64,000 nucleotides of DNA, from assembly GCF_046105845.1 (NCBI RefSeq), contig NZ_CP151004.1; one strand, given 5' to 3'. Every line of letters begins with the position of its first letter. Positions within the stretch are counted from its first letter, which is position 1. This stretch comes from Escherichia coli (GTDB taxonomy: Bacteria; Pseudomonadota; Gammaproteobacteria; Enterobacterales; Enterobacteriaceae). Below the pieces are notes generated by a model. That model was given only the letters and a program-made list of their open reading frames with translations, ran no database searches and was not told the origin of the DNA. This document shows, one piece after another, positions 1 to 64,000 of this stretch. Made by a program: the position numbers and the translations under genes.

Positions 1-858
<858 letters not shown>

Positions 859-908
859 TTATTTAAGCACTTGATAAATTTGGAAATATTAATTTTCGGA
901 GAACCCGT

Positions 909-2372
909 ATGTCTTTAGCAAAAGATAATATATGGAAACTATTGGCCCCACTGGTGGTGATGGGCGTCATGTTTCTTATCCCTGTCCCCGACGGTATGCC
1001 ACCGCAGGCATGGCATTACTTCGCTGTGTTTGTGGCAATGATTGTCGGCATGATCCTTGAGCCAATTCCGGCAACAGCGATCAGTTTTATTGCGGTTACT
1101 ATTTGCGTTATTGGCAGTAATTACCTGCTCTTTGATGCCAAAGAATTAGCTGACCCAGCGTTTAATGCGCAAAAACAGGCGCTGAAATGGGGTCTGGCTG
1201 GTTTTTCCAGCACCACGGTATGGCTGGTATTTGGCGCATTTATTTTTGCATTAGGGTATGAAGTTTCCGGGTTAGGTCGTCGCATTGCCCTTTTCCTGGT
1301 GAAATTCATGGGCAAACGCACGCTGACGTTGGGTTATGCGATTGTCATTATCGACATTCTGCTGGCACCGTTTACACCGTCCAACACCGCGCGTACTGGC
1401 GGGACCGTTTTTCCGGTCATTAAAAACCTGCCGCCGTTATTTAAATCATTCCCCAACGATCCGTCTTCCCGTCGCATTGGTGGTTATTTGATGTGGATGA
1501 TGGTCATTAGTACCAGTCTGAGTTCTTCCATGTTTGTCACCGGTGCGGCACCAAACGTGCTGGGTCTGGAGTTCGTCAGCAAAATTGCCGGTATCCAGAT
1601 TAGCTGGTTGCAGTGGTTCCTCTGCTTCCTGCCGGTTGGGGTTATCTTGCTTATCATTGCGCCGTGGCTTTCCTACGTGCTGTACAAACCGGAAATCACA
1701 CACAGTGAAGAAGTGGCAACCTGGGCGGGTGATGAACTAAAAACCATGGGTGCGCTGACACGCAGAGAGTGGACGCTGATTGGCCTTGTATTGCTCAGCT
1801 TAGGTTTGTGGGTATTTGGCAGTGAAGTCATTAATGCTACTGCGGTAGGTCTGCTGGCAGTTTCGCTAATGCTGGCCCTGCACGTTGTGCCGTGGAAAGA
1901 CATTACCCGCTATAACAGCGCATGGAACACGCTGGTCAACCTGGCAACTCTGGTTGTGATGGCTAACGGCCTGACTCGTTCTGGTTTTATTGACTGGTTC
2001 GCTGATACCATGAGTACGCACCTGGAAGGATTCTCACCAAACGCAACGGTGATTGTACTGGTTCTGGTGTTCTACTTTGCACACTACCTGTTTGCCAGCC
2101 TGTCTGCGCACACCGCAACCATGCTGCCGGTTATTCTGGCCGTCGGTAAAGGTATTCCGGGCGTACCAATGGAACAACTGTGTATCCTGCTGGTGCTGTC
2201 TATCGGTATCATGGGCTGTCTGACGCCGTATGCAACCGGTCCTGGGGTGATTATTTACGGCTGTGGCTATGTGAAATCAAAAGATTACTGGCGACTTGGT
2301 GCAATCTTCGGGGTGATTTACATCTCTATGCTGCTGTTGGTTGGCTGGCCGATTCTCGCCATGTGGAACTAA
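909..2372 (+). CDS. citT: Citrate/succinate antiporter CitT
   Basis: 487 aa polytopic membrane protein ORF, recognised as CitT; synteny citG-citT-rna. Confidence 0.9.
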   Translation: MSLAKDNIWKLLAPLVVMGVMFLIPVPDGMPPQAWHYFAVFVAMIVGMILEPIPATAISFIAVTICVIGSNYLLFDAKELADPAFNAQKQALKWGLAGFSSTTVWLVFGAFIFALGYEVSGLGRRIALFLVKFMGKRTLTLGYAIVIIDILLAPFTPSNTARTGGTVFPVIKNLPPLFKSFPNDPSSRRIGGYLMWMMVISTSLSSSMFVTGAAPNVLGLEFVSKIAGIQISWLQWFLCFLPVGVILLIIAPWLSYVLYKPEITHSEEVATWAGDELKTMGALTRREWTLIGLVLLSLGLWVFGSEVINATAVGLLAVSLMLALHVVPWKDITRYNSAWNTLVNLATLVVMANGLTRSGFIDWFADTMSTHLEGFSPNATVIVLVLVFYFAHYLFASLSAHTATMLPVILAVGKGIPGVPMEQLCILLVLSIGIMGCLTPYATGPGVIIYGCGYVKSKDYWRLGAIFGVIYISMLLLVGWPILAMWN

Positions 2373-2403
2373 TACGTTCGCCAAACGCTGAATAAATCAT
2401 CAC

Positions 2404-2437
2404 GCCCGCCAGGTAAGCCCACCTGGCGGGCTTTTTT
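2404..2437 (+). terminator. Rho-independent terminator downstream of citT
   Basis: Inverted repeat gcccgccagg / cctggcgggc followed by a T-run, directly after the citT stop codon. Confidence 0.7.
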
Positions 2438-2485
2438 ATGATTTAATAGATAGTATTCAGTATATGTATGAGTTCCACACCCATT

Positions 2486-3292
2486 ATGAAAGCATTCTGG
2501 CGTAACGCCGCGTTGCTCGCGGTTTCTCTGCTTCCCTTCTCTTCTGCCAACGCCGTGGCGTTGCAGGCAAAACAGTATGGCGATTTTGATCGCTATGTCC
2601 TGGCCCTCTCCTGGCAAACCGGATTTTGCCAGAGTCAACACGATCGAAATCGTAACGAACGAGATGAATGTCGCCTGCAAACCGAAACGACCAACAAAGC
2701 TGATTTTCTGACCGTACATGGTCTGTGGCCAGGATTGCCTAAATCGGTTGCTGCCCGTGGTGTTGATGAACGCCGCTGGATGCGCTTCGGTTGCGCTACT
2801 CGCCCAATCCCGAATCTGCCAGAAGCACGCGCCAGCCGGATGTGTTCATCGCCGGAAACCGGGTTATCACTGGAAACGGCAGCTAAACTAAGTGAAGTCA
2901 TGCCAGGAGCTGGCGGACGTTCCTGCCTGGAACGCTACGAATATGCCAAACACGGTGCCTGCTTTGGTTTTGATCCAGACGCATACTTCGGCACGATGGT
3001 ACGCCTGAATCAAGAAATTAAAGAGAGCGAAGCCGGAAAATTCCTTGCGGATAACTACGGTAAAACAGTGAGCCGCCGTGACTTTGACGCCGCCTTTGCC
3101 AAAAGCTGGGGAAAAGAGAACGTGAAAGCAGTTAAGCTAACATGCCAGGGTAACCCTGCGTATTTGACTGAAATTCAGATCTCGATCAAAGCTGACGCCA
3201 TCAACGCTCCGCTTTCTGCCAACTCATTCTTGCCACAACCACACCCAGGCAACTGTGGCAAAACCTTTGTGATTGATAAAGCAGGTTATTAA
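2486..3292 (+). CDS. rna: Periplasmic ribonuclease I
   Basis: ORF 2468..3292; chosen start at the MKAFWRNAALLAVSLLPFSSANA signal peptide gives 268 aa, matching RNase I as recalled. Confidence 0.9.
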   Translation: MKAFWRNAALLAVSLLPFSSANAVALQAKQYGDFDRYVLALSWQTGFCQSQHDRNRNERDECRLQTETTNKADFLTVHGLWPGLPKSVAARGVDERRWMRFGCATRPIPNLPEARASRMCSSPETGLSLETAAKLSEVMPGAGGRSCLERYEYAKHGACFGFDPDAYFGTMVRLNQEIKESEAGKFLADNYGKTVSRRDFDAAFAKSWGKENVKAVKLTCQGNPAYLTEIQISIKADAINAPLSANSFLPQPHPGNCGKTFVIDKAGY

Positions 3293-3440
3293 TCCTCTGA
3301 TTTACAAAAGACGCTAATTCGTCTTCCATAAACCATGACGATTAAGATTTATACATAATGCGCTGCATTGAGGAATTCCCTGAATGTGACGCAAATCACT
3401 TCAAAGAGTGAGCAACAGTCAGTATCATCATGTGAGTTAA

Positions 3441-3474
3441 ACCCTCGCCGCCTGACGGTGAGGGTTTTCTTTTG
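3441..3474 (+). terminator. Candidate rho-independent terminator in the rna-rnk spacer
   Basis: Imperfect hairpin accctcgccg / cggtgagggt followed by tttcttttg, about 150 nt downstream of the rna stop. Confidence 0.5.
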
Positions 3475-3521
3475 GGTATGTTTATCTGCGACACTCGCAG
3501 TACCGACGACATGGAGTAAAA

Positions 3522-3932
3522 ATGTCCAGACCAACTATCATCATTAACGACCTGGATGCCGAACGCATCGATATTCTGCTGGAGCAACCCGCCTATGCTG
3601 GTTTGCCAATCGCCGACGCGTTAAACGCAGAGTTGGATCGCGCCCAAATGTGTTCGCCAGAAGAGATGCCACACGACGTGGTGACAATGAACAGCCGGGT
3701 TAAATTCCGCAATCTTAGCGATGGCGAAGTGCGTGTGCGCACGCTGGTGTATCCGGCAAAAATGACCGACAGCAATACTCAGCTTTCCGTTATGGCTCCG
3801 GTAGGTGCCGCACTGCTGGGGCTGCGCGTTGGCGATTCCATTCACTGGGAACTTCCGGGCGGCGTTGCAACCCACCTTGAAGTGCTGGAACTCGAATACC
3901 AGCCAGAAGCTGCTGGCGACTACCTGCTTTAA
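3522..3932 (+). CDS. rnk: Regulator of nucleoside diphosphate kinase Rnk (GreA/GreB-like)
   Basis: 136 aa ORF recognised as Rnk; synteny. Confidence 0.9.
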
Positions 3933-3965
3933 TCCCATCTGCACAAGCGATAACTCGCTTTGCCC

Positions 3966-3987
3966 AGAGGATGCACTCGCATCCTCT
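3966..3987 (+). terminator. Hairpin downstream of rnk (candidate terminator)
   Basis: Perfect 9-bp stem agaggatgc / gcatcctct with a 4-nt loop, about 35 nt after the rnk stop; the U-tract is weak. Confidence 0.45.
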
Positions 3988-4074
3988 TTCCGCTCAAATA
4001 TCAACCAGATTTATCATTTTGCTCTTAAGCGCAGCATTCTAATCTGAACTGGTTATTCATCTGCGGAACCTCAT

Positions 4075-4164
4075 ATGAGCGAAGCTCTCGGTATCACTGC
4101 ATTTTATATATTCATAGCCGCAATTATTGTTGCTGCAGTGCTATACCTTGAACAACGCTGGTAG
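4075..4164 (+). CDS. Candidate small hydrophobic protein (29 aa, MSEALGITAFYIFIAAIIVAAVLYLEQRW), hypothetical
   Basis: ATG-initiated 30-codon frame in the rnk-uspG spacer encoding one predicted transmembrane helix; weak GGAA upstream; contains rare ata and cta codons. Sequence-only prediction. Confidence 0.25.
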   Translation: MSEALGITAFYIFIAAIIVAAVLYLEQRW

Positions 4165-4287
4165 CGCCTGGTTTTATTTATTTTCCAGCTCAATAGCAAA
4201 TTCAGATCAAATCAGCCTCGCAAATCATAGATTCATAACCAATAATGTGCTGTTATGTATACATGCAAAAACAAGGAGAGAATGCTT

Positions 4288-4716
4288 ATGTACAAAACAA
4301 TCATCATGCCAGTTGATGTATTTGAAATGGAATTGAGCGACAAAGCGGTTCGCCACGCTGAATTCCTCGCCCAGGATGACGGAGTTATTCATCTACTTCA
4401 CGTACTACCGGGGTCAGCCAGCCTGAGCCTGCACCGTTTTGCCGCTGATGTACGTCGTTTTGAAGAGCATCTGCAACATGAAGCAGAAGAACGTTTGCAA
4501 ACGATGGTCAGCCACTTCACCATCGATCCTTCCCGCATTAAACAACATGTCCGTTTTGGTAGCGTGCGGGATGAAGTTAACGAGTTAGCGAAAGAACTTG
4601 ATGCAGATGTAGTAGTGATTGGTTCGCGTAACCCATCAATTTCAACTCATCTGTTGGGTTCTAACGCCTCGAGCGTGATCCGCCACGCCAATTTGCCGGT
4701 GCTGGTTGTGCGTTAA
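4288..4716 (+). CDS. uspG: Universal stress protein G
   Basis: ORF 4255..4716; start chosen at [11 protein letters not shown] to give 142 aa matching UspG as recalled. Confidence 0.9.
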
Positions 4717-4774
4717 TTGCCAGAATAAGTATCCCGCCCTGCCCGGAGCCATCCCGGCGGGGCTTTTTATTGCC

Positions 4775-4807
4775 ATAAAAAAGCCGCCAGGTTTGACCCC
4801 GGCGGCT
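4775..4807 (-). terminator. Rho-independent terminator downstream of ahpF
   Basis: Stem agccgcc / ggcggct with a 12-nt loop; on the minus strand it is followed by a U-tract (plus-strand ataaaaa). A second structured GC-rich hairpin plus T-run around 4732..4771 probably terminates uspG on the plus strand. Confidence 0.6.
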
Positions 4808-4836
4808 AAGCAATTGCAGGTGAATCTTACTTCTTC

Positions 4837-6402
4837 TTATGCTGTTTTGGTGCGAATCAGGTAGTCAAAAGCACTCAGAGAGGCTTTGGCACCTTCGCCA
4901 GTGGCGATGATGATCTGCTTGTACGGAACCGTTGTACAGTCACCCGCTGCGAACACGCCTTTCACGTTGGTTTCGCATTTCGCATCAATGATAATCTCGC
5001 CCATGCGGTTACGTTCGACTGCGCCTTCGAGCCAGTTGGTGTTCGGCAGCAGACCAATCTGCACGAAAATACCGGCCAGTTCGATGTTGTGAATATCGCC
5101 GCTGACACGATCTCGATATTCCAGACCAATGACTTTGCTGCCGTCGCCTTTCACTTCCGTAGTTTGCGCATTCAGAATAATGTCGACGTTTTTCAGGCTG
5201 CGCAGTTTGTCCTGCAGAACCTGGTCGGCTTTCATTTCTGGCGCAAATTCCAGCAGCGTTACGTGCTCAACGATACCCGCCAGGTCGATTGCCGCTTCCA
5301 CGCCGGAGTTACCGCCGCCGATAACCGCTACGCGTTTGCCTTTAAACAGCGGGCCGTCGCAGTGCGGGCAGTAGGTCACGCCTTTGGTGCGATACTGATC
5401 TTCGCCCGGAACGTTCATGTTGCGCCATTTTGCACCGGTCGCCACGATAATGCTGCGTGCTTTCAGTACCGCGCCAGAAGCTGTTTCAATCTGATGCAGA
5501 CCACCTTCAACCGCTGCCGGGATCAGTTTGCTGGCGCTCTGGCTGTCGATCACATCAACGTCGTATTCATCAACGTGAACTTTCAGCGCTCCTGCCAGCT
5601 TCTGCCCTTCAGTCTTCGGTACAGAAATGTAGTTTTCGATATCAACGGTATCGAGGATCTGACCACCAAAACGTTCGCCCATCAGACCAGTACGGATGCC
5701 TTTACGTGCGGAGTAAATTGCTGCCGCTGCACCCGCTGGGCCGGAACCGACGATTAATACGTCATAAGCATCACGCTTGTTCAGCTCTTCTGCCGCACGT
5801 TTTTCCGCGCCAGTATCAATTTTGGCGACGATTTCAGTCAACGTCATGCGACCCTGACCAAACTCTTTCCCGTTTACGAATACTGCCGGAACGCCCATCA
5901 CGTTGCGATCGGTGATTTCGTTCTGGAAGGTACCTCCGTCAATTGCAGTGTGCTTGATGCGCGGGTTCAGTACGCTCATCAGGTTCAGCGCCTGCACCAC
6001 ATCCGGGCAGTTGTGGCAAGAGAGCGAGTAATAGGTTTCGAATTCAAAATCACCGTCAATATGGCGAATCTGCTCCAGCAGAGACTGCGCTTCTTTCGAC
6101 GGATGACCACCGGTCCACAACAACGCCAGTACCAGCGAGGTAAACTCGTGGCCCAGCGGGGAACCTGCAAAACGTGGCCCCTGGTTAGAACCTGGGTTAG
6201 TGATCAGGAAAGACGGCTTACGCACCGGCAAGCTGTTATCTTCTTTAAAGGTGACTTTGTCTGACAGTTCTGCGATTTCAGCCAACAGTTCCTTGATTTC
6301 TGCCGATTTAGCGCTGTCATCCAGCGTGGCAATTAACTCAACAGGCTTGGTCAATTTCTCAAGGTAAGCCTTGAGTTGAGTTTTCATATTTGTGTCGAGC
6401 AT
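4837..6402 (-). CDS. ahpF: Alkyl hydroperoxide reductase subunit F
   Basis: ORF 4837..6432; start trimmed to MLDTNMKTQ to give 521 aa; two CxxC motifs are visible in the translation. Confidence 0.93.
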
Positions 6403-6572
6403 GTTTATCTCCTGGGCTTTAAACATCATCATGCAAGCGGCCTCTGCGGCTACCTGGATGCAGCTTGCATCATGGTGCGGGGAAGAAAATCGGGTGCCGC
6501 AGCACCCGAAGAATTAGGTGAATTTCCGAAGTATTTCGCGCCGGAGTTGGTAGCGCGAAAGACGAAGGAAAT

Positions 6573-7136
6573 TTAGATTTTACCAACCAGGTCCAGAGAC
6601 GGAGCCAGAGTTGCTTCACCTTCTTTCCATTTAGCCGGGCAAACTTCACCTGGGTGAGAAGCTACGTACTGTGCTGCTTTGATTTTACGCAGCAGGTCAG
6701 ACGCGTCACGGCCAATGCCTTCAGCGGTAACTTCGATTGCCTGGATGATACCCTGCGGGTCAACAACGAAGGTCGCACGGTCAGCCAGACCTTCATCTTC
6801 ACGCATGTTGTCGAAGTTACGGGTCAGGGCGCCAGTCGGGTCGCCGATCATCGCATATTTGATTTTAGCGATGGTTTCAGAGCTGCTGTGCCATGCTTTG
6901 TGGGTGAAATGAGTATCGGTAGATACTGCGTATACGTCTACGCCCAGTTTCTGCAGTTCTTCGTAGTGGTCAGCAACGTCACCCAGTTCGGTCGGGCATA
7001 CGAAAGTAAAGTCAGCCGGGTAGAAGAAGAAGACGCTCCAGCGGCCTTCGGTATCTTTTTCGGTGATTTCGATGAATTCGCCGTTTTTGAATGCCTGGTT
7101 TTTAAAAGGTTTAATTTTGGTGTTAATCAAGGACAT
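6573..7136 (-). CDS. ahpC: Alkyl hydroperoxide reductase subunit C (peroxiredoxin)
   Basis: 187 aa ORF recognised as AhpC; followed by ahpF. Confidence 0.95.
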
Positions 7137-7507
7137 CTATACTTCCTCCGTGTTTTCGATGAGATGTAAGGTAACCAATTTTTGCCGATTCGGCTAATGC
7201 GTTTCCATTATCAAATCGATAAGTTTTACCTTACAACCTTCGTAAGACAACTTTGTGAACTTTGCACCGCCAGCGGCGATAAAAAGTAAAATGGCCCCCT
7301 TTCCAGGTGACCGTGTAATCTGAACTACCCTTTGGTATCTTCAGCGCCTGCCTGCAGGCTGAGGTGTTGCCCTTACAAATGCAACAACGACATGGATTAC
7401 AACACCCTCATAAACAAAGGGCAATCACCTGATCTAAGCTCTTACCTATGACAGTGATAGGTTATGCCTTTTACTCGACTTTTGCACTGACTGAAAAGGA
7501 CAAATTA
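7137..7507. promoter_or_regulatory. Divergent ahpC / dsbG control region (OxyR-regulated promoters expected here)
   Basis: Intergenic region between the divergently oriented ahpC and dsbG; OxyR control of ahpCF and dsbG is established knowledge. The exact operator was not mapped from the sequence. Confidence 0.4.
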
Positions 7508-8254
7508 ATGTTAAAAAAGATACTTTTACTGGCTCTGCTTCCTGCAATCGCCTTCGCAGAGGAACTTCCTGATCCAGTAAAAGCGATTGAAAAACAGGGC
7601 ATTACAATCATCAAAACGTTCGATGCTCCCGGAGGAATGAAAGGTTATCTCGGCAAGTATCAGGATATGGGCGTCACCATCTACCTGACTCCAGATGGTA
7701 AGCACGCTATCTCTGGTTACATGTACAACGAGAAAGGTGAAAACCTGAGTAACACACTTATCGAAAAAGAAATTTACGCACCAGCCGGACGCGAAATGTG
7801 GCAACGGATGGAACAATCCCACTGGCTCCTCGACGGTAAAAAAGACGCGCCGGTCATTGTCTACGTCTTCGCCGATCCGTTCTGCCCATATTGTAAACAG
7901 TTCTGGCAGCAGGCTCGTCCGTGGGTAGATTCTGGCAAAGTGCAATTAAGAACATTGTTGGTTGGGGTTATCAAACCAGAAAGCCCGGCGACAGCAGCGG
8001 CAATTCTTGCCTCCAAAGATCCCGCAAAAACCTGGCAAGAATATGAAGCCTCTGGTGGCAAGCTTAAGCTAAACGTGCCTGCAAACGTAAGTACAGAGCA
8101 AATGAAAGTGTTAAGCGACAACGAGAAACTCATGGACGATCTGGGGGCAAATGTCACACCAGCTATCTATTACATGAGTAAGGAGAATACGCTGCAACAG
8201 GCCGTGGGGTTGCCCGATCAGAAAACGCTTAATATCATTATGGGGAATAAATAA
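7508..8254 (+). CDS. dsbG: Periplasmic disulfide isomerase/chaperone DsbG
   Basis: ORF 7448..8254; start chosen at the [17 protein letters not shown] signal peptide (248 aa); CPYC active-site motif is present. Confidence 0.9.
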
Positions 8255-8266
8255 AAGGTAATTCAT

Positions 8267-8302
8267 GGATGGTTGAACTATATCCCTGCTTTTCAACCAT
8301 CC
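8267..8302 (+). terminator. Strong hairpin downstream of dsbG (candidate terminator or boundary element)
   Basis: Perfect 11-bp inverted repeat ggatggttgaa / ttcaaccatcc with a 14-nt loop, 13 nt after the dsbG stop; no clear U-tract. Confidence 0.4.
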
Positions 8303-8463
8303 TAAAAAAGCATGAATTGCTCGCTCTGCCCTAAGTGGCTGTGCTATTTTAGTAAAACTTAATCCTGAGTTAAGCAAAAAAAAATAATCAATAAAAATAT
8401 ATACGCAAAAAAACATTGATTAAGTGAATATATCATGGAAGAAAAATATAACCGGAGTAGTGT

Positions 8464-9366
8464 ATGGCCAATCTCTACGACTTGAAAAAGTTCGACTTAA
8501 ATCTTCTTGTCATATTTGAGTGTATTTATCAGCATTTAAGCATTAGCAAGGCTGCTGAATCACTATATATCACCCCGTCAGCCGTGAGCCAGTCGTTACA
8601 ACGCTTACGTGCGCAATTTAATGACCCTTTATTCATTCGCTCAGGAAAAGGTATCGCGCCGACGACGACAGGGTTAAATCTGCATCACCATCTTGAGAAA
8701 AATCTCAGAGGCCTTGAACAAACAATTAATATAGTCAATAAGTCCGAACTAAAGAAAAACTTTATTATCTACGGTCCTCAGCTCATTTCTTGCTCTAATA
8801 ATAGTATGCTGATCCGCTGCCTACGGCAAGATGCCTCTGTCGAGATTGAGTGCCATGATATCCTCATGTCAGCAGAGAATGCTGAAGAACTGTTGGTTCA
8901 CCGCAAAGCCGATCTGGTGATCACCCAAATGCCAGTGATCAGCCGTTCCGTCATTTGCATGCCATTGCATACAATTCGCAATACTCTAATTTGTAGTATT
9001 AAGCATCCGCGAATTACTGACAATAGCACTTATGAACAAATTATGGCAGAAGAGTTCACCCAATTAATATCCAAATCAGCAGGAGTTGATGATATTCAAA
9101 TGGAAATAGACGAGAAGTTTATGAATCGCAAAATTTCATTTCGTGGTTCCTCTTTGCTGACAATCATTAATAGCATTGCAGTTACAGATTTACTGGGAAT
9201 AGTCCCCTATGAACTTTATAACTCCCACCGTGACTTTCTTAATTTAAAAGAGATAAAACTAGAACATCCGTTACCTTCAATAAAGCTTTACATTTCCTAT
9301 AATAAATCTTCTTTAAACAATCTGGTGTTCTCACGATTTATTGACCGTCTAAATGAGTGTTTTTGA
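8464..9366 (+). CDS. ybdO: LysR-family transcriptional regulator YbdO
   Basis: 300 aa ORF with N-terminal helix-turn-helix typical of LysR regulators; the gene is visibly AT-rich; synteny dsbG-ybdO-ybdN. Confidence 0.85.
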   Translation: MANLYDLKKFDLNLLVIFECIYQHLSISKAAESLYITPSAVSQSLQRLRAQFNDPLFIRSGKGIAPTTTGLNLHHHLEKNLRGLEQTINIVNKSELKKNFIIYGPQLISCSNNSMLIRCLRQDASVEIECHDILMSAENAEELLVHRKADLVITQMPVISRSVICMPLHTIRNTLICSIKHPRITDNSTYEQIMAEEFTQLISKSAGVDDIQMEIDEKFMNRKISFRGSSLLTIINSIAVTDLLGIVPYELYNSHRDFLNLKEIKLEHPLPSIKLYISYNKSSLNNLVFSRFIDRLNECF

Positions 9367-9512
9367 TATATAACTTCAGACAGCTACTATAACTTTCACC
9401 TATTTATTCACAGCGCGAATGAAAAATAAAACACTCTGCTTTTCAGTGTTTACTTTATAATTAACAGTCTTATCTCACTGATCACCCTGTAACGTTCAGA
9501 GAGCGTCTTCAG

Positions 9513-10733
9513 ATGTCTATTTATAAAATTCCTCTTCCGCTCAATATTCTGGAAGCTGCAAAAGAACGTATTACCTGGACACTTAACACCCTACCCCGCG
9601 TTTGTGTCTCATTTTCTGGCGGCAAAGACTCTGGTTTAATGCTGCATCTGACAGCCGAACTTGCTCGACAAATGGGCAAAAAAATCTGTGTTTTGTTTAT
9701 CGACTGGGAGGCGCAATTCTCTTGCACCATTAACTATGTTCAGTCCCTGCGCGAGTTGTACACCGATGTGATCGAAGAGTTTTACTGGGTTGCGCTCCCG
9801 CTTACGACGCAAAATTCCCTTTCACAATACCAACCCGAATGGCAGTGCTGGGAACCTGATGTCGAATGGGTACGTCAGCCCCCGCAAGATGCGATAACCG
9901 ATCCTGACTTTTTCTCCTTTTACCAGCCTGGCATGACCTTCGAACAATTTGTGCGTGAGTTTGCCGAATGGTTTTCGCAAAAACGCCCGGCGGCGATGAT
10001 GATCGGCATCCGTGCGGATGAGTCCTACAACCGTTTTGTCGCCATCGCCAGTTTAAATAAACAACGTTTTGCCGACGATAAACCCTGGACTACGGCCGCA
10101 CCAGGCGGGCATAGCTGGTACATTTACCCCATTTACGACTGGAAAGTGGCTGATATCTGGACCTGGTATGCAAATCATCAAAGTCTCTGCAACCCACTGT
10201 ATAACCTAATGTATCAGGCAGGCGTTCCTCTGCGTCATATGCGAATTTGCGAACCTTTTGGCCCGGAGCAACGACAAGGATTATGGCTCTATCACGTTAT
10301 CGAACCGGATCGCTGGGCTGCTATGTGCGCACGAGTCAGCGGGGTAAAAAGTGGCGGCATTTACGCCGGACATGACAATCATTTTTATGGTCATCGGAAA
10401 ATCCTCAAGCCCGAACATTTAGACTGGCAGGAGTATGCATTATTGCTACTCAACAGCATGCCGGAGAAAACAGCTGAGCATTATCGCAATAAAATCGCCA
10501 TTTATTTGCACTGGTATCAGAAAAAAGGCATCGAGGTTCCACAAACCCAGCAAGGGGACATTGGCGCGAAAGATATCCCCTCCTGGCGGCGAATATGCAA
10601 AGTTTTACTCAATAACGATTACTGGTGTCGGGCATTATCATTTAGCCCGACCAAAGCGAAGAACTATCAGCGTTATAACGAACGAATAAAAGGAAAACGT
10701 CAGGAATGGGGGATACTATGCAACAACGATTAA
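9513..10733 (+). CDS. ybdN: PAPS-reductase-like (adenine nucleotide alpha-hydrolase) protein YbdN, function unknown
   Basis: 406 aa ORF; SGGKDS P-loop motif near the N-terminus; recognised as YbdN (IbrA-like). Confidence 0.85.
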   Translation: MSIYKIPLPLNILEAAKERITWTLNTLPRVCVSFSGGKDSGLMLHLTAELARQMGKKICVLFIDWEAQFSCTINYVQSLRELYTDVIEEFYWVALPLTTQNSLSQYQPEWQCWEPDVEWVRQPPQDAITDPDFFSFYQPGMTFEQFVREFAEWFSQKRPAAMMIGIRADESYNRFVAIASLNKQRFADDKPWTTAAPGGHSWYIYPIYDWKVADIWTWYANHQSLCNPLYNLMYQAGVPLRHMRICEPFGPEQRQGLWLYHVIEPDRWAAMCARVSGVKSGGIYAGHDNHFYGHRKILKPEHLDWQEYALLLLNSMPEKTAEHYRNKIAIYLHWYQKKGIEVPQTQQGDIGAKDIPSWRRICKVLLNNDYWCRALSFSPTKAKNYQRYNERIKGKRQEWGILCNND

Positions 10734-11335
10734 CGCAGGATTTAACCCAATTTCTCGCCAGCTTGCCGGAAGACGATCGCATCAAAGCGATTAATGAAAT
10801 CCGCATGGCGATCCATCAGGTTAGCCCCTTTCGAGAAGAGCCAGTGGATTGCGTTCTGTGGGTTAAAAACAGCCAACTTATGCCTAATGATTACAACCCA
10901 AACAACGTGGCACCACCCGAAAAAAAACTGCTGAAAAAATCCATTGAAATAGATGGTTTTACCCAACCCATTGTGGTCACGCATACGGATAAAAATGCCC
11001 TGGAAATCGTGGATGGTTTTCACCGCCATGAAATTGGTAAAGGCTCATCATCGTTAAAATTACGCTTAAAAGGTTATTTGCCGGTGACCTGTCTGGAAGG
11101 TACGCGTAATCAACGCATCGCCGCGACTATTCGTCATAATCGCGCCCGTGGACGTCACCAAATCACTGCCATGTCAGAAATCGTCCGTGAACTCAGCCAG
11201 TTGGGATGGGACGATCATAAAATCGGCAAAGAGCTGGGAATGGACGGCGACGAAGTGCTGCGCCTGAAGCAAATTAACGGCCTGCAAGAACTGTTTGCCG
11301 ACCGTCAATTTTCCCGCGCCTGGACGGTTAAATAA
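10706..11335 (+). CDS. ybdM: ParB/sulfiredoxin-like domain protein YbdM, function unknown
   Basis: 209 aa ORF overlapping the ybdN 3-prime end by 28 nt (an alternative start at MQQR, 10718, is possible); recognised as YbdM (IbrB-like). Confidence 0.8.
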   Translation: MGDTMQQRLTQDLTQFLASLPEDDRIKAINEIRMAIHQVSPFREEPVDCVLWVKNSQLMPNDYNPNNVAPPEKKLLKKSIEIDGFTQPIVVTHTDKNALEIVDGFHRHEIGKGSSSLKLRLKGYLPVTCLEGTRNQRIAATIRHNRARGRHQITAMSEIVRELSQLGWDDHKIGKELGMDGDEVLRLKQINGLQELFADRQFSRAWTVK

Positions 11336-12496
11336 CTACAGCTGGCGCAGGCGTTCAGCTGCTGCCAGCAACGTCGATTCCTTCTTGGCAAAACAGAGAC
11401 GAATCAGTTTATGGGGGAAGGGATCGGCGCAAAACACCGACAGCGGAATCGCCGCTACACCGTGCTCCCGCGTCAGCCACTGGCAAAACTCAACGTCATC
11501 CAGGGTAGAAACCGCGCTGTAATCCACCAGCAAAAAGTATGTACCTTCACACGGTAAAATCTCCAGCCGGCTTTCATTTAAAGCATTCACCAGAATATCG
11601 CGTTTCTGGCGATAAAAGTCCGGTAACGCAAGATAATGCTCAGGTTCTGCACGTAGCATATCCGCAAGTGCCAGCTGTGCCGGGGTATTCACCGAAAAGG
11701 TCAGATACTGGTGTACCTTGCGAATTTCAGCGCTGATGGGCGCTGGCGCAACGCAATAACCCACTTTCCAGCCGGTCATATGATAGGTCTTGCCAAATGA
11801 AGAAACTGCCACCGCCCGCTCACGCAGCTGCGGATGCGCCAGCACGCTGGCATGGCCCTGTTGTGAAAAGTTGATGTGCTCGTAAACTTCATCGCTAATG
11901 ACAAAAATCTCGTGCCCGCCGATCGCCTGCCACAGAGCGGAGAAATCAGCCTGCTGCCAGACAGTTGCACTGGGGTTATGCGGGGTGTTGAGGATCACCA
12001 GTCGGGTGCGCTCGCTTAACAATGCGGCAAATTCCTGCCAGTCCACGCGAAAATGCGGTGGTTGCAGTGCAATACGTTTCACTATTCCCCCCGAAAGCGC
12101 GATGGCGGGCGCGTAACTGTCATAGCTGGGATCAAAGCAGATCACTTCATCACCATTGCGCACCAATGCGGTAATCGCTGCATATAACGCTTCCGTCGCC
12201 CCTGCCGTTACGGTGATATCGCTATCGGCATCCGGTTGATAGCCATACAGACGTTCCGTTTTCTGAGCAATCGCCTCGCGCAAGGCCTGCACGCCAGTCA
12301 TAGGCGCGTATTGGTTTGCCCCCTGGGCAACGTGGTACGCCAGCCGCTCTTGTAAATAGCGCGGACCATCAAAATCAGGAAAGCCTTGCGAAAGGTTAAT
12401 CGCCTGGTGTTGCTGCGCCAGCGCGCTCATCTGGGTGAAAATAGTGGTGCCAAGTTGTGGAAGTTTGCTTTGTGGAATCAGAGGGTTATTTGTCAT
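11336..12496 (-). CDS. ybdL: PLP-dependent methionine aminotransferase YbdL
   Basis: 386 aa class I aminotransferase ORF; synteny. Confidence 0.9.
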   Translation of the reverse strand: MTNNPLIPQSKLPQLGTTIFTQMSALAQQHQAINLSQGFPDFDGPRYLQERLAYHVAQGANQYAPMTGVQALREAIAQKTERLYGYQPDADSDITVTAGATEALYAAITALVRNGDEVICFDPSYDSYAPAIALSGGIVKRIALQPPHFRVDWQEFAALLSERTRLVILNTPHNPSATVWQQADFSALWQAIGGHEIFVISDEVYEHINFSQQGHASVLAHPQLRERAVAVSSFGKTYHMTGWKVGYCVAPAPISAEIRKVHQYLTFSVNTPAQLALADMLRAEPEHYLALPDFYRQKRDILVNALNESRLEILPCEGTYFLLVDYSAVSTLDDVEFCQWLTREHGVAAIPLSVFCADPFPHKLIRLCFAKKESTLLAAAERLRQL

Positions 12497-12604
12497 TTTT
12501 ATTGTACCTGACGAAGTTGCGTGTTGAAGGCACTATAACACGATGCTAGTATTTGGCAATCAAGACGTTTAGATGTCTAAATAAAACAATAAGGACAACA
12601 CAAC

Positions 12605-13693
12605 ATGCCTCACAATCCTATCCGCGTGGTCGTCGGCCCGGCTAACTACTTTTCACATCCAGGAAGTTTCAATCACCTGCACGATTTTTTCACTGATGAA
12701 CAGCTTTCTCACGCGGTGTGGATCTACGGCGAACGCGCCATTGCTGCGGCGCAAACAAAACTTCCGCCAGCGTTTGAACTGCCAAGGGCAAAGCATATTT
12801 TGTTTCGCGGCCATTGCAGCGAAAGCGATGTACAACAACTGGCGGCTGAGTCCGGTGACGATCGCAGCGTGGTGATTGGCGTCGGCGGCGGCGCACTGCT
12901 CGACACCGCGAAAGCCCTCGCCCGCCGTCTCGGTCTGCCGTTTGTTGCCGTTCCGACGATCGCCGCCACCTGCGCCGCCTGGACACCGCTCTCCGTCTGG
13001 TATAACGATGCCGGACAGGCGCTGCATTATGAGATTTTCGACGACGCCAATTTTATGGTGCTGGTGGAGCCAGAGATTATCCTCAACGCGCCGCACCAAT
13101 ATCTGCTGGCGGGGATCGGTGACACGCTGGCGAAATGGTATGAAGCGGTGGTGCTGGCTCCGCAACCAGAAACGTTGCCGCTAACCGTGCGGCTGGGGAT
13201 CAATAATGCGCAGGCCATTCGCGACGTCTTGTTAAACAGTAGCGAACAGGCGCTGAGCGATCAGCAAAAACAACAGTTAACGCAATCATTTTGCGATGTG
13301 GTGGATGCTATTATTGCTGGTGGTGGGATGGTCGGTGGTCTGGGCGATCGTTTTACGCGTGTGGCGGCGGCCCATGCCGTGCATAACGGTCTGACCGTTT
13401 TGCCGCAAACCGAGAAGTTTCTCCACGGCACCAAAGTCGCCTACGGAATTCTGGTGCAAAGCGCCTTGCTGGGTCAGGATGATGTGCTGGCGCAATTAAC
13501 AGAGGCGTATCAGCGTTTTCATCTGCCGACTACGCTGGCGGAGCTGGAAGTGGATATCAATAATCAGGTGGAGATCGACAAAATGATTGCCCACACCCTA
13601 CGTCCAGTGGAATCCATTCATTACCTGCCAGTCACGCTGACACCAGATACCTTGCGTGCAGCGTTCGAAAAAGTGGAATCGTTTAAAGCCTGA
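12605..13693 (+). CDS. ybdH: Iron-containing (glycerol dehydrogenase-like) hydroxycarboxylate dehydrogenase YbdH
   Basis: 362 aa ORF with the GVGGGALLD nucleotide-binding motif; synteny. Confidence 0.88.
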   Translation: MPHNPIRVVVGPANYFSHPGSFNHLHDFFTDEQLSHAVWIYGERAIAAAQTKLPPAFELPRAKHILFRGHCSESDVQQLAAESGDDRSVVIGVGGGALLDTAKALARRLGLPFVAVPTIAATCAAWTPLSVWYNDAGQALHYEIFDDANFMVLVEPEIILNAPHQYLLAGIGDTLAKWYEAVVLAPQPETLPLTVRLGINNAQAIRDVLLNSSEQALSDQQKQQLTQSFCDVVDAIIAGGGMVGGLGDRFTRVAAAHAVHNGLTVLPQTEKFLHGTKVAYGILVQSALLGQDDVLAQLTEAYQRFHLPTTLAELEVDINNQVEIDKMIAHTLRPVESIHYLPVTLTPDTLRAAFEKVESFKA

Positions 13694-13702
13694 CGTACAC
13701 AT

Positions 13703-13900
13703 TTAGCAGCAGCGCGCGCCGCCTTTTCCACCGTAGCGCGCGTCCTGCCGCTCACGGAAAAACTCCTCGTAGGTCATCGGCGTTTGATCGGGATGGTTAA
13801 CCCGCATATGTTCGACATAGTTGTCGTAATCAGGCATACCAATCATCAGCTTCGCCGCCTGACCTAAATATTTTCCGGCTTTTGCCAGTGAATCAAACAT
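13703..13900 (-). CDS. ybdD: Small protein YbdD (DUF466), partner of CstA
   Basis: 65 aa ORF immediately downstream of cstA on the same strand. Confidence 0.85.
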
Positions 13901-14052
13901 CAATACCTCCGGTAAACAGGTTGCTGATAGAGTGCATTAATAGCTATCAACGCGCTCGGTCAGTCCCCTCGCCCCACAGGAGAGAGGGTTAGGGTGAGGG
14001 GGAACCCTCGGCACCATGCCAACATTCGCCAACATCCCCCCTCACTCTGACT

Positions 14053-16158
14053 TTAGTGCGCGCCTTTCGCCTGCGCCACGATCTCTTCGACATTTTCCGG
14101 CATCGGCTCATACGGCGTTTCTTTCGCCGTTGGCTTCGGCTCTTTCAATGCCGCCAGTGCAGTCTTAATCGAGAACAGCGCCAGAACCACCACGACCACC
14201 ATAAAGAAGATGGTTAACCCGGCATCCAGACGGTTGTTGAACACCAGTTGCGCCAGTTGTGACTCAGTATACTGCGACGGAATATTGCCGCTGTCGATCA
14301 TTGCCTGGAACTTGTTAGCAATCGCCAGGAAGCCGACCTTCGCATCCGGGCTAAACGCTTTCTGCCAGCCAGCGGTCAGAGTACAAATCAGCAGCCAGGC
14401 CGTTGGTACCAGCGCCACCCAGGCGTAACGTTGACGTTTCATTTTGAACAGCACCACAGCACAGAGCATCAGCGCCATCCCTGCCAGCATCTGGTTGGCA
14501 ATACCAAACAGCGGCCACAAGGTGTTAATACCGCCCAGCGGATCGACCACGCCCTGATGCAGGAAGTAGCCCCACGCCAGCACGCACAGCGCCGTTGCCA
14601 GCAGGTTAGCAGGCAGTGAATCGGTCCTTTTCAGGCCCGGAGACACCACGCCCAGCAGATCCTGCAACATAAAGCGCGCAGCACGCGTACCTGCATCCAC
14701 CGCCGTCAGAATAAACAGTGCTTCAAACAGAATGGCGAAGTGATACCAGAACGCCACATCCATCATGCCGCCCAGCGCACCGTGCAGAATGTAGGCCATC
14801 CCCACCGCCAGGGTCGGCGCACCGCCCGCACGGGAAATGATCGACTGTTCACCCACTTCGCTGGCAATCTGGTTGAGCGTATCTGGTGTAATGCTAAATC
14901 CCCAGCTACTCACCACTTGCGCTGCAGAAGCGACCACATCCGCCGTCCCTGCCGGAGCCAGCACCGCCATCGGGCTGTTCATAGCGAAGTACACACCCGG
15001 ATCGATGATACAGGCGGAAACCAGCGCCATAATCGCTACGAAGGATTCCATTAACATCCCGCCGTAGCCGATAAAACACGCCTGCCCTTCGTTCGCCAGC
15101 ATCTTCGGCGTGGTACCGGAAGAGATCAGCGCATGGAAGCCAGACACCGCGCCACAAGCGATGGTGATAAACAGGAACGGGAACAGGTTACCGGTCCATA
15201 CCGGGCCAGTGCCATCAACAAATTTGGTCAGCGCAGGCATGGTCAGCGTCGGGCGCATGATCAGAATGCCTACCGCCAGACCGACGATAGTCCCGATTTT
15301 CAAGAAGGTTGAGAGGTAGTCACGCGGGGCCAGCAGCAACCACACCGGCAGCACCGCCGCCACGAAGCCGTAACCCACCAGCATCCAGGTCAGCTGCACG
15401 CCGGTAAAGTCAAAGTACGGTGCCCAGGTCGGACTTTCTGCCACCCAGCCGCCAGAGATAATGGCGAAAATCAGGAACACCAGGCCAATCACCGACACTT
15501 CGCCAATACGCCCCGGACGCAGATAACGCAGGTAGATCCCCATAAACAGCGCCAGCGGAATGGTGAACGCAACGGTATACGTTCCCCACGGGCTATGAGT
15601 CAGGGCTTTCACCACGATCATCGCCAGTACTGCAAGGATAATGACCATGATCATAAAGCAGGCCACCAGCGCTATCACCCCGGCGGTTGGCCCCATCTCT
15701 TCTTTGACCAACTCACCCAGCGAGCGACCATCGCGGCGCGTAGAAACAAACAGCACCATGAAATCCTGCACCGCACCGGCGAGAACCACCCCGGCGAGCA
15801 GCCAGATCATCCCCGGCAGGTAGCCCATTTGCGCTGCCAGCACCGGCCCAACCAGCGGACCTGCTCCGGCAATGGCCGCAAAATGGTGACCGAACAGCAC
15901 TTTCTTGTCCGTCGGCACATAGTCCAGCCCGTCGTTATGGCGCACCGCTGGCGTCATACGCGTCGGGTCAACCGCCAGCACATTTTTGGCGATATACAGA
16001 CCATAAAAACGGTAAGCGATCAGATAGATACAGACCGACGCCACCACAATCCACAGCGCGTTGATCTGTTCCCCACGATTTAAAGCAATATATCCCAGAG
16101 CAAATGCTCCCATTACAGAGAGCACTGTCCAGACGAGGTATTTCCCTGATTTGTTCAT
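14053..16158 (-). CDS. cstA: Carbon starvation protein A (peptide/pyruvate transporter)
   Basis: 701 aa polytopic membrane protein ORF recognised as CstA. Confidence 0.93.
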   Translation of the reverse strand: MNKSGKYLVWTVLSVMGAFALGYIALNRGEQINALWIVVASVCIYLIAYRFYGLYIAKNVLAVDPTRMTPAVRHNDGLDYVPTDKKVLFGHHFAAIAGAGPLVGPVLAAQMGYLPGMIWLLAGVVLAGAVQDFMVLFVSTRRDGRSLGELVKEEMGPTAGVIALVACFMIMVIILAVLAMIVVKALTHSPWGTYTVAFTIPLALFMGIYLRYLRPGRIGEVSVIGLVFLIFAIISGGWVAESPTWAPYFDFTGVQLTWMLVGYGFVAAVLPVWLLLAPRDYLSTFLKIGTIVGLAVGILIMRPTLTMPALTKFVDGTGPVWTGNLFPFLFITIACGAVSGFHALISSGTTPKMLANEGQACFIGYGGMLMESFVAIMALVSACIIDPGVYFAMNSPMAVLAPAGTADVVASAAQVVSSWGFSITPDTLNQIASEVGEQSIISRAGGAPTLAVGMAYILHGALGGMMDVAFWYHFAILFEALFILTAVDAGTRAARFMLQDLLGVVSPGLKRTDSLPANLLATALCVLAWGYFLHQGVVDPLGGINTLWPLFGIANQMLAGMALMLCAVVLFKMKRQRYAWVALVPTAWLLICTLTAGWQKAFSPDAKVGFLAIANKFQAMIDSGNIPSQYTESQLAQLVFNNRLDAGLTIFFMVVVVVLALFSIKTALAALKEPKPTAKETPYEPMPENVEEIVAQAKGAH

Positions 16159-16338
16159 AGTTGTTATCCGTGTGCGTGTCCATAGAGATGTTACATTTTG
16201 TTTCTATAACATCTTTGTACAATTTAACAACACGGCAACCATGTAAATCGGAGTTGAAACCAATATTTAACTTAACAATGTTAACTCGATCACTCCGTTA
16301 ACCGAGTTTTCCTGCAATCTCATTTAATTCTGTCGGGC

Positions 16339-17500
<1,162 letters not shown>

Positions 17501-17501
<1 letters not shown>

Positions 17502-18361
17502 TATTTCACCTCGCGGGAGAGTAGCTTCCACCAGGCGTCGATGGTCGGGTTTTTCGCCAGCATGACAAAGTCGATATCGCCATGCACTTTGCGCCAGCGC
17601 GCCGCCAGCGCCATCATGCGCACCGAATCCAGACCGTAGTCGATCAGGTTGTCATCATCGAACGGTTCATCGGACTCGTCCAGCAACGGCAGGATCACCT
17701 CACGCAGCGCCGCTTTGCTGGCGGGGATAGGTGCTGCTGGCAGCAATTCTTCGGTCATCACCACCCGGCCAGAACGTCCGGCCACATATTTCAGCGACAT
17801 CAAATGCTCGTCACGGCTGAAATCGGCCAGCGCATCTGCCACCATAAACGGTTTAATATCGCGCATAAATGCGTCCGTTGCGGTGGTCATACAGCCAATG
17901 TGGGCATATACCCCGGTAATAATCAGCTGGTTACGTCCACTCTCTTTGAGCATTTGCTCCAGCGGGGAACGATGAAACGCGCTGTAGCGCCACTTCACCA
18001 GCACCGTGTCGTCGGCATCTGGCGTCAGGCGATCCACCACCTTTTGCTGTTCCGGCGAACGGGTCAGGCCTGGCCCCCACATATCATTCAACAGCGCCCG
18101 ATCTTCATCGCTCTGCTCTTTCGGCTGGGCGGTGTAATAAACCGGGATATTGTGCTGTTTGCAGTAGTCGCGTAGTGCCGCAATATTCGCGATCACCTGC
18201 TCCATCATCGGGCAGTTCTCGCCCCAGAAGCTGACAAAATAGTCCTGCATATCATGGATTAACAACGCGGCATGTTGCGGTTCAAAGGCCCAGTCGACTT
18301 TATTCTGCGGAATATCGTGAGACTCCGGCAGTGCGTAAGCCTGTAATTTTGGAATAGCCAT
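17501..18361 (-). CDS. entB: Isochorismatase / aryl carrier protein EntB
   Basis: 285 aa ORF; synteny entC-entE-entB-entA. Confidence 0.95.
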
Positions 18362-18374
18362 CGTGTTCTCTCCT

Positions 18375-19985
18375 TCAGGCTGATGCGCGTGACGCCAGCC
18401 ACTGACGTAATTGTTTTTTATCGACTTTCCCGACCGCCGTCAGCGGAAGTGAATCCACACACTCCACGCGATCCGGTAATTTAAATTCGGCAATACCCTG
18501 TTCACGCAGGAAACGACGCACCTGCACCGCGCGCAGCGGCTCTTTTACCACCAGATAAGCACAGCTTTTTTCGCCCATCAGCTCATCTTCCATGCTCACC
18601 AGTGCGGCGTAGATCACCGCCGGATGGCGCAGTAACAGGTTTTCGATCTCTTCGGCAGCGATCTTCTCGCCGCCACGGTTAATCTGATCTTTCTCGCGCC
18701 CCTGCACGGTGATGTAACCCTCTGGATCAATAGAGATCAGATCGCCAGAACAGTAAAAACCGTTGGCATCAAAGGCGCTGGCATTGTGCTGCGGGCTTTT
18801 GTAATAGCCGCGGAAGGTGTACGGACCGCGCGTCATCAGGCGTCCGACTTCCCCTTGCGGCAGTGGATTTCCTTCGGCATCGGCAACCCACACTTCATCG
18901 TCCGGACACATTGGATAGCCCTGGGTATGGATTATTTTCTCCGCGCTATCATCAAGTCGGGTGTAGTTCACCAGTCCTTCCGCCATGCCGAATACCTGCT
19001 GTAACTGGCAGCCAATCTCTGCGGGAATACGCGCCGCAAGCGTGGCAGAAAGACGTGCACCACCGACCTGTAACAGTTTCAGCGAGGCAAGCTGCGCCCG
19101 GCTTTCTCCTTCGGTCAGCGCCTGTAACCACAGGCTGACTGCGGGTGGCACCAGCGCGGTGACGTTCACCTGATGTTTTTCAATCAATGGGAAGCAGAGC
19201 GTGGCGCTGGGGTCGGCAGCCAGAACGACAGTGCCGCCAGCGAGAAATACTCCCAGCGATCCTGGCGAACTCATGGCGTAGTTATGAGCCGCCGGGATCG
19301 CGCACAGGTAGCGTGTCTGTTGTGTGAACTGACAAATCTCGACGCTACGACGCACGCTGTAGTAGTAGTCGTTATGAGTGCGCGGGATCAGTTTCGGTGT
19401 GCCGGTGGTGCCGCCGGAAAGCTGGAAATAGGCCACTTCATCAGCAGGTGACGGCGTGGCAGTAAAATCCTCAGCCGGATGGTTAATCGCATCCTGCAAA
19501 TTATGCTCACCGCTGTCGTTGTGCAGTTGCACCACGCGAATGGAGGAATGCTCTGCAACAAATGTATTGAGGAAATCATCCCCGCTAAACAGCGCATGCT
19601 GGCGATCGGCAATCAGTAACGCCGGTTCAATCTGGCTGGCATAGGCGTTCAGTTCACTACGCTGATGGCTGAACAGCGCCAGCACCGGCGCAACGCCCAG
19701 TTTCAGCAGCGCGAAAAAAGTAATGTAAAGTTCAGCGACGTTACCCAGTTGTACCAGCGCAGTTTCACCAGGTTTAATGCCCTGAAGGCGCAAACTACAC
19801 GCGAGGTTATCCGCCGCCTGATTCAGCTCCCGATAACTCAACTGCCGTTCGCCGTCGATGACCGCGATGCTGTCGCTTGCGGCATGACGGGTCAGAATGT
19901 CGGTCAGCGGCAAATCCTGCCAGTAGCCTTTTTCCCGATAGCGACGGGCAAACTCTTCCGGCCAGCGGGTGAATGGAATGCTCAT
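18375..19985 (-). CDS. entE: 2,3-dihydroxybenzoate-AMP ligase EntE
   Basis: ORF 18375..19991 trimmed to MSIPFTRW (536 aa); adenylation-domain motifs present. Confidence 0.95.
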
Positions 19986-19994
19986 CCTCACTCC

Positions 19995-21170
19995 TTAATG
20001 CAATCCAAAAACGTTCAACATGGTAGAAAGTTTGACGCCCGTTTCGCGCCACTCACCCAACGGTGACGACGCAGGCACAATCCCCGCTCCGGCAAACAGA
20101 CGCACCTGATTTTCCCGCAGCTTCGCGCAGCGGATGGTCACCACCCATTCACCGTTACCTTCGCTGTCACACCAACCCACAATGCCGCCAAACAGTTCGC
20201 GGTCGAACGGCTCCAGTTCAGCAATAACCTGAGTCGCGGCCTGATGCGGGAAACCGCTCAGCGCGGGGGTCGGATGCAGCAGACAGGCCAGAGTCAGTGC
20301 GTTTTCTTGCGAATTCGCTTTACCTTCAAAGGGAGTTGCGAGATGCCACAGCGTCGGCGTGGTGATCAGTTGTGGAGAAGAAGGAACGTGTAACTCACTA
20401 CTGCGTTCGCGCAATACCTCTTTCATCGCCTGAGTCACCAGTTCATGTTCATGGCGATCTTTTTCTGACGCCAACAGACGATTACCCGCTTCGCGATCGA
20501 GCACTTCATCCGGCTGACGACGCGCGGAACCGGCTAACGGAATGGAGCTAAAACGCTCGCCGTCTTTACGTAGCAGCAGTTCCGGGCTGGCCCCCAGCAG
20601 AACGCCACCATCAGCCAGCGGGACATGGAAGTTGTAACTAACCGGGTTTTGCGCAATCAACCGTTCCAGCAATACGCCACTATCAATGGCGGCGTCAGTG
20701 GTGATATCAATCAACCGTGACAACACCACTTTGTCGACCTGCGGCGTGGCGGTAAGTGCGGCGGCGCGAGCAACCATCTGTTCAAACGTGGCTTGTTCCG
20801 GAATTGCCTGGCGTTCCACCACGTTCAGCGACTGGCTGCGGGTAAAACGGCGGGCTGAAGATTGTTTTTCCTGGCGGGAGAACGACTGCCAGGATTCAGG
20901 AATATACAGCGATGAAGGCTGACGTGGATCGAAGGGAATCGCCCCGACCATCACCGGATTTTTGATGCCCTGCGCTTTGGCATCGGCAAACAGCGCGGCG
21001 AGTTTTTGCTGGAAGGGACTGTCGGGTGAATCCCCGTTCACAGCGGGTTCATCGAAGCGGGCGAAACATCCTGACGTCGTAAAACTGCGGTACGGCGACA
21101 TAAAGAAAAAGCGATTGGGCGCAAGTGTTGCCATGGTCTGCTGTACTTCCTCAGCCAGTGACGTATCCAT
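19995..21170 (-). CDS. entC: Isochorismate synthase EntC
   Basis: ORF 19995..21182 trimmed to MDTSLAEEV (391 aa). Confidence 0.93.
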
Positions 21171-21200
21171 ATCATCCTCCACAAAATGATAAAGGCTTTA

Positions 21201-21219
21201 ATAATGATTATCATTTATA
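21201..21219. promoter_or_regulatory. Fur box in the entC / fepB divergent promoter region
   Basis: aataatgattatcatttat closely matches the Fur consensus GATAATGATAATCATTATC; a weaker second match lies near 21315..21333 on the fepB side. Confidence 0.75.
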
Positions 21220-21358
21220 TTTTCGGTCGCTAACCTAAAAGCAAACGCGCACTATGTCAACTCTTGAGGTAACGCAATCTGCAACTCGGGGTTGCATCTG
21301 GTTGTGGTTACAATGAAAATGAGAAGCATTAACTTCATTAATAACAGGAAGCTGATTT

Positions 21359-22315
21359 GTGAGACTCGCCTCGCTCTACCGCAACGCCCTTCTATTAACA
21401 GGACTTTTGCTTTCAGGAATAGTCGCAGTTCAGGCCGCCGACTGGCCGCGTCAGATTACTGACAGCCGTGGCACTCATTCCCTGGAAAGCCAGCCGCAGC
21501 GTATTGTTTCCACCAGCGTCACCCTGACCGGCTCACTGCTGGCGATTGATGCTCCGGTGATTGCCAGCGGCGCGACCACGCCAAATAACCGCGTCGCGGA
21601 TGACCAGGGCTTTTTACGCCAGTGGAGCAAGGTGGCGAAAGAACGCAAACTGCAACGGCTCTATATCGGCGAACCGAGCGCCGAAGCGGTGGCCGCGCAA
21701 ATGCCGGATCTGATTTTAATCAGCGCAACCGGCGGCGATTCGGCGCTGGCGCTGTACGATCAGCTTTCCACCATCGCCCCGACATTAATCATCAATTACG
21801 ACGACAAAAGCTGGCAGTCGCTGTTAACGCAACTTGGCGAAATTACCGGGCATGAGAAACAAGCGGCAGAGCGGATTGCGCAGTTTGATAAGCAACTGGC
21901 GGCGGCGAAAGAGCAAATCAAATTACCGCCGCAGCCGGTCACGGCCATTGTCTATACCGCCGCTGCACACAGTGCCAATCTCTGGACGCCTGAATCAGCA
22001 CAAGGGCAGATGCTGGAACAACTCGGCTTTACGCTGGCGAAGTTGCCAGAAGGGTTAAACGCCAGCCAAAGCCAGGGCAAACGCCATGACATCATTCAGC
22101 TTGGTGGGGAAAATCTGGCGACGGGATTAAATGGCGAGTCACTATTCCTGTTCGCCGGTGATCAGAAAGACGCCGATGCGATTTATGCCAATCCACTGCT
22201 CGCGCACCTGCCTGCAGTACAAAACAAGCAGGTTTATGCGCTGGGAACCGAGACGTTCCGACTGGATTACTACAGCGCCATGCAAGTGCTGGAACGACTT
22301 AAGGCGCTGTTTTAA
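21359..22315 (+). CDS. fepB: Ferric enterobactin periplasmic binding protein FepB
   Basis: 318 aa ORF with signal peptide; synteny. Confidence 0.93.
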
Positions 22316-22318
22316 GCA

Positions 22319-23569
22319 TTAACTGTCGGACGCTGTCACCTGCGGCGGCGTCTGGCGAAAACGCCGCAACTCCACCAGCACCAGCAACAACAACACGCCG
22401 ATAATCAACAAACCAAAACCGCTCGCGCTTGCGGAAGCAACCGGTGTCATCATCGCTCCCAGACCGCCTAACAGCGCCGCGCCTATGGCATCGCCCGTCA
22501 CGTTTTGCGCCGTCCACAAACCGTTAATCCGCCCTAACATCGCTTCCGGGGTTTGCGTTTGCAGCATTGTGTATTGCAGCAACGAACTAACCGCGCTCAG
22601 CCAGCCGAACAGTGCCAGGCAAACCACGCCTAAAATCCACATCGGCATCAGGCCAAACAGACCAATGGCGAGGAACGATCCCAGCGTGGAGAGCAGCATC
22701 AATAACCCTGGTCGCGCGCTATGTGCCAGCTTCCCGCTGGTTAACGCGCCAATAGCCGCGCCGAGCGGGATCGCCGCATAGAGAAAACCAATCTGTGCCG
22801 CCGACATCTGCCAGTTGTCAGCCAGCGCCGGATACAGTACCCGCACCGCGCTCGCCATCGTCAATAAACCACCCAACAGCGCAATCCCTCCTACCAGCGG
22901 GCTGGCGAGCAGAAAACGAAATCCTGCCAGTAATGATTTCAACGGATGCTCACGCGGCTGAGGTGGCGGTGGCAACGCCGGAAGGCTTAATAACGGCAGC
23001 AAGGTAATAAACGTGCCCGCCGCCGCCAGCCCGTAGTTCCAGGCTACGCCGCCGGTCGCCAGCAATAAACCGCCAATCATGGGCGAAATCACCGACCCCA
23101 GGCGCACGGTCAACATGGTGATCGCCCCGGCCTGCATTAAGTTTTCACGCCCTACCAGTGCAGGTGTCGCCGCCAGTAGCGCCGTAACGCCAAGCGATGC
23201 GAAAAAACCATCCCATAATCCGAGTAAATAGATTGCCAGCAAAGATGGCTCCGGCAGCAGCGCGTTCAGGCACAGTCCAATGAAGCCAATGCCACAGGTG
23301 CCGCGCGCCAGCAAAATCACTTTTTTGCGCTCATAGCGATCCGCCAGCACACCGCCGACCATCAGGCCAACAAACATCGCGCCGCCGGTCAGCGTCACCG
23401 AAAGCCCCACCTGCCAGGTAGAATGCGTCATCATCTGGATCTGCACCGGCACCGCGACGCCGAGCAAACCCAGAGACACAATTGAGATAAAACGAGCGAG
23501 GAATACTGCGCGAAACGCCGGGTGCGTTTTCAACAGGCTGAGGTTAAGCAGCCAGGATTGTTTATTCAT
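22319..23569 (-). CDS. entS: Enterobactin exporter EntS (MFS)
   Basis: 416 aa MFS transporter ORF divergent from fepD. Confidence 0.93.
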
Positions 23570-23642
23570 TACAATGCCTTGCCATCAAATATTTTAAATA
23601 CCTATTCTTAGGCTGCACATGCTAACATATCCAAATAAGATC

Positions 23643-23667
23643 GATAACGATAATTAATTTCATTATC
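23643..23667. promoter_or_regulatory. Fur box in the entS / fepD divergent promoter region
   Basis: gataacgataattaatttcattatc, a Fur-box-like AT-rich dyad just upstream of the fepD start. Confidence 0.65.
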
Positions 23668-23679
23668 ATGGAAGTTCGT

Positions 23680-24684
23680 ATGTCTGGTTCTGTTGCCGTG
23701 ACACGCGCCATTGCCGTGCCCGGATTGCTGTTATTACTGATTATCGCGACGGCATTAAGCCTGCTCATTGGGGCAAAATCACTCCCCGCTTCCGTAGTGC
23801 TGGAGGCGCTCTCCGGCACCTGCCAGAGCGCCGACTGCACCATTGTGCTCGACGCCCGTCTGCCGCGCACCCTTGCCGGTTTACTGGCAGGCGGTGCGCT
23901 TGGGCTTGCCGGGGCGCTGATGCAAACCCTCACCCGAAACCCACTTGCCGACCCCGGCTTGCTTGGTGTGAACGCCGGAGCCAGCTTTGCCATTGTGCTG
24001 GGTGCGGCGCTGTTTGGTTACTCATCCGCGCAGGAACAACTGGCGATGGCCTTCGCCGGGGCGCTGGTGGCCTCATTGATTGTTGCCTTTACCGGCAGTC
24101 AGGGCGGAGGGCAGTTAAGTCCGGTGCGTTTAACCCTGGCGGGCGTGGCGCTGGCGGCGGTGCTGGAAGGGCTGACCAGCGGCATCGCCCTGCTTAATCC
24201 TGACGTCTACGATCAACTGCGTTTCTGGCAAGCCGGTTCGCTGGATATTCGTAATTTACACACCTTAAAAGTAGTGCTGATCCCGGTGCTGATCGCCGGA
24301 GTAACCGCGCTATTACTGAGCCGCGCACTGAACAGTTTAAGCCTTGGCAGTGACACCGCGACGGCGCTGGGCAGTCGCGTGGCGCGCACACAGTTGATTG
24401 GTCTGCTGGCGATTACCGTGCTTTGCGGTAGTGCAACGGCGGTAGTTGGCCCGATTGCCTTTATTGGCCTGATGATGCCGCACATGGCGCGCTGGCTGGT
24501 AGGTGCCGATCATCGCTGGTCGCTGCCCGTCACGCTACTTGCCACCCCTGCCCTGCTGCTGTTTGCCGATATCATCGGGCGGGTGATTGTGCCCGGCGAG
24601 TTGCGCGTTTCTGTGGTCAGTGCCTTTATTGGCGCACCGGTGCTGATCTTCCTCGTGCGACGTAAAACGCGAGGTGGCGCATGA
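23680..24684 (+). CDS. fepD: Ferric enterobactin ABC transporter permease FepD
   Basis: ORF 23668..24684 trimmed to MSGSVAVTRAIAV (334 aa). Confidence 0.92.
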   Translation: MSGSVAVTRAIAVPGLLLLLIIATALSLLIGAKSLPASVVLEALSGTCQSADCTIVLDARLPRTLAGLLAGGALGLAGALMQTLTRNPLADPGLLGVNAGASFAIVLGAALFGYSSAQEQLAMAFAGALVASLIVAFTGSQGGGQLSPVRLTLAGVALAAVLEGLTSGIALLNPDVYDQLRFWQAGSLDIRNLHTLKVVLIPVLIAGVTALLLSRALNSLSLGSDTATALGSRVARTQLIGLLAITVLCGSATAVVGPIAFIGLMMPHMARWLVGADHRWSLPVTLLATPALLLFADIIGRVIVPGELRVSVVSAFIGAPVLIFLVRRKTRGGA

Positions 24685-25673
24685 TTTACGTCTCTCGCCG
24701 ATTAATCATCACCTGTTTGCTGCTAATTACCGCCTGTGTGGTTGCAGGTATCTGGGGATTACGCAGCGGTACCGTCACGCTGGAAACCTCGCAGATATTC
24801 GCCGCGTTGATGGGCGATGCGCCGCGCAGTATGACGATGGTGGTCACCGAATGGCGTTTACCACGCGTGCTGATGGCGCTGTTAATTGGCGCGGCTCTGG
24901 GCGTCAGTGGCGCGATTTTTCAGTCGCTGATGCGTAACCCACTCGGCAGTCCTGACGTAATGGGCTTTAACACCGGGGCGTGGAGCGGCGTGCTGGTGGC
25001 GATGGTGCTGTTTGGTCAGGACCTGACGGCTATCGCCCTAGCAGCAATGGCGGGCGGCATTGTCACCTCGCTGCTGGTCTGGCTGCTCGCATGGCGTAAC
25101 GGCATCGACACCTTTCGGTTGATTATTATCGGTATCGGTGTTCGCGCCATGCTGGTGGCCTTTAATACCTGGCTGTTGCTGAAAGCGTCTTTAGAAACGG
25201 CACTAACAGCGGGTTTGTGGAATGCCGGATCGCTCAACGGCCTGACGTGGGCAAAAACCTCGCCTTCCGCACCCATCATTATATTGATGCTAATTGCCGC
25301 CGCCTTACTGGTACGCCGGATGCGCTTGCTGGAAATGGGCGATGATACCGCGTGTGCGCTGGGCGTCAGCGTCGAACGTTCGCGGCTATTAATGATGCTG
25401 GTCGCCGTAGTGCTTACCGCAGCTGCCACTGCCCTGGCGGGGCCGATTTCCTTTATTGCTTTAGTCGCGCCACACATTGCCCGGCGCATTAGCGGCACCG
25501 CTCGCTGGGGGCTGACCCAGGCGGCGCTGTGCGGGGCGTTGTTACTGCTGGCGGCCGATCTCTGCGCCCAACAACTGTTTATGCCGTATCAACTTCCGGT
25601 TGGCGTCGTTACCGTCAGCCTCGGCGGTATTTACCTTATCGTCTTGTTAATTCAGGAGTCTCGCAAAAAATGA
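24681..25673 (+). CDS. fepG: Ferric enterobactin ABC transporter permease FepG
   Basis: 330 aa ORF; 4-nt overlap with fepD. Confidence 0.93.
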   Translation: MIYVSRRLIITCLLLITACVVAGIWGLRSGTVTLETSQIFAALMGDAPRSMTMVVTEWRLPRVLMALLIGAALGVSGAIFQSLMRNPLGSPDVMGFNTGAWSGVLVAMVLFGQDLTAIALAAMAGGIVTSLLVWLLAWRNGIDTFRLIIIGIGVRAMLVAFNTWLLLKASLETALTAGLWNAGSLNGLTWAKTSPSAPIIILMLIAAALLVRRMRLLEMGDDTACALGVSVERSRLLMMLVAVVLTAAATALAGPISFIALVAPHIARRISGTARWGLTQAALCGALLLLAADLCAQQLFMPYQLPVGVVTVSLGGIYLIVLLIQESRKK

Positions 25674-26485
25674 CCGAATCAGTAGCCCGTTTGCGTGGCG
25701 AACAGTTAACCCTCGGATATGGCAAATATACCGTTGCGGAAAATCTGACTGTAGAAATTCCTGATGGTCACTTCACGGCAATTATCGGGCCAAATGGCTG
25801 CGGTAAATCCACGTTACTGCGTACCTTAAGCCGCCTGATGACGCCTGCTCACGGGCATGTCTGGCTGGATGGCGAGCACATTCAACATTACGCCAGTAAA
25901 GAGGTTGCACGCCGGATTGGCCTGTTGGCGCAAAACGCCACAACGCCGGGAGATATCACCGTGCAGGAGCTGGTGGCGCGTGGGCGTTACCCGCATCAAC
26001 CGCTGTTTACCCGCTGGCGCAAAGAAGATGAAGAAGCGGTAACGAAAGCGATGCAGGCCACGGGAATCACTCATCTGGCAGATCAAAGCGTGGATACCCT
26101 TTCTGGCGGACAACGCCAGCGAGCGTGGATAGCAATGGTGCTGGCCCAGGAAACGGCAATTATGCTGCTCGATGAACCAACGACCTGGCTGGATATCAGT
26201 CATCAGATTGATCTCCTGGAACTGTTAAGCGAACTGAACCGCGAGAAAGGCTATACCCTGGCGGCGGTGCTGCACGATCTTAATCAGGCCTGTCGTTACG
26301 CCAGCCATTTGATTGCATTGCGGGAAGGGAAAATTGTTGCTCAGGGAGCGCCGAAGGAGATTGTCACTGCTGAATTGATCGAGCGCATTTATGGTCTGCG
26401 CTGCATGATTATTGACGATCCGGTAGCCGGAACTCCGCTCGTGGTGCCGCTCGGACGAACGGCACCTTCAACTGCCAAGATTTAA
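25670..26485 (+). CDS. fepC: Ferric enterobactin ABC transporter ATPase FepC
   Basis: ORF 25529..26485 trimmed to MTESVARLRGEQL (271 aa); Walker A GPNGCGKST; ATGA overlap with the fepG stop. Confidence 0.93.
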   Translation: MTESVARLRGEQLTLGYGKYTVAENLTVEIPDGHFTAIIGPNGCGKSTLLRTLSRLMTPAHGHVWLDGEHIQHYASKEVARRIGLLAQNATTPGDITVQELVARGRYPHQPLFTRWRKEDEEAVTKAMQATGITHLADQSVDTLSGGQRQRAWIAMVLAQETAIMLLDEPTTWLDISHQIDLLELLSELNREKGYTLAAVLHDLNQACRYASHLIALREGKIVAQGAPKEIVTAELIERIYGLRCMIIDDPVAGTPLVVPLGRTAPSTAKI

Positions 26486-27615
26486 ACTAAGTGCTCTTCC
26501 ATCACGGCATCCTGTTTTCTGGATGCCATCGCATGGCGCAACAGCACGCCACCACAAGCCACCATCCCGCCGATCATCGCAGAAAGGATCACAATAATCG
26601 CCTTACCCGGACCATCTTTTTTCACTGGCAATGACGGGCTTAACTGATATTTAAACGGCGTAAAATTCACATCGTTGATATTTGCTTTTGTTAGCTGCTC
26701 AACAAGATACTGACGATTACGTAATTCACCGTTCAGTTCCGCAACGTCAGTGACCGCTTTTTCAATTTCCAGTTTGCGTTCAATACCGTCTGCGCCGAGA
26801 GAAATAGAGAAATCGGGGTCATCTTTAACGGCCTGACCATTACTGTAAACGGGCTTTTTAATTCCTGCCGCGTTGGCAATGTCGAGTGAATAATTGAGGC
26901 GCTGAATGTTTGCATCAAGTTGATTTTTCGTTTTAATGCGATCCTGAGCCAGTTTTTCTTTTTCAAACTGGGTTTTGATCTCCAGTTTATTACGGACGTT
27001 TTCTATCGACTCTTTCACCACCAACGCAGAGATATAATCGATATACCCGCTCAAAACGGTCTGCGCCTCTTCACTGGTTGGCGCGGTAAAACTTAGCGTC
27101 CAGGAGGTATACAGTGACGGTTCATCTTTTTTCTTACTGGCATTGTCATCAACCGCTTTCATTTTTTCGCTCAATGCGACAATTGCGCGATGCAAATCCA
27201 GTTCGTCGATTTTCGCCTCTTTTAATTGGTCCATCACATAAGGTGTTGAGCGCAGGTACTCTTCCAGCAAGCTAACCGACTGAAACTTCTTGATAAACAG
27301 GTTAAATGCTTCTGTACGATCAATTTTGATATCCAGATCCAGCACACGAAGCTTAGTGAATGTTTTCTCAAGCGCCTGCCACTGAACAGGTTCTGGAGGC
27401 GTGACAACCGCCGCGCTGGTCCATTTTTGCGGCAGGATGAAAGAGATCAGTAAACCTGCGCAGGCAAATGCAAAAATGACCGCCATGACCGTTTTTTTGG
27501 CCCGCCATAAAACTGCGATTAGATTAAGTAAATCAATTTCATTATTACTGGGCGACGCCAGAGGATACTCGGGAAAATGAGTGTCACTTCCCTGTTTAAT
27601 ATTCAGTGATGACAT
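26482..27615 (-). CDS. fepE: Polysaccharide co-polymerase (Wzz-like) FepE
   Basis: 377 aa ORF recognised as FepE. Confidence 0.9.
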   Translation of the reverse strand: MSSLNIKQGSDTHFPEYPLASPSNNEIDLLNLIAVLWRAKKTVMAVIFAFACAGLLISFILPQKWTSAAVVTPPEPVQWQALEKTFTKLRVLDLDIKIDRTEAFNLFIKKFQSVSLLEEYLRSTPYVMDQLKEAKIDELDLHRAIVALSEKMKAVDDNASKKKDEPSLYTSWTLSFTAPTSEEAQTVLSGYIDYISALVVKESIENVRNKLEIKTQFEKEKLAQDRIKTKNQLDANIQRLNYSLDIANAAGIKKPVYSNGQAVKDDPDFSISLGADGIERKLEIEKAVTDVAELNGELRNRQYLVEQLTKANINDVNFTPFKYQLSPSLPVKKDGPGKAIIVILSAMIGGMVACGGVLLRHAMASRKQDAVMEEHLV

Positions 27616-27769
27616 GGGGTATAACCTGAAAATGAGTCCAATAGGGGGAAATCTCCACGGCGCTCACTTTACCAGTTGGTGAGAATTATCCGAAGCTGAA
27701 GTTTGTAAATTCCTTCCACTGAATGCAACATTCACTCTATTTAAGAGCAATATCCACCAAACTTATAAA

Positions 27770-27815
27770 TTAAATAAATGATAAACCCATAATCATTTCC
27801 AGTAATTATGGGTTT
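27770..27815 (-). terminator. Rho-independent terminator downstream of entF
   Basis: Perfect 11-bp inverted repeat aaacccataat / attatgggttt (27783..27815) followed on the minus strand by a U-rich tract, 16 nt after the entF stop. Confidence 0.55.
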
Positions 27816-27830
27816 ATGGATAATATTAAT

Positions 27831-30800
27831 TTACCTGTTTAGCGTAGCGCGAATAATCGGCCCAATTTTTTCAAACGCCACCGGAGAGATAATATCCACA
27901 TGCGCACAATCCTGACGATAGATATCCAGCTCAGCAATCCACGGTGCCCAGGCCTGTTCAGGACTCATACCTTCCTGAAGCGTGCGTTCGGCAACAAATA
28001 GCGTCGCTTTACCATCAAACGGTACGCTATGAGCTGTCGTCAGCAGGCGCACAGCATCAGCGTAGTTGCCTTCAATGGTGGTAAACAACTCCGTTGAAGT
28101 ACTTCCCTGCTGTGCCGCCAGGAAGGCTTCGCGCTCGCGGTTAATCTCCGCCAGCACTTCCGGGTCCAGACCATTGGCTTCTTTTTCCTGCCAGTTTTGC
28201 GTTTCTGGCGGCCAGGTATCCAGCAAGCCAAGAAATGCCACCTGTTCGCCACGGGCACGCAGCCGCGCCGCAATACCCTGCGCCAGCGTACCGCCCAGCG
28301 AATAACCCAGCAGGTAATAAGGGCCGTGCGGTTGATGCTCAAGTAACGTTGCCAGATGCGCTTCGCAGACTTCATCCAGATTTGCCGCGGTCTGCATGGG
28401 GCCATTGGGGCGCGGCGACTGAATGCCGATAATCGACCATTGTGGATCGAGATAACGCGAGAGCACGCTGAACTGCCAGGCAAAACCGGACGCAGGATGG
28501 AAACAAAACAGCGTCGGGCCATTACCTTCACGCAACGGCAGAATGGTTTCGAATCCCATGCGCTGGGTGCTGTCTTCTTCACCATCAATAATCGTTGCCA
28601 GTTTGGCGACGGTTGATGCGACCATCACCTGCCCCGGCGTCACCTGACGGGCAAAGTGTCGACTTAACTGCGCTGCCAGTTTCATTGCCAGTAGCGAATG
28701 ACCGCCAAGCGCGAAGAAATCAGCATCGGCATCCTGCACGTCACAACCCAGCAACGACGAGAATGCCGCGGCGATAATCGTTTCACTGCCCGCTTTCGGC
28801 GCACGCCCCGGCGCTTGTGCCTTCAGTTCAGGCAACGGTAAGGCTTTGCGATCCAGCTTGCCGTTGGCGCTAAGCGGCAACTGCGGAAGTTGCAGCAGAA
28901 CCACGGGCACCATATGCGGTGGCAATGTTTCGCGCAACTGCGCCTGCAATGCGCTGGTATCCAACGGCAGGCCCGATTGCGACACCAGATAGCCCACCAA
29001 CTGACGCGCATCGCCTCCCGTTGCGGCAGCCTGGTTAATGACGCAGGCGTGGGTCACGGCTTGTTCGACATCCGGCAGCGCCTGCATCACGCGATCGATT
29101 TCGCCCAGTTCGATACGCTGCCCGCGAATTTTTAGCTGATCGTCACTGCGCCCGAGGTACTCCACCGCGCCGTTATCCAGCCAGCGGGCAACGTCTCCGG
29201 TACGGTACATCCGTTCACCAGGGGCAAAAGGATCGGCAATAAAGCGGCTGGCGGTCAGATCGGGTCGTCCAAGATACCCCTGCGCCAGTTGTATGCCAGT
29301 GAGATAGAGATCTCCCGCCACACCCGGCGGCACCGGATGCATCATCGCATCAAGAATACGCAGGCCCGTATTCCACACCGGATAACCAATCGGCACACTG
29401 CTGCCGCGCACCTGTGCCAGTTCCTCGCCAAAAGCCGGATACCAGCTGACATCTACCGCCGCTTCCGTCGGGCCATATAGATTATGCAACGGCACGCTGG
29501 TTAACTGTTGCCATTCGCGGCATAAATCAGCGGGTAAGGCCTCACCACTACAGAAAACCTGTTTCAACGTCGCGCAATTCTGGCGAGCGGTTTGCGGAGT
29601 CAGCGATGCAACAAAAGCTGCCAGCATCGACGGCACAAAGTGCGTGGTCGTTACGCCATATTCGGCAAAGAATTGCTGCATAGCGAGCGGGTCGCGGTGC
29701 GCTTCCGGTTCAGCCATCACCAGTTTAGCCCCGGCAATAAACGGCCAGAAAAACTCCCACACCGAGACATCAAAACTGCACGGCGTTTTTTGGGCAACGA
29801 CATCTTCGCCTGTAAGCGGGTAGTGGTTTTGCATCCAAAGCAGGCGGTTAACGATAGCCGTCTGCCCGACCATTACCCCTTTCGGCCTGCCGGTAGAGCC
29901 AGAGGTAAAGATGATATAAGCCGTGTGGTGCGGTTGTGAAAGTTTCAGCGGCGCACTGCCCTGCGGTGTAAGCGGGGCGTTATAGCAAAGGCGGGTTAAA
30001 TCTGGAACATCGGCAAAGCGCGGCAGTTGATCGTCGGTGGTGATTAACAGCGACGGACGCGCATCTTCCAGCATCATTTTCAGGCGATCGTCCGGATAGC
30101 CGGTATCCAGCGGTAACCAGGCCGCACCAGCCTCAACAATTGCATGTAGCGCCAGAGTCAAAAAGACCGAGCGCGGTAGCGCCACCGCCACGCTGTCGCC
30201 TGGTTTAACGCCGCGCTCACGCAGCAGATTCGCCAGCGCCACCACCTGCTCGCGCATTTCCCGATAGCTAAACTGGTAACTCGCATCAACCAGCGCCGGA
30301 GCATGCGGTGTTTTTGCCGCCTGTTCCGCCACCAGCGCGCTCAGCGTGGTTTCTGGAATCTCAACCTGAGTGGCGTTGATCTGCGCCAGCTGCACATATT
30401 CACCTGGCAGCATAATATCGACATCGCCGCACAACAGCGCCGGATCCGCGGCGAACTGGGCAATCAGCATTTTCAGGCGTTCAGCGTGTTGAATTAACGT
30501 TGGCTCATCGTAACGCTGTTTATTGGCGAGGATCTCAATACTCAAATCACCGTGTTCATCCGGGAACAGTGCCAGTTCAAGGTCATTAACCGGACCGGTT
30601 GCCAGGGTATGGGTTTGCGCCTGAACACCAGGAATATCCAGTTGGTAATCAAATACCTTGATATTGAGTACCGGACCAAACAGCGGTTCATCACCTGCCG
30701 CTCGCCCGCTGTCACGGACAATTTGTTCGGCATCGTAACGTTGATGACGACGCATTTTTTTCAGTTGTGCTGCCAGTCGGGTTGCCAGTTGCGGCAGCGT

Positions 30801-31712
30801 TTCTTGCGCCTCAATATGAATACCCAACGGCAAAACGTTGAGCACGGGTCCGGTAGCCGTCAGCGCCGCCGAGCCCAGTCGACGCATAAAGATAAATCCG
30901 GCGGCGTAGTCCATGCGATTGCACAATCGCCCCAGCCATAAGGCCACCAGCGCAAGGGCTAAATCGGTACGCTGCACACCTGAAAGTTGCGTAGCCAGCT
31001 GGCGGAATTCCCCGTCAGTAAATTCCAGTTTCAGGCGAAGAATATCTGCCGAAGCGCTGCGCCCCGGTAAAGGTGCCGGAGAAAGTGACGCGGGCGGCGG
31101 CAATTGACGACGCTGTTCCGCCCAGAATGCCGCATCACGCTGCCAGGCTTCGCTTTCGCGGTATTGCTGGTACTCTTCCACTACATCAGCGAAAGGCGTA
31201 AACGGCGAAGCAGGCGTTGGTTCGCCACGCAGCCATGCGCAGTAAATATTGGCGATCTGGCGGGTAATGGCCGGGAAACTGAAGCCATCGACCAGCAAAT
31301 GGTGATAACGCTGATACCAGTACCAGCGGTTATCCGCCACCTGTATCAACTGATGAAAGACCAGTGGTTTACCGCTATCGACGCGCAGATCTTGTTGCAA
31401 ATCCGCCTGCATTAATGCCCGCGCAGTACCGTGCGGATCAATGTTGGTTCGCAGGTCGATAATTTCTGGCAGTTCGAACGTCAGCGCATCATCGACCCAC
31501 TGCCAGACTTCGCCGTTATCTTCCGTAAAACGCATCCGCAGCGTATCTGCTTGCGCTAATCCGGCAACCACCGCGCGGGCCAGTAATGGCGCATCAACCT
31601 CTCCGGTTAACTCAACGTAATGCGCCACGCTCCAGGCGGAGGGTAAATCCGACAGTTTTTCTGCCATCCAGATGCCGGGCTGTGCGGCGACCAAAGGTAA
31701 ATGCTGGCTCAT
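27831..31712 (-). CDS. entF: Enterobactin non-ribosomal peptide synthetase EntF (C-A-PCP-TE)
   Basis: ORF 27831..31850 trimmed to MSQHLPLVAAQPGIWMAEKL (1293 aa); adenylation and thioesterase motifs present; ATGA overlap with the ybdZ stop. Confidence 0.95.
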   Translation of the reverse strand: MSQHLPLVAAQPGIWMAEKLSDLPSAWSVAHYVELTGEVDAPLLARAVVAGLAQADTLRMRFTEDNGEVWQWVDDALTFELPEIIDLRTNIDPHGTARALMQADLQQDLRVDSGKPLVFHQLIQVADNRWYWYQRYHHLLVDGFSFPAITRQIANIYCAWLRGEPTPASPFTPFADVVEEYQQYRESEAWQRDAAFWAEQRRQLPPPASLSPAPLPGRSASADILRLKLEFTDGEFRQLATQLSGVQRTDLALALVALWLGRLCNRMDYAAGFIFMRRLGSAALTATGPVLNVLPLGIHIEAQETLPQLATRLAAQLKKMRRHQRYDAEQIVRDSGRAAGDEPLFGPVLNIKVFDYQLDIPGVQAQTHTLATGPVNDLELALFPDEHGDLSIEILANKQRYDEPTLIQHAERLKMLIAQFAADPALLCGDVDIMLPGEYVQLAQINATQVEIPETTLSALVAEQAAKTPHAPALVDASYQFSYREMREQVVALANLLRERGVKPGDSVAVALPRSVFLTLALHAIVEAGAAWLPLDTGYPDDRLKMMLEDARPSLLITTDDQLPRFADVPDLTRLCYNAPLTPQGSAPLKLSQPHHTAYIIFTSGSTGRPKGVMVGQTAIVNRLLWMQNHYPLTGEDVVAQKTPCSFDVSVWEFFWPFIAGAKLVMAEPEAHRDPLAMQQFFAEYGVTTTHFVPSMLAAFVASLTPQTARQNCATLKQVFCSGEALPADLCREWQQLTSVPLHNLYGPTEAAVDVSWYPAFGEELAQVRGSSVPIGYPVWNTGLRILDAMMHPVPPGVAGDLYLTGIQLAQGYLGRPDLTASRFIADPFAPGERMYRTGDVARWLDNGAVEYLGRSDDQLKIRGQRIELGEIDRVMQALPDVEQAVTHACVINQAAATGGDARQLVGYLVSQSGLPLDTSALQAQLRETLPPHMVPVVLLQLPQLPLSANGKLDRKALPLPELKAQAPGRAPKAGSETIIAAAFSSLLGCDVQDADADFFALGGHSLLAMKLAAQLSRHFARQVTPGQVMVASTVAKLATIIDGEEDSTQRMGFETILPLREGNGPTLFCFHPASGFAWQFSVLSRYLDPQWSIIGIQSPRPNGPMQTAANLDEVCEAHLATLLEHQPHGPYYLLGYSLGGTLAQGIAARLRARGEQVAFLGLLDTWPPETQNWQEKEANGLDPEVLAEINREREAFLAAQQGSTSTELFTTIEGNYADAVRLLTTAHSVPFDGKATLFVAERTLQEGMSPEQAWAPWIAELDIYRQDCAHVDIISPVAFEKIGPIIRATLNR

Positions 31713-31927
31713 TGCACCTCCTGCAACTGGGTGAAATTCGACGGTGTCAGAGTACGCCAGTGGGCTTCCAGCCACTGCTGGCAGGACGCCTGTGACTGCG
31801 GCTGACACACAACGTCCCAGCCTGCCGGTAAGGCGCATTGTTGCGGCCACAGACTGAATTGCCCCTGCGCATTGCGCAAAATGTAAAACGCTCCCTGCGG
31901 ATCATCGAAGGGATTACTGAATGCCAT
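31709..31927 (-). CDS. ybdZ: MbtH-like protein YbdZ
   Basis: ORF 31709..31933 trimmed to MAFSNPFDDPQGAF (72 aa), between fes and entF. Confidence 0.9.
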   Translation of the reverse strand: MAFSNPFDDPQGAFYILRNAQGQFSLWPQQCALPAGWDVVCQPQSQASCQQWLEAHWRTLTPSNFTQLQEVQ

Positions 31928-31929
31928 AT

Positions 31930-33132
31930 TCAACTCCTGTCATGGAAAAGTGGTTGCCAGAGGTCGATTAGCCCCTGCATCAAGCCACCGCGCCAACAAA
32001 GCGCATCATGTCCGCCGTCAACCTGACGCCAGAAAATGGATTCTTTTATAGGGTGTAATTGCGCATACAGCGCCTGATTGGCCCGCATGATCATCGGCTC
32101 GCGAATACCCGCTTCCAGCACAATGCGCAGACCTTCGGCGCTAACTTGACCAGCTTTAAGTTGCTCAAGTAAAACACCTTCTTGCTGCCCGCCCCGATGC
32201 GGCCACCAGTACGATCCTGACTGGCTTAATACACAGCCAAAGCGTTCAGGCCAGTGCAGTCCGGCATACAGCGCGGACAGCCCACCAAAACTCTGCCCGG
32301 CGACCACGGTGCGATCGGCGCGATCGCTAAAAGGGGCAATAGCTTTCACCAGGGGTAATAACTCTTGCTGTACTGCCAGCCAGAAATCCGCATTACACGG
32401 CAGTTCGTGGGCGCGGTGCGTGGTGTCGATAGCGTCGATCAACACATACACGGCGGGAGGAAGTTGCTGACGATGGGTCAGCGAAGTCAGCACAGGCCAG
32501 ACGGGCATACTCTGCGCCCAAAATTCACCATCAAGCAAAACTGCCAGCGGGCGTTCTTCTGCTGTTGCATCGCCGGTGGTAAAAATCCATACACGGCGTG
32601 AATTTTTCAACCGTTCACTTTTCCAGATAATTTCTTTGGCAGGCGTTTCTGGCGCTTGCGGACAATCCCATCCCGGTTGCAGAGGCGCTTGCGGCATTTC
32701 GAGTGCAGAAACAGCGTGCCCTCGCCCGCCTTTCCAGCTTTGTGGATTCAGCGGATCGGCTATCGCCTGGGGTAATAGTTTTCGCCAGCCTTCACGTAAT
32801 TCGAGGCGATCGGGGGATGGTGCAGAAAAAATGTCATCGCGTTCGGTGGGAATAAAACAGTAGCTGCCGCGCCAGTTGGCATTAAGTTGTGTCGTCCACT
32901 GCCAGACGTTGGTACCTGCAATTCGCTGCATCGACTGGGGCTGGCTGTTCTGATGGTGATCGGTCACACCAGTGATGTAGACCCATACGCGCTTTATCGT
33001 CGAGTATTCTTCAGAACCTTGGGGATCACGCCACCAGAAAGTGACCTCAAACATTTCGTCATTCAGACGCTGCCATTCCGGGCCATGTTTCGACTGCCAC
33101 CAGCTCTCACTTCCTACTTTTAACGCCGTCAC
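31930..33132 (-). CDS. fes: Enterobactin esterase Fes
   Basis: 400 aa ORF recognised as Fes; the start codon choice is uncertain (longest ORF used). Confidence 0.9.
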   Translation of the reverse strand: MTALKVGSESWWQSKHGPEWQRLNDEMFEVTFWWRDPQGSEEYSTIKRVWVYITGVTDHHQNSQPQSMQRIAGTNVWQWTTQLNANWRGSYCFIPTERDDIFSAPSPDRLELREGWRKLLPQAIADPLNPQSWKGGRGHAVSALEMPQAPLQPGWDCPQAPETPAKEIIWKSERLKNSRRVWIFTTGDATAEERPLAVLLDGEFWAQSMPVWPVLTSLTHRQQLPPAVYVLIDAIDTTHRAHELPCNADFWLAVQQELLPLVKAIAPFSDRADRTVVAGQSFGGLSALYAGLHWPERFGCVLSQSGSYWWPHRGGQQEGVLLEQLKAGQVSAEGLRIVLEAGIREPMIMRANQALYAQLHPIKESIFWRQVDGGHDALCWRGGLMQGLIDLWQPLFHDRS

Positions 33133-33176
33133 ACCATAACCCCATGTTTACTGTGCAATTTTTTATTGATTGCAGA

Positions 33177-33217
33177 AATATATTGATAATATTATTGATA
33201 ACTATTTGCATTTGCAA
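33177..33217. promoter_or_regulatory. Overlapping Fur boxes in the fes / fepA divergent promoter region
   Basis: aaatatattgataatattattgataactatttgcatttgcaat contains tandem GATAAT-type Fur hexamers. Confidence 0.75.
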
Positions 33218-33374
33218 TAGCGTAATGGCGCGCCGTGGGAAGCGCGGACATTAATTAACCAACTGCACTGCGTGTCTTTCAGGATCAAAGGTTTTCGCGG
33301 TAGCGGGATGCGTCGTGTTGATGACGACCATGCCCGACAGTTGCAATTCGTGGCAAAAATGCAGGAATAAAACA

Positions 33375-35615
33375 ATGAACAAGAAGATTCATTCCCTGGC
33401 CTTGTTGGTCAATCTGGGGATTTATGGGGTAGCACAGGCACAAGAGCCAATCGATACTCCTGTTTCACATGACGATACCATTGTCGTTACCGCCGCCGAG
33501 CAGAACTTGCAGGCACCTGGCGTTTCGACCATCACCGCAGATGAAATCCGCAAAAACCCGGTTGCCCGCGATGTGTCGGAGATCATCCGTACCATGCCAG
33601 GCGTTAACCTGACCGGTAACTCCACCAGTGGTCAGCGTGGTAATAACCGCCAGATTGATATTCGCGGCATGGGTCCGGAAAACACGCTGATTTTGATTGA
33701 CGGCAAGCCGGTAAGCAGCCGTAACTCGGTGCGTCAGGGCTGGCGTGGCGAGCGCGATACCCGTGGTGATACCTCCTGGGTGCCACCTGAAATGATTGAA
33801 CGTATTGAAGTTCTGCGTGGTCCGGCAGCTGCGCGTTATGGCAACGGCGCGGCGGGCGGCGTGGTTAACATCATTACCAAAAAAGGCAGTGGTGAGTGGC
33901 ACGGCTCGTGGGACGCATATTTCAATGCGCCAGAACATAAAGAGGAAGGTGCCACCAAACGCACTAACTTTAGCCTCACCGGTCCGCTGGGCGACGAATT
34001 CAGCTTCCGCTTGTATGGCAACCTCGACAAAACTCAGGCTGACGCGTGGGATATCAACCAGGGCCATCAGTCCGCGCGTGCCGGAACGTATGCCACGACG
34101 TTACCAGCCGGGCGCGAAGGGGTAATTAACAAAGATATTAATGGCGTGGTGCGCTGGGACTTCGCGCCTCTGCAATCACTCGAACTGGAAGCGGGCTACA
34201 GCCGCCAGGGTAACCTGTATGCGGGCGACACCCAGAACACCAACTCTGACTCCTATACCCGCTCGAAATATGGCGATGAAACCAACCGTCTGTATCGCCA
34301 GAACTACTCGCTGACATGGAACGGCGGCTGGGATAACGGCGTGACCACCAGCAACTGGGTGCAGTACGAACACACCCGTAACTCGCGTATTCCGGAAGGT
34401 CTGGCGGGCGGTACCGAAGGGAAATTTAACGAAAAAGCGACACAGGATTTCGTCGATATCGATCTCGATGACGTGATGCTGCACAGCGAAGTTAACCTGC
34501 CGATTGATTTCCTCGTTAACCAGACGCTGACGCTGGGTACGGAGTGGAATCAGCAGCGGATGAAGGATTTAAGTTCCAACACCCAGGCGCTGACCGGAAC
34601 GAATACCGGTGGCGCTATTGATGGCGTGAGTGCCACCGACCGTAGCCCGTATTCAAAAGCAGAAATTTTCTCGCTGTTTGCCGAAAACAACATGGAGCTG
34701 ACTGACAGCACCATCGTAACGCCGGGGCTGCGTTTCGATCATCACAGTATTGTCGGCAATAACTGGAGCCCGGCGCTGAACATATCGCAAGGTTTAGGCG
34801 ATGACTTCACGCTGAAAATGGGCATTGCCCGTGCTTATAAAGCGCCGAGTCTGTACCAGACTAACCCGAACTACATTCTCTACAGTAAAGGTCAGGGCTG
34901 CTATGCCAGCGCGGGCGGCTGCTATCTGCAAGGTAACGATGACCTGAAAGCGGAAACCAGCATCAACAAAGAGATTGGTCTGGAGTTCAAACGCGACGGC
35001 TGGCTGGCGGGCGTCACCTGGTTCCGTAACGATTATCGCAATAAGATTGAAGCGGGCTATGTGGCTGTAGGGCAAAACGCAGTCGGCACCGATCTCTATC
35101 AGTGGGATAACGTGCCGAAAGCGGTGGTTGAAGGTCTGGAAGGATCGTTAAACGTACCGGTTAGCGAAACGGTGATGTGGACTAATAACATCACTTATAT
35201 GCTGAAGAGTGAAAACAAAACCACGGGCGACCGTTTGTCGATCATCCCGGAGTATACGTTGAACTCAACGCTGAGCTGGCAGGCACGAGAAGATTTGTCG
35301 ATGCAAACGACCTTCACCTGGTACGGTAAGCAGCAGCCGAAGAAGTACAACTATAAAGGTCAGCCAGCGGTTGGCCCGGAAACCAAAGAAATCAGTCCTT
35401 ACAGCATTGTGGGTCTGAGCGCGACCTGGGATGTGACGAAGAATGTCAGTCTGACCGGCGGCGTGGACAACCTGTTCGACAAACGTTTGTGGCGTGCGGG
35501 TAATGCCCAGACCACGGGCGATCTGGCAGGGGCCAACTATATCGCCGGTGCCGGGGCGTATACCTATAACGAGCCGGGACGTACGTGGTATATGAGCGTA
35601 AACACCCACTTCTGA
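33375..35615 (+). CDS. fepA: TonB-dependent ferric enterobactin outer membrane receptor FepA
   Basis: ORF 33315..35615 trimmed to the MNKKIHSLALLVNLGIYGVAQA signal peptide (746 aa); ends in the terminal aromatic residue typical of beta-barrels. Confidence 0.95.
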   Translation: MNKKIHSLALLVNLGIYGVAQAQEPIDTPVSHDDTIVVTAAEQNLQAPGVSTITADEIRKNPVARDVSEIIRTMPGVNLTGNSTSGQRGNNRQIDIRGMGPENTLILIDGKPVSSRNSVRQGWRGERDTRGDTSWVPPEMIERIEVLRGPAAARYGNGAAGGVVNIITKKGSGEWHGSWDAYFNAPEHKEEGATKRTNFSLTGPLGDEFSFRLYGNLDKTQADAWDINQGHQSARAGTYATTLPAGREGVINKDINGVVRWDFAPLQSLELEAGYSRQGNLYAGDTQNTNSDSYTRSKYGDETNRLYRQNYSLTWNGGWDNGVTTSNWVQYEHTRNSRIPEGLAGGTEGKFNEKATQDFVDIDLDDVMLHSEVNLPIDFLVNQTLTLGTEWNQQRMKDLSSNTQALTGTNTGGAIDGVSATDRSPYSKAEIFSLFAENNMELTDSTIVTPGLRFDHHSIVGNNWSPALNISQGLGDDFTLKMGIARAYKAPSLYQTNPNYILYSKGQGCYASAGGCYLQGNDDLKAETSINKEIGLEFKRDGWLAGVTWFRNDYRNKIEAGYVAVGQNAVGTDLYQWDNVPKAVVEGLEGSLNVPVSETVMWTNNITYMLKSENKTTGDRLSIIPEYTLNSTLSWQAREDLSMQTTFTWYGKQQPKKYNYKGQPAVGPETKEISPYSIVGLSATWDVTKNVSLTGGVDNLFDKRLWRAGNAQTTGDLAGANYIAGAGAYTYNEPGRTWYMSVNTHF

Positions 35616-35652
35616 TGCTAACGTCAGATTGTTGACAAAGTGCGCGTCGTTC

Positions 35653-35754
35653 ATGCCGGATGCGGCGTGAACGCCTTATCAGGCCTACAAAAATCTTGTC
35701 AATTCAATATATTGCAGGACCACGTAGGCCTGATAAGCGTAGCGCATCAGGCAG
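35653..35754. repeat. Pair of inverted REP (repetitive extragenic palindrome, BIME-like) elements
   Basis: atgccggatgcggcgtgaacgccttatcaggcctac and the inverted gtaggcctgataagcgtagcgcatcaggca match the enterobacterial REP consensus. Confidence 0.85.
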
Positions 35755-35789
35755 TTTTGCGTTTGTCATCATTCTCTAATATGGTCGAC

Positions 35790-36410
35790 ATGAAAACTAC
35801 GCATACCTCCCTCCCCTTTGCAGGACATACGCTGCATTTTGTTGAGTTTGATCCGGCGAGTTTTCGCGAGCAGGATTTACTCTGGCTGCCACACTACGCA
35901 CAACTGCAACACGCTGGACGTAAACGTAAAACAGAGCATTTAGCTGGACGGATCGCTGCTGTTTATGCCTTGCGGGAATATGGCTATAAATATGTGCCCG
36001 CTATCGGCGAGCTACGCCAACCTGTGTGGCCTGCGGAGGTATACGGCAGTATTAGCCACTGCGGGACTACGGCATTAGCCGTGGTATCTCGTCAACCGAT
36101 TGGCATTGATATCGAAGAGATTTTCTCTGTACAAATCGCAAGAGAATTGACAGACAACATTATTACACCAGCAGAACACGAGCGACTCGCAGAATGCGGT
36201 TTAACCTTTTCTCTGGCGCTGACACTGGCATTTTCCGCCAAAGAGAGCGCATTTAAGGCAAGCAAGATACAGGCCGCTCAAGGTTTTCTGGATTATCAGA
36301 TAATTAGCTGGAATAAACAGCGGATCATCATTCGACTAGAGGATGAGCAGTTTGCTGTGCACTGGCATATAAAAGAAAAGATAGTCATAACGCTGTGCCA
36401 ACACGATTAA
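35790..36410 (+). CDS. entD: Phosphopantetheinyl transferase EntD
   Basis: ORF 35640..36410 trimmed to MKTTHTSLPFAGHTL (206 aa); the longer ORF would read through the REP elements. Confidence 0.92.
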   Translation: MKTTHTSLPFAGHTLHFVEFDPASFREQDLLWLPHYAQLQHAGRKRKTEHLAGRIAAVYALREYGYKYVPAIGELRQPVWPAEVYGSISHCGTTALAVVSRQPIGIDIEEIFSVQIARELTDNIITPAEHERLAECGLTFSLALTLAFSAKESAFKASKIQAAQGFLDYQIISWNKQRIIIRLEDEQFAVHWHIKEKIVITLCQHD

Positions 36411-36531
36411 TTGACAACTTCTGGTACGATTCGCCCGCAGCCATTGCTGACCGCGGGCGAAAGTGTAAAGCAGGTGCCTTACCATCCTGACCTGACAACC
36501 GGATATGCGGGGATTGCTCCCAACACAACGG

Positions 36532-36684
36532 CTACTTCTTCGGTTCGTAAGCGAGAACAGCCTTAAACTCAATATTACGTTCCTTCACCGTAAACTCACA
36601 CAGCGAGTCTCCGACCAGAAGCGTAAATCCCAGCACCGTTAAACACAGCACTATGACTGCCACAAGGGCATATTTCGTCAGCAT
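36532..36684 (-). CDS. hokE: Type I toxin Hok-family protein HokE, copy 1 (50 aa)
   Basis: [50 protein letters not shown]; Hok-family hallmarks (single TM, LCE and AYEP motifs); recognised as HokE. Confidence 0.9.
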
Positions 36685-36784
36685 GTTTATATTGCCTCCA
36701 TGCGAAGAAGGGACTACCATCCAAATTGTTCAGGTTTGGGTAGGTAGCCCCAGGGTTGATAGAAATATCGTCCTGGGGCTTCAT
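36596..36784 (-). CDS. mok-like overlapping reading frame (modulator of killing), copy 1
   Basis: 62-codon frame starting upstream of and overlapping hok in another frame, as in hok/mok/sok loci; GGAAAG Shine-Dalgarno upstream. Confidence 0.6.
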
Positions 36785-36790
36785 CTTTCC
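36727..36790 (+). ncRNA. sokE: Candidate Sok-type antisense RNA, copy 1 (boundaries approximate)
   Basis: Plus-strand promoter-like TTGCCT-17 nt-TACCAT at 36692..36720, then a single-stranded stretch and a hairpin ccccagg / cctgggg (36749..36779) with a U-rich tail, antisense to the mok start region. Predicted from sequence architecture only. Confidence 0.35.
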
Positions 36791-37035
36791 AGACCTCAGA
36801 GTTAACCTGAAACCGGAAAGCTTCAGGCACCCGCCGTTATCTTACCCTTCCTCAGCAAAATAGCTGTTTATTTATACAGTGAATCCTGTTTCGGACTTCT
36901 GTTGGCAAAACTGATCATTGCCCTTAAAACGACATCGCCCGCAGCCATTGCTGACCGCGGGCGAAAGTGTAAAACAGGTGCCTTACCACCCTGACCTGAC
37001 AACCGGATATGCGGGGATTACTCCCCGCACAACGG

Positions 37036-37188
37036 CTACTTCTTCGGTTCGTAAGCGAGAACAGCCTTAAACTCAATATTACGTTCCTTCACCGTAAACT
37101 CACACAGCGAGTCTCCGACCAGAAGCGTAAATCCCAGCACCGTCAAACACAGCACTATGACTGCCGCAAGGGCATATTTCGTCAGCAT
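37036..37188 (-). CDS. hokE: Type I toxin Hok-family protein HokE, copy 2 (50 aa, one V-to-A difference from copy 1)
   Basis: [50 protein letters not shown]; intact frame. Confidence 0.88.
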
Positions 37189-37288
37189 GTTTATATTGCC
37201 TCCATGCGAAGAAGGGACTACCATCCAAATTGTTTGGGTTTGGAGTGGCAGCCCCAGGGTTGATAGAAATATCGTCCTGGGGCTTCAT
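37100..37288 (-). CDS. mok-like overlapping reading frame, copy 2
   Basis: 62-codon frame overlapping hok copy 2; differs from copy 1 in its N-terminal part (GAATPNPNN versus GATYPNLNN). Confidence 0.55.
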
Positions 37289-37294
37289 CTTTCC
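37231..37294 (+). ncRNA. sokE: Candidate Sok-type antisense RNA, copy 2 (boundaries approximate)
   Basis: Same promoter-like element and hairpin as copy 1; the predicted 5-prime tail carries 5 substitutions relative to copy 1. Confidence 0.3.
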
Positions 37295-37622
37295 AGACCT
37301 CAGAGTTAACCTGAAACCGGAAAGCTTCAGGCACCCGCCGTTATCTTACCCTTCTTCAGCAAAATGGCTGTTTATTTATACAGTGAGTCCTGTTTCGGAC
37401 TTCTCAATCCTCATTTGATCAACTGAAGCTGAACCCGTTTTTTTTCTGCATGCCTCAATCGTCAAAATTCTTCGCCACCAGTCCGCACTGCCATAACTTG
37501 TCATATTGCAAAATGTAGCCAATTTGCTTCAGTCACCATCATCAAAAAAAGAAACATTCCAGAACTTCCGCATCTCGCCCAGTCGCTCCCACTTCTATAC
37601 TGAATAGAAAACGCCAACATAA

Positions 37623-38750
<1,128 letters not shown>

Positions 38751-38815
38751 GCCGGGAATTGCCTTACAGAAGAATATCCCTGACAATGGTGTTTTAACTT
38801 ACATTTAACAATGTT

Positions 38816-39064
38816 ATGAAACACCCTTTAGAAACCTTGACCACCGCAGCAGGCATTTTGCTGATGGCTTTCCTTTCTTGCCTGCTGCTGCCCGCCCCCG
38901 CACTGGGGCTGACGCTGGCACAAAAACTGGTGACCATGTTCCATCTGATGGATCTTAGCCAGCTTTACACTTTATTGTTTTGTCTGTGGTTTTTAGTGCT
39001 GGGCGCTATTGAGTATTTTGTTCTGCGCTTTATCTGGCGACGCTGGTTCTCGCTGGCGGATTAA
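38816..39064 (+). CDS. ybdJ: Small inner membrane protein YbdJ
   Basis: 82 aa ORF with two hydrophobic segments; synteny. Confidence 0.8.
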
Positions 39065-39128
39065 ACGTCGATTATCGCCGAACTTCGCGGCATACTTTGC
39101 TTATTCTCCTTCGCCTAAAGGAACGTTT

Positions 39129-39497
39129 ATGGATAAGCAATCACTGCACGAAACGGCGAAACGCCTGGCCCTTGAGTTACCCTTTGTCGAGCTTTGCTGG
39201 CCTTTTGGCCCGGAGTTCGATGTTTTTAAAATTGGCGGCAAGATTTTTATGCTGTCGTCGGAGCTGCGCGGCGTCCCCTTTATCAATCTGAAGTCCGATC
39301 CACAAAAATCCCTGTTAAATCAGCAAATATACCCGAGCATCAAGCCAGGGTATCACATGAATAAAAAGCACTGGATTTCAGTGTATCCCGGCGAGGAAAT
39401 CTCCGAAGCGTTACTTCGCGATCTGATCAACGATTCGTGGAATCTGGTGGTTGATGGTCTGGCTAAACGCGATCAAAAAAGAGTGCGTCCAGGCTAA
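39129..39497 (+). CDS. ybdF: Uncharacterised protein YbdF (DUF419)
   Basis: ORF 39009..39497 trimmed to [19 protein letters not shown] (122 aa). Confidence 0.85.
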
Positions 39498-39590
39498 AGC
39501 GGGAATCTATAGCGCATTTTTCTCGCTTACCATTTTTCGTTGAACCTTGTAATCTGCTGGCACGCAAAATTACTTTCACATGGAGTCTTT

Positions 39591-40244
39591 ATGGATATCA
39601 TTTCTGTCGCCTTAAAGCGTCATTCCACTAAGGCATTTGATGCCAGCAAAAAACTTACCCCGAAACAGGCCGAGCAGATCAAAACTCTCCTGCAATACAG
39701 CCCATCCAGTACCAACTCCCAGCCGTGGCATTTTATTGTTGCCAGCACGGAAGAAGGTAAAGCGCGTGTTGCCAAATCCGCTGCCGGTAATTACGTGTTC
39801 AACGAGCGTAAAATGCTTGATGCCTCGCACGTTGTGGTGTTCTGTGCAAAAACCGCGATGGACGATGCCTGGCTGAAGCTGGTTGTTGACCAGGAAGATG
39901 CCGATGGCCGCTTTGCCACGCCAGAAGCGAAAGCCGCGAACGATAAAGGTCGCAAGTTCTTCGCTGATATGCACCGTAAAGATCTGCATGATGATGCGCA
40001 GTGGATGGCAAAACAGGTTTATCTCAACGTCGGTAACTTCCTGCTCGGCGTGGCGGCTCTGGGTCTGGACGCGGTACCCATCGAAGGTTTTGACGCCGCC
40101 ATCCTCGATGAAGAATTTGATCTGAAAGAGAAAGGCTACACCAGTCTGGTGGTTGTTCCGGTGGGTCATCACAGCGTTGAAGATTTTAACGCTACGCTGC
40201 CGAAATCTCGTCTGCCGCAAAACATTACCTTAACCGAAGTGTAA
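39591..40244 (+). CDS. nfsB: Oxygen-insensitive NAD(P)H nitroreductase NfsB
   Basis: ORF 39540..40244 trimmed to [17 protein letters not shown] (217 aa). Confidence 0.93.
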
Positions 40245-40303
40245 TTCTCCCTTGCCGGGCATCTGCCCGGCTATTTCCCCTCAGATTCTCCTGATTTGCA
40301 TAA

Positions 40304-41599
<1,296 letters not shown>

Positions 41600-41608
41600 T
41601 TAAAAAAA

Positions 41609-41635
41609 CCGCTCTCATCGAATGGATGAGAGCGG
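41609..41635. terminator. Bidirectional terminator hairpin between the convergent ybdG and pheP
   Basis: Perfect 11-bp stem ccgctctcatc / gatgagagcgg with a 5-nt loop, flanked by an A-run upstream and a T-run downstream; a degenerate REP-like sequence follows and overlaps the pheP stop. Confidence 0.7.
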
Positions 41636-41666
41636 ACATCGTTTTGTCGGATGTAGCGTGAATGCC

Positions 41667-43043
41667 TTATTTCCGACGCAGCGTTTTAAACGCTACAAAC
41701 AGGAATACAATCCACACTGGCAGCAGAATCGCTGACAAGCGCATATCATCCATCGTGCACATCAGCAGCAAAATCATGCCGAGGAAGGCGATGCAGAGAT
41801 AGTTGCCGAACGGATAGAGCAGCGCCTTAAACTGTGTTTCACGTCCCTGACGTCGCATCGCCGCGCGAAAACGCAGATGCGCCAGGCAGATCATAATCCA
41901 GTTCAACAGCAGCGTTGCTACCACCAGCGCCATCAGCAGACCAAACGCTTTTTGCGGCAGCAGATAGTTGATTAACACCACCAGCGAAGTGATGGCTCCG
42001 GAAAGCATCAGCGAGTTAATCGGCACGCCGCGACGGCTGACGCGAGTCAAAAACTTCGGTGCATTACCCTGCACAGAAAGGCCAAACAGCATCCGACTGT
42101 TAGAGTAAACCCCGCTGTTATACACCGATAATGATGCTACCAGAATGACGAAGTTCAGCGCAGAAGCTACCACGTTGCTGTCGAGATTATGGAAAATCAT
42201 CACAAACGGGCTACTGTTGGATTTCACTTCCACCCACGGATAGAGTGCCAGTAAAACCACCAGTGAACCGATATAAAACAGCAGGATTCGATACACCACC
42301 TGATTCACTGCTTTCGGGATGCTTTTTTCCGGATCGCGCGCTTCAGCCGCAGTAATCCCAATCAGCTCCAGACCGCCGAAGGAGAACATAATTACCGCCA
42401 GCGACAAAATCAGCCCATTCCAGCCGGTGGCGAAGAAACCACCGTAGCGCCAGAGGTTGTCGATACTGGCTTTCTCGCCGCCGTGACCAGAAAACAGCAG
42501 CCACAGGCCAAAGCCGATCATACCGATGATTGCCAGCACTTTAATCAGCGCAAACCAGAACTCGGTTTCGCCATATAAGCGCACGTTCACCAGGTTAACG
42601 GCGTTGATGATAATAAAGAAGGCGGCAGCCCAAATCCACGTTGGAACATCCGGGAACCAGTACTGCATATAGATGCCCGCAGCGGTCAGCTCTGCCATTC
42701 CCACCAGCACGAACATTACCCAGTAGTTCCAGCCAGAGAGGAAGCCCGCAAACGGTCCCCAGTATTTATAGGCAAAGTGGGCAAATGAACCGGATACCGG
42801 CTCTTCGACCACCATCTCGCCGAGCTGGCGCATAATCAGGAAAGCGATGATCCCGGCGACGCCGTAGCCCAGCAATACAGCCGGACCCGCCATCTGAATC
42901 GCCGGGCCAATGCCAAGAAACAGACCAGTACCAATTGCGCCACCCAGCGCAATCAGTTGAATATGACGGTTATGTAATCCGCGATGAAGCGTCGGCTCTT
43001 GATTCGACGCAGTATCTTCCGATACGGTTGACGCGTTTTTCAC
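41667..43043 (-). CDS. pheP: Phenylalanine-specific permease PheP
   Basis: 458 aa APC-family transporter; the codon corresponding to the recalled N-terminus (KNASTVSEDT) is GTG here, preceded by AGGGGAAAGG; an in-frame ATG 12 codons upstream (43079) is the alternative start. Confidence 0.9.
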   Translation of the reverse strand: MKNASTVSEDTASNQEPTLHRGLHNRHIQLIALGGAIGTGLFLGIGPAIQMAGPAVLLGYGVAGIIAFLIMRQLGEMVVEEPVSGSFAHFAYKYWGPFAGFLSGWNYWVMFVLVGMAELTAAGIYMQYWFPDVPTWIWAAAFFIIINAVNLVNVRLYGETEFWFALIKVLAIIGMIGFGLWLLFSGHGGEKASIDNLWRYGGFFATGWNGLILSLAVIMFSFGGLELIGITAAEARDPEKSIPKAVNQVVYRILLFYIGSLVVLLALYPWVEVKSNSSPFVMIFHNLDSNVVASALNFVILVASLSVYNSGVYSNSRMLFGLSVQGNAPKFLTRVSRRGVPINSLMLSGAITSLVVLINYLLPQKAFGLLMALVVATLLLNWIMICLAHLRFRAAMRRQGRETQFKALLYPFGNYLCIAFLGMILLLMCTMDDMRLSAILLPVWIVFLFVAFKTLRRK

Positions 43044-43144
43044 GCCTTTCCCCTGTGTGTCTTTTTTGTTGAGGGGCACCTTTTAACATTTAGTGCCCAT
43101 CGTCGCAAGACACAATCCACACGGTTAAACCGGGTATCCTGCTT

Positions 43145-46100
43145 TTATTTCCGTACCCGATGTCGGTGCAGCCACATCAGCTTATACGCCGCCGGGATAA
43201 TAAACAGCGACAGCAAAGGCGCGGTGATCATGCCGCCAATCATCGGCGCGGCAATCCGGCTCATCACCTCTGATCCTGCCCCCGTTCCCCACAGAATCGG
43301 CAGCAGACCAGCGATAATCACCGCCACCGTCATCGCTTTCGGGCGCACGCGCAGGACAGCGCCGTGATACAACGCCTCATCCAGCTTCTGCTCGCTGAAT
43401 GTTTGCGGATTATTCAACGACGGCTCGGCCTCTATGGCGTGACGTAAATACATCAGCATCACCACGCCAAATTCGGCGGCGACTCCGGCGAGGGCAATAA
43501 AACCGGTGCCCGTCGCCACGGAAAGATGAAAGCCCATCCACCACAGCAACCAGATGCCGCCCACCAGCGCAAACGGTACGCTGCTGATAATCAGCAACGC
43601 TTCGCCCACCCGACGGAACGCCAGATACAACAGCACGAAGATGATCATCAACGTCATCGGCACCATGAGTTTCAGCTTATGGTTGGCGCGCTCCAGTAGC
43701 TCGAACTGCCCGGAGAATGCCACGCTGGTGCCCGGTTTTAACTGCACTTTTTCAGCTATCGCTTTTTGCAAATCGTGAACCACCGACACCATGTCACGAT
43801 CGCGGGCATCGATATAAATCCAGCTCGTCGGGCGCGCATTCTCGGTTTTCAGCATCGACGGTCCGGTAGAGACTTTAACGTCGGCCACGTCTGCCAGGGT
43901 GATTTGCTGCTTCATCGGCGTCAGGATCGGCAACTGGCGCAGCGCCTGCGGACTATCGCGCCAGCTTTGCGGATAACGCAGATTAATTGGATAACGGGCA
44001 ATCCCTTCCACCGTTTCGCCAACCATCGCCCCGCCCACCGCAGATGTCACAAACAACTGCACATCCGCCACCGTCATACCGTAACGCGCGGCTTTTTCAC
44101 GGTTAATCTCAACGTTGATATAGCGCCCACCTTCCAGACGTTCAGCAAGGGCAGAAGCCACGCCTGGCACCGTTCGTGCCACTTCTTCAATTTGCTCCGC
44201 CATCGCGTCGATATCCGCCAGCACAGTGCCGGAAACTTTAATGCCGATGGGGCTTTTAATGCCAGTCGAGAGCATATCGATACGGTTACGAATTGGCGGC
44301 ACCCACAGATTCGCCAGCCCCGGCAGCCGCACGGTGTTATCCAGTTCCTCGATGATTTTGTCCATCGTCATGCCTGGCCGCCACTGATCTTGTGGCTTAA
44401 GCTGGATGGTCGTTTCTACCATCTCCAGCGGAGCAGAATCGGTGGCGGTTTCCGCTTTCCCGGTTTTGCCAAATACCCGCGCCACTTCAGGTACGCTCAT
44501 AATCAGCTTGTCGGTTTTTTGCAGCATACTCGCCGCCTCTGCTGCGGAAATCCCCGGCAGCGTCGATGGCATATATAACAAGTCGCCTTCATTAATCTGC
44601 GGTAAAAATTCCCCGCCAACTTTATTGAGCGGCCAGAGAATCGTCAGCACCGAAAGCGCTGCCACCAGCAGCGTGGTTTTCGGCCAGTGCAGTACTTTCA
44701 GCAACAGCGGATGATAAACACGAATCAAGAAGCGATTGAGCGGGTTACTGCTTTCTGGCGGAATTTTGCCACGGATCCAGTAACCCATCAGGATAGGGAT
44801 CACTACGATCGCCAGCAGCGCCGCGCCCGCCATCGCATAGGTTTTGGTGAACGCCAACGGGCCAAACAGACGCCCTTCCTGCCCTTCCAGGGTGAAGATC
44901 GGGATAAACGACAGTGTGATAATCAGCAGACTGATAAACAGCGCCGGACCCACTTCAACAGACGCATCGGTAATCACCTGCCAGCGCGTTTTATTATCCA
45001 GCGTGGCGTCAGGATGCTGGTGCTGCCACTCTTCCAGCCGTTTATGCGCATTCTCGATCATGACGATAGCGGCATCGACCATCGCCCCGACGGCAATCGC
45101 AATACCGCCCAGCGACATAATATTGGCGTTCAGTCCCTGAAAGTGCATGACAATAAAAGCAATACACAACCCCAGCGGCAACGAAATAATCGCCACCAGC
45201 GCCGAGCGCACATGCCAGAGAAACAGCGCACAGACTACCGCCACCACAATAAACTCTTCCAGCAACTTGCCGCTGAGGTTGTCGATGGCGCGGTCAATGA
45301 GCTGGCTGCGATCGTATGTTGTAACTATCTCCACGCCTTCCGGCAGACTGCTTTTCAGCGTTTCCAGTTTGTCTTTCACGGCGGCGATCACTTCTCGGGC
45401 GTTTTTGCCGGAGCGCAGGATCACCACCCCGCCCGCCACTTCGCCTTCGCCGTTCAGTTCGGCAATGCCCCGGCGCATCTCCGGGCCAATCTGGACCTTC
45501 GCAACATCGCGCAGATAAACGGGCACGCCATTTTCACTGGCTTTTAAAACGATGTGATTAAAGTCGTCGAGCGTTTGCAGATAGCCGCTGGCGCGCACCA
45601 TATATTCCGCTTCCGCCAGTTCGATCGACGAACCGCCCGCTTCCTGGTTTGAAGCATCCAGCGCGCTTTTTACTTCGGCGAGACTGATACCATATTGCGC
45701 CAGGCGCTGGGGATCGATAACCACCTGATACTCTTTCACCACGCCGCCCACCGACGCCACTTCCGCAACGTCAGGGATGGTTTTTAGCTCATATTTGAGA
45801 AACCAATCCTGCAATGAGCGTAAATCGGCCAGATCGTGCTTACCGCTGCGATCCACCAGTGCATATTCATAGATCCAGCCAACACCCGTGGCATCTGGTC
45901 CCAGCTCGGCGCTGACTCCCGCAGGCAGCTTACCCTGTACCTGGTTGAGGTACTCCAGCACCCGCGAACGCGCCCAGTACGGATCGGTACCATCTTCGAA
46001 AATGACATACACATAAGAGTCGCCAAACTGCGAGAAACCGCGCACAGTCTTCGCGCCAGGCACCGACAACATGGTGGTGGTTAGCGGATAAGTCACCTGA

Positions 46101-46288
46101 TTTTCAACGATTTGCGGTGCCTGACCGGGATAGCTGGTTTTAATAATCACCTGCACATCGGAGAGATCCGGCAGCGCATCCACTGGCGTATTAATGATGG
46201 TCCAGGTGCCCCAGATACTCAGAAACAACGCGCCCATCAGCACCAGAAAACGGTTCGCCACCGAGCGACGAATAATCCATTCAATCAT
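43145..46288 (-). CDS. cusA: Cu(I)/Ag(I) efflux RND transporter CusA
   Basis: 1047 aa RND pump ORF; operon cusCFBA. Confidence 0.95.
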
Positions 46289-46299
46289 TGGTTATTCCC

Positions 46300-47523
46300 T
46301 CAATGCGCATGGGTAGCACTTTCAGAGCGCATCCGCTCCAGTGCGCCAGAAATATTGGCTTCGGAATCAATCAGGAACAGGCCGCTGGAAACCACCTTTT
46401 CACCTTCCGCCAGACCAGAGCGTAACGCGGTGACGCCTTGCGATGCCTGGAAAACGGCAACGCGTTTCGGTACAAAGCGTCCGTCGGCATCAACGGTAAT
46501 CACCCGCTGTTCACTGCCGGTATCAATCAGCGCCTGTGACGGAATGAGCAGCATCGGTTCGCTGGTGGTATTGAGTTGCAACCAGGCGTTCATGCCCGGT
46601 TTTAGCGACTCGTCGGCGTTGTCGACTTCCAGACGCAGCTGCAGCGTGCGGGTCGCGGCATCCACGCCGGGTAGCAGCGTCCATTTGCGAATGGTGAGTG
46701 TTTTATCAGGTCGCGCCGGAACGGTGAGCGTAAACTGCGAGGCATCTTTCACCAGCCAGGCGATGGACTCCGGGATCGCTGCAGTGACCCACACCGGGTC
46801 CATACCCTGAATTTTCGCGACCACATTATCTTTGGCGATATTCATTCCCGCGCGCAGATCAAACGCGGTGATCACGCCATCAATGGGCGCTTTGAGCGTA
46901 AAGCGAGTCTGTATTTTTTGCGTGGCGATCAGGCGGCGAATATCCGCCTCCGGCATTCCCGCCAGTCGCAGTCGCTCAAGAATGCCTTCAGTCTGGGTCG
47001 CCGTACCGCCGGTTTCGCGCAGCAGTAAATACTCACTCTGCGCTTCCACCCAGTCGGGAATGGTCAGGTCGAGAAGCGGTGTGCCCTTTTGTACTTTATC
47101 GCCCACCGTAAGCGGATACACCTTGTCGATAAATCCGGCAGCGCGAGCCTGCACAATGGCATACTGATACTCGTTGTAACTGACATTCGCCGGGAAACTC
47201 TGGGCAAAAGTCAGCGGCCCGCGCGTGACGGTAGCCGTTTTCACCCCCAGATTCTGCGTCTGGGTCGGGTCAATGCGTACACCAGACGCAGAACTCTCTT
47301 CATCGGCATATTTCGGCACCAGATCCATATCCATAAACGGCGATTTACCTGGTTTATCGAACCGCGTATTGGGATACATCGGGTCGTACCAGAATAAGAT
47401 TTTACGTTCTGCGGTCGGCGTTTTTTCTGCGGGCGGTTCAGCCTTTGCAAACCAGGTAAAACCTGCCGCAGAAATAATACCGCCCGCGATCATGCTGCCG
47501 ATAATAAGCGCGATTTTTTTCAT
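46300..47523 (-). CDS. cusB: Cu(I)/Ag(I) efflux membrane fusion protein CusB
   Basis: 407 aa ORF; synteny. Confidence 0.95.
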   Translation of the reverse strand: MKKIALIIGSMIAGGIISAAGFTWFAKAEPPAEKTPTAERKILFWYDPMYPNTRFDKPGKSPFMDMDLVPKYADEESSASGVRIDPTQTQNLGVKTATVTRGPLTFAQSFPANVSYNEYQYAIVQARAAGFIDKVYPLTVGDKVQKGTPLLDLTIPDWVEAQSEYLLLRETGGTATQTEGILERLRLAGMPEADIRRLIATQKIQTRFTLKAPIDGVITAFDLRAGMNIAKDNVVAKIQGMDPVWVTAAIPESIAWLVKDASQFTLTVPARPDKTLTIRKWTLLPGVDAATRTLQLRLEVDNADESLKPGMNAWLQLNTTSEPMLLIPSQALIDTGSEQRVITVDADGRFVPKRVAVFQASQGVTALRSGLAEGEKVVSSGLFLIDSEANISGALERMRSESATHAH

Positions 47524-47538
47524 CTCATTAAACCTGGG

Positions 47539-47871
47539 TTACTGGCTGACTTTAATATCCTGTAATAAAGAAAGGTTGCCCTGCTGGACAAAATTAAACG
47601 CCACTTTGTCGCCGGTTTTAATTTCACTCATTTTCGTCTGCGGGGTGATGGTAAAGCGCATGGTCATCTCCGGCCAGTTCACGGCTACAATCGGATCGTG
47701 ATGGATGGTGATTTTTTTGCTTTCCAGATCAACACCTTTTACCACCCCAGTGGCGCTAATGACCTGTGGTTTTGCTTCGCTCGTGGTTTCATGATGATGT
47801 TCGTTAGCCTGGGCATTAAAGCCAATAATGGTAAACAGACTGAACATTGCGACTTGCAGTGCTTTTTTCAT
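47539..47871 (-). CDS. cusF: Periplasmic copper chaperone CusF
   Basis: 110 aa ORF with signal peptide and His-rich N-terminus. Confidence 0.93.
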   Translation of the reverse strand: MKKALQVAMFSLFTIIGFNAQANEHHHETTSEAKPQVISATGVVKGVDLESKKITIHHDPIVAVNWPEMTMRFTITPQTKMSEIKTGDKVAFNFVQQGNLSLLQDIKVSQ

Positions 47872-47894
47872 TTATTCTCTCCTGGAGTTAAAAA

Positions 47895-49277
47895 TTATTG
47901 CTGCCAACCGCCACCAAGTGCGGCATATAAAGAAATTTCGTTAACCTGACGGGCATAATTCAGGTCAAGTAAGGTTTGTCGGGTTGCAAATAAAGAACGC
48001 TCGGCATCCAGCACTTCCAGATAACTTACCGCGCCGTGCTGATATAATGCCCGCGCCCGTTGCAAAGTAATTTGCAGCGACGCCAGATAACGCTGCTGGG
48101 CGCTGATTTGATCGTTCAGGCTTTGACGTAATGCCAGCGCATCTGCCACTTCTTTAAAGGCGTTCTGGATTTTCTGTTCATAATTCACTACCGACTGCTG
48201 CTGGCGAATTTCGGCGATATCCAGATTGGCCTGGTTGCGTCCGGCATTAAAAATGGGGATCTCAATTTTCGGAATAAAATTCCACATCCCGCTGCTGGCG
48301 TTAAATAATGACGACAGATCGCTGCTGGCGGTTGATATTCCGCTGGTCAGGCTTATAGATGGGAAAAATGCCGCGCGTGCGGCCCCAATATTGGCATTAG
48401 CCGCCATTAACGCGTGTTCAGCTTCCATAATATCCGGGCGCTGCAATAAGATTTGCGACGACAAGCCCGCCGGTAATTTAACGCTTTGCAGGCTGTCGCT
48501 GTTTACTGTCTGCGCTTGCGGCAGCTTGCCGTAGCTTCCCAATAACAGTTGCAATGCATTATTCGCCTGCGCCAGTTCCCCCTGACGTTTAGCGATGTCA
48601 CTGCGGGTACTTTCTATCACCCCGCGAGCCTGTTCCAGCGCCAGAACATTGCTGCTACCGGTCAACAGTTGTTTTTCGACAAACGCATATGACTGCTGAT
48701 AATTACGCAGCGTTTCTTCGGCGATTTGCAATTGCGCATACGCCAGCTGCTGATTGAAATAGCTTTGCGCGACATTAGAAACCAGCAGAATATGCACCGC
48801 GCGCTGGGCTTCCTCCGTGGCTAAATAATTTTGGCGCTCGGCTTCGCTCATGTTCTTTAAGCGACCGAAAAAATCGAGATCAAAGCTGGCGTTAAGGCCA
48901 GTCGAGAACTCCCGCGTCGTGGCTGAATCGCCTTTAAGATTGCCGCTCCAGCTGCCGCTGCCCTCGCCATTGAGCTGTGGGTAGCGGTCGGTATCGGTCA
49001 GACGATATTGCGCCCGCGCTTCCTGCACTTTCAGCGTCGCCATGCGCAAATCCCGGTTATTCACCAGCGCCTCGCTAATCAGCGTCTTCACCTGATTATC
49101 AACAAAAAAGGTGCGCCAGCCCGCGTTCTGGTAGTTATCTGCTGCGTTAACCAGGCCGTTCTGGCTGAGTGAGAACTGCTGCGGCACGGGCATTGCCGGA
49201 CGCTGATAATCCGGTGCCAGTGAACAACCGGTTAGCGCAAGGGCCACACAAAATGGCAGAAGTTTACAAGGAGACAT
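47895..49277 (-). CDS. cusC: Cu(I)/Ag(I) efflux outer membrane factor CusC
   Basis: 460 aa ORF with lipoprotein signal (LTGCSLAP); synteny. Confidence 0.93.
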   Translation of the reverse strand: MSPCKLLPFCVALALTGCSLAPDYQRPAMPVPQQFSLSQNGLVNAADNYQNAGWRTFFVDNQVKTLISEALVNNRDLRMATLKVQEARAQYRLTDTDRYPQLNGEGSGSWSGNLKGDSATTREFSTGLNASFDLDFFGRLKNMSEAERQNYLATEEAQRAVHILLVSNVAQSYFNQQLAYAQLQIAEETLRNYQQSYAFVEKQLLTGSSNVLALEQARGVIESTRSDIAKRQGELAQANNALQLLLGSYGKLPQAQTVNSDSLQSVKLPAGLSSQILLQRPDIMEAEHALMAANANIGAARAAFFPSISLTSGISTASSDLSSLFNASSGMWNFIPKIEIPIFNAGRNQANLDIAEIRQQQSVVNYEQKIQNAFKEVADALALRQSLNDQISAQQRYLASLQITLQRARALYQHGAVSYLEVLDAERSLFATRQTLLDLNYARQVNEISLYAALGGGWQQ

Positions 49278-49336
49278 AGGCTCATAATTTCTGGTGATTT
49301 TATGCTGCCAACTTTACTCGCCAGGCTCTGATTTTC

Positions 49337-49358
49337 CGGTGACAGGAAAATGACAAAA
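49337..49358. promoter_or_regulatory. CusR box in the cusC / cusR divergent promoter region
   Basis: Palindrome aaaatgacaa-aa-ttgtcatttt between cusC and cusR, matching the known CusR operator. Confidence 0.85.
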
Positions 49359-49433
49359 TTGTCATTTTGCCAATAAGCGATTGCCATCTGATCCCGCTAC
49401 TCTAGAATTGCCCGGGCAACATGCGGAGGAAAT

Positions 49434-50117
49434 ATGAAACTGTTGATTGTCGAAGATGAAAAGAAAACCGGAGAATACTTGACCAAAGGGTTAACCGAAG
49501 CCGGTTTTGTGGTCGATTTGGCCGACAATGGGCTGAATGGCTACCATCTGGCGATGACCGGTGATTATGACCTGATAATTCTCGATATTATGCTGCCGGA
49601 CGTGAACGGCTGGGATATCGTGCGCATGTTGCGTTCCGCCAATAAAGGGATGCCGATTCTGTTGCTTACCGCGCTTGGTACCATTGAACATCGCGTCAAG
49701 GGGCTGGAGTTGGGGGCGGATGACTACCTGGTGAAGCCGTTCGCTTTTGCTGAACTGCTGGCGCGGGTGCGCACCCTACTACGGCGCGGAGCGGCGGTGA
49801 TTATCGAAAGTCAGTTTCAGGTTGCCGATCTGATGGTCGATCTCGTCAGCCGCAAAGTCACCCGTAGCGGCACGCGCATCACGTTGACCAGTAAAGAATT
49901 TACTTTGCTGGAGTTTTTCCTCCGCCATCAGGGTGAAGTGCTGCCCCGCTCGCTTATCGCCTCGCAGGTGTGGGACATGAATTTCGACAGCGACACTAAC
50001 GCTATTGATGTGGCGGTGAAGCGGCTGCGCGGCAAAATCGACAATGATTTTGAACCAAAGTTGATTCAGACCGTGCGCGGCGTGGGTTACATGCTTGAGG
50101 TGCCGGATGGTCAGTAA
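49434..50117 (+). CDS. cusR: Copper-responsive response regulator CusR (OmpR family)
   Basis: 227 aa ORF recognised as CusR. Confidence 0.95.
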
Positions 50118-51549
50118 GCCATTTCAGCGCCCGTTTTCGCTGGCAACCCGCCTGACCTTTTTTATCAGCCTGGCCACCATCGCGGCGTTTTTCGCCTTTG
50201 CCTGGATCATGATCCACTCAGTAAAAGTGCATTTTGCCGAGCAGGATATTAATGATTTAAAAGAGATTAGCGCCACTCTTGAACGGGTACTTAATCACCC
50301 TGACGAAACGCAAGCCCAACGCTTAATGACGCTGGAAGATATCGTCAGTGGTTATTCCAATGTGTTGATTTCCCTGGCAGATAGCCACGGTAAAACGGTG
50401 TATCACTCCCCCGGTGCGCCGGATATCCGCGAGTTTACGCGTGACGCCATACCCGATAAAGACACGCGGGGCGGTGAGGTGTATCTCCTTTCCGGCCCGA
50501 CGATTATGATGCCGGGCCACGGTCACGGGCATATGGAACACAGCAACTGGCGGATGATTAGCTTGCCGGTTGGCCCACTAGTGGACGGCAAACCGATTTA
50601 TACGCTCTACATTGCGCTTTCGATCGATTTTCATCTTCATTACATAAATGATTTGATGAATAAACTTGTAATGACCGCATCGATCATTAGCATCCTGATC
50701 GTCTTTATCGTGCTGTTGGCGGTACATAAAGGTCACGCGCCGATCCGCAGCGTCAGCCGTCAAATCCAGAATATCACCTCGAAAGATCTCGACGTTCGCC
50801 TTGACCCGCAGACCGTGCCGATTGAGCTGGAACAGTTGGTACTGTCGTTCAACCATATGATCGAGCGTATTGAGGATGTCTTTACCCGCCAGTCCAATTT
50901 CTCAGCGGATATCGCCCACGAAATTCGTACACCAATTACGAATCTCATCACGCAAACGGAAATCGCCCTCAGCCAGTCGCGCAGCCAGAAGGAGCTGGAA
51001 GATGTGCTCTACTCTAATCTCGAAGAGCTGACGCGAATGGCGAAAATGGTCAGCGATATGCTGTTTCTCGCCCAAGCCGATAACAACCAGTTAATCCCCG
51101 AAAAGAAAATGCTCAACCTGGCGGATGAAGTCGGCAAAGTGTTCGATTTTTTCGAGGCATTAGCGGAAGATCGCGGCGTGGAGTTGCGGTTTGTTGGTGA
51201 CGAATGTCAGGTTGCGGGCGATCCGCTGATGCTGCGTCGGGCGTTAAGCAACCTGCTTTCTAATGCCCTGCGTTATACGCCAACCGGAGAGGCAATTGTA
51301 GTGCGCTGTCAAATGGTCGATCACCAGGTGCAAGTTACCGTCGAAAACCCCGGTACGCCCATTGCGCCCGAACACTTACCGCGATTGTTTGACCGTTTCT
51401 ACCGCGTTGACCCCTCCCGCCAGCGAAAAGGTGAAGGTAGCGGCATTGGGCTGGCGATAGTGAAATCAATTGTTGTCGCGCATAAAGGCACGGTTGCGGT
51501 AACGTCGGATGCGCAGGGGACAAGGTTTGTTATCATATTACCCGCTTAA
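50107..51549 (+). CDS. cusS: Copper-sensing histidine kinase CusS
   Basis: ORF 50095..51549 trimmed to [16 protein letters not shown] (480 aa); overlaps the cusR stop by 11 nt. Confidence 0.93.
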
Positions 51550-51698
51550 TCCTTCAGCAAACGGCAACTTTTATAACCAGTGTAAAAATAACGTGCCGCA
51601 ATAGTCATACCTATTAATGGTAAAAAGCTGTCACAATTCATAAAAAACCTTAATATACGCCACCCTAAACATAACCAGCGTTAATGTAAGGTTTTTGT

Positions 51699-53936
51699 GT
51701 GGACTGGCTTCTTGATGTTTTTGCTACCTGGCTCTACGGCTTAAAAGTAATCGCGATAACGTTAGCGGTCATCATGTTCATCAGCGGGCTGGACGATTTT
51801 TTTATTGATGTCGTCTACTGGGTACGCCGCATTAAACGCAAGTTGAGTGTTTATCGCCGCTACCCGCGAATGAGTTACCGCGAACTGTATAAACCAGATG
51901 AAAAACCGTTAGCGATTATGGTTCCGGCGTGGAATGAAACGGGCGTCATCGGCAATATGGCCGAGCTGGCGGCGACCACGCTCGACTATGAAAACTATCA
52001 TATCTTTGTTGGCACCTACCCCAACGACCCCGATACTCAGCGTGATGTTGATGAAGTGTGCGCTCGCTTCCCAAACGTGCATAAGGTAGTCTGCGCGCGT
52101 CCTGGCCCCACCAGCAAAGCCGACTGCCTGAACAACGTGCTGGACGCCATCACCCAGTTTGAGCGTAGCGCCAATTTCGCTTTTGCTGGTTTTATTCTGC
52201 ATGACGCCGAAGACGTAATTTCACCGATGGAATTGCGTCTGTTCAACTATCTGGTCGAGCGTAAAGATCTGATTCAGATCCCGGTATACCCATTCGAACG
52301 CGAATGGACGCACTTCACCAGCATGACTTACATTGATGAGTTTTCAGAACTGCATGGCAAAGATGTTCCGGTGCGTGAAGCCCTCGCCGGACAGGTGCCC
52401 AGCGCAGGCGTCGGTACTTGTTTCAGCCGCCGCGCCGTGACCGCACTGTTAGCTGACGGTGACGGTATTGCTTTCGACGTGCAGAGTCTTACTGAAGATT
52501 ACGACATTGGTTTCCGCCTGAAAGAAAAAGGTATGACGGAAATTTTTGTCCGTTTTCCGGTGGTGGACGAAGCCAAAGAACGCGAGCAGCGTAAATTTTT
52601 ACAGCACGCACGGACGTCAAACATGATCTGCGTGCGCGAATATTTCCCCGATACCTTTTCGACTGCGGTTCGACAAAAATCTCGCTGGATCATCGGCATT
52701 GTTTTCCAGGGCTTTAAAACCCACAAATGGACCTCCAGCCTGACGCTGAACTACTTTCTCTGGCGCGACCGCAAAGGGGCAATCAGTAACTTTGTCAGCT
52801 TCCTCGCGATGCTGGTGATGATCCAGCTTTTGCTGTTACTGGCGTATGAAAGTTTGTGGCCCGATGCCTGGCATTTCCTTTCTATTTTCAGCGGCAGCGC
52901 ATGGTTAATGACCCTGCTGTGGCTAAACTTTGGTTTGATGGTTAACCGCATCGTGCAGCGGGTGATTTTTGTCACTGGCTACTACGGTCTGACGCAGGGG
53001 CTGCTATCTGTCCTGCGTCTTTTCTGGGGCAACCTGATTAACTTCATGGCCAACTGGCGCGCGTTAAAACAGGTACTTCAACACGGCGATCCACGTCGCG
53101 TCGCGTGGGATAAAACAACGCATGACTTCCCCAGCGTGACTGGCGATACCCGCTCGTTGCGCCCGTTAGGCCAAATTCTGCTGGAAAATCAGGTCATCAC
53201 TGAAGAACAACTCGATACAGCACTGCGTAATCGCGTCGAAGGTCTACGCCTGGGCGGTTCAATGCTGATGCAGGGGCTGATTAGCGCCGAACAGCTGGCA
53301 CAGGCGCTGGCAGAGCAAAACGGCGTGGCGTGGGAGTCGATCGACGCCTGGCAGATCCCTTCATCACTGATTGCCGAAATGCCGGCCTCCGTGGCGCTGC
53401 ATTATGCAGTACTGCCGCTGCGTCTGGAAAATGATGAGTTAATTGTCGGCAGTGAAGATGGTATTGACCCGGTTTCGCTGGCGGCCCTGACGCGTAAAGT
53501 CGGATGCAAAGTGCGTTACGTCATTGTTCTGCGGGGACAAATTGTCACGGGGTTACGCCACTGGTATGCGCGCCGACGCGGTCACGATCCGCGGGCAATG
53601 TTGTACAATGCGGTTCAGCATCAGTGGCTCACGGAACAGCAGGCCGGTGAAATCTGGCGGCAATATGTGCCGCATCAGTTCCTGTTCGCCGAAATACTGA
53701 CCACGCTCGGTCATATTAATCGTTCAGCAATTAACGTGTTGTTATTGCGCCATGAACGTAGTTCTCTGCCGCTCGGCAAGTTTTTGGTCACCGAAGGCGT
53801 TATCAGCCAGGAAACGTTGGATCGCGTCCTGACAATTCAACGCGAATTACAAGTTTCGATGCAATCACTATTACTCAAAGCAGGTTTAAACACAGAACAG
53901 GTTGCGCAACTGGAGTCCGAAAATGAAGGAGAATAA
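51699..53936 (+). CDS. nfrB: Bacteriophage N4 adsorption protein B (inner membrane glycosyltransferase family 2)
   Basis: 745 aa ORF recognised as NfrB; synteny with nfrA. Confidence 0.9.
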   Translation: MDWLLDVFATWLYGLKVIAITLAVIMFISGLDDFFIDVVYWVRRIKRKLSVYRRYPRMSYRELYKPDEKPLAIMVPAWNETGVIGNMAELAATTLDYENYHIFVGTYPNDPDTQRDVDEVCARFPNVHKVVCARPGPTSKADCLNNVLDAITQFERSANFAFAGFILHDAEDVISPMELRLFNYLVERKDLIQIPVYPFEREWTHFTSMTYIDEFSELHGKDVPVREALAGQVPSAGVGTCFSRRAVTALLADGDGIAFDVQSLTEDYDIGFRLKEKGMTEIFVRFPVVDEAKEREQRKFLQHARTSNMICVREYFPDTFSTAVRQKSRWIIGIVFQGFKTHKWTSSLTLNYFLWRDRKGAISNFVSFLAMLVMIQLLLLLAYESLWPDAWHFLSIFSGSAWLMTLLWLNFGLMVNRIVQRVIFVTGYYGLTQGLLSVLRLFWGNLINFMANWRALKQVLQHGDPRRVAWDKTTHDFPSVTGDTRSLRPLGQILLENQVITEEQLDTALRNRVEGLRLGGSMLMQGLISAEQLAQALAEQNGVAWESIDAWQIPSSLIAEMPASVALHYAVLPLRLENDELIVGSEDGIDPVSLAALTRKVGCKVRYVIVLRGQIVTGLRHWYARRRGHDPRAMLYNAVQHQWLTEQQAGEIWRQYVPHQFLFAEILTTLGHINRSAINVLLLRHERSSLPLGKFLVTEGVISQETLDRVLTIQRELQVSMQSLLLKAGLNTEQVAQLESENEGE

Positions 53937-56895
53937 CCTTAATCGCGTCATCGGATGGTCTGGTTTACTGCTGACGTCTTTATTGAGTACCAGCGCACTC
54001 GCAGACAATATCGGCACCAGCGCAGAAGAGCTGGGGCTGAGCGATTATCGCCATTTTGTTATTTATCCCCGTCTCGATAAGGCGCTGAAGGCACAGAAAA
54101 ATAACGACGAAGCAACCGCCATCCGCGAATTTGAATATATACACCAGCAGGTGCCGGATAATATTCCGCTGACTTTATACCTTGCGGAAGCCTATCGCCA
54201 TTTTGGTCATGATGACCGGGCGCGGCTGTTGCTTGAGGATCAACTGAAACGTCACCCAGGAGATGCCCGACTTGAGCGCAGTCTGGCGGCTATTCCAGTT
54301 GAAGTGAAAAGCGTTACGACTGTTGAAGAACTGCTTGCCCAGCAAAAAGCGTGCGACGCTGCGCCGACCCTGCGTTGTCGCAGTGAAGTCGGGCAGAATG
54401 CCCTGCGGCTGGCACAATTACCTGTCGCCAGAGCGCAACTGAACGATGCGACGTTTGCTGCATCGCCGGAAGGAAAAACGCTGCGAACCGATCTGCTGCA
54501 ACGCGCAATCTACCTGAAACAATGGTCCCAGGTAGATACGCTATACAATGAAGCACGCCAGCAGAACACATTAAGCGCGGCAGAACGCCGCCAGTGGTTT
54601 GATGTGCTTCTTGCCGGGCATCTGGACGATCGGATCCTGGCGCTGCAATCACAGGGGATCTTCACCGATCCTCAGTCATATATTACTTACGCGACCGCGC
54701 TGGCTTATCGTGGCGAAAAAGCACGCCTCCAGCATTATCTCATTGAAAATACGCCGCTATTTACCACGGACGCACAAGAGAAAAGTTGGCTCTATCTGTT
54801 ATCTAAATACAGCGGCAACCCCGTTCAGGCGTTGGCGAATTATACGGTACAGTTTGCCGACAACCGCCAGTATGTTGTTGGCGCGACGCTACCGGTGCTG
54901 TTAAAAGAAGGTCTGTACGACGCAGCGCAAAAACTGCTCGCCACCCTCCCCGCCAATGAAATGCTTGAGGAGCGTTATACCGTTAGCGTGGCGACCCGTA
55001 ACAAGGCTGAAGCTCTGCGTCTGGCACGATTGCTGTATCAGCAAGAACCGGCAAATCTTACCCGCCTGGATCAACTGACCTGGCAACTGATGCAGAACGA
55101 GCAGTCACGCGAAGCTGCCGATTTATTGCTGCAACGCTATCCTTTCCAGGGCGATGCGCGTGTCAGCCAGACTTTAATGGCGCGACTGGCGTCTCTGCTG
55201 GAAAGTCATCCTTACCTGGCAACTCCGGCGAAGGTGGCGATTTTATCGAAACCCTTACCGCTGGCGGAGCAACGTCAGTGGCAAAGTCAGTTGCCGGGTA
55301 TTGCAGATAATTGCCCGGCAATAGTTCGCTTGCTGGGCGATATGTCGCCTTCCTACGATGCCGCCGCCTGGAACCGTCTGGCAAAGTGTTATCGGGACAC
55401 GCTACCCGGTGTGGCGTTGTATGCATGGCTTCAGGCCGAACAACGACAACCGAACGCCTGGCAACATCGTGCGGTAGCCTATCAGGCGTATCAGGTTGAG
55501 GACTACGCCACCGCACTGGCGGCCTGGCAGAAAATCAGTCTTCACGACATGAGCAATGAGGATCTGCTTGCTGCTGCCAATACCGCCCAGGCGGCAGGAA
55601 ATGGTGCGGCTCGCGATCGCTGGCTTCAGCAGGCAGAACAACGTGGGCTGGGAAACAATGCCCTCTACTGGTGGCTGCATGCGCAACGTTACATTCCTGG
55701 TCAGCCGGAACTCGCACTGAACGATCTCACGCGCTCAATCAATATTGCGCCTTCTGCCAACGCTTACGTTGCGCGGGCGACAATTTATCGCCAACGTCAT
55801 AATGTCCCGGCGGCGGTGAGTGATTTGCGCGCCGCTCTGGAACTGGAACCGAATAATAGCAACACCCAGGCAGCGCTCGGTTACGCCTTGTGGGATAGCG
55901 GTGATATCGCACAGTCGCGGGAAATGCTCGAACAGGCGCATAAAGGGCTACCGGACGATCCGGCACTTATCCGACAACTGGCCTACGTGAACCAGCGTCT
56001 GGATGACATGCCTGCGACGCAGCACTACGCCCGGCTGGTGATTGATGACATTGATAATCAGGCGCTGATAACCCCACTGACCCCAGAGCAAAATCAGCAA
56101 CGCTTCAATTTCCGCCGTCTGCATGAGGAGGTCGGTCGCCGCTGGACGTTCAGTTTCGATTCTTCCATCGGCTTGCGTTCCGGCGCGATGAGTACCGCTA
56201 ACAATAATGTCGGCGGCGCAGCGCCAGGGAAAAGCTATCGTAGCTACGGGCAACTGGAAGCCGAGTACCGCATCGGACGCAATATGCTGCTGGAAGGCGA
56301 CCTGCTCTCGGTTTACAGCCGTGTATTTGCCGATACCGGAGAAAACGGGGTGATGATGCCGGTGAAAAATCCGATGTCCGGCACCGGTCTGCGCTGGAAG
56401 CCGCTGCGCGATCAGATCTTTTTCCTCGCCGTCGAACAGCAGTTGCCGCTGAACGGGCAAAATGGCGCATCCGATACCATGCTGCGCGCCAGCGCCTCAT
56501 TCTTTAATGGCGGCAAATACAGCGACGAATGGCACCCGAACGGTTCAGGCTGGTTTGCCCAAAACCTGTACCTCGATGCGGCGCAATATGTCCGCCAGGA
56601 TATTCAGGCGTGGACGGCAGATTATCGCGTAAGCTGGCATCAGAAGGTGGCGAACGGACAGACTATTGAGCCTTACGCTCACGTTCAGGACAACGGTTAT
56701 CGTGATAAAGGCACTCAGGGCGCGCAGCTTGGCGGTGTCGGGGTCCGCTGGAATATCTGGACCGGCGAGACGCACTACGACGCCTGGCCGCACAAAGTCA
56801 GTCTCGGCGTCGAATATCAACATACCTTTAAGGCGATTAATCAACGTAACGGAGAGCGCAACAACGCGTTTCTCACCATTGGAGTGCACTGGTAA
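53923..56895 (+). CDS. nfrA: Bacteriophage N4 adsorption protein A (outer membrane, TPR-containing)
   Basis: ORF 53902..56895 trimmed to MKENNLNRVIGWSGLL (990 aa); overlaps the nfrB stop. Confidence 0.9.
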   Translation: MKENNLNRVIGWSGLLLTSLLSTSALADNIGTSAEELGLSDYRHFVIYPRLDKALKAQKNNDEATAIREFEYIHQQVPDNIPLTLYLAEAYRHFGHDDRARLLLEDQLKRHPGDARLERSLAAIPVEVKSVTTVEELLAQQKACDAAPTLRCRSEVGQNALRLAQLPVARAQLNDATFAASPEGKTLRTDLLQRAIYLKQWSQVDTLYNEARQQNTLSAAERRQWFDVLLAGHLDDRILALQSQGIFTDPQSYITYATALAYRGEKARLQHYLIENTPLFTTDAQEKSWLYLLSKYSGNPVQALANYTVQFADNRQYVVGATLPVLLKEGLYDAAQKLLATLPANEMLEERYTVSVATRNKAEALRLARLLYQQEPANLTRLDQLTWQLMQNEQSREAADLLLQRYPFQGDARVSQTLMARLASLLESHPYLATPAKVAILSKPLPLAEQRQWQSQLPGIADNCPAIVRLLGDMSPSYDAAAWNRLAKCYRDTLPGVALYAWLQAEQRQPNAWQHRAVAYQAYQVEDYATALAAWQKISLHDMSNEDLLAAANTAQAAGNGAARDRWLQQAEQRGLGNNALYWWLHAQRYIPGQPELALNDLTRSINIAPSANAYVARATIYRQRHNVPAAVSDLRAALELEPNNSNTQAALGYALWDSGDIAQSREMLEQAHKGLPDDPALIRQLAYVNQRLDDMPATQHYARLVIDDIDNQALITPLTPEQNQQRFNFRRLHEEVGRRWTFSFDSSIGLRSGAMSTANNNVGGAAPGKSYRSYGQLEAEYRIGRNMLLEGDLLSVYSRVFADTGENGVMMPVKNPMSGTGLRWKPLRDQIFFLAVEQQLPLNGQNGASDTMLRASASFFNGGKYSDEWHPNGSGWFAQNLYLDAAQYVRQDIQAWTADYRVSWHQKVANGQTIEPYAHVQDNGYRDKGTQGAQLGGVGVRWNIWTGETHYDAWPHKVSLGVEYQHTFKAINQRNGERNNAFLTIGVHW

Positions 56896-57786
56896 ATGCG
56901 TAAGTTCATTTTCGTATTGCTGACACTGCTTTTGGTCAGCCCTTTTTCCTTTGCGATGAAAGGTATTATCTGGCAACCACAAAACCGTGATAGTCAGGTT
57001 ACCGATACCCAGTGGCAGGGGCTGATGAGTCAGTTACGTTTGCAAGGCTTCGATACCCTGGTTTTGCAATGGACCCGTTACGGCGATGCATTCACCCAGC
57101 CAGAACAGCGCGCGTTATTGTTTAAGCGTGCCGCAGCTGCGCAACAGGCTGGCCTGAAGCTGATTGTCGGGCTGAATGCCGATCCGGAATTTTTTATGCA
57201 CCAGAAACAGTCATCCGCGGCGCTGGAAAGCTATCTTAATCGCCTGCTGGCTGCCGATCTCCAGCAAGCCAGATTATGGAGCGCCGCGCCTGGCGTAACG
57301 CCGGATGGCTGGTACATCAGCGCGGAAATTGACGACCTGAACTGGCGCAGCGAAGCCGCCCGTCAACCTTTGCTGACATGGTTAAACAACGCGCAGCGGT
57401 TGATTAGCGATGTTTCAGCAAAACCGGTTTATATCAGTAGTTTTTTCGCCGGAAACATGTCGCCCGATGGCTATCGCCAACTGCTGGAACACGTTAAAAC
57501 AACCGGCGTTAATGTCTGGGTACAGGATGGCAGCGGCGTGAATAAACTTACCGCTGAACAGCGTGAACGTTATCTACAGGCCAGCGCCGATTGCCAAAGT
57601 TCCGCCCCTGCCAGCGGCATTGTTTATGAACTGTTTGTCGCCGGCAAAGGCAAAACCTTTACAGCGAAACCGAAACCGGATGCAGAGATCGCCTCGCTGT
57701 TAGCGAAACGTTCCTCTTGCGGTAAAGACACGCTCTATTTCTCTCTGCGCTATTTGCCCGTCGCGCACGGCATTCTCGAGTATTAA
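56896..57786 (+). CDS. ybcH: Uncharacterised protein YbcH
   Basis: 296 aa ORF with signal peptide; starts immediately after the nfrA stop. Confidence 0.85.
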   Translation: MRKFIFVLLTLLLVSPFSFAMKGIIWQPQNRDSQVTDTQWQGLMSQLRLQGFDTLVLQWTRYGDAFTQPEQRALLFKRAAAAQQAGLKLIVGLNADPEFFMHQKQSSAALESYLNRLLAADLQQARLWSAAPGVTPDGWYISAEIDDLNWRSEAARQPLLTWLNNAQRLISDVSAKPVYISSFFAGNMSPDGYRQLLEHVKTTGVNVWVQDGSGVNKLTAEQRERYLQASADCQSSAPASGIVYELFVAGKGKTFTAKPKPDAEIASLLAKRSSCGKDTLYFSLRYLPVAHGILEY

Positions 57787-57968
57787 ATCCCCTCCAGGTA
57801 AGTCGGGTACGACCTGACTTACCACTTTCGCTCTCGTCAGAATTCCATCAAGATTAATTGCTAAAAAGCGTGCTAAAGAAAGAAGATCGTTATCGGCGAA
57901 CGGGCCGATCACTCATGCAGGAAGCATAGATCCTTTGAGCGGAGTTTCTGATATCTGAGGAGTGCGAA

Positions 57969-58730
57969 ATGCAATTGAGCAGCAGTGAACCTTGCGTGGT
58001 GATCCTGACCGAAAAAGAGGTAGAGGTAAGCGTCAATAACCATGCTACGTTTACCCTTCCGAAAAACTACCTGGCCGCCTTCGCGTGCAACAATAACGTC
58101 ATTGAACTCTCAACGTTAAATCACGTATTAATCACCCACATCAACCGCAACATCATCAACGATTATCTGTTGTTTTTAAATAAGAACTTAACCTGCGTAA
58201 AGCCCTGGTCGCGGCTGGCTACCCCGGTTATCGCTTGTCATAGCCGTACACCGGAAGTGTTCCGGCTAGCCGCCAACCACAGCAAGCAGCAACCCAGCAA
58301 ACCCTGCGAAGCGGAGTTGACGCGCGCATTGCTTTTTACCGTATTGTCTAACTTTCTTGAGCAATCGCGGTTTATTGCCCTACTGATGTATATCTTACGC
58401 AGCAGCGTCCGCGACAGCGTCTGCCGCATTATTCAAAGCGATATTCAGCATTACTGGAATCTGCGAATTGTCGCCAGTTCGCTATGTTTAAGCCCCAGCC
58501 TGCTCAAAAAGAAATTAAAAAACGAAAATACCAGCTATAGCCAGATTGTCACAGAGTGTCGTATGCGTTACGCCGTACAGATGTTATTGATGGATAACAA
58601 AAATATCACTCAGGTAGCGCAATTATGTGGCTATAGCAGCACGTCGTACTTTATCTCTGTTTTTAAGGCGTTTTACGGCCTGACACCGTTGAATTATCTC
58701 GCCAAACAGCGACAAAAAGTGATGTGGTAA
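57969..58730 (+). CDS. envY: AraC-family porin thermoregulator EnvY
   Basis: 253 aa ORF with C-terminal AraC-type helix-turn-helix; recognised as EnvY. Confidence 0.85.
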   Translation: MQLSSSEPCVVILTEKEVEVSVNNHATFTLPKNYLAAFACNNNVIELSTLNHVLITHINRNIINDYLLFLNKNLTCVKPWSRLATPVIACHSRTPEVFRLAANHSKQQPSKPCEAELTRALLFTVLSNFLEQSRFIALLMYILRSSVRDSVCRIIQSDIQHYWNLRIVASSLCLSPSLLKKKLKNENTSYSQIVTECRMRYAVQMLLMDNKNITQVAQLCGYSSTSYFISVFKAFYGLTPLNYLAKQRQKVMW

Positions 58731-58765
58731 AGGGCAAAGCGGAAACGGATAAGACGGGCATAAAC

Positions 58766-58842
58766 GAAGAAAAAATGGCGCGCCCTGCAGGATTCGAACC
58801 TGCGGCCCACGACTTAGAAGGTCGTTGCTCTATCCAACTGAG
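58766..58842 (-). tRNA. argU: tRNA-Arg (anticodon UCU)
   Basis: Reverse complement reads GCGCCCTTAGCTCAGTTGGATAGAGCAACGACCTTCTAAGTCGTGGGCCGCAGGTTCGAATCCTGCAGGGCGCGCCA, a canonical cloverleaf with encoded CCA and anticodon TCT. Confidence 0.95.
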
Positions 58843-59094
58843 CTAAGGGCGCGTTGATACCGCAATGCGGTGTAATCGCGTGAATTATACGGTCAACCCT
58901 TGCTGAGTCAATGGCTTTTGATCTGGTTGCTGAACAAGTGAACGACCGCGTCTGATTTTCTGATTTATTTCGCTATAGCGGCAAACAAACGCACACCGCT
59001 GCGCGTCTGAATCAAGAAAACCCGTATTTTCATGTATCAAAGTACAATTTCCCGACCTAACGGAAAATTGTCCGATCCAATGAGACTGGTAACT

Positions 59095-59727
59095 ATGAAA
59101 CCAACGTCGGTGATCATTATGGATACTCATCCTATCATCAGAATGTCTATTGAAGTTCTGTTGCAAAAAAACAGTGAATTGCAGATTGTCCTGAAAACGG
59201 ATGATTACCGCATAACCATCGATTATCTCCGAACCCGTCCTGTTGATTTAATCATTATGGATATAGACTTGCCCGGTACAGACGGTTTTACCTTCCTGAA
59301 AAGGATCAAACAAATCCAGAGTGCAGTGAAAGTATTATTTTTATCATCGAAATCAGAATGCTTTTATGCTGGCAGAGCGATACAAGCTGGTGCTAACGGT
59401 TTTGTCAGTAAATGCAATGATCAGAATGATATTTTTCATGCCGTTCAGATGATCCTCTCCGGATACACTTTCTTTCCCAGCGAAACGCTCAACTATATAA
59501 AAAGCAATAAATGTAGCACGAATAGTTCAACGGTCACTGTGCTATCTAATCGTGAAGTGACCATTTTACGTTATCTGGTTAGCGGATTATCAAATAAAGA
59601 AATTGCCGATAAGTTATTACTTAGCAATAAAACAGTTAGCGCGCATAAATCTAATATTTATGGCAAGCTAGGTTTGCATTCAATTGTAGAGCTTATCGAC
59701 TACGCCAAATTATATGAATTAATATAA
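59095..59727 (+). CDS. fimZ: Fimbrial response regulator FimZ (LuxR/NarL family)
   Basis: ORF 59032..59727 trimmed to MKPTSVIIMDTHPII (210 aa). Confidence 0.92.
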   Translation: MKPTSVIIMDTHPIIRMSIEVLLQKNSELQIVLKTDDYRITIDYLRTRPVDLIIMDIDLPGTDGFTFLKRIKQIQSAVKVLFLSSKSECFYAGRAIQAGANGFVSKCNDQNDIFHAVQMILSGYTFFPSETLNYIKSNKCSTNSSTVTVLSNREVTILRYLVSGLSNKEIADKLLLSNKTVSAHKSNIYGKLGLHSIVELIDYAKLYELI

Positions 59728-59729
59728 TA

Positions 59730-60245
59730 TTAATTATAATTGATCATAAATATCGCATCCGCTTTCGCCACACCTGGCTGAACACCGCTGGCTAACGCTC
59801 GATAATTGGCAAAAAAGTTTAGTGTGACATTGCCATTTGCATCTACTTCCTCAGTCGGGCTCGCCTCCCCCAGTGCGAGCCGGGAGCGATCGCTATTACG
59901 TAATTCGATGGCGACGGTTTGTGCCATTGCGGGATCATCCAGAGCCAGCAGGTTGGCATCAGATGCCGGCGTTCCCGTAAATAAAATCGCAACTGAACCC
60001 GGAGGACATCCCTCCAGCCGCAGGCTAAAAGGGACGAGTGCCGTGGTATCGCCAGCGCTCAGTAATTGTGTCGTAGGCCATCTGCCTAAATCTACCGTCT
60101 TATCAATATCCGCTGTGTTTACGGTACAGGAGAAATCAACAACGTTACCGTGCAAATTGATATTAATCGTTCCTAAAGGGTCAGCTGCCCATCCACTGGA
60201 ACTCCACAGTAGCCCGCAGAAACAGCTAAAGAGTACTCTTCTCAT
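59730..60245 (-). CDS. sfmF: Fimbrial minor subunit SfmF
   Basis: ORF 59730..60440 trimmed to the MRRVLFSCFCGLLWSSSGWA signal peptide (171 aa). Confidence 0.85.
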   Translation of the reverse strand: MRRVLFSCFCGLLWSSSGWAADPLGTININLHGNVVDFSCTVNTADIDKTVDLGRWPTTQLLSAGDTTALVPFSLRLEGCPPGSVAILFTGTPASDANLLALDDPAMAQTVAIELRNSDRSRLALGEASPTEEVDANGNVTLNFFANYRALASGVQPGVAKADAIFMINYN

Positions 60246-60255
60246 TCTCCGTACC

Positions 60256-61263
60256 TCATTGATAATCGACGCGTAAATAACCCAGCGCGCTAAACGGCCC
60301 TTCGGTCGGTTTTTGACCGGTAATACTGATAGGCCAGGCGCGAAGTGTGACATTGGCTGCCGCAGCTGCATCCAGACGGAAAGGAATAACGCTATTGAGA
60401 TCGTTAGGCGTGATCGGCGTATCGTTCTGATCGGCGACAATAAAACCTAAATCCTGATTGTCCGACACCATCGCCTGACCAGAAACGGCACTGGCTTCCA
60501 GACGCATTGTTAAATAAGCCTGCGCAGCAACATTCGTACATTTGATCGCAATATTCCTGGTTTGCGGCATGACACCATTAGGTCGATTCCCCGGCCCTGC
60601 CGCACTAAATAACGATGCACCGATATCACCAAAATCAAATTCAACAATTTGCCCGGCATTTAATTCGCAGTTTTGCGGTACTTCAACCCGGCCACCAAAA
60701 CTAATGGTATAAACAGGTGTAACCAACGGATCGTAAGGCGTTGATGTCACATACACGGTAAACATCACCTGTCTGGGGATCTCCACCATGTTAATAAAGG
60801 GCCGAATAACCTTTAAACGAAATATCAAACGAGAATCCATCACCCCGAACGGAAGGTTTTGCGAAACGTTAGGATCTGTTCCCATACGAATATAATTTTG
60901 CGGGGGAAATTGAATATCCATCACGCTATCAACCAGACTCATCGCACCTAATAGATAATCATTTAATTGCATATATTTATAATTATCGATAGTTTCCTGA
61001 ACAATAAAGTTGGTGACATAACTACGGTATGTATAATTCACCAGCGTGCCGGGTGGACAAATTGCTGACACACCTACCCAGCCGGATTTTTCCGGTAAAA
61101 CAACAATCTGCCCTGGCTGGTTATTGGTGCTATTAAAGACATTTGAGAGATCATAGTGTTCATCTTCTGCTACGCCAGTACTATTTGCACAAACAGTAGC
61201 CCAGGATATGTTTGCCAGACACAAACATGCCATTGCCAATAATAATCTGCAGATTATCTTCAT
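60256..61263 (-). CDS. sfmH: Fimbrial adhesin-like subunit SfmH
   Basis: 335 aa ORF with signal peptide; exact start uncertain. Confidence 0.85.
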   Translation of the reverse strand: MKIICRLLLAMACLCLANISWATVCANSTGVAEDEHYDLSNVFNSTNNQPGQIVVLPEKSGWVGVSAICPPGTLVNYTYRSYVTNFIVQETIDNYKYMQLNDYLLGAMSLVDSVMDIQFPPQNYIRMGTDPNVSQNLPFGVMDSRLIFRLKVIRPFINMVEIPRQVMFTVYVTSTPYDPLVTPVYTISFGGRVEVPQNCELNAGQIVEFDFGDIGASLFSAAGPGNRPNGVMPQTRNIAIKCTNVAAQAYLTMRLEASAVSGQAMVSDNQDLGFIVADQNDTPITPNDLNSVIPFRLDAAAAANVTLRAWPISITGQKPTEGPFSALGYLRVDYQ

Positions 61264-61275
61264 TGATAATTTCCT

Positions 61276-63885
61276 TTATGAGCCAGGATGTGTGCAAACT
61301 GCCGAAATAACAGTGACGGCTTGCTGTAAGCTTTGCTTCGGCAATACATAGTGCGCAATGCAGCGTGAGTTCGCGCCGTCTCCCCACTGAACCAGTAATT
61401 CACCAGACAATGGCGCACCACTTAAATAAACTTGCCCGTCATCACCCACCATACTGGTTATTCCGGTACTGTTTTCCCGTACCAGTGATCCAAACGGCAC
61501 CGGTTTTCCGCCCTGGGTAACGGTAATGAGCGCCCGCACGCCTATGCGGGTATCAAAATTGGCACGAACCAACGCGCCTTGCGTCGGCACAACGCTGCTA
61601 ATATTTTTTTCAACATCGATGGAATTCCCCATCGTATTAGTATCAAGCGCGATACGGTTATACCGATAAACCGTGGCATACGGCATCACCGCATAGCCGC
61701 GCCAGTCGGTTAAAATGCCAGTTTGATTTTCAATGCGTACACCGCCTGCGCCAGGCGCTTTAATCAAAACATTGGTATCCCCTAAAGGCTGGCTCAGCGT
61801 TATGCCATTTTCATGCCCGACCACACCGCCAGACAGCTGCCAGTTAACGTCATGTTGATCGCGGTCGTAGTTATACCCGACCCCCAGCGTACCGTAAGCG
61901 GCCTGCCAGTTTGCCGTGGCGCTGCCCGTATACCCATTATTCGAGGTATCGCCCTGGCTTACGTGATAACTCAGGTTGTGGCCTTCCAGTAAGGTCCCAC
62001 CAACGCCTGCCAGCCAGCTATTTTGCCCGTTGCTGTTACGGTTGGCGTTAAAGGAGGCATAAGCGCGATCGAGCGCATTTTCCCGGGTGTAGCGACGTTT
62101 GGTCAAAACATTGAAAGGCACTGAAACATTAAGTCCGACAATACGTTCGTTATCGGGGATCCCTACAGATTCATTCCACGAAAATGAGAGTGAATAACTG
62201 ATGCCAACCCAGCTGCTGGTATACCCCACCTGATACCACGTATCTGAATCCGAAGTATTCCAGTATTTTTGATGGGTACCAGAAATATAAAGCGAGCCAA
62301 AGTCATTAAGTGATTGTGAAATATTTAACTGCAAACGGTCTTTACGGCTAAAGCGTAAATTGTGGTAATTCACGATTATCGGTTCATCGCGATGCTCACC
62401 GTCATAATCGTAATCATATTCGTACCCCTCCATACGACGATACGCAACATCATCAAGGGTATAAAAACCTTGTGTCGAATAGCGGTAACCCATTAACTGA
62501 AAATTGGTGCCGAAAGTGTTCATTGATTTCGCATAGAGGAAGCGAATGGAATCCCCCTCATGACGACTGTCGTCGGCTAACTGACTGCGCGCATGCGTTA
62601 CATCCAGCGACACTGCGCCCCAGCTCCCGAGATTGCGCCCCAGCCCTAATAAAAAGGCGGTGTAATTGGCAGATAATTGCGTCCCGCCGTAGGCAGTAAA
62701 TTCCTGTGGTAAACCGCCGAGTGCCGTGCCCTGAAAAAAGAAAGGCGACGATTGCTGACTATTACCGCTACGAAAATCGCCCGCCGTCAGGTCAAATTTG
62801 AAACGCCCTTCGCGTTGTAAAATTGGCACTGTTGAATACGGAATAGTGTAATTCTGCTGATTACCATCGCGCTCGTCGATGGTGACGTCCAGATCGCCAT
62901 TTGAAGATGTCGGGTGCAAATCTGTAATTTCAAAAGCGCCGGGGGAAACATAGCTTTGATAGATAATAAAACCATTTTGCCGAATCGTTAGCTGGGCCGC
63001 CGTACGGGCAATCCCACGTACCGTTGGGGCAAACCCTTGCTGGCTATCAGGATACATATTATCGGAAGAATAAAGCCGTACACCTCGAAATCCGACGCCA
63101 TCGAAAATATCACTCCCTGTATTACCGTCTCCCATTACCAGTTCACTTTTCAGCGGAATAATGGCGCGCTGTACCCAGGTGCCAATATTATTCCAATGTT
63201 CTGAATGATATCCATTTCCGCGAAAATAGTTCCAGGAACCATTGTTGCGTAAACGCCACGGGCCAATATTAATCCCGCTGAGCTCACTAAAAAAATAGCT
63301 ATCGTTACCATTACCTCTGTTACCGGTGAAATTATAATTCAGGAGTAAAGCAGGAATACCTTCATCCCACTCTTCAGGCGGAATGTAACCGTGAGCGCTA
63401 CTCAACAACGCTATCTGAGGAATAGTGATGTTCAGGCGCATCGCTGCAAAATCAAAGTTAATTGTGGCATCAGGTACAGCTTTCAGTAAATTAATGCATT
63501 TATTATTTTGCTGCTGGGCTAACTCGGGGAATGCACTGCTATTAAGGCCAATTCGTTCAAGGAGTGCCTGATTAAAACAAGGCATTAACCCACCTGATTT
63601 ATCACCTGTATTTACTGTCGTCGATTCAAATACGATATCCTGTGAACCAATGAACTCATCATTACGCCAGAGATCCACCCGATACACACCCGCAGGTTGA
63701 TGATTACCTCTCTCAAAGCGCGATAAATCAGCAACGGATGTGCCATTCTCTAATAAAAATGCCGGGTTGAAATAACTTTCCGCATAGCTTAAAAAGGAGG
63801 GTAAAATGGCAAGAGATGAATAACAAATTCCGGCCAGACACCAGGTATACCTCTGCGGAATATCCGTAGTAGTGGGTATTTTCAT
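61276..63885 (-). CDS. sfmD: Fimbrial outer membrane usher SfmD
   Basis: 869 aa usher-family ORF; synteny sfmC-sfmD-sfmH-sfmF. Confidence 0.9.
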
Positions 63886-63915
63886 AATTAGCTCTGATAT
63901 TGTCAGATGATTCGG

Positions 63916-64000
63916 TTAGTTTAAGTTCACTTCTCTGACCGGGGTTACTGAACCATAATCATTAACGGTCTGAAATTTCAGCTTTCCCTGCACTCCTGAG
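63916..64000 (-). CDS. sfmC: Periplasmic fimbrial chaperone SfmC, 3-prime end only (gene continues beyond the window)
   Basis: Open minus-strand frame entering from the window edge and ending TVNDYGSVTPVREVNLN-stop 30 nt upstream of sfmD. A second open frame ending at 63962 is the alternative, so the frame choice is tentative. Confidence 0.4.
   Translation of the reverse strand, partial: SGVQGKLKFQTVNDYGSVTPVREVNLN

Follow-up and report, generated by a model that had tools for sequence, protein, structure and literature searches.

The BoxC-type palindrome between cstA and ybdD of Escherichia coli is probably an essentially ordinary RNA hairpin that fixes a 3′ end of the cstA message

In Escherichia coli, the large transporter gene cstA and its small partner ybdD run in the same direction and are separated by a spacer that holds an imperfect, GC-rich palindrome. 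What this palindrome is, and whether it acts as RNA or as a DNA site, is the question addressed here for one stretch of 64,000 nucleotides (contig NZ_CP151004.1; hereafter the window). The initial annotation had suggested that it could be an mRNA processing or stability element separating the two genes, or else the binding site of a regulator. The palindrome itself is present as described: the quoted string lies at 13960-14010 on the + strand, and its arms form the inverted repeat I3 (Table 1). The gap between the two genes measures 149–152 nt, with the ORF listing lengthening ybdD to a TTG at 13903, and the spacer is 100% identical to that of E. coli strain A22, from possum faeces. The 10-mer GGGTGAGGGG, allowing at most one mismatch, occurs 5 times in the whole window against 2.3 occurrences expected, a count that 10 of 100 shuffles reach; it is not enriched in the window, and 3 of its 5 matches cluster in a ~90-nt palindromic stretch of the spacer. 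A 32-codon ORF inside the spacer (13937..14035, -) is made of repeat sequence and is probably spurious.

Table 1 Features of the cstA–ybdD spacer and RNA 3′ ends at BoxC copies. Positions are those of the window unless K-12 is named.
Feature	Position	Strand	Particulars	Basis
cstA	14053..16158	-	co-directional with ybdD	ORF list, RefSeq annotation
cstA stop codon TAA	14053..14055	-	repeat-derived sequence starts 4-5 nt downstream	
cstA-ybdD spacer	13901..14052	-	mosaic of palindromic modules; order on mRNA: hairpin 1, BoxC inner hairpin, third AT-richer palindrome, ybdD ribosome-binding site	ORFs, A22 annotation, 12-form Escherichia alignment
Distal C-block CCCCCCTCACTCT	14036-14048	+	abuts cstA stop codon	
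Tandem 10-nt unit, two copies, GCCAACATTC / GCCAACATCC	14018..14037	+	in loop of hairpin 1	direct repeat D2
BoxC / PIT / TMECO type A / HPG1 copy	13952..14005	+ (G-rich strand)	~56-bp repeat; left flank GCGCTCGGTCAGT, CCCCTCGCCCC, ACA, GGAGAGAGGG, TTA, GGGTGAGGGGG, AAC	
G3 block GGGTGAGGGGG	13992-14002	+	preceded by loop TTA	
G2 block GGAGAGAGGG	13979-13988	+	preceded by loop ACA	
C1 block CCCCTCGCCCC	13965-13975	+		
Inverted repeat I3	13965-13974 / 13992-14001		arms ccctcgccc / gggtgaggg; 10 nt, 90% complementary	
Inverted repeat I2			G3 and distal C-block; 15 nt, 87% complementary	
Inverted repeat I1	13924-13963		AT-richer palindrome	
mRNA hairpin 1	13991..14048	-	5′ arm GAGUGAGGGGGG with BoxC G3-complement CCCCCUCAC; starts 4 nt after cstA stop; predicted -32 kcal/mol	I2, MFE structures, alignment
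mRNA hairpin 2	13966..13988	-	canonical BoxC hairpin, CCCUCUCUCC UGU GGGGCGAGGG	
mRNA hairpin 3	13924..13963	-	AT-richer; predicted -14.9 kcal/mol	I1, folds, alignments
Predicted cstA-strand RNA 3′ end	13955	-	transferred from K-12 632,098 (+)	spacer alignment
ybdD Shine-Dalgarno GGAGG	13906..13910	-	within ACCGGAGGTATTG, ahead of ATG at 13900	
ybdD	13703..13900	-	co-directional with cstA	ORF list, RefSeq annotation
BoxC 3′ end	K-12 624,567	-	M63; fepB-entC region	Adams table
BoxC 3′ end	K-12 3,781,065	+	LB 0.4; 'primary' 3′ end of lldD	Adams table
BoxC 3′ end	K-12 164,636	+	M63	Adams table
BoxC 3′ end	K-12 4,231,270	-	LB 0.4	Adams table

The GC-rich blocks are almost certainly those of a slightly degenerate copy of BoxC, an interspersed repeat of about 56 bp. 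The same repeat has been described as the PIT element, as the TMECO triplex motif (Holder 2015, PMC4666352) and as the HPG1 G-quadruplex motif (Kaplan 2016, PMC5100583); PIT is the name used by Maher's group (Hoyne/Maher 2000), and TMECO is equated with the BoxC repeat of the 1990s in the account that Holder gives (PMC4666352). Shared with the published element are the core of C-block, 3-nt loop, G-block, TTA and G-block, the 5′ flank GCGCNCGGNCAGTC and the 3′ GAAC, as well as an intergenic location and many copies per genome. When 16 K-12 copies were aligned with the window copy, the likeness ran about 14–16 nt leftwards (GCGCNCGGNCAGTC) and, on the right-hand side, as far as GAAC, so that the window copy carries both BoxC flanks, GCGCTCGGTCAGTC and GAAC. 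Holder gives a consensus and a table of 23 K-12 copies (PMC4666352), the commonest sequence being CCCTCGCCCCTTTGGGGAGAGGGTTAGGGTGAGGGG, 'type A mm'; from this the window copy differs in the variable 3-nt first loop and in one stem base, position 13981, which is A in the window and G in the consensus. The strict TMECO pattern, CCCTCNCCC N3-6 GGGNGAGGG N3 GGGNGAGGG (Holder 2015, PMC4666352), has no exact match in the window; the spacer copy is one mismatch away from this three-block pattern, with GAGAGAGGG rather than GGGNGAGGG in block 2 and ACA rather than TTT/TCT in the first loop. By its sequence it counts as a degenerate TMECO, a class whose existence Holder noted (PMC4666352).

Of 5426 complete E. 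coli genomes, 5407 matched a query with the 55-nt core, and the number of places in each had a median of 16 and reached 28 at most, which makes the element a dispersed repeat; the copy described here is the sole one in the window. Its K-12 orthologue is entry 19 (HPG1) among the HPGQ motifs in Table 1 of Kaplan 2016 (PMC5100583), where it reads 'cstA >>> 51 | 632058 | - | 108 >>> ybdD', 632058 being the midpoint, and the window and K-12 spacers match position by position across the element. BoxC has therefore already been catalogued at cstA–ybdD, and both its identity and its presence at this locus are known; with a median of 16 places per genome and an orthologue in a published table, the notion of a device specific to the cstA–ybdD pair falls away. 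The initial annotation was right that the palindrome is unlike REP: the consensus GCC(G/T)GATGCG(G/A)CG has no match in the spacer, the REP-like matches in the window lying elsewhere, at 18829, 35655-35684 and 43373, and K-12 carries in its spacer a REP that the window lacks. An Rfam scan of 13000-15000 (E <= 10) returned only sub-threshold matches, the best at 26 bits against a 71-bit threshold. These were to eukaryotic microRNA and snoRNA models, and we took them as chance.

Both genes are transcribed from the - strand and the G-rich strand is the template; the mRNA therefore carries the C-rich strand. On that strand the spacer is predicted to fold into three hairpins with a total of -66 kcal/mol (z = -3.25; 1 of 200 shuffles as good). 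The arms named in the initial annotation do make an inverted repeat, C1 with G3, of 90% complementarity, but the predicted fold prefers to pair C1 with G2 and G3 with the distal C-block. Hairpin 1 was found in every Escherichia spacer form examined. Hairpin 2, the inner BoxC hairpin, is predicted at -13.9 kcal/mol on the mRNA strand against -9.7 on the antisense strand. The substitution at 13981, G-to-A in DNA and C-to-U on the mRNA, breaks the DNA G-tract and yet keeps a G.U pair in hairpin 2; it is wobble-compatible on the mRNA strand only. Hairpin 3 spans 13936-13942 (ATTAATA), the site at which REP is inserted in K-12. The sequence around the ybdD Shine-Dalgarno, ACCGGAGGTATTG, is conserved in the alignment of all Escherichia spacer forms. 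The 10-nt unit in the loop of hairpin 1 varies between one and three copies among aligned E. coli strains; the two copies in the window score below the threshold of Tandem Repeats Finder, which reported nothing above threshold in the spacer.

Two kinds of known element bear comparison with these hairpins. Like an intrinsic terminator or attenuator, which the btsT–yjiX spacer resembles, the cstA–ybdD spacer presents a GC-rich stem-loop right after a transporter stop codon; unlike one, neither of its hairpins is followed by a U-tract. The tails after the hairpins read AACCCUCUC, GACUGACCG and CAACCUGUU, and a pattern scan of 13600-14300 found no GC stem-loop with a U-tract on either strand. REP/BIME elements are alike in architecture: both are palindromic, GC-rich intercistronic repeats that lack a U-tract, in spacers that are mosaics of such modules, with RNA 3′ ends a few nt past the stem, mapped for BoxC in K-12. 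BoxC has no sequence similarity to the REP consensus. REP/BIME elements in operon spacers, for example malE–malF, stabilise the upstream mRNA against 3′ exonucleases. BoxC is not known to have a RayT/TnpA(REP) partner.

RNA 3′ ends have been mapped in K-12. The curated Term-seq set of MG1655 lists a 3′ end at 632,098 (+) in its LB OD 2.0 sheet (Supplementary file 1; Adams 2021, PMC7815308), classed as 'orphan', 84 nt upstream of ybdD, with a low read count (1686) and present in one of three conditions. The listed string runs from 50 nt before the end to 10 nt after it, which places the end at ...GGGGCGAGGGGACTGACCGAG^CGCG. This is 9–10 nt past BoxC hairpin 2 on the cstA strand, in a strain whose spacer also has a REP 3′ of BoxC. 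K-12 thus contains an RNA whose 3′ end lies shortly beyond the BoxC hairpin. The set holds no other curated 3′ end in the K-12 spacer, the opposite strand included (Adams 2021, PMC7815308), and the TERMITe supplement has no entries for cstA or ybdD. A 3′ end beside a hairpin tells that an RNA species exists and says nothing of its weight for expression.

Searching the Adams table for BoxC strings (PMC7815308) yielded four further ends (Table 1), located 2–11 nt past the inner hairpin and all on RNA that reads the C-blocks first. The G-first type A and B strings and the C-first type B string used in this search occur in no 3′-end region listed there. With 3110 curated ends in the genome, chance alone would place about 0.1 of them in the BoxC windows (Poisson P about 1e-7). 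According to what Holder relates of the work of Maher's group (PMC4666352), PIT elements acted neither as terminators nor as promoters and left RNA polymerase unaffected; these nulls fit a role in RNA stability without being positive evidence for it. The BoxC, PIT, TMECO and HPG1 literature that we searched assigns no function to the repeat, which has gathered four names since 1992, and makes no mention of an orientation-specific link between BoxC and RNA 3′ ends.

The explanation that accounts best for these observations, and that we favour by a modest measure of belief, is that the BoxC copy acts at the RNA level through exonuclease-blocking hairpins that leave a cstA-only RNA. We have moderate confidence in the mechanistic part, namely that the action is on RNA and not at a DNA site. 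Just past the cstA stop codon, the C-rich mRNA strand would form two GC-rich hairpins; as they have no U-tract, they are unlike an intrinsic terminator. By analogy with REP elements in operon spacers, they would most likely block 3′-to-5′ exonucleases and leave a stable cstA-only RNA that ends about 10 nt past hairpin 2. Full-length transcripts would retain ybdD, together with the ribosome-binding site that belongs to it. In this way the hairpins would be expected to shield the transporter message and to fix the ratio of cstA to ybdD. The proposal of an mRNA processing or stability element thus gains indirect support, from the K-12 3′ end 9–10 nt past the hairpin with its four counterparts at other BoxC copies and, as described below, from orthologous spacers with strong stem-loops that fold better on the sense strand. 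In short, the spacer palindrome probably fixes a 3′ end of the cstA message as an RNA hairpin, and is essentially ordinary.

The main rival is a neutral or selfish passenger: a repeat with no function specific to the locus, in a spacer that tolerates palindromes, where a 3′ end is incidental to any stable hairpin. We regard this as a serious contender that is nonetheless the less credible account. Much of what it draws on is the variability of the locus, a polymorphic mosaic of palindromic modules. Among 5426 complete E. coli genomes, scored by coverage of at least 80% of the query, the K-12 form (BoxC as in the window with REP inserted 3′ of it; 182 nt) occurs in 3699 (about 68%), the window form (BoxC, no REP) in 373 (about 7%), and other forms make up the remainder of about 1350. 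An alignment of 12 Escherichia spacer forms resolves the modules. The B2 strains ST131 and Nissle have a 112-nt spacer that keeps hairpin 1 and the BoxC flank CCGAGCGTGTTGATAGC, is without the two inner BoxC blocks and without REP, and carries a different hairpin, GCCCTC..GAGGGC, then AUUUGUA. Strain Nord1 (127 nt) has hairpin 1 and REP only, as do E. albertii, E. whittamii and other Escherichia species (118–126 nt). The 125-nt 'hairpin + REP' form of L018, the GTDB 'E. coli' representative, is covered to at least 80% by none of the 5426 complete genomes, and is therefore absent or at least rare among them. A separate match in Nissle (H48) proved to be a REP at fiu–ybiX, not at the cstA–ybdD locus.

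As the most likely origin of the spacer we infer a palindromic BoxC pair whose cstA-proximal partner decayed to a single block. The cstA–ybdD locus displays the decay by a 'palindromic effect' that Holder described for paired sites (PMC4666352). When 14002-14052 was aligned locally with the right flanks of four intact BoxC pairs, only fepB–entC was significant, at an uncorrected p = 0.014. To the polymorphism and the loss of inner blocks in B2 strains, the neutral reading can add a copy number that ranges from 1 to 28 places per genome, flanking genes of no particular functional class (Holder 2015, PMC4666352; Kaplan 2016, PMC5100583), and the degenerating substitution borne by the window copy. 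The last of these also counts the other way, being wobble-compatible on the mRNA strand only, and the occurrence of BoxC 3′ ends in one RNA orientation only, far above chance, is likewise at odds with an inert passenger.

The orthologous spacers of other genera speak to the same choice. A search of genome contigs for YbdD gave 80 loci, from which 76 cstA–ybdD spacers were extracted. Most are 47–63 nt long with one GC-rich hairpin, and the hairpin sequences fall into several unrelated families, with a two-block CCCTCTCC..GGAGAGGG in Citrobacter and Salmonella, a REP-like GCCGGGTGGCGC in Leclercia and several Enterobacter, and others again in Klebsiella and Kluyvera. Fourteen spacers hold TMECO-like palindromes of three or four blocks, among them those of Enterobacter asburiae, E. 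cloacae, E. hormaechei, Pseudocitrobacter, Lelliottia, Phytobacter, Pluralibacter and Cedecea. Hairpin-free spacers of 14–20 nt occur three times (Kosakonia and one Enterobacter), which shows the stem-loop to be non-essential and is a further point for neutrality. The paralogous btsT–yjiX spacer of K-12 also holds a GC hairpin.

In 34 short orthologous spacers, aligned with MAFFT and analysed with RNAalifold, covariation analysis gave no consensus structure; restricted to the C-rich/G-rich subfamily, it produced a stem of 5 pairs that was poorly registered and hardly co-varied. Alignment does not serve to detect covariation here, since one hairpin has been replaced by another that is not its homologue; this analysis was therefore exchanged for folding of each sequence and a test of strand asymmetry. 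By this approach 73 of the 76 spacers reach a folding energy of -18.6 kcal/mol or lower, and z is <= -2 for 92%, in statistics that ignore kinship. All 81 spacers of at least 40 nt hold a hairpin of -8 kcal/mol or better, a prevalence counted in cstA–ybdD spacers only. The sense strand is the more stable in 65 of the 81, with 254 G.U pairs on the sense strand against 139 on the antisense; after control for composition the sense excess is -1.7 kcal/mol (55 spacers against 26; Wilcoxon p = 2e-4, again ignoring kinship). A U-rich tail follows a strong hairpin in only 11–17 of the 81. Palindromic repeats are known to build up in permissive spacers anyway, which calls for caution over hairpin prevalence.

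A stem-loop between cstA and ybdD is thus nearly universal across the family. Its presence in every spacer of at least 40 nt despite complete sequence turnover, together with a sense-strand stability bias beyond what composition predicts, argues against neutrality. The loss of pairing potential among orthologues that the initial annotation had named as refuting its idea is not seen: pairing is kept, with one entire hairpin swapped for another instead of paired bases co-varying. The conserved feature appears to be the stem-loop at this position, a slot that BoxC merely fills in most E. coli.

A second alternative looks to the other strand. The convergent gene hcxA (ybdH), on the other strand, stops 9 nt short of ybdD, and the spacer could be the region where hcxA read-through, antisense to ybdD, is stopped by repeat-rich sequence; we consider this improbable as the explanation of the palindrome. 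It finds a footing in a Rho termination region of K-12 that peaks at 631,994 (-), antisense to the last cstA codons, where the read count on the hcxA strand drops from 78 to 10 in the absence of bicyclomycin and from 120 to 69 in its presence, for a Rho score of 4.5 (Adams 2021, PMC7815308), although this position is coarse because the score uses 800-nt windows. RNA from the + strand of the window, which ends in CUCUGACUUUAGU, is likewise predicted to have a stable fold (-65 kcal/mol, z = -2.8). The spacer holds no curated Term-seq 3′ end on the hcxA strand (PMC7815308), and the pattern scan found no terminator. An hcxA 3′ end in this region would be compatible with the RNA-level explanation for cstA.

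A third alternative, which we rate slightly lower again, places the function in the DNA: the G-rich template strand would form an intrastrand triplex or a G-quadruplex and stall polymerases or promote local rearrangement. Oligonucleotides of the consensus do form a triplex in vitro, and loci with the motif are more rearranged among strains (PMC4666352); a switch between G-quadruplex and hairpin was followed by circular dichroism (Kaplan 2016, PMC5100583); and the cstA–ybdD locus itself is rearranged among strains, through gain or loss of REP, deletion of inner blocks and changes in copy number of the 10-nt unit. The window copy resembles HPG1 in its C-rich 5′ flank and its G-tract arrangement, and the K-12 copy, as entry 19, lies on the strand opposite the genes; the window copy differs in having only three G3 tracts (GG / GGG / GGG / GGGGG). 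It therefore falls outside the canonical G-quadruplex rule (four G3+ tracts, loops of 1–7 nt), and a regular-expression search found no match on either strand of the window spacer; nor does the copy fit the strict triplex pattern on either strand. The K-12 copy passes the G-quadruplex rule; it fails the triplex pattern, its block 3 reading GGGTGAGAG, and Holder's table of 23 copies does not include it. An in vivo DMS footprint and assays on double-stranded DNA did not reveal a stable triplex in cells (PMC4666352), and instability would be a side effect at the level of populations rather than a function of the host locus. For the window copy, the triplex or G-quadruplex reading is weak.

A regulator's binding site or an internal ybdD promoter is very improbable: cstA and ybdD are each given as single-gene units, '1/1' (RegulonDB in Kaplan Table 1, PMC5100583), which would require a ybdD promoter somewhere, but no sigma-70-like promoter was found on either strand of 13600-14300 by pattern scan, no transcription-factor motif was found in or within 200 bp of the elements at an E-value cut-off of 0.1 and only a low-probability MatP site match when it was relaxed to 1 (Kaplan 2016, PMC5100583), PIT elements lacked promoter activity in the work of Maher's group as cited by Holder (PMC4666352), and in K-12 the same BoxC sequence adjoins functionally unrelated genes.

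Returning to the RNA-level explanation, a broader proposal can be set beside it more tentatively. BoxC may determine RNA 3′ ends in a manner that depends on its orientation, and constitute a second REP-like class of mRNA-protecting hairpin, with the cstA–ybdD stem-loop a selected feature filled by lineage; we hold this general form to be possible rather than probable. BoxC transcribed with its C-blocks first would yield ends 2–11 nt past the inner hairpin, at cstA–ybdD setting the ratio of transporter to small-partner message, and different enterobacterial lineages would fill the stem-loop slot with whichever palindromic repeat was at hand. The pattern of BoxC ends, at five loci and in one RNA orientation, is a testable hypothesis for the repeat family.

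For annotation, the spacer element should be labelled a BoxC copy and not a candidate locus-specific regulator, which removes a false lead. Constitutive pyruvate uptake needs both CstA and YbdD (Hwang 2018), so that an element setting their ratio could have physiological weight; a microproteome preprint mentions cstA/ybdD solely for the CstA–YbdD complex. For the Enterobacteriaceae, the cstA–ybdD spacer offers a clear case of structure kept by the replacement of modules, be they BoxC, REP or other hairpins.

Two kinds of length variation were found among E. coli strains within the spacer that separates cstA from ybdD. Hairpin 1, the mRNA stem-loop immediately following the cstA stop codon, carries in its loop a 10-nt unit that is present in one, two or three tandem copies depending on the strain, with two in the window; this is a small copy-number polymorphism. 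Closer to ybdD, the REP-insertion site at 13936-13942 is likewise polymorphic: K-12 belongs to the ~68% of complete E. coli genomes in which a REP of ~35 nt lies between GATAGC and GCACTCT; the window possesses ATTAATA in its place, as part of an AT-richer palindrome (13924-13963). A 32-codon ATG-initiated reading frame within the spacer is probably spurious.

Features of the cstA-ybdD spacer and of the fepB-entC region, in window coordinates
Feature	Position	Strand	Remark
10-nt tandem unit, loop of hairpin 1	14018-14037		GCCAACATTC on +; GAATGTTGGC on mRNA
32-codon ATG ORF (MLANVGMVPRVPPHPNPLSCGARGLTERVDSY)	13937-14035	- (mRNA strand)	entirely within the repeat-derived spacer
hcxA/ybdD convergent ends and cstA 3' end	13693-13703 and 14053-14060	+	
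Empty junction CCTGTTATTAATGAAGTTAATGCTTCTC	21321-21348	-	fepB-entC, without the BoxC-pair segment

The spacer may also face transcription from the opposite direction. The stop of ybdD lies 9 nt from the end of the convergent hcxA (ybdH, 12605..13693, +), and in K-12 the hcxA-strand transcripts undergo a Rho-dependent drop at the cstA 3' end (PMC7815308); therefore, the whole hcxA 3' UTR would be antisense to ybdD and the cstA-ybdD spacer.

Elsewhere in the window, the fepB-entC intergenic region lacks a ~185-bp segment that is present in K-12 (~540-720 of locus L005), where it contains a palindromic BoxC pair, TMECO 7 and 8 of Holder (PMC4666352). Because strong Term-seq 3' ends at 624,680 and 624,567 (- strand) flank this pair in the K-12 fepB leader (PMC7815308), the indel may alter the fepB leader RNA.

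Parallels to the spacer architecture exist at other K-12 loci. The paralogous transporter/small-partner pair btsT-yjiX resembles cstA-ybdD in possessing a GC-rich spacer hairpin; its 49-nt spacer (L104, 575-640) holds AGCCCCGC UUCG GCGGGGCU with a U-rich stretch after it, an arrangement that looks like an attenuator or terminator. A further intra-operon BoxC copy, in the pstA-pstB spacer of pstSCAB-phoU (L010, ~596-630), adjoins a REP, a layout that parallels K-12 cstA-ybdD.

Two YbdD search matches in publicly deposited assemblies (L021 and L047) look like contamination or mis-binning: a 465-nt contig at 0.7x coverage in a 'Streptomyces sp. DH24' assembly, coding for a 98%-identical YbdD, and an Enterobacter-like cstA-ybdD locus in a metagenome-assembled genome labelled 'Bacillota bacterium'.

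The B2-phylogroup strains ST131 (L099) and Nissle (L103) retain a hairpin, GCCCTCTTAATTCAGGAGGGC, followed by ATTTGTA (301-412 of these loci). This hairpin is nearly alike to the lone hairpin of Citrobacter cstA-ybdD spacers (GCCCTCTCC..GGGGAGGGCGTTTGTA), and the shared type may represent the ancestral enterobacterial stem-loop, since lost from the lineage of the window.

Follow-up and report, generated by a model that had tools for sequence, protein, structure and literature searches.

The window, a stretch of 64,000 nucleotides of Escherichia coli DNA, contains the enterobactin (ent/fep) cluster. A 601-bp query taken around the fes/fepA site matches 5414 of 5426 complete E. coli genomes, where it is annotated as fes/fepA, and the full ent/fep/fes set is present in the K-12 order (entD-fepA / fes-ybdZ-entF / fepE / fepCGD / entS / fepB / entCEBAH). 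That order is shared with the MG1655 and ST2747 annotations and appears here in reverse-complement orientation, so that the window reads cstA, entH-A-B-E-C (minus strand), fepB (plus), entS (minus), fepD-G-C (plus), fepE, entF-ybdZ-fes (minus) and fepA-entD (plus). Every ent/fep reading frame is full length, with open reading frame lengths that agree with K-12 and ST2747; entS and fepG, both frameshifted in ST2747, are intact in the window. The genes that flank the three divergent control regions are as follows.

19995-21170, minus strand: entC, first gene of entCEBAH
21359-22315, plus strand: fepB, with a GTG start
22319-23569, minus strand: entS (enterobactin exporter), intact
23680-24684, plus strand: fepD, first gene of fepDGC
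31930-33132, minus strand: fes (enterochelin esterase), first gene of fes-ybdZ-entF
33375-35615, plus strand: fepA (ferric enterobactin receptor), 746 codons

Over the 12.35-kb ent/fep segment as a whole (21100-33450), the highest identity to any of the 5426 complete E. coli genomes is 98.4%, and identity to most of them is about 96.6%, which makes the source a somewhat unusual lineage, or a mosaic, at the ent/fep locus, despite control regions that are essentially identical to those of K-12.

Fur sites were scored with a position weight matrix built from 18 K-12 Fur sites, all at loci outside the ent/fep cluster (fhuA, pdeL, gpmA, oppA, nohA, fadD, yoeA, cirA, exbB, ryhB, sodA, fecI, fecA, fhuF, fiu, sufA, bfd and mntH). 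For their centres we used Table 4 of Chen et al. 2007 (PMC2189734), moving the NC_000913.2 coordinates to NC_000913.3 and checking each by its stated distance to a gene start. The training sites align in the 7-1-7 register AATGATAATnATTATCATT, and their leave-one-out scores run from 17.2 to 28.8 bits, with a median of 21.9; the matrix is not fully independent of the cluster, since the choice and register of the sites come from a published model that was itself partly trained on ent sites (PMC2189734). Among the approximately 64,000 positions of the window, the three highest scores fall at 21197-21215 (24.9 bits), 23646-23664 (20.5 bits) and 33194-33212 (17.5 bits), all inside the range of the validated or canonical training sites. 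These are the sites of the original prediction, which had placed Fur boxes at 21201-21219 (entC/fepB), 23643-23667 (entS/fepD) and 33177-33217 (fes/fepA). The scores are close to those of Chen et al. 2007 (23.1, 19.4-20.1 and 18.7; PMC2189734), and the absolute values differ slightly because our matrix was rebuilt from the 18 sites outside the cluster.

The Fur motif is itself AT-rich and the three regions contain 31-42% G+C, so that a resemblance arising by chance from AT-rich intergenic promoter DNA has to be considered; a 15.6-bit match in AT-rich DNA between fimZ and sfmF, past the 3' ends of both and with no promoter expected, speaks for it. However, dinucleotide-preserving shuffles of the window (n=200) give a mean of 0.065 sites of at least 17 bits against the three observed, and composition-matched local shuffles of each AT-rich intergenic region seldom score as high as the real sequence (0 of 2000 trials, 0.1% and 0.05%). 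Only three of the 32 AT-rich segments in the window, those of the predicted sites, exceed 17 bits; the remaining 29 reach 15.6 bits at most, and 28 of these no more than 10.2. Together with conservation, in which the position of the sites relative to the start codons is kept across at least 60 species, and with sequences identical to footprinted K-12 operators, the shuffles already refute chance resemblance, to which we give practically no weight.

A scan with the classical Fur 19-mer, GATAATGATAATCATTATC, is less even in its result. Matches with four mismatches or fewer occur at only four places in the 64 kb: 21200-21218 (4), 21315-21333 (4), 23643-23661 (4) and 23649-23667 (3). The last two jointly make up the predicted 23643-23667 exactly, and the first places the predicted entC/fepB site, which is real, one base out of register. 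The best fes/fepA match, at 33197-33215, has six mismatches, so that the description of all three sites as close matches to the consensus holds for entC (4 mismatches) and entS/fepD (3-4) but not for fes/fepA. We nonetheless rejected the classical scan as a refutation of the fes/fepA site, where it does no better than at about 25 other six-mismatch matches, as both the 7-1-7 matrix and the hexamer arrays single the site out. Indeed, GATAAT-ATTATT-GATAAC at 33185-33202 (16/18) is the top 3-hexamer array in the 64 kb and TATATT-GATAAT-ATTATT-GATAAC at 33179-33202 (20/24) the top 4-hexamer array, which bears out the tandem hexamers that had been described there.

The features of the fes/fepA control region are these.

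33177-33224, no strand: fes/fepA Fur operator, the equivalent (by alignment) of the single K-12 footprint that controls fes-ybdZ-entF and fepA-entD
33194-33212, no strand: best Fur 19-mer of the operator, ATTGATAACTATTTGCATT, 17.5 bits by the matrix
33185-33202, no strand: hexamer array GATAAT-ATTATT-GATAAC, from the hexamer analysis
33166-33195, plus strand: fepA promoter-like element, TTGATT / 18-nt spacer / TATTAT, inferred from hexamer match
33217-33212 and 33194-33189, minus strand: candidate fes promoter, TTGCAA / 17-nt spacer / TAATAT, a reading of the sequence with 8/12 matches, below the tool threshold

Weaker sites overlap the best one; they are centred on 33191 (8.1 bits) and 33197 (4.2 bits), at distances of 12 and 6 bp from its centre. 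The candidate fes -10 overlaps the putative fepA -10, and the two promoter elements are consistent with the fes and fepA transcription start sites reported 19 bp apart. A generic promoter scan of the control regions returned only weak 9/12 matches, not clearly above those in shuffles, and the promoter positions given here and below derive from hexamer matches and cross-species conservation. Relative to the K-12 fepA-fes region, the 48-bp footprint and the distances to both start codons are the same, and the single substitution in the 242-bp spacer lies outside the operator; nothing relevant differs. The K-12 element has reportedly been described as a bidirectional promoter-operator by Pettis (1988), by Hunt, Pettis and McIntosh (1994) and by Escolar et al. 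(1998). The centre of the best site, 33203, corresponds to position 611889 of Chen et al. (PMC2189734) and lies 172 bp upstream of the fepA start.

The entC side of the entC/fepB spacer and the fepD/entS spacer contain the following.

21176-21224, no strand: Fur operator of entC (entCEBAH), 'Fur box 2', a K-12 footprint with identical sequence
21197-21215, no strand: best Fur 19-mer of the window, TTTAATAATGATTATCATT, 24.9 bits by the matrix
21233-21261, minus strand: putative entC promoter, -35 TTGACA 21261-21256 and -10 TAGGTT 21238-21233, from a reading of the sequence, with hexamers conserved in 60 species
23630-23698, no strand: fepD/entS Fur operator, equivalent of the K-12 footprint, with identical sequence

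In the entC operator, the best 19-mer is overlapped by sites at 21203-21221 (15.2 bits) and 21185-21203 (9.9 bits), and the classical entC box ATAAATGATAATCATTAT is the reverse complement of 21201-21218. The operator sits just downstream of the predicted start site, and Fur box 2 is likewise described in the literature as lying downstream of its +1, -10 and -35. The core sites of the fepD/entS operator are spaced 6 bp apart, at 23640-23658 (12.6 bits), 23646-23664 (20.5 bits) and 23652-23670 (6.3 bits). The 110-bp fepD/entS spacer is identical to that of K-12 and shows no difference from its fepDGC-entS (ybdA) bidirectional operator, which is reportedly the subject of Christoffersen et al. (2001) and Lavrrar et al. 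(2002). The operator has its site centre at 23655, or 25 bp and 86 bp upstream of fepD and entS, respectively, in agreement with published values (PMC2189734).

Although the original prediction correctly placed sites in all three divergent regions, the operators number four. The entC/fepB spacer holds two separate, non-overlapping operators, of which the predicted site is the entC one only, and the fepB box at 21309-21339 was overlooked. Its features are listed here.

21309-21339, no strand: fepB Fur operator, 'Fur box 1', a K-12 footprint, identical over 21309-21331 and divergent thereafter
21292-21320, plus strand: putative fepB promoter, -35 TTGCAT 21292-21297, 17-nt spacer, -10 GAAAAT 21315-21320, from hexamers conserved in 60 species

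The fepB operator contains two sites 6 bp apart, 21312-21330 (10.2 bits) and 21318-21336 (11.1 bits), against a training-site minimum of 17.2. Its putative promoter overlaps the Fur box, and Fur box 1 is described in the literature as overlapping its -10 and -35. TACAAT at 21309-21314, unlike GAAAAT, is not conserved in the 60 species. Overall, conserved -35 and -10 hexamers flank or overlap each operator, in agreement with the published architecture, and the operators share a common internal organization. Site centres fall at 21194, 21206, 21209 and 21212 (entC), 21321 and 21327 (fepB), 23649, 23655 and 23661 (fepD/entS), and 33191, 33194, 33197 and 33203 (fes/fepA), for a spacing within operators that is mostly 6 or 12 bp, with weak additional sites 3 bp off. 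The window operators thereby share the clustering of overlapping 19-bp sites with the 7-1-7 and hexamer descriptions and with the Fur site-cluster model, in which overlapping 19-bp sites are offset by 3 or 6 bp (Chen et al. 2007, PMC2189734).

Direct evidence of Fur binding comes from K-12. Table 3 of Chen et al. 2007 (PMC2189734) supplied the footprint coordinates, given on NC_000913.2, with an offset of +777 to NC_000913.3 that we verified by gene starts. The K-12 DNase I footprints (PMC2189734) at fepA-fes (611868-611915), entC (624054-624102), fepB (623939-623969) and fepD-entS (621394-621462) map to 33177-33224, 21176-21224, 21309-21339 and 23630-23698 of the window. All three predicted Fur-box sequences are present and enclosed by mapped footprints, 33177-33217 by the first of these intervals, 21201-21219 by the second and 23643-23667 by the last, and the published strongest-site centres (611889, 624072 and 621437) convert to 33203, 21206 and 23655, which are exactly the three maxima of the matrix scan. 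In the alignment to K-12, 300 of 301 positions are identical at fes/fepA and all 160 aligned positions at entS/fepD, and entC/fepB is identical up to 21331, where an indel follows; the control regions are thus those of K-12 save for one substitution outside an operator and the fepB-leader indel. ChIP-exo in MG1655 places Fur peaks at all four operators, and fepA, fes, entC, entS, fepD and fepB belong to a 36-gene core Fur regulon whose repression is lost in nine E. coli strains when fur is deleted, with derepression of 2.5-6.6 log2 for these genes in MG1655. Binding at the window's operators is assigned through their identity to this footprinted and ChIP-exo-mapped K-12 DNA, an identity that for the fepB operator extends to only 23 of 31 bp. 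With the full-length ent/fep frames, these data uphold the reading of the sites as those of the enterobactin regulon.

The operators are also conserved, both within the species and beyond it. When the window is aligned with eight other, diverse E. coli (nine in all, 96.0-98.4% identical overall), none of the 49 columns of the entC footprint and none of the 48 columns of the fes/fepA footprint vary, against 7-14% of columns in neighbouring coding sequence and 2.5-3.7% across the three Fur-controlled spacers. Purifying selection, as judged from these columns, appears to act on the entC and fes/fepA footprints, and we count it as support for the operators. Footprint-equivalent sequence is identical in 5293 (entC), 5055 (fepD/entS) and 4951 (fes/fepA) of the 5426 genomes (91-98%). 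Across genera, a scan of a single genome for each species, with a conserved N-terminal motif of entC as its anchor, gave 77 loci, 66 of them usable, from Citrobacter, Enterobacter, Klebsiella, Salmonella, Leclercia, Lelliottia, Kosakonia, other Escherichia species and others. In 64 of the 66 species loci the entC ATG has a site of at least 17 bits 34-37 bp upstream of it (median 24.0 bits), and all 14 loci that extend to the entS/fepD spacer have one of at least 20.5 bits at 25-26 bp upstream of fepD. The one locus that reaches fes/fepA beyond Escherichia, from Pluralibacter, carries ATTGATAACTATTTTCATT at 23.7 bits. Position and score are conserved across genera for the entC, fepB and fepD/entS sites; for fes/fepA, the cross-genus support comes from this single locus.

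Conservation of this kind might reflect something other than Fur. The blocks could be kept mainly as core promoters, or as sites for other AT-binding proteins, with the Fur score a by-product and Fur not the main regulator. The fes/fepA and fepB operators do overlap -10 and -35 hexamers, so that promoter function could conserve part of them, and the fepB site scores only about 11 bits. In the 60-species comparison, the conserved blocks resolve the promoter and operator elements of the entC/fepB spacer. They comprise the entC leader and operator (21171-21224), the entC -10 (21231-21238), the entC -35 TTGACA (21256-21262), the fepB -35 TTGCAT (21292-21298) and the fepB -10 with its Fur box (21315-21335). 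The entC operator, however, lies outside the promoter hexamers, downstream of the start, yet is both the best-conserved block and the top match to the matrix, and the fepD/entS cluster sits between the promoters and the start codons (PMC2189734). Added to the footprints, the ChIP-exo peaks and the derepression in the MG1655 fur deletion, this makes it very improbable that promoter function or other AT-binding proteins are the main reason for the blocks, and we are highly confident that the sites are the four Fur operators of the E. coli enterobactin cluster, spread across three divergent control regions.

The fepB operator is the one place where the window departs from K-12. The fepB box reads AAAATGAGAAGCATTAAC in the window versus AAAATGAGAAGCATTATT in K-12, the operators being ...GAGAAGCATTAACTTCATT in the former and ...GAGAAGCATTATTGATGGA in the latter. 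The footprint diverges after 21331 because K-12 carries an insertion there. In MG1655, 186 bp are inserted into the fepB 5' leader straight after ...GAGAAGCA (window 21328-21340 versus K-12 segment 18537-18724). Within the inserted DNA are two inverted motifs of the triplex-forming BoxC/PIT/TMECO type, each matching the published consensus (CCCTCNCCC-N3-6-GGGNGAGGG-N3-GGGNGAGGG) exactly and flanked together by a 24-nt imperfect inverted repeat; the same consensus has zero matches in the window. The last 8 bp of the K-12 footprint come from the insertion (...CATTATT, versus ...CATTAAC in the window), and the site scores 17.6 bits in K-12 versus 11.1 bits in the window. In contrast, K-12 and the window do not differ in the entC box ATAAATGATAATCATTAT, on the entC side as a whole or in the initial 23 bp of the fepB footprint. 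The entC-fepB spacer is 374 bp long in K-12 and 188 bp in the window, leaving the window with a fepB leader 186 nt shorter, and we infer leaders of about 30 nt for the window allele versus about 220 nt for the allele with the insertion.

Both alleles are common in the species, the insertion allele being found in 2722 and the window allele in 2628 of the 5426 complete genomes. Beyond it, the spacer measures 173-189 bp in 60 of the 66 other enterobacterial species, and in 39 of the 66 the box AATGAGAAGCATTAAC.. has its centre 31 bp upstream of the fepB start, with 47 in the range of 29-31 bp. This short spacer and conserved box position argue that the window allele is, by comparison across species, the ancestral form and the K-12 allele the derived one.

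This brings us to the alternative that survives best, which holds that the operators are intact but that iron regulation is nonetheless altered in the source strain, through either a defective fur or a fepB region that lacks the insertion and is unlike that of K-12. The fur gene lies outside the 64-kb window, and the fepB operator scores 6.5 bits below its K-12 counterpart, in addition to the shorter leader. To our knowledge, however, fur is almost universally intact in E. coli, which we count against a defective copy. As for fepB, the insertion-free arrangement is the ancestral one, with the short spacer of the 60 species, and fepB is derepressed by 3.5 log2 in the fur deletion of O157:H7 Sakai and by 4.2 in that of CFT073, versus 2.6 in MG1655. 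The O157:H7 strain and the B2 (ST131) strain in our alignment are both without the insertion. The idea that a weaker fepB site means weaker Fur control is unsupported by the nine-strain fur-deletion data, and, since derepression in Sakai and CFT073 is at least that of MG1655 and O157:H7 and B2 relatives are insertion-free, our analysis gives no sign that the ancestral fepB allele escapes Fur. Altered iron regulation is, in our estimation, improbable, if less so than the readings weighed above. A narrower possibility is that the fepB operator known from K-12 textbooks is chimeric, with its promoter-distal 8 bp and about 6.5 bits of predicted Fur affinity supplied by the BoxC/TMECO insertion, and that the two alleles could differ in Fur repression or in leader-dependent fepB expression; we regard this as worth raising, but on balance doubtful.

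Returning to the four Fur operators, the general pathway for iron regulation of the cluster can be outlined. When iron is sufficient, Fe2+-Fur dimers would bind the overlapping 19-bp (7-1-7) units, mostly at 6-bp offsets and on different faces of the helix, and would polymerise along the AT-rich operator. At fes/fepA, a single operator over back-to-back, overlapping promoters would block RNA polymerase and shut off both operons jointly. At entC the operator separates the promoter from the ATG, just past the start site, and Fur would block initiation or early elongation there, and at fepB a separate, weaker operator over the -10 region would block RNA polymerase at the promoter. The fepD/entS operator, between the two start codons, would serve both directions, again by blocking initiation or early elongation. 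When iron is low, Fur would lose its metal and leave the DNA, and the six transcription units would be derepressed. Sequence identity, matrix scores, statistics and conservation were computed here, and Fur binding and fur-dependent expression are taken from the literature on the identical K-12 sequence; the same Fur regulation would be expected in the source strain.

The Fur operators of this window are an already known, ordinary, textbook case. Their significance reaches little beyond annotation, in that the enterobactin cluster of the strain carries the standard, conserved Fur control elements, so iron-repressible siderophore production can presumably be assumed. The one point that is not trivial concerns fepB, where K-12 has a derived, insertion-bearing operator and leader and the window has the ancestral allele. 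This calls for some caution, as the K-12 fepB control region, used as a reference and in expression vectors, is the derived insertion allele, and the K-12-type form is absent from about half of E. coli genomes and from 60 of the 66 Enterobacteriaceae species sampled.

Several minor observations concern the remainder of the window. The fourth-best cluster in the matrix scan, at 59708-59757, has sites of 15.6, 10.5, 9.3 and 7.7 bits at multiples of 3 bp and a local-shuffle frequency of about 0.01. Its 15.6-bit site (59723-59741) occupies a very AT-rich stretch between fimZ and sfmF, whose 3' ends converge there, so the cluster is not in a promoter. Nor does it correspond to the MG1655 ChIP-exo peak that has been published for sfmF; the position of that peak is about 0.6 kb off, in the 3' end of sfmH. 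At 27525-27549, within the 5' part of the fepE reading frame, two weak Fur-like 19-mers spaced 6 bp apart (9.4 and 6.8 bits) stay inside chance expectation for the window. The fepE-entF intergenic region (27616-27830) is hypervariable, with 49% of columns varying among the nine E. coli and indels in two strains. An Rfam scan gave no matches in the control regions and several elsewhere, including the rnk leader (3368-3476, 125 bits), the STnc70 sRNA (7281-7374, 44 bits, barely over threshold) and a tRNA (58779-58852) that related genomes annotate as tRNA-Arg. Finally, two sok-antitoxin matches (84 and 80 bits) lie on the minus strand at 36676-36832 and 37180-37336, about 500 bp apart between entD and ybdK, which suggests two tandem hok/sok-type loci at a position where K-12 has a single hokE/sokE beside IS186 and ST2747 has IS150.

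Follow-up and report, generated by a model that had tools for sequence, protein, structure and literature searches.

The two hokE genes found between entD and ybdK in the window, which is the whole stretch of 64,000 nucleotides of Escherichia coli DNA analysed here, are a common, annotated and previously described polymorphism. We regard it as highly probable, at roughly 90%, that they represent the chromosomal hokE/sokE locus in an ordinary two-copy state, that is, one allele of a type I toxin-antitoxin tandem array which varies in copy number and is ancestral in Escherichia. How the locus works is a separate matter: transcription of both copies, a switch of the RNA fold, toxicity of the proteins and any physiological role are inferred from homology.

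The array is composed of two direct repeats of 470 nt on the minus strand, namely the entD-proximal unit 1 at 36431-36900 and the ybdK-proximal unit 2 at 36935-37404. According to the repeat finder and direct alignment they lie head-to-tail with 504 nt from start to start, separated by a 34-nt spacer at 36901-36934 that is assigned to neither strand. The array is flanked by entD, which ends at 36410, and ybdK at 37632-38750. Every gene of a unit is on the minus strand, and Sok alone is on the plus strand. In the alignment the units are 96.6% identical with 16 substitutions and no indels, and their homology ends abruptly on both sides. An earlier account of this DNA made without database searches (the sequence-only reading) had described two diverged head-to-tail hokE/mok/sok modules between entD and ybdK with about 15 differences and no indels; its coordinates, period and spacer are all as claimed, and the count of 16 agrees with its estimate. 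As for the origin of the spacer, 11 of its 34 nucleotides match by eye the ybdK-side flank (37405-37438), with TGATCA in register, and 9 of 34 match the entD-side flank. Tandem Repeats Finder reported no repeat on the array, because the period of 504 exceeds the longest period of 500 that the tool admits, and this result is not evidence against the repeat.

Each unit contains a hok gene of 50 codons and a stop in the open reading frame list, copy 1 at 36532-36684 and copy 2 at 37036-37188, both on the minus strand. The first encodes the protein called HokE WP_000956465.1 in RefSeq genomes and the second is identical to K-12 HokE YP_025295.1; relative to copy 1, Hok of copy 2 has the single residue change V8A, and the genes have one further synonymous change. 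The protein belongs to the Pfam family HOK_GEF (PF01848, E = 2.5e-8), with residues 5-46 aligned to model positions 1-42 of 42. Two NCBIfam models give significant but sub-threshold matches, the HokA equivalog with 49.2 bits against a cut-off of 89 (E = 4e-13) and the Hok subfamily with 40 bits against a cut-off of 73 (E = 3e-10). No HokE-specific NCBIfam model matched the window Hok, and RefSeq nonetheless gives identical proteins the name HokE. Each unit also has, out of frame with hok, a mok-like open reading frame of 62 codons on the minus strand that ends inside hok (36596-36784 in copy 1 and 37100-37288 in copy 2). Mapped onto the mRNA, this frame runs in both copies from nt 49 to nt 237 and passes through the hok AUG at nt 149, and so the intact hok and the overlapping mok frame that had been proposed for each unit are present in both. 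All 40 aligned units retain the mok AUG, and the frame behind it takes three configurations in related units, one of which stops before hok; the variants of this frame include one of 22 codons and an in-frame one of 83 codons.

The antisense side of the module can be recognized in both copies as well. The two hok mRNA leaders, on the minus strand at 36676-36832 and 37180-37336, score 84.1 and 80.3 bits against the Rfam sok model RF01794, above its gathering score of 59; both matches cover the full model (positions 1-157 for copy 1), and the leader, whose 5' end is placed by homology, comprises the mok start and the Sok target hairpin. Sok itself was mapped from K-12 sokE (b4835) to the plus strand at 36728-36788 and 37232-37292, 61 nt in each case, the second on a 57-nt alignment to K-12 sokE with 98% identity and one gap. 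It consists of an 18-nt 5' tail followed by a terminator hairpin, and covers the mok start. In each copy the hairpin reads GCCCCAGG...CCTGGGGC and is followed by TTCATCTTT, and the predicted fold of both copies has an unpaired 5' tail, then the GC-rich hairpin and a U-rich end. A hairpin at the position expected for Sok had been pointed out before, and both the mapped K-12 sokE and the Rfam sok match to both leaders bear it out.

The promoter-like element that had been noted along with it fared less well: candidate sites can be read in the sequence, but they match the consensus poorly and none was called by the scan. The presumed Sok promoter, TTGCCT-17-TACCAT on the plus strand at 36692-36720, stops 7 nt short of the mapped 5' end of Sok and recurs as an identical element at 37196-37224 in copy 2; it agrees with the consensus at 8 of 12 positions, which is a weak match. 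Since the consensus promoter scan gave no sigma-70 site in 36380-37660 at a threshold of 9/12, the Sok promoter is placed from the mapped sokE 5' end only. For the hok mRNA, a candidate -10-like TAAGAT on the minus strand at 36839-36844, with no good -35, would lie 6 nt upstream of the presumptive 5' end, and the same putative element is at 37343-37348 in copy 2.

When the 408-nt mRNA of either copy is folded for minimum free energy, nt 1-8 (GGGUGCCU, tac-like) pair with nt 354-361 (AGGCACCU). The latter is a predicted fbi-like 3' element, AGGCACCU, on the minus strand at 36472-36479 in copy 1 and 36976-36983 in copy 2. The RNAalifold consensus of 40 units, unlike the single-sequence folds, is closed between nt 5-10 and nt 339-344. 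Covariation speaks for neither form of 5'-3' closure, because all of those columns are invariant, and with only 3 pairs showing double changes among the 40 units there is too little variation for a test of the whole fold. The Sok-target hairpin has two compensatory pair changes, from AU to GC, in 8/40 and 5/40 units. At the 3' ends, the terminator hairpin of copy 1 (TCGCCCGCGGTCAGCAATGGCTGCGGGCGA, minus strand, 36431-36460) is followed by AUCGUACC without a U-run and was not passed by the scan. The hairpin of copy 2 (minus strand, 36935-36964) is followed by the spacer, which supplies the U-run UGUCGUUUUA, and with this tail it is the only terminator-like site that the scan returned.

These parts recall the hok/sok (parB) system of plasmid R1, with which the window units share a Hok/Gef-family toxin, an overlapping mok, a cis-antisense Sok over the mok start and an Rfam leader model built on the family; the 5'-3' closure in the single-sequence folds of the window mRNAs would correspond to that of tac with fbi in R1. 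The differences are that Hok has 52 residues in R1 and 50 in the window, that mok has 70 and 62 codons respectively, and that the window locus is chromosomal and tandem. If the units worked as summarized for R1 (PMC9841398), the minus-strand mRNA, stable and about 400 nt long, would be made in a closed form in which its two ends pair and translation is prevented. Slow trimming from the 3' end would open it, and translation of mok through the hok ribosome-binding site would then permit synthesis of Hok, which would be a 50-residue inner-membrane toxin. Sok, expected to be a short and unstable plus-strand RNA, would pair with the mok start region and thereby block translation of mok and hence of hok, and the duplex of Sok with the mRNA would be marked for RNase III.

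In K-12 MG1655 this intergenic region is occupied by one hokE (b4415), sokE (b4835, annotated as 60 nt) and IS186B, and the sequence-only reading was right to name a single hokE with IS186 alongside. The K-12 unit aligns to the window units at 95-97% at the same ybdK/entD locus and is collinear with window unit 2 from the ybdK side, while the 34-nt spacer is missing in K-12. There IS186B lies inside the 3' UTR hairpin GCGGGGAGTAATCCCCGC, with a 10-bp duplication GGAGTAATCC, and separates hok from the fbi-like element and the terminator, whereas the units of the window are uninterrupted.

To see how common the arrangement is, we searched 5,426 complete RefSeq E. coli genomes with a junction query of 74 bp, composed of the spacer and 20 nt on each side, at a required coverage of at least 80%, which a single-copy genome cannot satisfy. 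The copy-copy junction is present in 2,398 of the 5,426 genomes (44%), O157:H7 and O145 included. Junctions counted with this query number 2,470 in 2,400 genomes, and since they outnumber the genomes, a few dozen genomes must have three or more copies. A longer junction query of 154 bp was discarded, as the search joins both of its halves in single-copy genomes. With a 1,401-bp query many matches are annotated "hokE (x2)", O157:H7 among them. Two annotated hokE genes are found in O157:H7 Z570, O145 RM12275, O158:H23 CFIAFB20140388, 7/2, 204446, 118UI, AGR4587 and EcPF18, and the finished genome of strain KKo009 has three as annotated by PGAP. Other E. coli genomes have a single intact copy, or have lost copies to ISEcp1 or IS150, so that hokE copy number ranges from 1 to 3 in the genomes examined.

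The tandem hokE pairs of RefSeq genomes (O157:H7, O145, O158:H23 and strain 042) have the same position, 470-bp units, a homologous spacer and two intact hokE genes, and only allelic detail differs. By the type of the Sok 5' tail (see below), the window has A on the entD side and B on the ybdK side with spacer variant 1, and O157:H7 has D and C with spacer variant 2. O158:H23 CFIAFB20140388 has the same A+B pair and spacer as the window, at 98.6% identity over 1,401 bp. Such loci have also been described in the literature. A recent preprint reports that 10% of Hok genes are in "islets" of 2-6 homologues that arose via local duplication, and that islets account for 13.5% of chromosomal hok genes in Escherichia (10.1101/2025.08.07.668861). 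The window pair is an islet by its definition (at least two hok genes of the same cluster within 2 kb), with starts 504 bp apart and proteins 98% identical. Earlier, type I loci were noted to be prone to tandem duplication, with 14 Hok genes in O157:H7 Sakai (Fozo et al. 2010, PMC2887945).

It follows that the claim of the sequence-only reading that a double chromosomal hokE locus would be unusual does not survive the comparison. A rare, lineage-specific duplication giving an unusual double dose of functional hok could appeal to the single, IS186-disrupted copy of K-12 and to the fact that the lineage of the window is without close representation among complete genomes; against the junction in 44% of complete E. 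coli, the same A+B pair in O158:H23 and the spacer in other Escherichia species, we consider it extremely improbable. It had been said that the arrangement would be unremarkable if most E. coli, K-12 included, carried it: it is indeed common in E. coli, but K-12 itself is single-copy.

Regarding the age of the duplication, a homologous 34-nt spacer, in three sequence variants, occurs in every tandem array sampled, and a unit of the same kind as unit 1 is present at all the Escherichia loci sampled. Scanning a representative genome of each GTDB species for exact patterns, we found two units about 502 nt apart with a homologous spacer in E. whittamii, in Escherichia sp. MOD1-EC7003 and in a lineage labelled "E. 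coli" that has only about 93% identity to the window; E. albertii and Escherichia sp. E1V33 each gave a single unit. As the tandem arrangement and its spacer are present in divergent Escherichia lineages, the duplication is older than the diversification of the genus or has spread across it. When 28 units are placed in a neighbour-joining tree, those from the entD side and those from the ybdK side do not form separate groups, and the units are mosaic. A fixed ancestral order of the copies was dropped on this ground, since where a unit sits in its array does not tell its lineage. Both copies of E. whittamii, and likewise both copies of the 93% lineage, share Hok substitutions specific to their lineage, and these together with the mixed tree indicate that units have been shuffled by recombination or gene conversion.

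The earlier suggestion of an older duplication with both copies intact, as opposed to an artefact, is thus upheld by the 16 differences and by the conservation of the spacer in thousands of finished genomes. The same two observations tell heavily against an assembly artefact, in which one unit was wrongly expanded to two. Short reads can lead to mis-assembly of repeats of about 500 bp, and some metagenome arrays with identical tails are suspicious in this respect; for the window, with its 16 differences and its unique spacer, we give such an error almost no weight.

The differences between the two copies are not evenly distributed. Six of the 16 (36731, 36732, 36740-36742 and 36745) are in the first 18 nt of Sok, at its positions 4, 5, 13-15 and 18, so that 6 of 18 positions differ in the tail as against 10 of the remaining 452 (Fisher p = 8e-6), and the 20-nt bin of the tail is the most variable across the 28 units. 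The tail differences lie in 36731-36745 of copy 1 and 37235-37249 of copy 2, and the 3' UTRs also differ, in 36516-36523 and 37020-37027 respectively. The 5' tail of Sok and its target form the region where antisense recognition starts. Discrete tail types can be told apart, namely A (TACCTACCCAAACCTGAA), B (TGCCACTCCAAACCCAAA), C, which is one nucleotide shorter, and D, whose hairpin has a compensatory CTCGG. RNAduplex energies over the 24-nt tail region are -49 and -51 kcal/mol for the cognate pairs and -32 kcal/mol for the cross pairs. Each Sok probably represses its own mRNA better than that of its neighbour, because the tails differ at 6 of 18 positions. As for covariation of the tail target with its 3' partner (GGAUGG, GGGUGG or GAGUGG), only type D pairs consistently, with GAGUGG, and types A and B/C are mixed.

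Within an array the tails are non-identical in 14 of 14 arrays read from complete E. coli genomes and in all 3 draft genomes from other Escherichia lineages, a small sample whose genomes are not phylogenetically independent. Identical tails were seen in 5 of 10 metagenome contigs, which derive from short reads (C+C in L023 and L029, B'+B' in L025, D+D in L026 and A+A in L030). For the three of these metagenome arrays that were searched, no identical-tail counterpart was found in complete genomes, and the nearest finished genomes have B+C, a single-copy D and A+B'. Given the lack of a finished counterpart, the identical-tail metagenome arrays may be the result of short-read repeat mis-threading.

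Other duplicated type I systems have a similar pattern. In zorO-orzO/zorP-orzP, ibs-sib and ldr-rdl, as in the hokE pair, the module is duplicated in one intergenic region with the differences concentrated in the antisense recognition region, although their toxin families are unrelated to Hok. The Orz sRNAs are encoded divergently from their toxins and have only 18-19 nt of complementarity to the mRNA, while Sok is a fully overlapping cis-antisense RNA. For Zor/Orz, a 3-nt variable region at the 5' end of the sRNA determines which mRNA is repressed (PMC3919570). By analogy one may speculate that the array is a set of recombining cassettes in which the Sok tail and its target serve as a specificity code, so that Sok 1 (A) and Sok 2 (B) each would control their own hok only; we offer this as a tentative idea that is on present evidence rather improbable. 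Alternatively, the tail could just be where a cis-antisense pair is under the least constraint.

An ordinary two-copy allele need not be an active one, and the two copies may be intact but physiologically silent relics, in an array kept by drift and recombination. We think this somewhat unlikely, yet it deserves serious weight. According to earlier work as it is cited in the islet preprint (10.1101/2025.08.07.668861), the chromosomal hokA, hokB and hokC show no post-segregational killing and no rifampicin activation, and therefore an intact hokE sequence does not prove activity. The promoters of the window units are weak by consensus, the locus is often struck by insertion sequences (IS186 in K-12, ISEcp1 and IS150), many genomes are single-copy, and the mok frame is variable in related units. 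On the other hand, hok is intact at 50 codons with few substitutions in 35 of 35 full-length units, from about 40 units of five Escherichia lineages, the sole broken hok being on a 1.2-kb metagenome contig. Neither the mok AUG nor the 5' and 3' pairing elements vary, and compensatory changes are seen in the target hairpin. This pattern of conservation fits purifying selection on the hokE unit. K-12 HokE is reported to be toxic on overexpression (10.1101/2025.08.07.668861), and hokE mRNA is detectably edited in K-12, therefore it is transcribed there.

With the pair in the window taken as an ordinary allele of an ancestral and copy-number-variable array, K-12 with its single, IS186-disrupted copy represents the less typical state and makes a poor standard for chromosomal type I toxin-antitoxin loci. 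Should the Sok tail be a specificity code after all, the two copies would mean two independently triggered toxins per cell, not a double dose of one. If the copies are insulated from each other in this way, additional copies would mean more independent toxin switches and not a higher dose, which would bear on stress-induced dormancy or abortive infection.

The source of the window appears, from sequence identity, to be an E. coli lineage that has no representative among finished genomes. Among 5,426 complete RefSeq E. coli genomes, the best matches to window positions 1-20000 and 26000-48000 reach 98.3% and 98.4% identity, and none of these genomes exceeds about 98.4% over either segment. Against Escherichia sp. 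E1V33, Escherichia sp. MOD1-EC7003 and E. whittamii, the identity of the window is 92-96%.

Regarding its organization in relatives, the hokE locus is a structural hot spot. The variants recorded here come from the related loci L005 (strain KKo009), L006 and L007, L011 and L016: an array of three copies in KKo009, two SDR-family oxidoreductase genes directly adjoining hokE in place of entD, replacement of the ybdK-side copy by ISEcp1, and an IS150 case in which only 150 nt of a unit is left. In K-12, IS186B (positions 4008-5352 of L001, the K-12 locus) interrupts the hairpin GCGGGGAGTAATCCCCGC of the 3' UTR, and its insertion is accompanied by a duplication of 10 bp, GGAGTAATCC. The G4-N6-C4 site used by this element is intact in copy 2 of the window (37011-37028), and the corresponding site of copy 1 (36507-36524) reads TTGGGAGCAATCCCCGC, which gives a weaker stem. 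In a metagenome contig (L030), one member of a tandem pair likewise carries an insertion, at the unit position that IS186B occupies in K-12.

Three plus-strand ORFs of the window (36505-36642, 37009-37263 and 37230-37418) run antisense to hok and mok. In many genomes PGAP labels their equivalent, lying across Sok, as a "hypothetical protein", frequently with a frameshift or internal-stop flag; the ORFs are most likely spurious calls over an antisense RNA region. Directly upstream of entD, within 35644-35731, there are a REP-like hairpin matching naRNA4 at 31 bits, below the gathering threshold, and a match to ES036/CssrF at 36.9 bits versus 37.6, both of which are ordinary repetitive extragenic elements. 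The further Rfam matches above gathering, namely the rnk leader (3368-3476), STnc70 (7281-7374) and one tRNA (58779-58852), have no relation to the hokE pair.

Within the coding part of the pair, codon 46 of Hok is TAC followed by G in both copies, at 36547-36549 and 37051-37053 on the minus strand, and the two copies do not differ at this site or in its surroundings. This is the context for A to I editing by TadA, which recodes Tyr46 to Cys and is reported to affect 40% of the hokE mRNA in K-12 (PMC12214031).

As to mok, the ORF beginning at the conserved mok AUG takes three configurations among 40 hokE units (columns 49-300 of their alignment, A2; example loci L002:852-1252, L002:1355-1754 and L014). 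It is in frame with hok in 16 of the 40, where 83 codons yield an N-terminally extended Hok; the K-12-like unit, the entD-side copy of O157 and E. albertii belong to this class. Thirteen units, both window copies among them, have a 62-codon ORF in a frame other than that of hok, with its stop codon within the hok gene. The remaining 11/40, of Sok tail type C, carry a short ORF of 22 or 17 codons which stops about 30 nt upstream of the hok AUG. Since in plasmid R1 mok must be translated as far as the hok Shine-Dalgarno sequence (PMC9841398), units of this short-mok class may not make Hok.

Follow-up and report, generated by a model that had tools for sequence, protein, structure and literature searches.

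The entD–ybdK interval of the Escherichia coli contig NZ_CP151004.1 (assembly GCF_046105845.1), of which a stretch of 64,000 nucleotides (the window) was analysed, holds two closely similar copies of a toxin-antitoxin locus, which raises the question of whether the two copies are redundant, each antitoxin RNA serving both toxin mRNAs, or whether each antitoxin has become specific for its own partner, as an earlier note on this DNA had suggested from the clustering of substitutions in the predicted 5' tail of the antitoxin. Chromosomal hok/sok loci are abundant in enterobacteria, and hokE/sokE of E. coli K-12 is reportedly among those described by Pedersen and Gerdes in 1999. The locus, the toxin and the tandem arrangement are all present in the existing RefSeq annotation; the hokE locus and its duplication are already known.

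Between the end of the entD ORF at 36410 and the start of ybdK at 37632, an ungapped comparison at an offset of 504 and a repeat search identified two complete hokE/mok/sokE units as direct repeats of 470 nt. Unit a (36431-36900) is proximal to entD and carries a Sok leader of type I, whereas unit b (36935-37404) is proximal to ybdK, carries a leader of type II and differs from unit a at 16 positions; the 34-nt spacer separating them (36901-36934) is not repeated. Both units match Rfam family RF01794 over its full length on the hok-sense strand, with scores well above the gathering score of 59 (36676-36832, minus strand, 84.1 bits, for unit a; 37180-37336, minus strand, 80.3 bits, for unit b), and in both the match represents the conserved 5' region of hok mRNA with the mok initiation region and the Sok target. 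The toxin genes, each encoding 50 amino acids on the minus strand, lie at 36532-36684 (copy a, recognized as an ORF with Pfam and related RefSeq ORFs) and 37036-37188 (copy b, recognized as an ORF with NCBIfam; V8A relative to a). The Hok ORF covers model positions 1-42 of 42 in Pfam HOK_GEF (PF01848, E = 2.5e-8), NCBIfam Hok family models match the hokE ORFs, but under their curated cut-offs, and the equivalent ORFs in related genomes carry the RefSeq name 'toxin HokE'. Overlapping the hok start in another frame, the ORF list and a frame analysis give a mok-like ORF of 62 codons at 36596-36784 on the minus strand, and the ORF list gives its 62-codon counterpart at 37100-37288 on the same strand. 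The region thus appears to contain two complete, apparently intact type I toxin-antitoxin modules of the chromosomal hokE family in tandem.

On the plus strand, both copies possess the promoter-like element TTGCCT-17-TACCAT that the earlier note had pointed out, at the 17-nt spacing and with identical sequence: 36692-36720 in copy a (hexamers 36692-36697 and 36715-36720) and 37196-37224 in copy b (hexamers 37196-37201 and 37219-37224). This element fits 8 of 12 consensus positions and is invariant across every unit and every Escherichia species examined. A generic scan for sigma-70 promoters and terminators returned no promoter for Sok or hok and, of the terminators, only that of copy b, a terminator-like hairpin with a T-run at the end of its hok mRNA; the Sok element is missing from the output because only those 8 positions fit, given strict thresholds and weak hexamers. 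No convincing placement of a hok promoter was found by eye. The annotated start of K-12 sokE (b4835, 60 nt) is the G of GTTCGGG, which corresponds to window position 36728, 7 nt past TACCAT, and its annotated end, the CUUCAUCUUU tract, corresponds to 36788. From this annotation, homology and the predicted folds we infer two plus-strand antisense RNAs of about 61 nt, Sok-a at 36728-36788 and Sok-b at 37232-37292. In minimum free energy (MFE) folds of both, as well as of all population variants, Sok nt 1-10 are unpaired and are followed by a conserved stem-loop, and SokB and SokC of K-12 are built alike, with a variable leader and a conserved stem-loop. The promoter element, the folds and the K-12 annotation agree on a candidate cis-encoded Sok with a putative promoter of its own, albeit one below the threshold of the generic scan, a single-stranded 5' leader and a terminator stem-loop that would overlap the mok start.

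The 16 positions at which the units differ are 36470, 36485, 36516, 36522, 36523, 36640, 36662, 36731, 36732, 36740, 36741, 36742, 36745, 36851, 36862 and 36883 in the coordinates of unit a. Six of them are packed into 15 nt (36731-36745; permutation P = 0.0004 for random placement in 470 nt) and fall at nt 4-18 of Sok when its start is taken from the K-12 sokE annotation. All six thus lie in the 5' leader, defined by comparison and folds as the plus-strand segments 36728-36747 of Sok-a, GUUCAGGUUUGGGUAGGUAG, and 37232-37251 of Sok-b, GUUUGGGUUUGGAGUGGCAG. For this pre-specified 20-nt leader the hypergeometric probability of holding 6 of the 16 differences is 1.6e-5; 30% of its positions (6/20) differ, as opposed to 10 of 450 in the remainder of the unit. 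The clustering claimed in the earlier note is therefore borne out, and so is the location of the variable block in the Sok 5' tail, to judge from the mapped start and the free first 10 nt in the folds, but its count of five leader differences has to be corrected, because the strings that it compared differ at six positions (c/t, a/g, g/a, t/g, a/t and t/c, a/b). Its statement that the hok coding sequences differ at two positions, one of them changing an amino acid, agrees with the ORF comparison: the difference at 36640 is silent (Leu), and that at 36662 replaces Val8 with Ala.

The cluster also hits the N-terminal region of mok, as had been noted, where ATYPNLN in copy a is replaced by AATPNPN in copy b, a change of three residues (T14A, Y15T and L18P). 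These amino acid changes are most likely by-products, because the mok frame is not even kept among hokE alleles: elsewhere it is an in-frame fusion with hok or an ORF of 22 codons. The variable block is most likely to be read as the Sok leader together with the hok target loop, and the concentration of paralogue differences in the target-recognition region of the small RNA, which is also seen in Sib/Ibs and Orz/Zor, is the pattern that a specificity determinant would be expected to leave.

The mRNAs against which Sok would act are predicted to be about 402 nt long, with hok mRNA a running on the minus strand from its 5' sequence GGGUGCCU to a terminator hairpin at 36431-36460 (36431-36832 in all) and hok mRNA b, which has the same fold, ending in the hairpin 36935-36964 (36935-37336, minus strand); both ends are putative, the 5' end being placed at the start of the Rfam model. 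In the MFE folds of both full-length mRNAs, nt 1-8 are predicted to pair with nt 354-361 (the tac-fbi interaction), the 3' hairpin also forms, and the target region at nt 88-103 is predicted to be paired with nt 338-352. According to the MFE pair table, the 3' element of mRNA a (36472-36495, minus strand) consists of fbi at 36472-36479 and the target-pairing segment at 36481-36495, and the fold of mRNA b gives the same layout at 36976-36999 on the same strand.

The alternative state of the target region is a hairpin, identified from folds and covariation at 36710-36751 in mRNA a and 37214-37255 in mRNA b (both minus strand), with helices of 9 bp and 5 bp and a 9-nt loop that reads CCUGAACAA (36726-36734) in copy a and CCCAAACAA in copy b. 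Across 10 distinct haplotypes, 98.6% of cells are paired for the 14 pairs of this hairpin and two pairs are compensatory, changing from A-U to G-C on both sides, as opposed to at most 62% pairing in controls in which the partners were slid by 1-3 columns. None of the six clustered differences breaks the hairpin: on the mRNA, two of them fall in the 9-nt loop and three in the internal loop, while the sixth replaces an A-U pair by G-U. In MFE folds of 3'-truncated mRNAs the hairpin appeared in copy b only when 55-70 nt had been removed, and never cleanly in copy a. The variable block is, in these models, constrained by two intramolecular pairings, while its complementarity to Sok is guaranteed by the cis arrangement.

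These elements can be arranged in a mechanism of the kind described for plasmid R1, by analogy with which the refolding steps are drawn. Full-length hok mRNA, of roughly 400 nt, would be locked by the pairing of its 5' and 3' ends, with the 3' end masking the Sok-target region, and trimming at the 3' end would allow the target region to refold as the hairpin. Sok, of roughly 60 nt, would then nucleate on the hairpin loop through its free 10-nt 5' leader, after which its body would cover the mok start, blocking translation of mok and hence of hok. Being encoded in cis, each Sok is a perfect match to its own mRNA, whereas on the neighbour's mRNA it would face 4 mismatches and 2 wobbles within its first 18 nt. 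The most likely consequence would be a partial, kinetic and asymmetric insulation of units a and b, which would then be under largely independent control. Tandem units with partly insulated, largely independently controlled Sok/hok pairs are the explanation that we find best overall and hold with moderate confidence.

Since the block takes part in three alternative pairings, its variation might instead act in cis, setting the 3' masking, the stability of the hairpin or the synthesis and decay of Sok, so that the copies would differ in their activation threshold and not in their partner. The predicted stability of the target hairpin does differ, at -19.3 kcal/mol for type I and -23.4 kcal/mol for type II, and so does the pairing of the 3' end, with copy a gaining three additional pairs at the loop and copy b two at the internal loop; in the fold, the latter two result from the T/C difference at 36485, outside the cluster, in combination with the internal-loop variant of copy b. 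The variants at 36485/36486 moreover covary with the leader type, ACTC being found in 10 of 13 type IV units but in only 2 of 64 others, and the block is also the initially transcribed sequence of Sok. Tuning of this kind would leave unexplained both the concentration of the differences in the nucleating nucleotides of leader and loop and the near-absence of arrays with two leaders of the same type (see below), and we consider it unlikely, although it is compatible with partial insulation and could operate alongside it.

The differences might also mean very little if the units were decaying relics, inactive as has been proposed for the hok loci of K-12, with the cluster as a mutational hotspot at a quasi-palindrome located at the transcription start. 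The terminator hairpin of hokE carries IS186/IS421 insertions in K-12 and several other lineages, the mok frame differs between alleles, and chromosomal hok loci tested by others failed in post-segregational killing, according to the summary given in bioRxiv 10.1101/2025.08.07.668861. Decay is nevertheless hard to reconcile with two units in which the hok and mok ORFs are intact, the Sok promoter and stem-loop are identical and the predicted tac-fbi pairing is preserved, with a target hairpin that is maintained by compensatory changes, and with the low diversity of the hok coding sequence (pi 0.029); the same text (bioRxiv 10.1101/2025.08.07.668861) also reports that HokE of K-12 is toxic on expression. 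We regard this possibility as very improbable. Templated mutation from the quasi-palindrome was considered separately as the source of the GTAGGT/AGTGGC block and was rejected on inspection, as neither variant copies the opposite arm of the hairpin.

Predicted duplex energies for cognate and non-cognate pairs, a comparison that the earlier note had proposed, clearly favour the cognate ones. The 7-nt leader segment of Sok-a is predicted to bind the loop of hok-a with -10.6 kcal/mol and that of Sok-b to bind the loop of hok-b with -10.3 kcal/mol, as opposed to -2.5 kcal/mol for Sok-a on hok-b, with C·A and A·C mismatches, and -7.1 kcal/mol for Sok-b on hok-a, where 7 contiguous positions pair with the help of two G-U pairs. 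For the 22-nt Sok tail the predicted values are -42.8 and -44.4 kcal/mol for the cognate pairs versus about -26 kcal/mol for the non-cognate ones. Any discrimination must be kinetic, because Sok-a and Sok-b share 42 of their roughly 61 nucleotides and the complete non-cognate duplexes are predicted to be stable, at about -59 kcal/mol net. It is also predicted to be asymmetric, with Sok-b keeping a weakened G-U route to hok-a and Sok-a performing poorly on hok-b, and the conserved stem-loops could provide an alternative route of nucleation and hence cross-repression. With these qualifications, the energies suggest a possible preference of Sok-a and Sok-b for their respective toxin mRNAs.

The variation of the locus in other genomes bears directly on this suggestion. 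A query spanning the copy-copy junction is present in about 2,388 of 5,426 complete E. coli genomes (~44%), arrays of three copies also occur, and arrays are found in two Escherichia species. Among 27 units from 14 E. coli loci, nucleotide diversity (pi) is 0.20 in the Sok leader and 0.02-0.06 in every other part of the unit (0.064 in the upstream region), so that the leader is about 7 times as diverse as the rest of the unit. After the addition of metagenome and species-representative loci, which enlarged the set to 77 full units, at least six discrete leader types could be distinguished across Escherichia: type I (33 units), III (14), IV (13), II (9), K (6) and IIIb (2). Four of these, namely types IV, K, III and IIIb, are shared with E. 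albertii, E. whittamii and unnamed Escherichia species; E. whittamii carries a K + III array, and E. coli O157:H7 one of types IV + III. The YUNR U-turn motif, a reported feature of the R1 hok target loop, is present in the loops of types I and IV only and absent from those of types II, K and III.

Types I and II, the two found in the window, also occur in other strains, both in single-copy loci and in either position of arrays. Contrary to what the earlier note had implied, the leader divergence did not arise between these two copies after duplication but is allelic, since both types are widespread in other genomes. The rest of the unit is a mosaic, in which array mates are no closer to each other than to units from elsewhere. 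All four gametes for 'type I / not I' are observed at sites 23-66 nt away on both sides of the leader, which is therefore an island in a recombining background. A mobile origin, or an arms race with plasmid or phage hok/sok systems, was considered but found no support, as a comparison at the DNA level gave no phage match and no true plasmid match: most of the nominal plasmid hits are to records of megabase size or of 113-280 kb, with 11 of 12 predicted to be non-mobilizable, and they look like chromosome-sized records or ones that include chromosomal DNA.

A further question is whether arrays avoid carrying one leader type twice. In the sampled arrays (27, metagenomes included), adjacent pairs of different type showed no excess, numbering 24 of 29 versus 77% expected (P = 0.66). 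Five arrays in this sample have two leaders of the same type, and all five come from metagenome contigs; they may be assembly chimeras or they might be real. Because tandem repeats are prone to mis-assembly and the same-type arrays were all metagenomic, finished genomes were searched with exact 40-mers, for which any mismatch in the leader removes every 28-nt seed. The 40-mer of type I was found in 2393 genomes at 2399 places, that of type II in 429 genomes at 429 places, type III in 1058 at 1060, type IVa in 1108 at 1114 and type K in 2225 at 2235. Same-type duplicates are thus present in at most about 24 genomes, as compared to roughly 2,388 arrays, a share of no more than about 1%, as against the 20-25% expected from random pairing. 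Homogenisation of the leader is rare although flanking polymorphisms are shared by both copies. Since genomes share ancestry, the rarity of same-type arrays is no proof of selection and could be inherited from a few old arrays of mixed type.

The same data can be read as relaxed constraint combined with history. Because a mutation in a cis-encoded pair alters Sok and its target together, the unpaired positions of leader and loop could drift freely; the types would then be old paralogous alleles, both Soks would repress both mRNAs, and the clustering would have no functional meaning. The six differences do all lie at unpaired or wobble-tolerant positions, full non-cognate duplexes remain very stable, the sampled arrays show no excess of mixed pairs, and mixed arrays can be inherited by descent, as the occurrence of arrays in two Escherichia species indicates. 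Drift alone accounts poorly for a leader divergence that is 3-13 times that of neighbouring non-coding, largely unconstrained stretches, for discrete types that are common to several species and sit between flanks reshuffled within 23-66 nt of the leader, and for the scarcity of same-type duplicates among 5,426 finished genomes in spite of the shared flanking polymorphisms. We consider drift a real possibility, though we lean against it. The population data thus strengthen the idea of Sok specificity, which is plausible as a model, with functional insulation as its prediction. In its boldest form, which we put forward as speculation and find rather doubtful, the leader and target-loop variants of SokE would be 'specificity types' older than the splits between Escherichia species and kept apart by selection, and the arrays would be sets of mutually orthogonal modules that place several independently triggered toxins at one site. 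Such types would be the counterpart, at a chromosomal and non-mobile locus, of plasmid incompatibility groups.

What is at stake is the role of an array carried by nearly half of all E. coli sequenced. Orthogonal leader types would make each copy an independent switch and not a redundant one, which would explain the persistence of duplicated type I modules, and would offer a natural minimal set of variants, differing by 2-9 nt, for measuring antisense discrimination among near-identical targets. Antisense strategies directed against Sok, as outlined in PMC1635323, would also be affected, as a single oligomer would miss some leader types. Without such orthogonality the finding would be ordinary, the variable stretch being no more than the portion of a cis-antisense pair that is under the weakest constraint.

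The closest relative of the window units is hokE/sokE of K-12 (b4415/b4835), which is located at the same entD-ybdK site, is about 96% identical to them in DNA sequence and shares the toxin, the Sok promoter, the Sok stem-loop and the architecture of the target hairpin. K-12, however, has one copy, whose 3' end is truncated by IS186, as opposed to two complete copies in the window; its leader is of type K (GUUCGGG...AGUGGC) and not of type I or II, and its mok AUG is in frame with hok, whereas mok in the window is a 62-codon overlapping ORF. The window array is also a hok islet in the sense of Escalera-Maurer et al. (bioRxiv 10.1101/2025.08.07.668861), who find a second hok at a distance of up to 2 kb for 10% of Hok genes, or 13.5% if only chromosomal genes of Escherichia are counted, and ascribe the islets to local duplication. 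That study covers the peptides and their locations, and a term search of its text turned up nothing on Sok leaders, on target loops or on cross-talk between members of an islet. Likewise, no analysis of Sok leaders within hok arrays was found in the literature searched, though variation of the hokE leader may have been described earlier in ECOR strains.

In the hok/sok (parB) system of plasmid R1, the single-stranded 5' tail of Sok, with a stem-loop behind it, recognises the loop of the refolded hok mRNA, and Sok and the 3' end of the mRNA compete for the mok initiation region, as set out in PMC1635323. The layout of hok, mok and Sok is alike in the window, as is the pairing of the 5' and 3' ends, there as a prediction, and the Rfam family built on the R1 system matches both copies. 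The window units differ in belonging to a chromosomal, non-mobile family with a 50-aa toxin, for which the processing, refolding and RNase III steps are assumed by analogy with R1.

Discrimination between near-identical partners has been documented by experiment in two other type I systems. The variable recognition domains of the Sib RNAs confine these near-identical cis-encoded sRNAs to their cognate ibs mRNAs despite extensive shared complementarity (Han et al. 2010, PMC2943612), which is the behaviour proposed here for the hokE units, and some Sib/Ibs loci are likewise tandemly repeated. Sib/Ibs represents an unrelated toxin and RNA family, in which Sib spans the entire ibs ORF and carries a pair of recognition domains, and its discrimination has been demonstrated by experiment, whereas that of hokE is predicted. 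In the zorO-orzO / zorP-orzP locus of E. coli O157:H7, which like the hokE array is of type I and duplicated in tandem, a 3-nt variable element, V1, in the 5' end of the sRNA determines which paralogue is repressed (Wen et al. 2014, PMC3919570). The Orz sRNAs are divergently encoded with 18-19 nt of complementarity, while Sok is fully antisense over about 60 nt, and because of this length discrimination by Sok would have to be kinetic. The tandem hokE units would add one more case, as yet a predicted one, to an established principle, at a locus that is itself known.

The hokE alleles differ in their mok reading frame, which an alignment of 77 units (single hokE/mok/sokE copies) shows not to be conserved. 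In units with Sok 5' leader types I and II, the leaders of copy a and copy b respectively, a 62-codon mok ORF overlaps hok, and these units carry a G at 36770, as does the window; its two mok ORFs of this form lie at 36596-36784 and 37100-37288 on the minus strand. Type K, the K-12 form, and type IV are without this G, which puts the mok AUG in frame with hok and yields an N-terminally extended Hok of 83 amino acids. In types III and IIIb, the mok ORF has 22 codons and ends ahead of hok. For K-12, annotations of mokA, mokB and mokC are present in the regions retrieved, and the hokE region (compared for mok at 1823-2078 of the K-12 locus, L002) has no mokE annotation.

On the opposite strand, PGAP has called "hypothetical protein" ORFs or pseudogenes of about 89 amino acids, often frameshifted, that lie antisense to hok and span Sok in the RefSeq loci L001-L020. 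The corresponding ORFs over Sok in the window are at 36653-36805 and 37157-37309 on the plus strand. These PGAP ORFs are very likely spurious calls over an antisense RNA. The Rfam family RF01794, named "sok antitoxin", matches the sense strand of the hok mRNA, at 36676-36832 and 37180-37336 on the minus strand, and its model spans from the presumed 5' end of this mRNA (GGGUGCCUGA) to the hok AUG. These end points and the strand indicate that the family models the hok 5' UTR and not the Sok RNA itself. Other Rfam matches in the window are the rnk leader (3368-3476, 124.9 bits), one tRNA (58779-58852) and STnc70 (7281-7374). The STnc70 match lacks a large internal part of the model, and its 44.1 bits barely exceed the gathering score, which is 40.

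The two copies also differ downstream of hok: the terminator hairpin of copy b (36935-36964) is followed by a T-run (TGTCGTTTTA), whereas the next bases on the mRNA strand after the copy a hairpin (36431-36460) are ATCGTACCAG. Judged from these flanking sequences, 3' end formation may differ between the two hok mRNAs. The GC-rich hokE terminator hairpin seems to be hit repeatedly by IS elements: IS186/IS421 copies are found at it or adjoining it in K-12 and in several clinical lineages, some hokE units have such copies on both sides, and ISEc53 is inserted in L022 (loci L002 460-1804, L016, L021 and L022). The left neighbour of the array of tandem units varies as well, being a pair of SDR-family oxidoreductase genes and not entD in some E. 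coli lineages (L009, L010 and L017, locus positions 1-1500), which places the hokE array at a variable junction.

Pairs of units with identical leaders in one array occurred only in metagenome assemblies (L023, L035, L043, L049 and L057); in finished genomes, same-leader arrays amount to about 1% or less. The two units of L043 are 100% identical, and the III/III arrays of L023 and L057 have 6 differences elsewhere in the units. These metagenome arrays are probably assembly chimeras.

Both Hok copies retain Tyr46, encoded by UAC with G as the next base (codons 45-47, GCU UAC GAA, at 36541-36549 and 37045-37053, minus strand). For hokC, hokD and hokE, A-to-I editing that recodes this Tyr to Cys has been reported in papers on Hok, as summarised in 10.1101/2025.08.07.668861.

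Type I SokE (36728-36733) and SokC of K-12 (GUUCAGCAUAU..., L070 653-658) begin with the same six nucleotides, GUUCAG, and nucleation cross-talk of type I SokE with hokC, or of SokC with type I hokE, is conceivable from the sequences. The loops of the Sok-recognised target hairpins on the hok mRNAs lie at 36726-36734 and 37230-37238 in the window. The loops of type I (CUGA) and type IV (CUCA) carry a YUNR (U-turn) motif, which is missing from those of types II, K and III, where the loop contains no U. Should the U-turn be important here in the way reported for R1, binding rates would be expected to differ among the leader types.

Follow-up and report, generated by a model that had tools for sequence, protein, structure and literature searches.

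The GTG start codon of pheP, the phenylalanine transporter gene of Escherichia coli, is already known from annotation, from the 1991 characterisation by Pi, Wookey and Pittard and from recent genome-wide initiation-site and transcription start site (TSS) data. In the 1991 work site-directed mutagenesis reportedly confirmed the GTG, and just one TSS is said to have been found 30 bp upstream of it. The phenylalanine-specific transport by PheP is described in the literature as summarised in PMC12621469, and this secondary source confirms at second hand that the product characterised in 1991 comprises 458 residues. Besides K-12 pheP itself (b0576, UniProt P24207), the closest described systems are other E. 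coli genes with a Shine-Dalgarno (SD)-led GUG start, 50 of whose GTG database starts, such as that of cra, were confirmed by N-terminomics (PMC13245402), and the 17 uTIS extended proteoforms reported in the same study.

The locus described here shares with K-12 pheP the gene, the neighbourhood, the leader, the GTG start, the 458-aa product and a TSS 30 nt upstream of the start, while the sole difference, one base in the cusA-proximal spacer, is of no relevance. In common with the other GUG-initiated genes it has a near-cognate GUG read as fMet, canonical SD spacing, and support from Ribo-RET and from an initiator-Met (iMet) peptide. Unlike those genes, its GUG is conserved over the Enterobacteriaceae species examined (GTG in 76/78) and lies inside a conserved candidate hairpin, features on which PMC13245402 does not comment. 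With the uTIS cases it shares an in-frame upstream NTG and an open frame, but its upstream codon lies off the transcript and is not preceded by an SD, neither proteomics nor Ribo-RET supports it, and it is unconserved.

The window, i.e. the whole stretch of 64,000 nucleotides of E. coli DNA that was analysed, contains the cusA-pheP-ybdG region, which finds a match of ≥95 % identity in 5403 out of 5426 complete E. coli genomes. Residues 1–458 of the encoded PheP are 100 % identical to E. coli loci in a tblastn search, and the exact 458-aa sequence bears the name 'phenylalanine transporter' in public collections. AA_permease domains (PF00324 and PF13520) are known from precomputed Pfam matches, which stand on homologues of 84–93 % identity. 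The gene order cusA-pheP-ybdG is kept, with a cusA-like ORF of 1047 aa on the upstream side and a convergent ORF of 421 aa on the downstream side, as in the K-12 annotation. The IS200 element found downstream of pheP in strain 7/2 is absent from the window, where ybdG comes directly after pheP. Judged by sequence, the gene is the E. coli pheP orthologue and encodes an amino-acid permease of the APC superfamily. The cusA-pheP intergenic region spans 101 nt and contains the pheP promoter; the leader and the start region are identical in the window and in K-12, the 161 nt compared containing just the one differing base mentioned above. Table 1 collects the features of the locus.

Table 1. Features at the pheP start and in the cusA-pheP spacer, with positions in the window and the evidence behind each assignment.
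Feature	Position	Strand	Basis
pheP CDS (458 codons + stop), phenylalanine:H+ symporter	41667..43043	minus	ORF table, RefSeq CDS, exact 458-aa match
Candidate conserved hairpin GGCGUG-AAAAA-CGCGUC enclosing the start codon	43030..43046	minus	local MFE, orthologue predictions, RNAalifold
True pheP start codon GTG	43041..43043 (= MG1655 601959–601961)	minus	initiator-Met peptide, Ribo-RET, INRI-seq, orthologues
5' UTR, 30 nt, CUCAACAAAAAAGACACACAGGGGAAAGGC; +1 = C at 43073	43044..43073	minus	Cappable-seq, SMRT-Cappable-seq, INRI-seq template, K-12-identical leader
Shine-Dalgarno AGGGG, 6-nt spacer to start codon	43050..43054	minus	16S duplex energy, orthologue conservation
Upstream in-frame GTG, discriminator −6..−4 of promoter, not a functional start	43077..43079 (= MG1655 601923–601925)	minus	TSS, SD energy, conservation
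Extended −10 TGtTAAAAG (−15..−7)	43080..43088	minus	position relative to mapped TSS; TGTTAAAAG block nearly invariant in 20 genera
In-frame TAA closing the frame above the long ORF, overlapping the −10 hexamer	43083..43085	minus	sequence
−35 TTGCGA, 17-nt spacer to −10	43103..43108	minus	sequence; conserved CTTGC core
cusA stop codon	43145..43147	minus	ORF table, annotation

Two in-frame GTG codons come into consideration at the 5' end of the gene. The minus strand reads GTG (43079–43077) CCC CTC AAC AAA AAA GAC ACA CAG GGG AAA GGC GTG (43043–43041) AAA AAC GCG TCA ACC GTA TCG GAA GAT ACT, which translates to (M/V)PLNKKDTQGKG-VKNASTVSEDT. The longest ORF (41667..43079, 470 codons) begins at the first of the two codons, 12 codons above the true start, and a TAA closes the frame two codons further upstream. 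The first-pass annotation had placed the start at the downstream GTG and the beginning of the longest ORF at an ATG 12 codons upstream. The first statement and the distance in the second hold, as do the positions that it gave without a strand and that belong to the minus strand, but the upstream codon is GTG: the 'M' in MPLNKK arises only because start codons are by convention translated as Met whatever their bases, which here read GTG. Of the nearest ATG codons, the one at 43089 is out of frame, and the one at 43100 shares the pheP frame but runs into the TAA at 43085. The latter opens a 5-codon ORF in the pheP frame (ATG GGC ACT AAA TGT TAA, 43083..43100, minus strand), which ends at the TAA of the −10 element; it is situated above the TSS and almost certainly has no significance.

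Initiation at the downstream GTG was directly recorded in K-12. The TRAINSPOTTER N-terminomics study (PMC13245402, Table S1, row 120) lists pheP/b0576 as a dbTIS with GTG at NC_000913:601959-601961, on the basis of the N-terminal peptide MKNASTVSEDTASNQEPTLHR carrying the initiator Met (residues 1–21 of 458, proteoform length difference 0), and this TIS is also backed by Ribo-RET, INRI-seq and elongation Ribo-seq. As internal reading of the GTG codon would give Val, the Met at this position in MKNASTVSEDTASNQEPTLHR means that translation is initiated there. The table holds a single pheP row, the dbTIS, and neither an upstream TIS nor an extended proteoform of pheP occurs among the rows listed, which are sorted by locus tag. 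In the INRI-seq data (PMC9825163, Table S2) the start at position 601959 shows peaks of 20.8–29.8 in 5/5 replicates and is set to 'identified' TRUE, with the proviso that the templates of this assay begin at the TSS, leaving it unable to test the upstream GTG. The same table gives the in-vivo Ribo-RET value of Meydan et al. 2019, a peak of 28.0 at 601959, likewise TRUE. All experimental start and TSS data come from K-12 derivatives, to which the strain of the window is identical in the leader and start region.

Annotation agrees with these data. RefSeq places the start of pheP, with 458 aa, at the equivalent of window position 43043 in MG1655, RP437, EDL933 and strain 7/2, and all RefSeq E. 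coli genomes that were inspected have the downstream GTG as annotated start (601959 in MG1655). The first-pass annotation had named initiation-site data and the K-12 start codon as checks on its reading; the former were already published, with both the N-terminal peptide and the Ribo-RET peak at the downstream GTG, and the latter is the same GTG. It had further described a good SD before this codon and no obvious ribosome-binding site before the upstream one, and the calculated energies agree on both counts. The sequence preceding the downstream GTG, AGGGGAAAGG, offers AGGGG at a distance of 6 nt and forms a duplex with the 16S 3' end of −6.5 kcal/mol, versus −2.4 kcal/mol for the upstream GTG. 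Random 20-mers of the window, used as background, gave a mean of −2.15 kcal/mol with a standard deviation of 2.28 and reached −6 or below in 5.8 % of cases, so that the 20 nt preceding the upstream GTG are indistinguishable from random sequence. PheP translation is initiated at the GTG 43043..43041, yielding MKNASTVSEDT..., and this codon is a canonical SD-led GUG start: a conserved NTG with proper SD spacing, located on the mRNA and marked by an initiation peak and an iMet peptide.

The position of the transcript 5' end separates the two codons just as clearly. Cappable-seq (PMC4782308) detected a primary TSS at U00096.2 601152 on the + strand, and SMRT-Cappable-seq (PMC6131387) a monocistronic b0576 transcript with a forward TSS at 601929, flagged 'same' as the reference operon set. 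MG1655 position 601929 corresponds to 43073 in the window, 30 nt upstream of the start at 601959, and the synthetic INRI-seq template of pheP (PMC9825163), which starts at CTCAAC (CTCAACAAAA...), has the same 5' end. The upstream GTG is located 36 nt before the start codon and 4–6 nt upstream of +1; since the TSS lies downstream of it, this codon is promoter DNA and absent from the pheP mRNA.

Counted from +1 at 43073, the TG of the promoter falls at −15/−14 and the −10 hexamer at −12..−7, with the −35 element at 17-nt spacing. We infer the two hexamers from how they are spaced with respect to the mapped TSS and from their conservation; the CTTGC core of the −35 element is kept across genera regardless of the upstream neighbour gene. 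The promoter belongs to the sigma-70 extended −10 type. Two points speak against this reading of promoter and TSS, namely the −10 hexamer ending in G, which is atypical, and the +1 being C, a less common initiating base. A generic consensus promoter scan of the spacer called no promoter, because the scanner accepts only T as the sixth base of the −10 hexamer, where pheP has G. It is worth mentioning that an 18-nt block at 43071..43088 on the minus strand, TGTTAAAAGGTGCCCCTT, which comprises the extended −10, a G+C-rich discriminator and +1, is nearly invariant across ~20 genera and more conserved than the −35 element or a typical −10 region. This conservation could reflect growth-rate or stringent control via the discriminator, or an unrecognised binding site.

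A scan of contigs for orthologues provided 80 loci from ~25 genera of Enterobacteriaceae, 78 of which align from residue 1. At the position of the start these have GTG in 76/78 and TTG in 2/78 cases, and the SD is conserved in 75/78, as AGGGG in 71 and as AGGAG in 4. Above the start codon such constancy ends. An in-frame stop occurs within 12 codons upstream of the start in 37/78 orthologues, often as TAG at codon −2, while 41/78 are devoid of any upstream in-frame start codon. Among the 60 species that keep a GTG homologous to the upstream triplet, it stands in frame 0 in 28, and the spacing between the conserved −10 block and the start ranges over 31–36 nt, with no multiple-of-3 constraint. 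E. coli and E. albertii have an open frame from the upstream GTG onwards; in a close Escherichia relative a 1-nt deletion shifts it. Along the alignment, a conserved CTTGC of the −35 element is followed by a variable spacer, the near-invariant TGTTAAAAGGTGCCCCTT, a leader rich in A and interrupted by indels, and then ACAGGGG and GTG-AAA-AAC-GCG-TCA, both conserved, a pattern that points to promoter, UTR and start rather than to coding sequence above the GTG. By this comparative evidence the upstream 12 codons are non-coding. Chance readily accounts for a 12-codon open extension that includes an NTG codon, this one is unconserved, and the 470-codon ORF is an accident of a short, stop-free non-coding stretch.

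Taken as a whole, the following account is almost certainly correct. The cusA-pheP spacer holds a sigma-70-type promoter belonging to pheP alone, composed of the −35 TTGCGA, a 17-nt spacer and the extended −10 TGtTAAAAG, and transcription from it begins at the C at 43073. The resulting 30-nt leader presents the AGGGG SD 6 nt ahead of the GUG 43043..43041, which initiator tRNA decodes as fMet to give the 458-residue permease MKNASTVSEDT.... The GTG 43079..43077 belongs to the promoter discriminator, 4–6 nt upstream of the TSS, and is consequently missing from the pheP mRNA.

A very improbable alternative is dual initiation, in which copper induction of cusCFBA would generate read-through RNA on which few ribosomes start at the upstream GUG, producing a minor 470-aa proteoform. 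No intrinsic-terminator-like site, i.e. no terminator-like hairpin, was predicted on the minus strand of the 101-nt cusA-pheP spacer (43044..43147), which makes read-through from cusCFBA into pheP under copper conceivable, and the open frame in E. coli and E. albertii would permit such a product; the long-read SMRT-Cappable-seq data (PMC6131387), however, enter cus (b0572–b0575) and pheP (b0576) as separate transcripts. Even on read-through RNA the strong downstream SD and GUG would dominate over an upstream GUG that has neither SD nor conservation, and the N-terminomics table contains no upstream pheP TIS among the rows listed. Least probable of all, at close to nil, is a genuine start at the upstream GTG 43079, giving a 470-residue PheP with the N-terminal extension MPLNKKDTQGKG, a proposal that has in its favour the longest ORF and the 470-aa sequence on 442 contigs, e.g. 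that of UTI89, but that is contradicted by a codon lying upstream of the mapped TSS with an SD energy at background, by the iMet peptide and the Ribo-RET and INRI-seq peaks all falling on the downstream GTG with no pheP extension proteoform among the rows listed, by stops or frame shifts breaking the extension in most genera, and by database extensions that are mutually non-homologous. For standard growth conditions, the TSS and the N-terminal data refute the view that the upstream GTG alone is used. As an alternative start in addition to the downstream one, the upstream codon was found off the transcript, devoid of a ribosome-binding site, of a conserved extension and of proteomic or Ribo-RET evidence.

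In public protein collections the 458-aa form occurs on ≥1000 contigs, versus 442 contigs for the 470-aa form, which is found e.g. in the UTI89 annotation; some of the 470-aa PheP entries carry the name AroP. Among 134 close homologues, 109 start at MK[N/D]AS, and 10 have extensions of 6, 12 or 15 residues without homology to one another. The 6- and 15-aa extensions, observed in other genera, come from unrelated upstream NTG codons, one of which is an ATG inside the extended −10 (AATGTTAAAA) that was put in frame by indels. The 470-aa PheP is a recurring annotation artefact caused by over-extension.

The start codon itself is enclosed by the candidate hairpin listed in Table 1. Its 6-bp stem has a local MFE of −7.2 kcal/mol (z −2.69), whereas the 74-nt leader as a whole shows no unusual degree of structure (z −1.46). 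The hairpin was predicted in 57/57 distinct orthologous sequences with −5.4 to −8.6 kcal/mol, and it is the sole consensus structure that RNAalifold returned on their alignment. A separate homologue search, aimed at distant orthologues for a covariation test of the hairpin, yielded only proteins of ≥84 % identity. In the alignment of the orthologous sequences 98.5 % of the hairpin cells are paired, versus 8.5–59.9 % with the partner columns slid. Variation in the stem is one-sided and consists of wobble-compatible transitions, which on the sense strand read A-U 35 / G.U 21, U.G 50 / U-A 7, C-G 55 / U.G 1 and G-C 54 / G.U 2. Since no double compensatory changes were seen in the stem among the 57 distinct sequences, a role of the hairpin as translational damper is unproven.

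Constraint on the region is visible at the codon level as well. Codon 4 has G as its third base in 78/78 orthologues, and this is the one site without variation in a set of 134 conserved four-fold-degenerate pheP columns, over which the major base has a mean frequency of 0.65. The loop and the flanking synonymous sites are constrained too (AAA 72/72, AAC 54/56, UCA 73/78), and with loop positions included, a sequence-specific binding site or a general constraint on the initiation region explains the pattern equally well. The retention of GUG as start in 76/78 orthologues, with TTG in the other two and AUG in none, could follow from the hairpin, as AUG would break a G-C pair. An Rfam scan of the leader gave only one match, which is meaningless at E=8.6. 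We therefore regard it as possible, albeit rather doubtful, that the modelled hairpin G(G/A)CGUG-AAAAA-CGCGUC (43046..43030) acts as a functional cis-element that damps or gates the initiation of pheP translation.

The pheP leader (43044..43073, minus strand) is A- and CA-rich, CUCAACAAAAAAGACACACA. The small RNA GcvB is described to modestly repress pheP via its R1 seed in a 2025 paper (PMC11878033). No site for GcvB R1 (nt 66–78) could be placed on the pheP leader: the best duplex, with −8.7 kcal/mol, was no better than shuffles (mean −8.63), and unrestricted duplexes between GcvB and the leader were unrealistic.

The start site of pheP itself holds no new biology, and its relevance is one of annotation hygiene only, in that a longest-ORF rule over-extends the gene by 12 codons. 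The conserved hairpin at the start codon represents a small lead. In the case of pheP, the position of the TSS, the strength of the SD and the conservation of the reading frame across species together settle the choice of the start codon.

Follow-up and report, generated by a model that had tools for sequence, protein, structure and literature searches.

The question raised by this locus is whether a palindrome in the short spacer between cusC and cusR, within a 64-kb stretch of Escherichia coli DNA (the window), is the operator of the copper and silver response regulator CusR, and whether CusR is its only reader. An earlier note had described a perfect palindrome at 49337-49358. Sequence reading and a repeat finder both identified a 22-bp perfect inverted repeat, AAAATGACAA-AA-TTGTCATTTT (AAAATGACAAAATTGTCATTTT), with 10-nt arms and a 2-nt spacer as described; the coordinates, however, were 10 nt too low, and the palindrome occupies 49347-49368. 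It is 69 nt from the ATG of cusC (at 49277) and 65 nt from that of cusR (at 49434). The pattern AAAATGACAANNTTGTCATTTT matched this position with 0 mismatches, and no other match was present in the 64 kb even when up to three mismatches were allowed. In an exhaustive scan of the window, the box was also the sole perfect inverted repeat with arms of at least 10 nt and a spacer of at most 4 nt. Two further candidate CusR sites, at 7245 and 18232, were proposed by a relaxed core (TGACAANNTTGTCA, up to two mismatches) and rejected as chance-level matches (3 found versus 2.5 expected).

The motif is A+T-rich and exact matches to it occur in unrelated A+T-rich genomes, as might be expected if the palindrome had arisen by chance and had no function. 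However, AAAATGACAANNTTGTCATTTT was matched in none of 100 dinucleotide-preserving shuffles with up to three mismatches allowed, and shuffled windows contained a mean of only 0.28 perfect inverted repeats of the arm and spacer lengths given above. In addition, more than 5100 E. coli genomes carry the box unchanged, and distant genera have it in the same genomic position. This conservation refutes a chance origin, to which we assign a negligible probability.

A 2023 paper citing Yamamoto & Ishihama 2005 quotes the E. coli CusR box as the palindrome AAAATGACAAnnTTGTCATTTT between cusRS and cusC(F)BA. The window palindrome agreed with all 20 specified bases of this box and was identical to MG1655 at 22 of 22 positions, which bears out the match to the known CusR box that had been claimed. 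The earlier note had named a difference in sequence from the published site as the observation that would overturn its claim; in the comparison with the published box no difference was found. Across the entire spacer, the only two differences between the window and MG1655 were at 49346 and 49306, neither of them within the palindrome. Published work on K-12 points to the same spacer. A single CusR peak was reported by ChIP-chip, in the cusR/cusC spacer, consistent with a unique box, and in genomic SELEX unphosphorylated CusR bound this spacer only. Reporter and mutational footprinting work showed copper-dependent activity of the cusC promoter via CusR.

The flanking genes were named from a RefSeq genome with a 100% identical spacer, in which cusC lies to the left on the minus strand and cusR to the right on the plus strand. 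In that genome one strand encodes pheP, cusA, cusB, cusF and cusC and the opposite strand encodes cusR, cusS, nfrB and nfrA, an order shared with the cus locus of MG1655. The regulon had been described as intact, and at the sequence level this holds: all six cus genes are full-length, contain no internal stops and encode proteins 96.9-100% identical to those of MG1655 (Table 1).

Table 1. Genes and regulatory features of the cus locus in the window
Feature	Position	Strand	Description
cusA	43145-46288	-	1047 aa; 1043/1047 identical to MG1655
cusB	46300-47523	-	407 aa; 403/407 identical to MG1655
cusF	47539-47871	-	110 aa; 105/110 identical to MG1655
cusC	47895-49277	-	460 aa, first gene of cusCFBA; 453/460 identical to MG1655; last 3 aa absent in K-12
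cusC-cusR spacer	49278-49433		156 bp
Predicted cusC -10 hexamer	49311-49316	-	TAAAGT; predicted start near 49304; -35 position a poor match (CCGGAA)
Pho-box-like direct repeat	49338-49355	-	TGTCATTTTCCTGTCACC; overlaps cusC-proximal arm of the box; 17/18 identical to the K-12 PhoB ChIP-seq site TGTCATTTTTCTGTCACC
Third half-site	49340-49344	-	TGTCA on minus strand, TGACA on plus strand; direct repeat of cusC-proximal arm core, 11-bp spacing; about -40 to -36 of the predicted cusC promoter
CusR box	49347-49368	.	Arms 49347-49356 and 49359-49368, 10 nt each, 100% complementary; 2-nt spacer
Putative cusR promoter	49381-49408	+	-35 TTGCCA, 16-nt spacer, -10 TAGAAT; 10/12 match to consensus
cusR	49434-50117	+	227 aa, OmpR/PhoB-family response regulator; 227/227 identical to MG1655; Pfam Response_reg and Trans_reg_C
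cusS	50107-51549	+	480 aa from ATG at 50107, sensor histidine kinase; 465/480 identical to MG1655

Several differences from other E. coli strains were observed at this locus. CusS is the most diverged of the cus proteins relative to K-12, with 15 substitutions in 480 aa, and CusR is identical. Eight of the 15 CusS substitutions fall within residues 71-193, which we take to be the periplasmic sensor region. The gap between cusC and cusF in MG1655 (locus L002, 4475-4631) carries an insert of about 134 bp; the window is without it and has a spacer of only 23 nt there (47872-47894). This insert, which contains the ERIC1R and ERIC2 primer sequences, is presumably an ERIC/IRU element. It alters the end of cusC in MG1655 (TGA, 457 aa); CusC of the window has 460 aa and ends in WQQ. 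A naturally inactivated cus operon was detected in E. coli O19:H7 730V1 (NZ_CP061764.1; locus L040, 1959-3609), in which cusC is broken by ISKpn26, IS903B is inserted in the spacer at about 49325 (window numbering), between the box and the predicted cusC -10 hexamer, and cusRS is intact.

The palindrome is identical to the K-12 site, it is located between cusC and cusR, its regulator is intact and identical, and it is nearly invariant within E. coli. On these grounds we assigned the 22-bp palindrome, with high confidence, as the chromosomal E. coli CusR box, the predicted operator for CusR control of both cusCFBA and cusRS. In the corresponding circuit, the Cu(I)/Ag(I) sensor kinase CusS would activate CusR by phosphorylation, and phosphorylated CusR at the box would switch on the divergent cusCFBA efflux operon and also autoregulate cusRS.

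The palindrome had been placed midway between the divergent cusCFBA and cusRS start sites. This is accurate for the start codons, the midpoint of which (49355.5) is 2 bp from the palindrome centre (49357.5); with respect to transcription starts, the geometry depends on predicted promoters. On the cusC side, four genera share a TAnnnT hexamer at a fixed offset of -36 to -31 from the edge of the box: Escherichia and Klebsiella (TAAAGT), Citrobacter (TAAGGT) and Providencia (TACACT, TACTAT, TACGAT or TACCAT). In sil the hexamer is 1 nt nearer to the box. The sequence between the box and this hexamer diverges among the four genera and sil, and the fixed offset amid diverged sequence suggests that the cusC -10 element lies at 49316-49311. 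The poor -35 match is as expected for an activator-dependent promoter. From this -10-like hexamer and its cross-genus spacing we infer that the box centre lies at about -53.5 from the cusC start. A literature search for the cusC transcription start site yielded no usable report. A consensus scan had proposed another cusC promoter, TTGGCA-16-AATTAT at 49311-49284, which was ranked below the TAAAGT hexamer, as transcription from it would begin at about the ATG; its TTGGCA element also depends on a strain-specific A at 49306, where K-12 and the other Escherichia loci have G.

On the cusR side, the box centre would be located at about -57.5 from the start predicted from the -10-like hexamer TAGAAT, which is conserved in Escherichia and Citrobacter and reads TAAAAT in K. 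pneumoniae. The putative cusR promoter is better than that of cusC, whose -35 element is weak. In Providencia (loci L006, L011, L013, L016, L027 and L034), the distance between the box and TAGAAT is about 14 nt shorter than in Escherichia, so that the box would overlap the cusR -35 region, suggesting a different promoter geometry for autoregulation in this genus.

An inverted repeat of this kind could also act as a hairpin, either an RNA terminator or attenuator or a DNA cruciform, rather than as a protein-binding site. A 42-nt stretch containing it folds as single-stranded DNA at -7.7 kcal/mol (z = -3.1 versus shuffles), and its right arm ends in TTTT. However, a terminator scan of 49200-49500 found no terminator-like site, and the element is upstream of both genes and of both predicted promoters, which implies that it would not be transcribed. 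The stem is weak and A+T-rich and, with a spacer of 2 nt, its innermost arm pair must unpair to give a 4-nt loop. Moreover, what is conserved is the TGACA/TGTCA cores together with an unpaired third half-site, discussed below, and not compensatory pairing. We consider a hairpin function highly improbable.

Conservation of the CusR box was assessed within E. coli and across species. The 156-bp spacer was detected at an identity of at least 95% in 5333 of 5426 complete E. coli genomes (in 5332 over at least 80% of its length). The box with its 8-nt right flank was exact in 5147 of the 5333 genomes carrying the spacer, with a median of one copy per complete genome. When the left part of the box was searched together with its adjacent flank, exact matches were obtained in 3419 genomes with G at 49346 and in 1864 with A, the K-12 allele. 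This position is in the spacer of the PhoB direct repeat considered below, and the window carries the commoner allele. Among plasmids, a search with the spacer returned only E. coli-like copies, sil and Klebsiella cus.

The exact pattern of 20 specified bases was then scanned in one genome per species for about 100,000 species, and 37 loci were identified. Seventeen of these, from 10 genera, adjoin homologues of CusR, CusS or CusCFBA or other copper genes. They include three Escherichia loci, Citrobacter koseri, seven Providencia loci, Psychromonas and Acinetobacter, as well as Shimwellia (upstream of DUF305-CusF-OEP-CusB-CusA), a Rhodocyclaceae MAG (divergent from cusR and ahead of DUF411), Enterovibrio (ahead of a multicopper oxidase), Salinisphaera (beside a CusB-like gene) and Psychrobacter (beside a small protein rich in Met and His). 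Box placement varied in two of these loci. In Shimwellia pseudoproteus (L007, 5520-5541), the box is downstream of cusR-cusS, not in a divergent spacer, and on the same strand as the DUF305-CusF-OEP-CusB-CusA genes. In Acinetobacter dispersus (L039, 1803-1824), it is located about 300 nt past cusS, between convergent gene ends and with no obvious target ORF.

Three of the 37 loci adjoin genes for LacI-family regulators, and all three have CG at the centre of the palindrome. The remaining loci were mostly A+T-rich MAGs; these matches and loci L010, L021 and L022 were examined, and no copper context was found. The central-CG form, AAAATGACAACGTTGTCATTTT (L004, 1529-1550; L008, 3299-3320; L026, 4221-4242), suggests that an unrelated regulator family has come to use the palindrome convergently. 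The occurrence of such matches beside LacI-family genes in a Comamonadaceae MAG, Xylophilus and Klebsiella spallanzanii raises the possibility that the window palindrome is itself the operator of a LacI/GalR-type repressor. However, its centre is AA rather than CG, its neighbours are cusC and cusR with no LacI-family gene adjacent, and the third TGAC half-site, present in all copper-context loci, is missing from those in LacI contexts. The published SELEX peaks in this spacer also belong to CusR and its paralogue HprR. Operation by a LacI/GalR-type repressor is thus extremely unlikely. The presence of the same 20 bases beside LacI-family genes and in A+T-rich genomes nevertheless implies that the palindrome is diagnostic of a CusR box only together with its context, which in the window is unambiguous.

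Comparison of the flanks revealed an additional element on the cusC side of the CusR box. This side reads GGTGACAGG followed immediately by AAAATGACAA, with TGACA cores 11 bp apart, and on the strand read toward cusC it forms the direct repeat TTGTCATTTTCCTGTCAC. The third half-site is thus one helical turn nearer to cusC, at about -40 to -36 of its predicted promoter, so that the bound response regulator probably reaches as far as the -35 region and there recruits RNA polymerase, in the manner of PhoB at pho boxes. All 17 copper-context loci (10 of 10 genera) had TGAC at this offset, on one side of the box only, and none of the 20 others did; the Fisher p value of 6e-11 for this association is inflated by relatedness, the count of genera being the conservative one. 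Flank positions neighbouring the third half-site were not conserved among the 37 loci. The half-site was also detected between silC and silR on plasmids (GGTGACAGGATAATGACAATGTTGTCATTTT) and at the cus locus of Klebsiella pneumoniae (GTGACGGGAAAATGACAAAGCTGTCATTTT) and, wherever gene orientation was clear, it was on the side of the structural genes, away from cusR. Its invariance beside copper genes of beta- and gammaproteobacteria and in the mobile sil system argues that it is a part of the CusR-class operator and not an addition for PhoB in enterics.

The published CusR box consists of the palindrome alone, and one group has described the binding modes of CusR as complex and biochemically uncharacterised. 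A PDB sequence search returned no CusR-DNA complex, the closest chains being other OmpR-family regulators and the PcoR DNA-binding domain. We tentatively propose, at a likelihood just short of even, that the operator of the CusR/SilR type may be tripartite, with the inverted pair joined by a third TGAC half-site 11 bp toward the structural-gene promoter (about -40 to -36), and that this half-site may be intrinsic, ancient and contacted by phosphorylated CusR itself. If true, this organization would explain how PhoB, a reader of direct TGTCA repeats, cross-activates cusC. Two observations are mildly new, namely that the third half-site is conserved across genera and that it keeps a fixed distance from the -10 element; they refine the operator model and partly overlap published PhoB work. 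The third half-site could also guide better position-weight models for CusR, CopR and SilR sites and the design of copper biosensor promoters.

PhoB binding to this spacer has been reported in two studies. K-12 PhoB ChIP-seq lists the cusR/cusC site TGTCATTTTTCTGTCACC (Fitzgerald et al. 2023, PMC10294691), which differs from the repeat in the window only at 49346, in the spacer of the repeat. In the same study, cusC expression fell four-fold in a phoB deletion (208 to 50), and cusC was counted as a new member of the pho regulon, its site being shared by a limited range of species (Fitzgerald et al. 2023, PMC10294691). An earlier ChIP-chip study had also found the spacer for PhoB, had obtained EMSA shifts and reporter effects with the region upstream of cusR and cusC, and had placed the motif on the palindrome itself (AAATGACAAAATTGTCAT). 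On the minus strand of the window (49355-49338), two direct TGTCA cores stand 11 bp apart with an A/T-rich spacer, the arrangement that characterizes a pho box.

On one reading of these data, the element would first of all serve PhoB and link cusCFBA to phosphate starvation, CusR binding being secondary. However, the PhoB ChIP-seq signal at cusR/cusC was low (3, compared with 14-20 for phoE and phoA; PMC10294691), and a direct-repeat pho box does not need a perfect palindrome with 10-nt arms. In ten genera and on the mobile sil plasmid, the element is also accompanied by CusR, SilR and copper genes, and copper induction depends on CusRS. A primary role of PhoB therefore appears very unlikely, and its use of this site is best seen as an overlay on, not an alternative to, control by CusR. 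A second regulator was reported by genomic SELEX: the main and strongest peak of HprR is also in the cusR/cusC spacer, where it recognizes the same sequence as CusR with different affinity. By extension from these K-12 studies, the site in the window would not be exclusive to CusR, as HprR and PhoB are both reported to bind the same spacer. One short spacer is thus a documented meeting point for CusR (copper and silver), HprR (oxidative and chlorine stress) and PhoB (phosphate starvation), all members of the OmpR/PhoB family.

Comparison with known systems places the window element closest to the chromosomal CusR box of K-12. Among the more distant relatives, the palindromes of Pseudomonas CusR and CopR (ATTCATnnATGTAAT; CTGACAn5GTAAT for CopR) are also located in divergent spacers adjoining the regulator gene; these regulators have very small regulons, and the paralogous response regulators cross-bind. 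Compared with the window, however, their half-sites have another sequence, and identity between the regulators is only about 70%. The silC-silR spacer of the SilR/SilS system on IncHI2 plasmids contains ATAATGACAATGTTGTCATTTT, with one mismatch, and a third half-site on the silC side (GGTGACAGG), and the copper box of pcoE is quoted as TGACAAnnTTGTCAT in the 2023 paper. Unlike the window box, sil and pcoE belong to plasmid-borne paralogous systems, in which the outer arm bases vary.

The HprR (YedW) box of hiuH/hprR, CATTACAAAATTGTAATG, has the same inverted-repeat architecture and AAAATT centre as the CusR box, whereas its core is TTACA/TGTAA instead of TGACA/TGTCA; it belongs to another locus, outside the window, and its signal is H2O2/HOCl. 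The pho box, exemplified by pstS (CTGTCATAAAACTGTCAT), resembles the minus strand of the window in its two TGTCA cores 11 bp apart and its T-rich spacer. In contrast to the pho box, the cus element has an extra inverted copy that creates the palindrome, its occupancy by PhoB is weak, and its inducer is copper or silver via CusRS. For the K-12 operator (cusCp/cusRp), the box, its location between cusC and cusR and the regulator are all identical in the window, and near the box only the flanking position 49346 differs (G in the window, A in K-12). The CusR site is already known, indeed textbook knowledge, and the cus locus is ordinary for E. coli; its confirmation indicates that the copper and silver efflux circuit (cusRS-cusCFBA) is wired as in K-12, as expected for this species.
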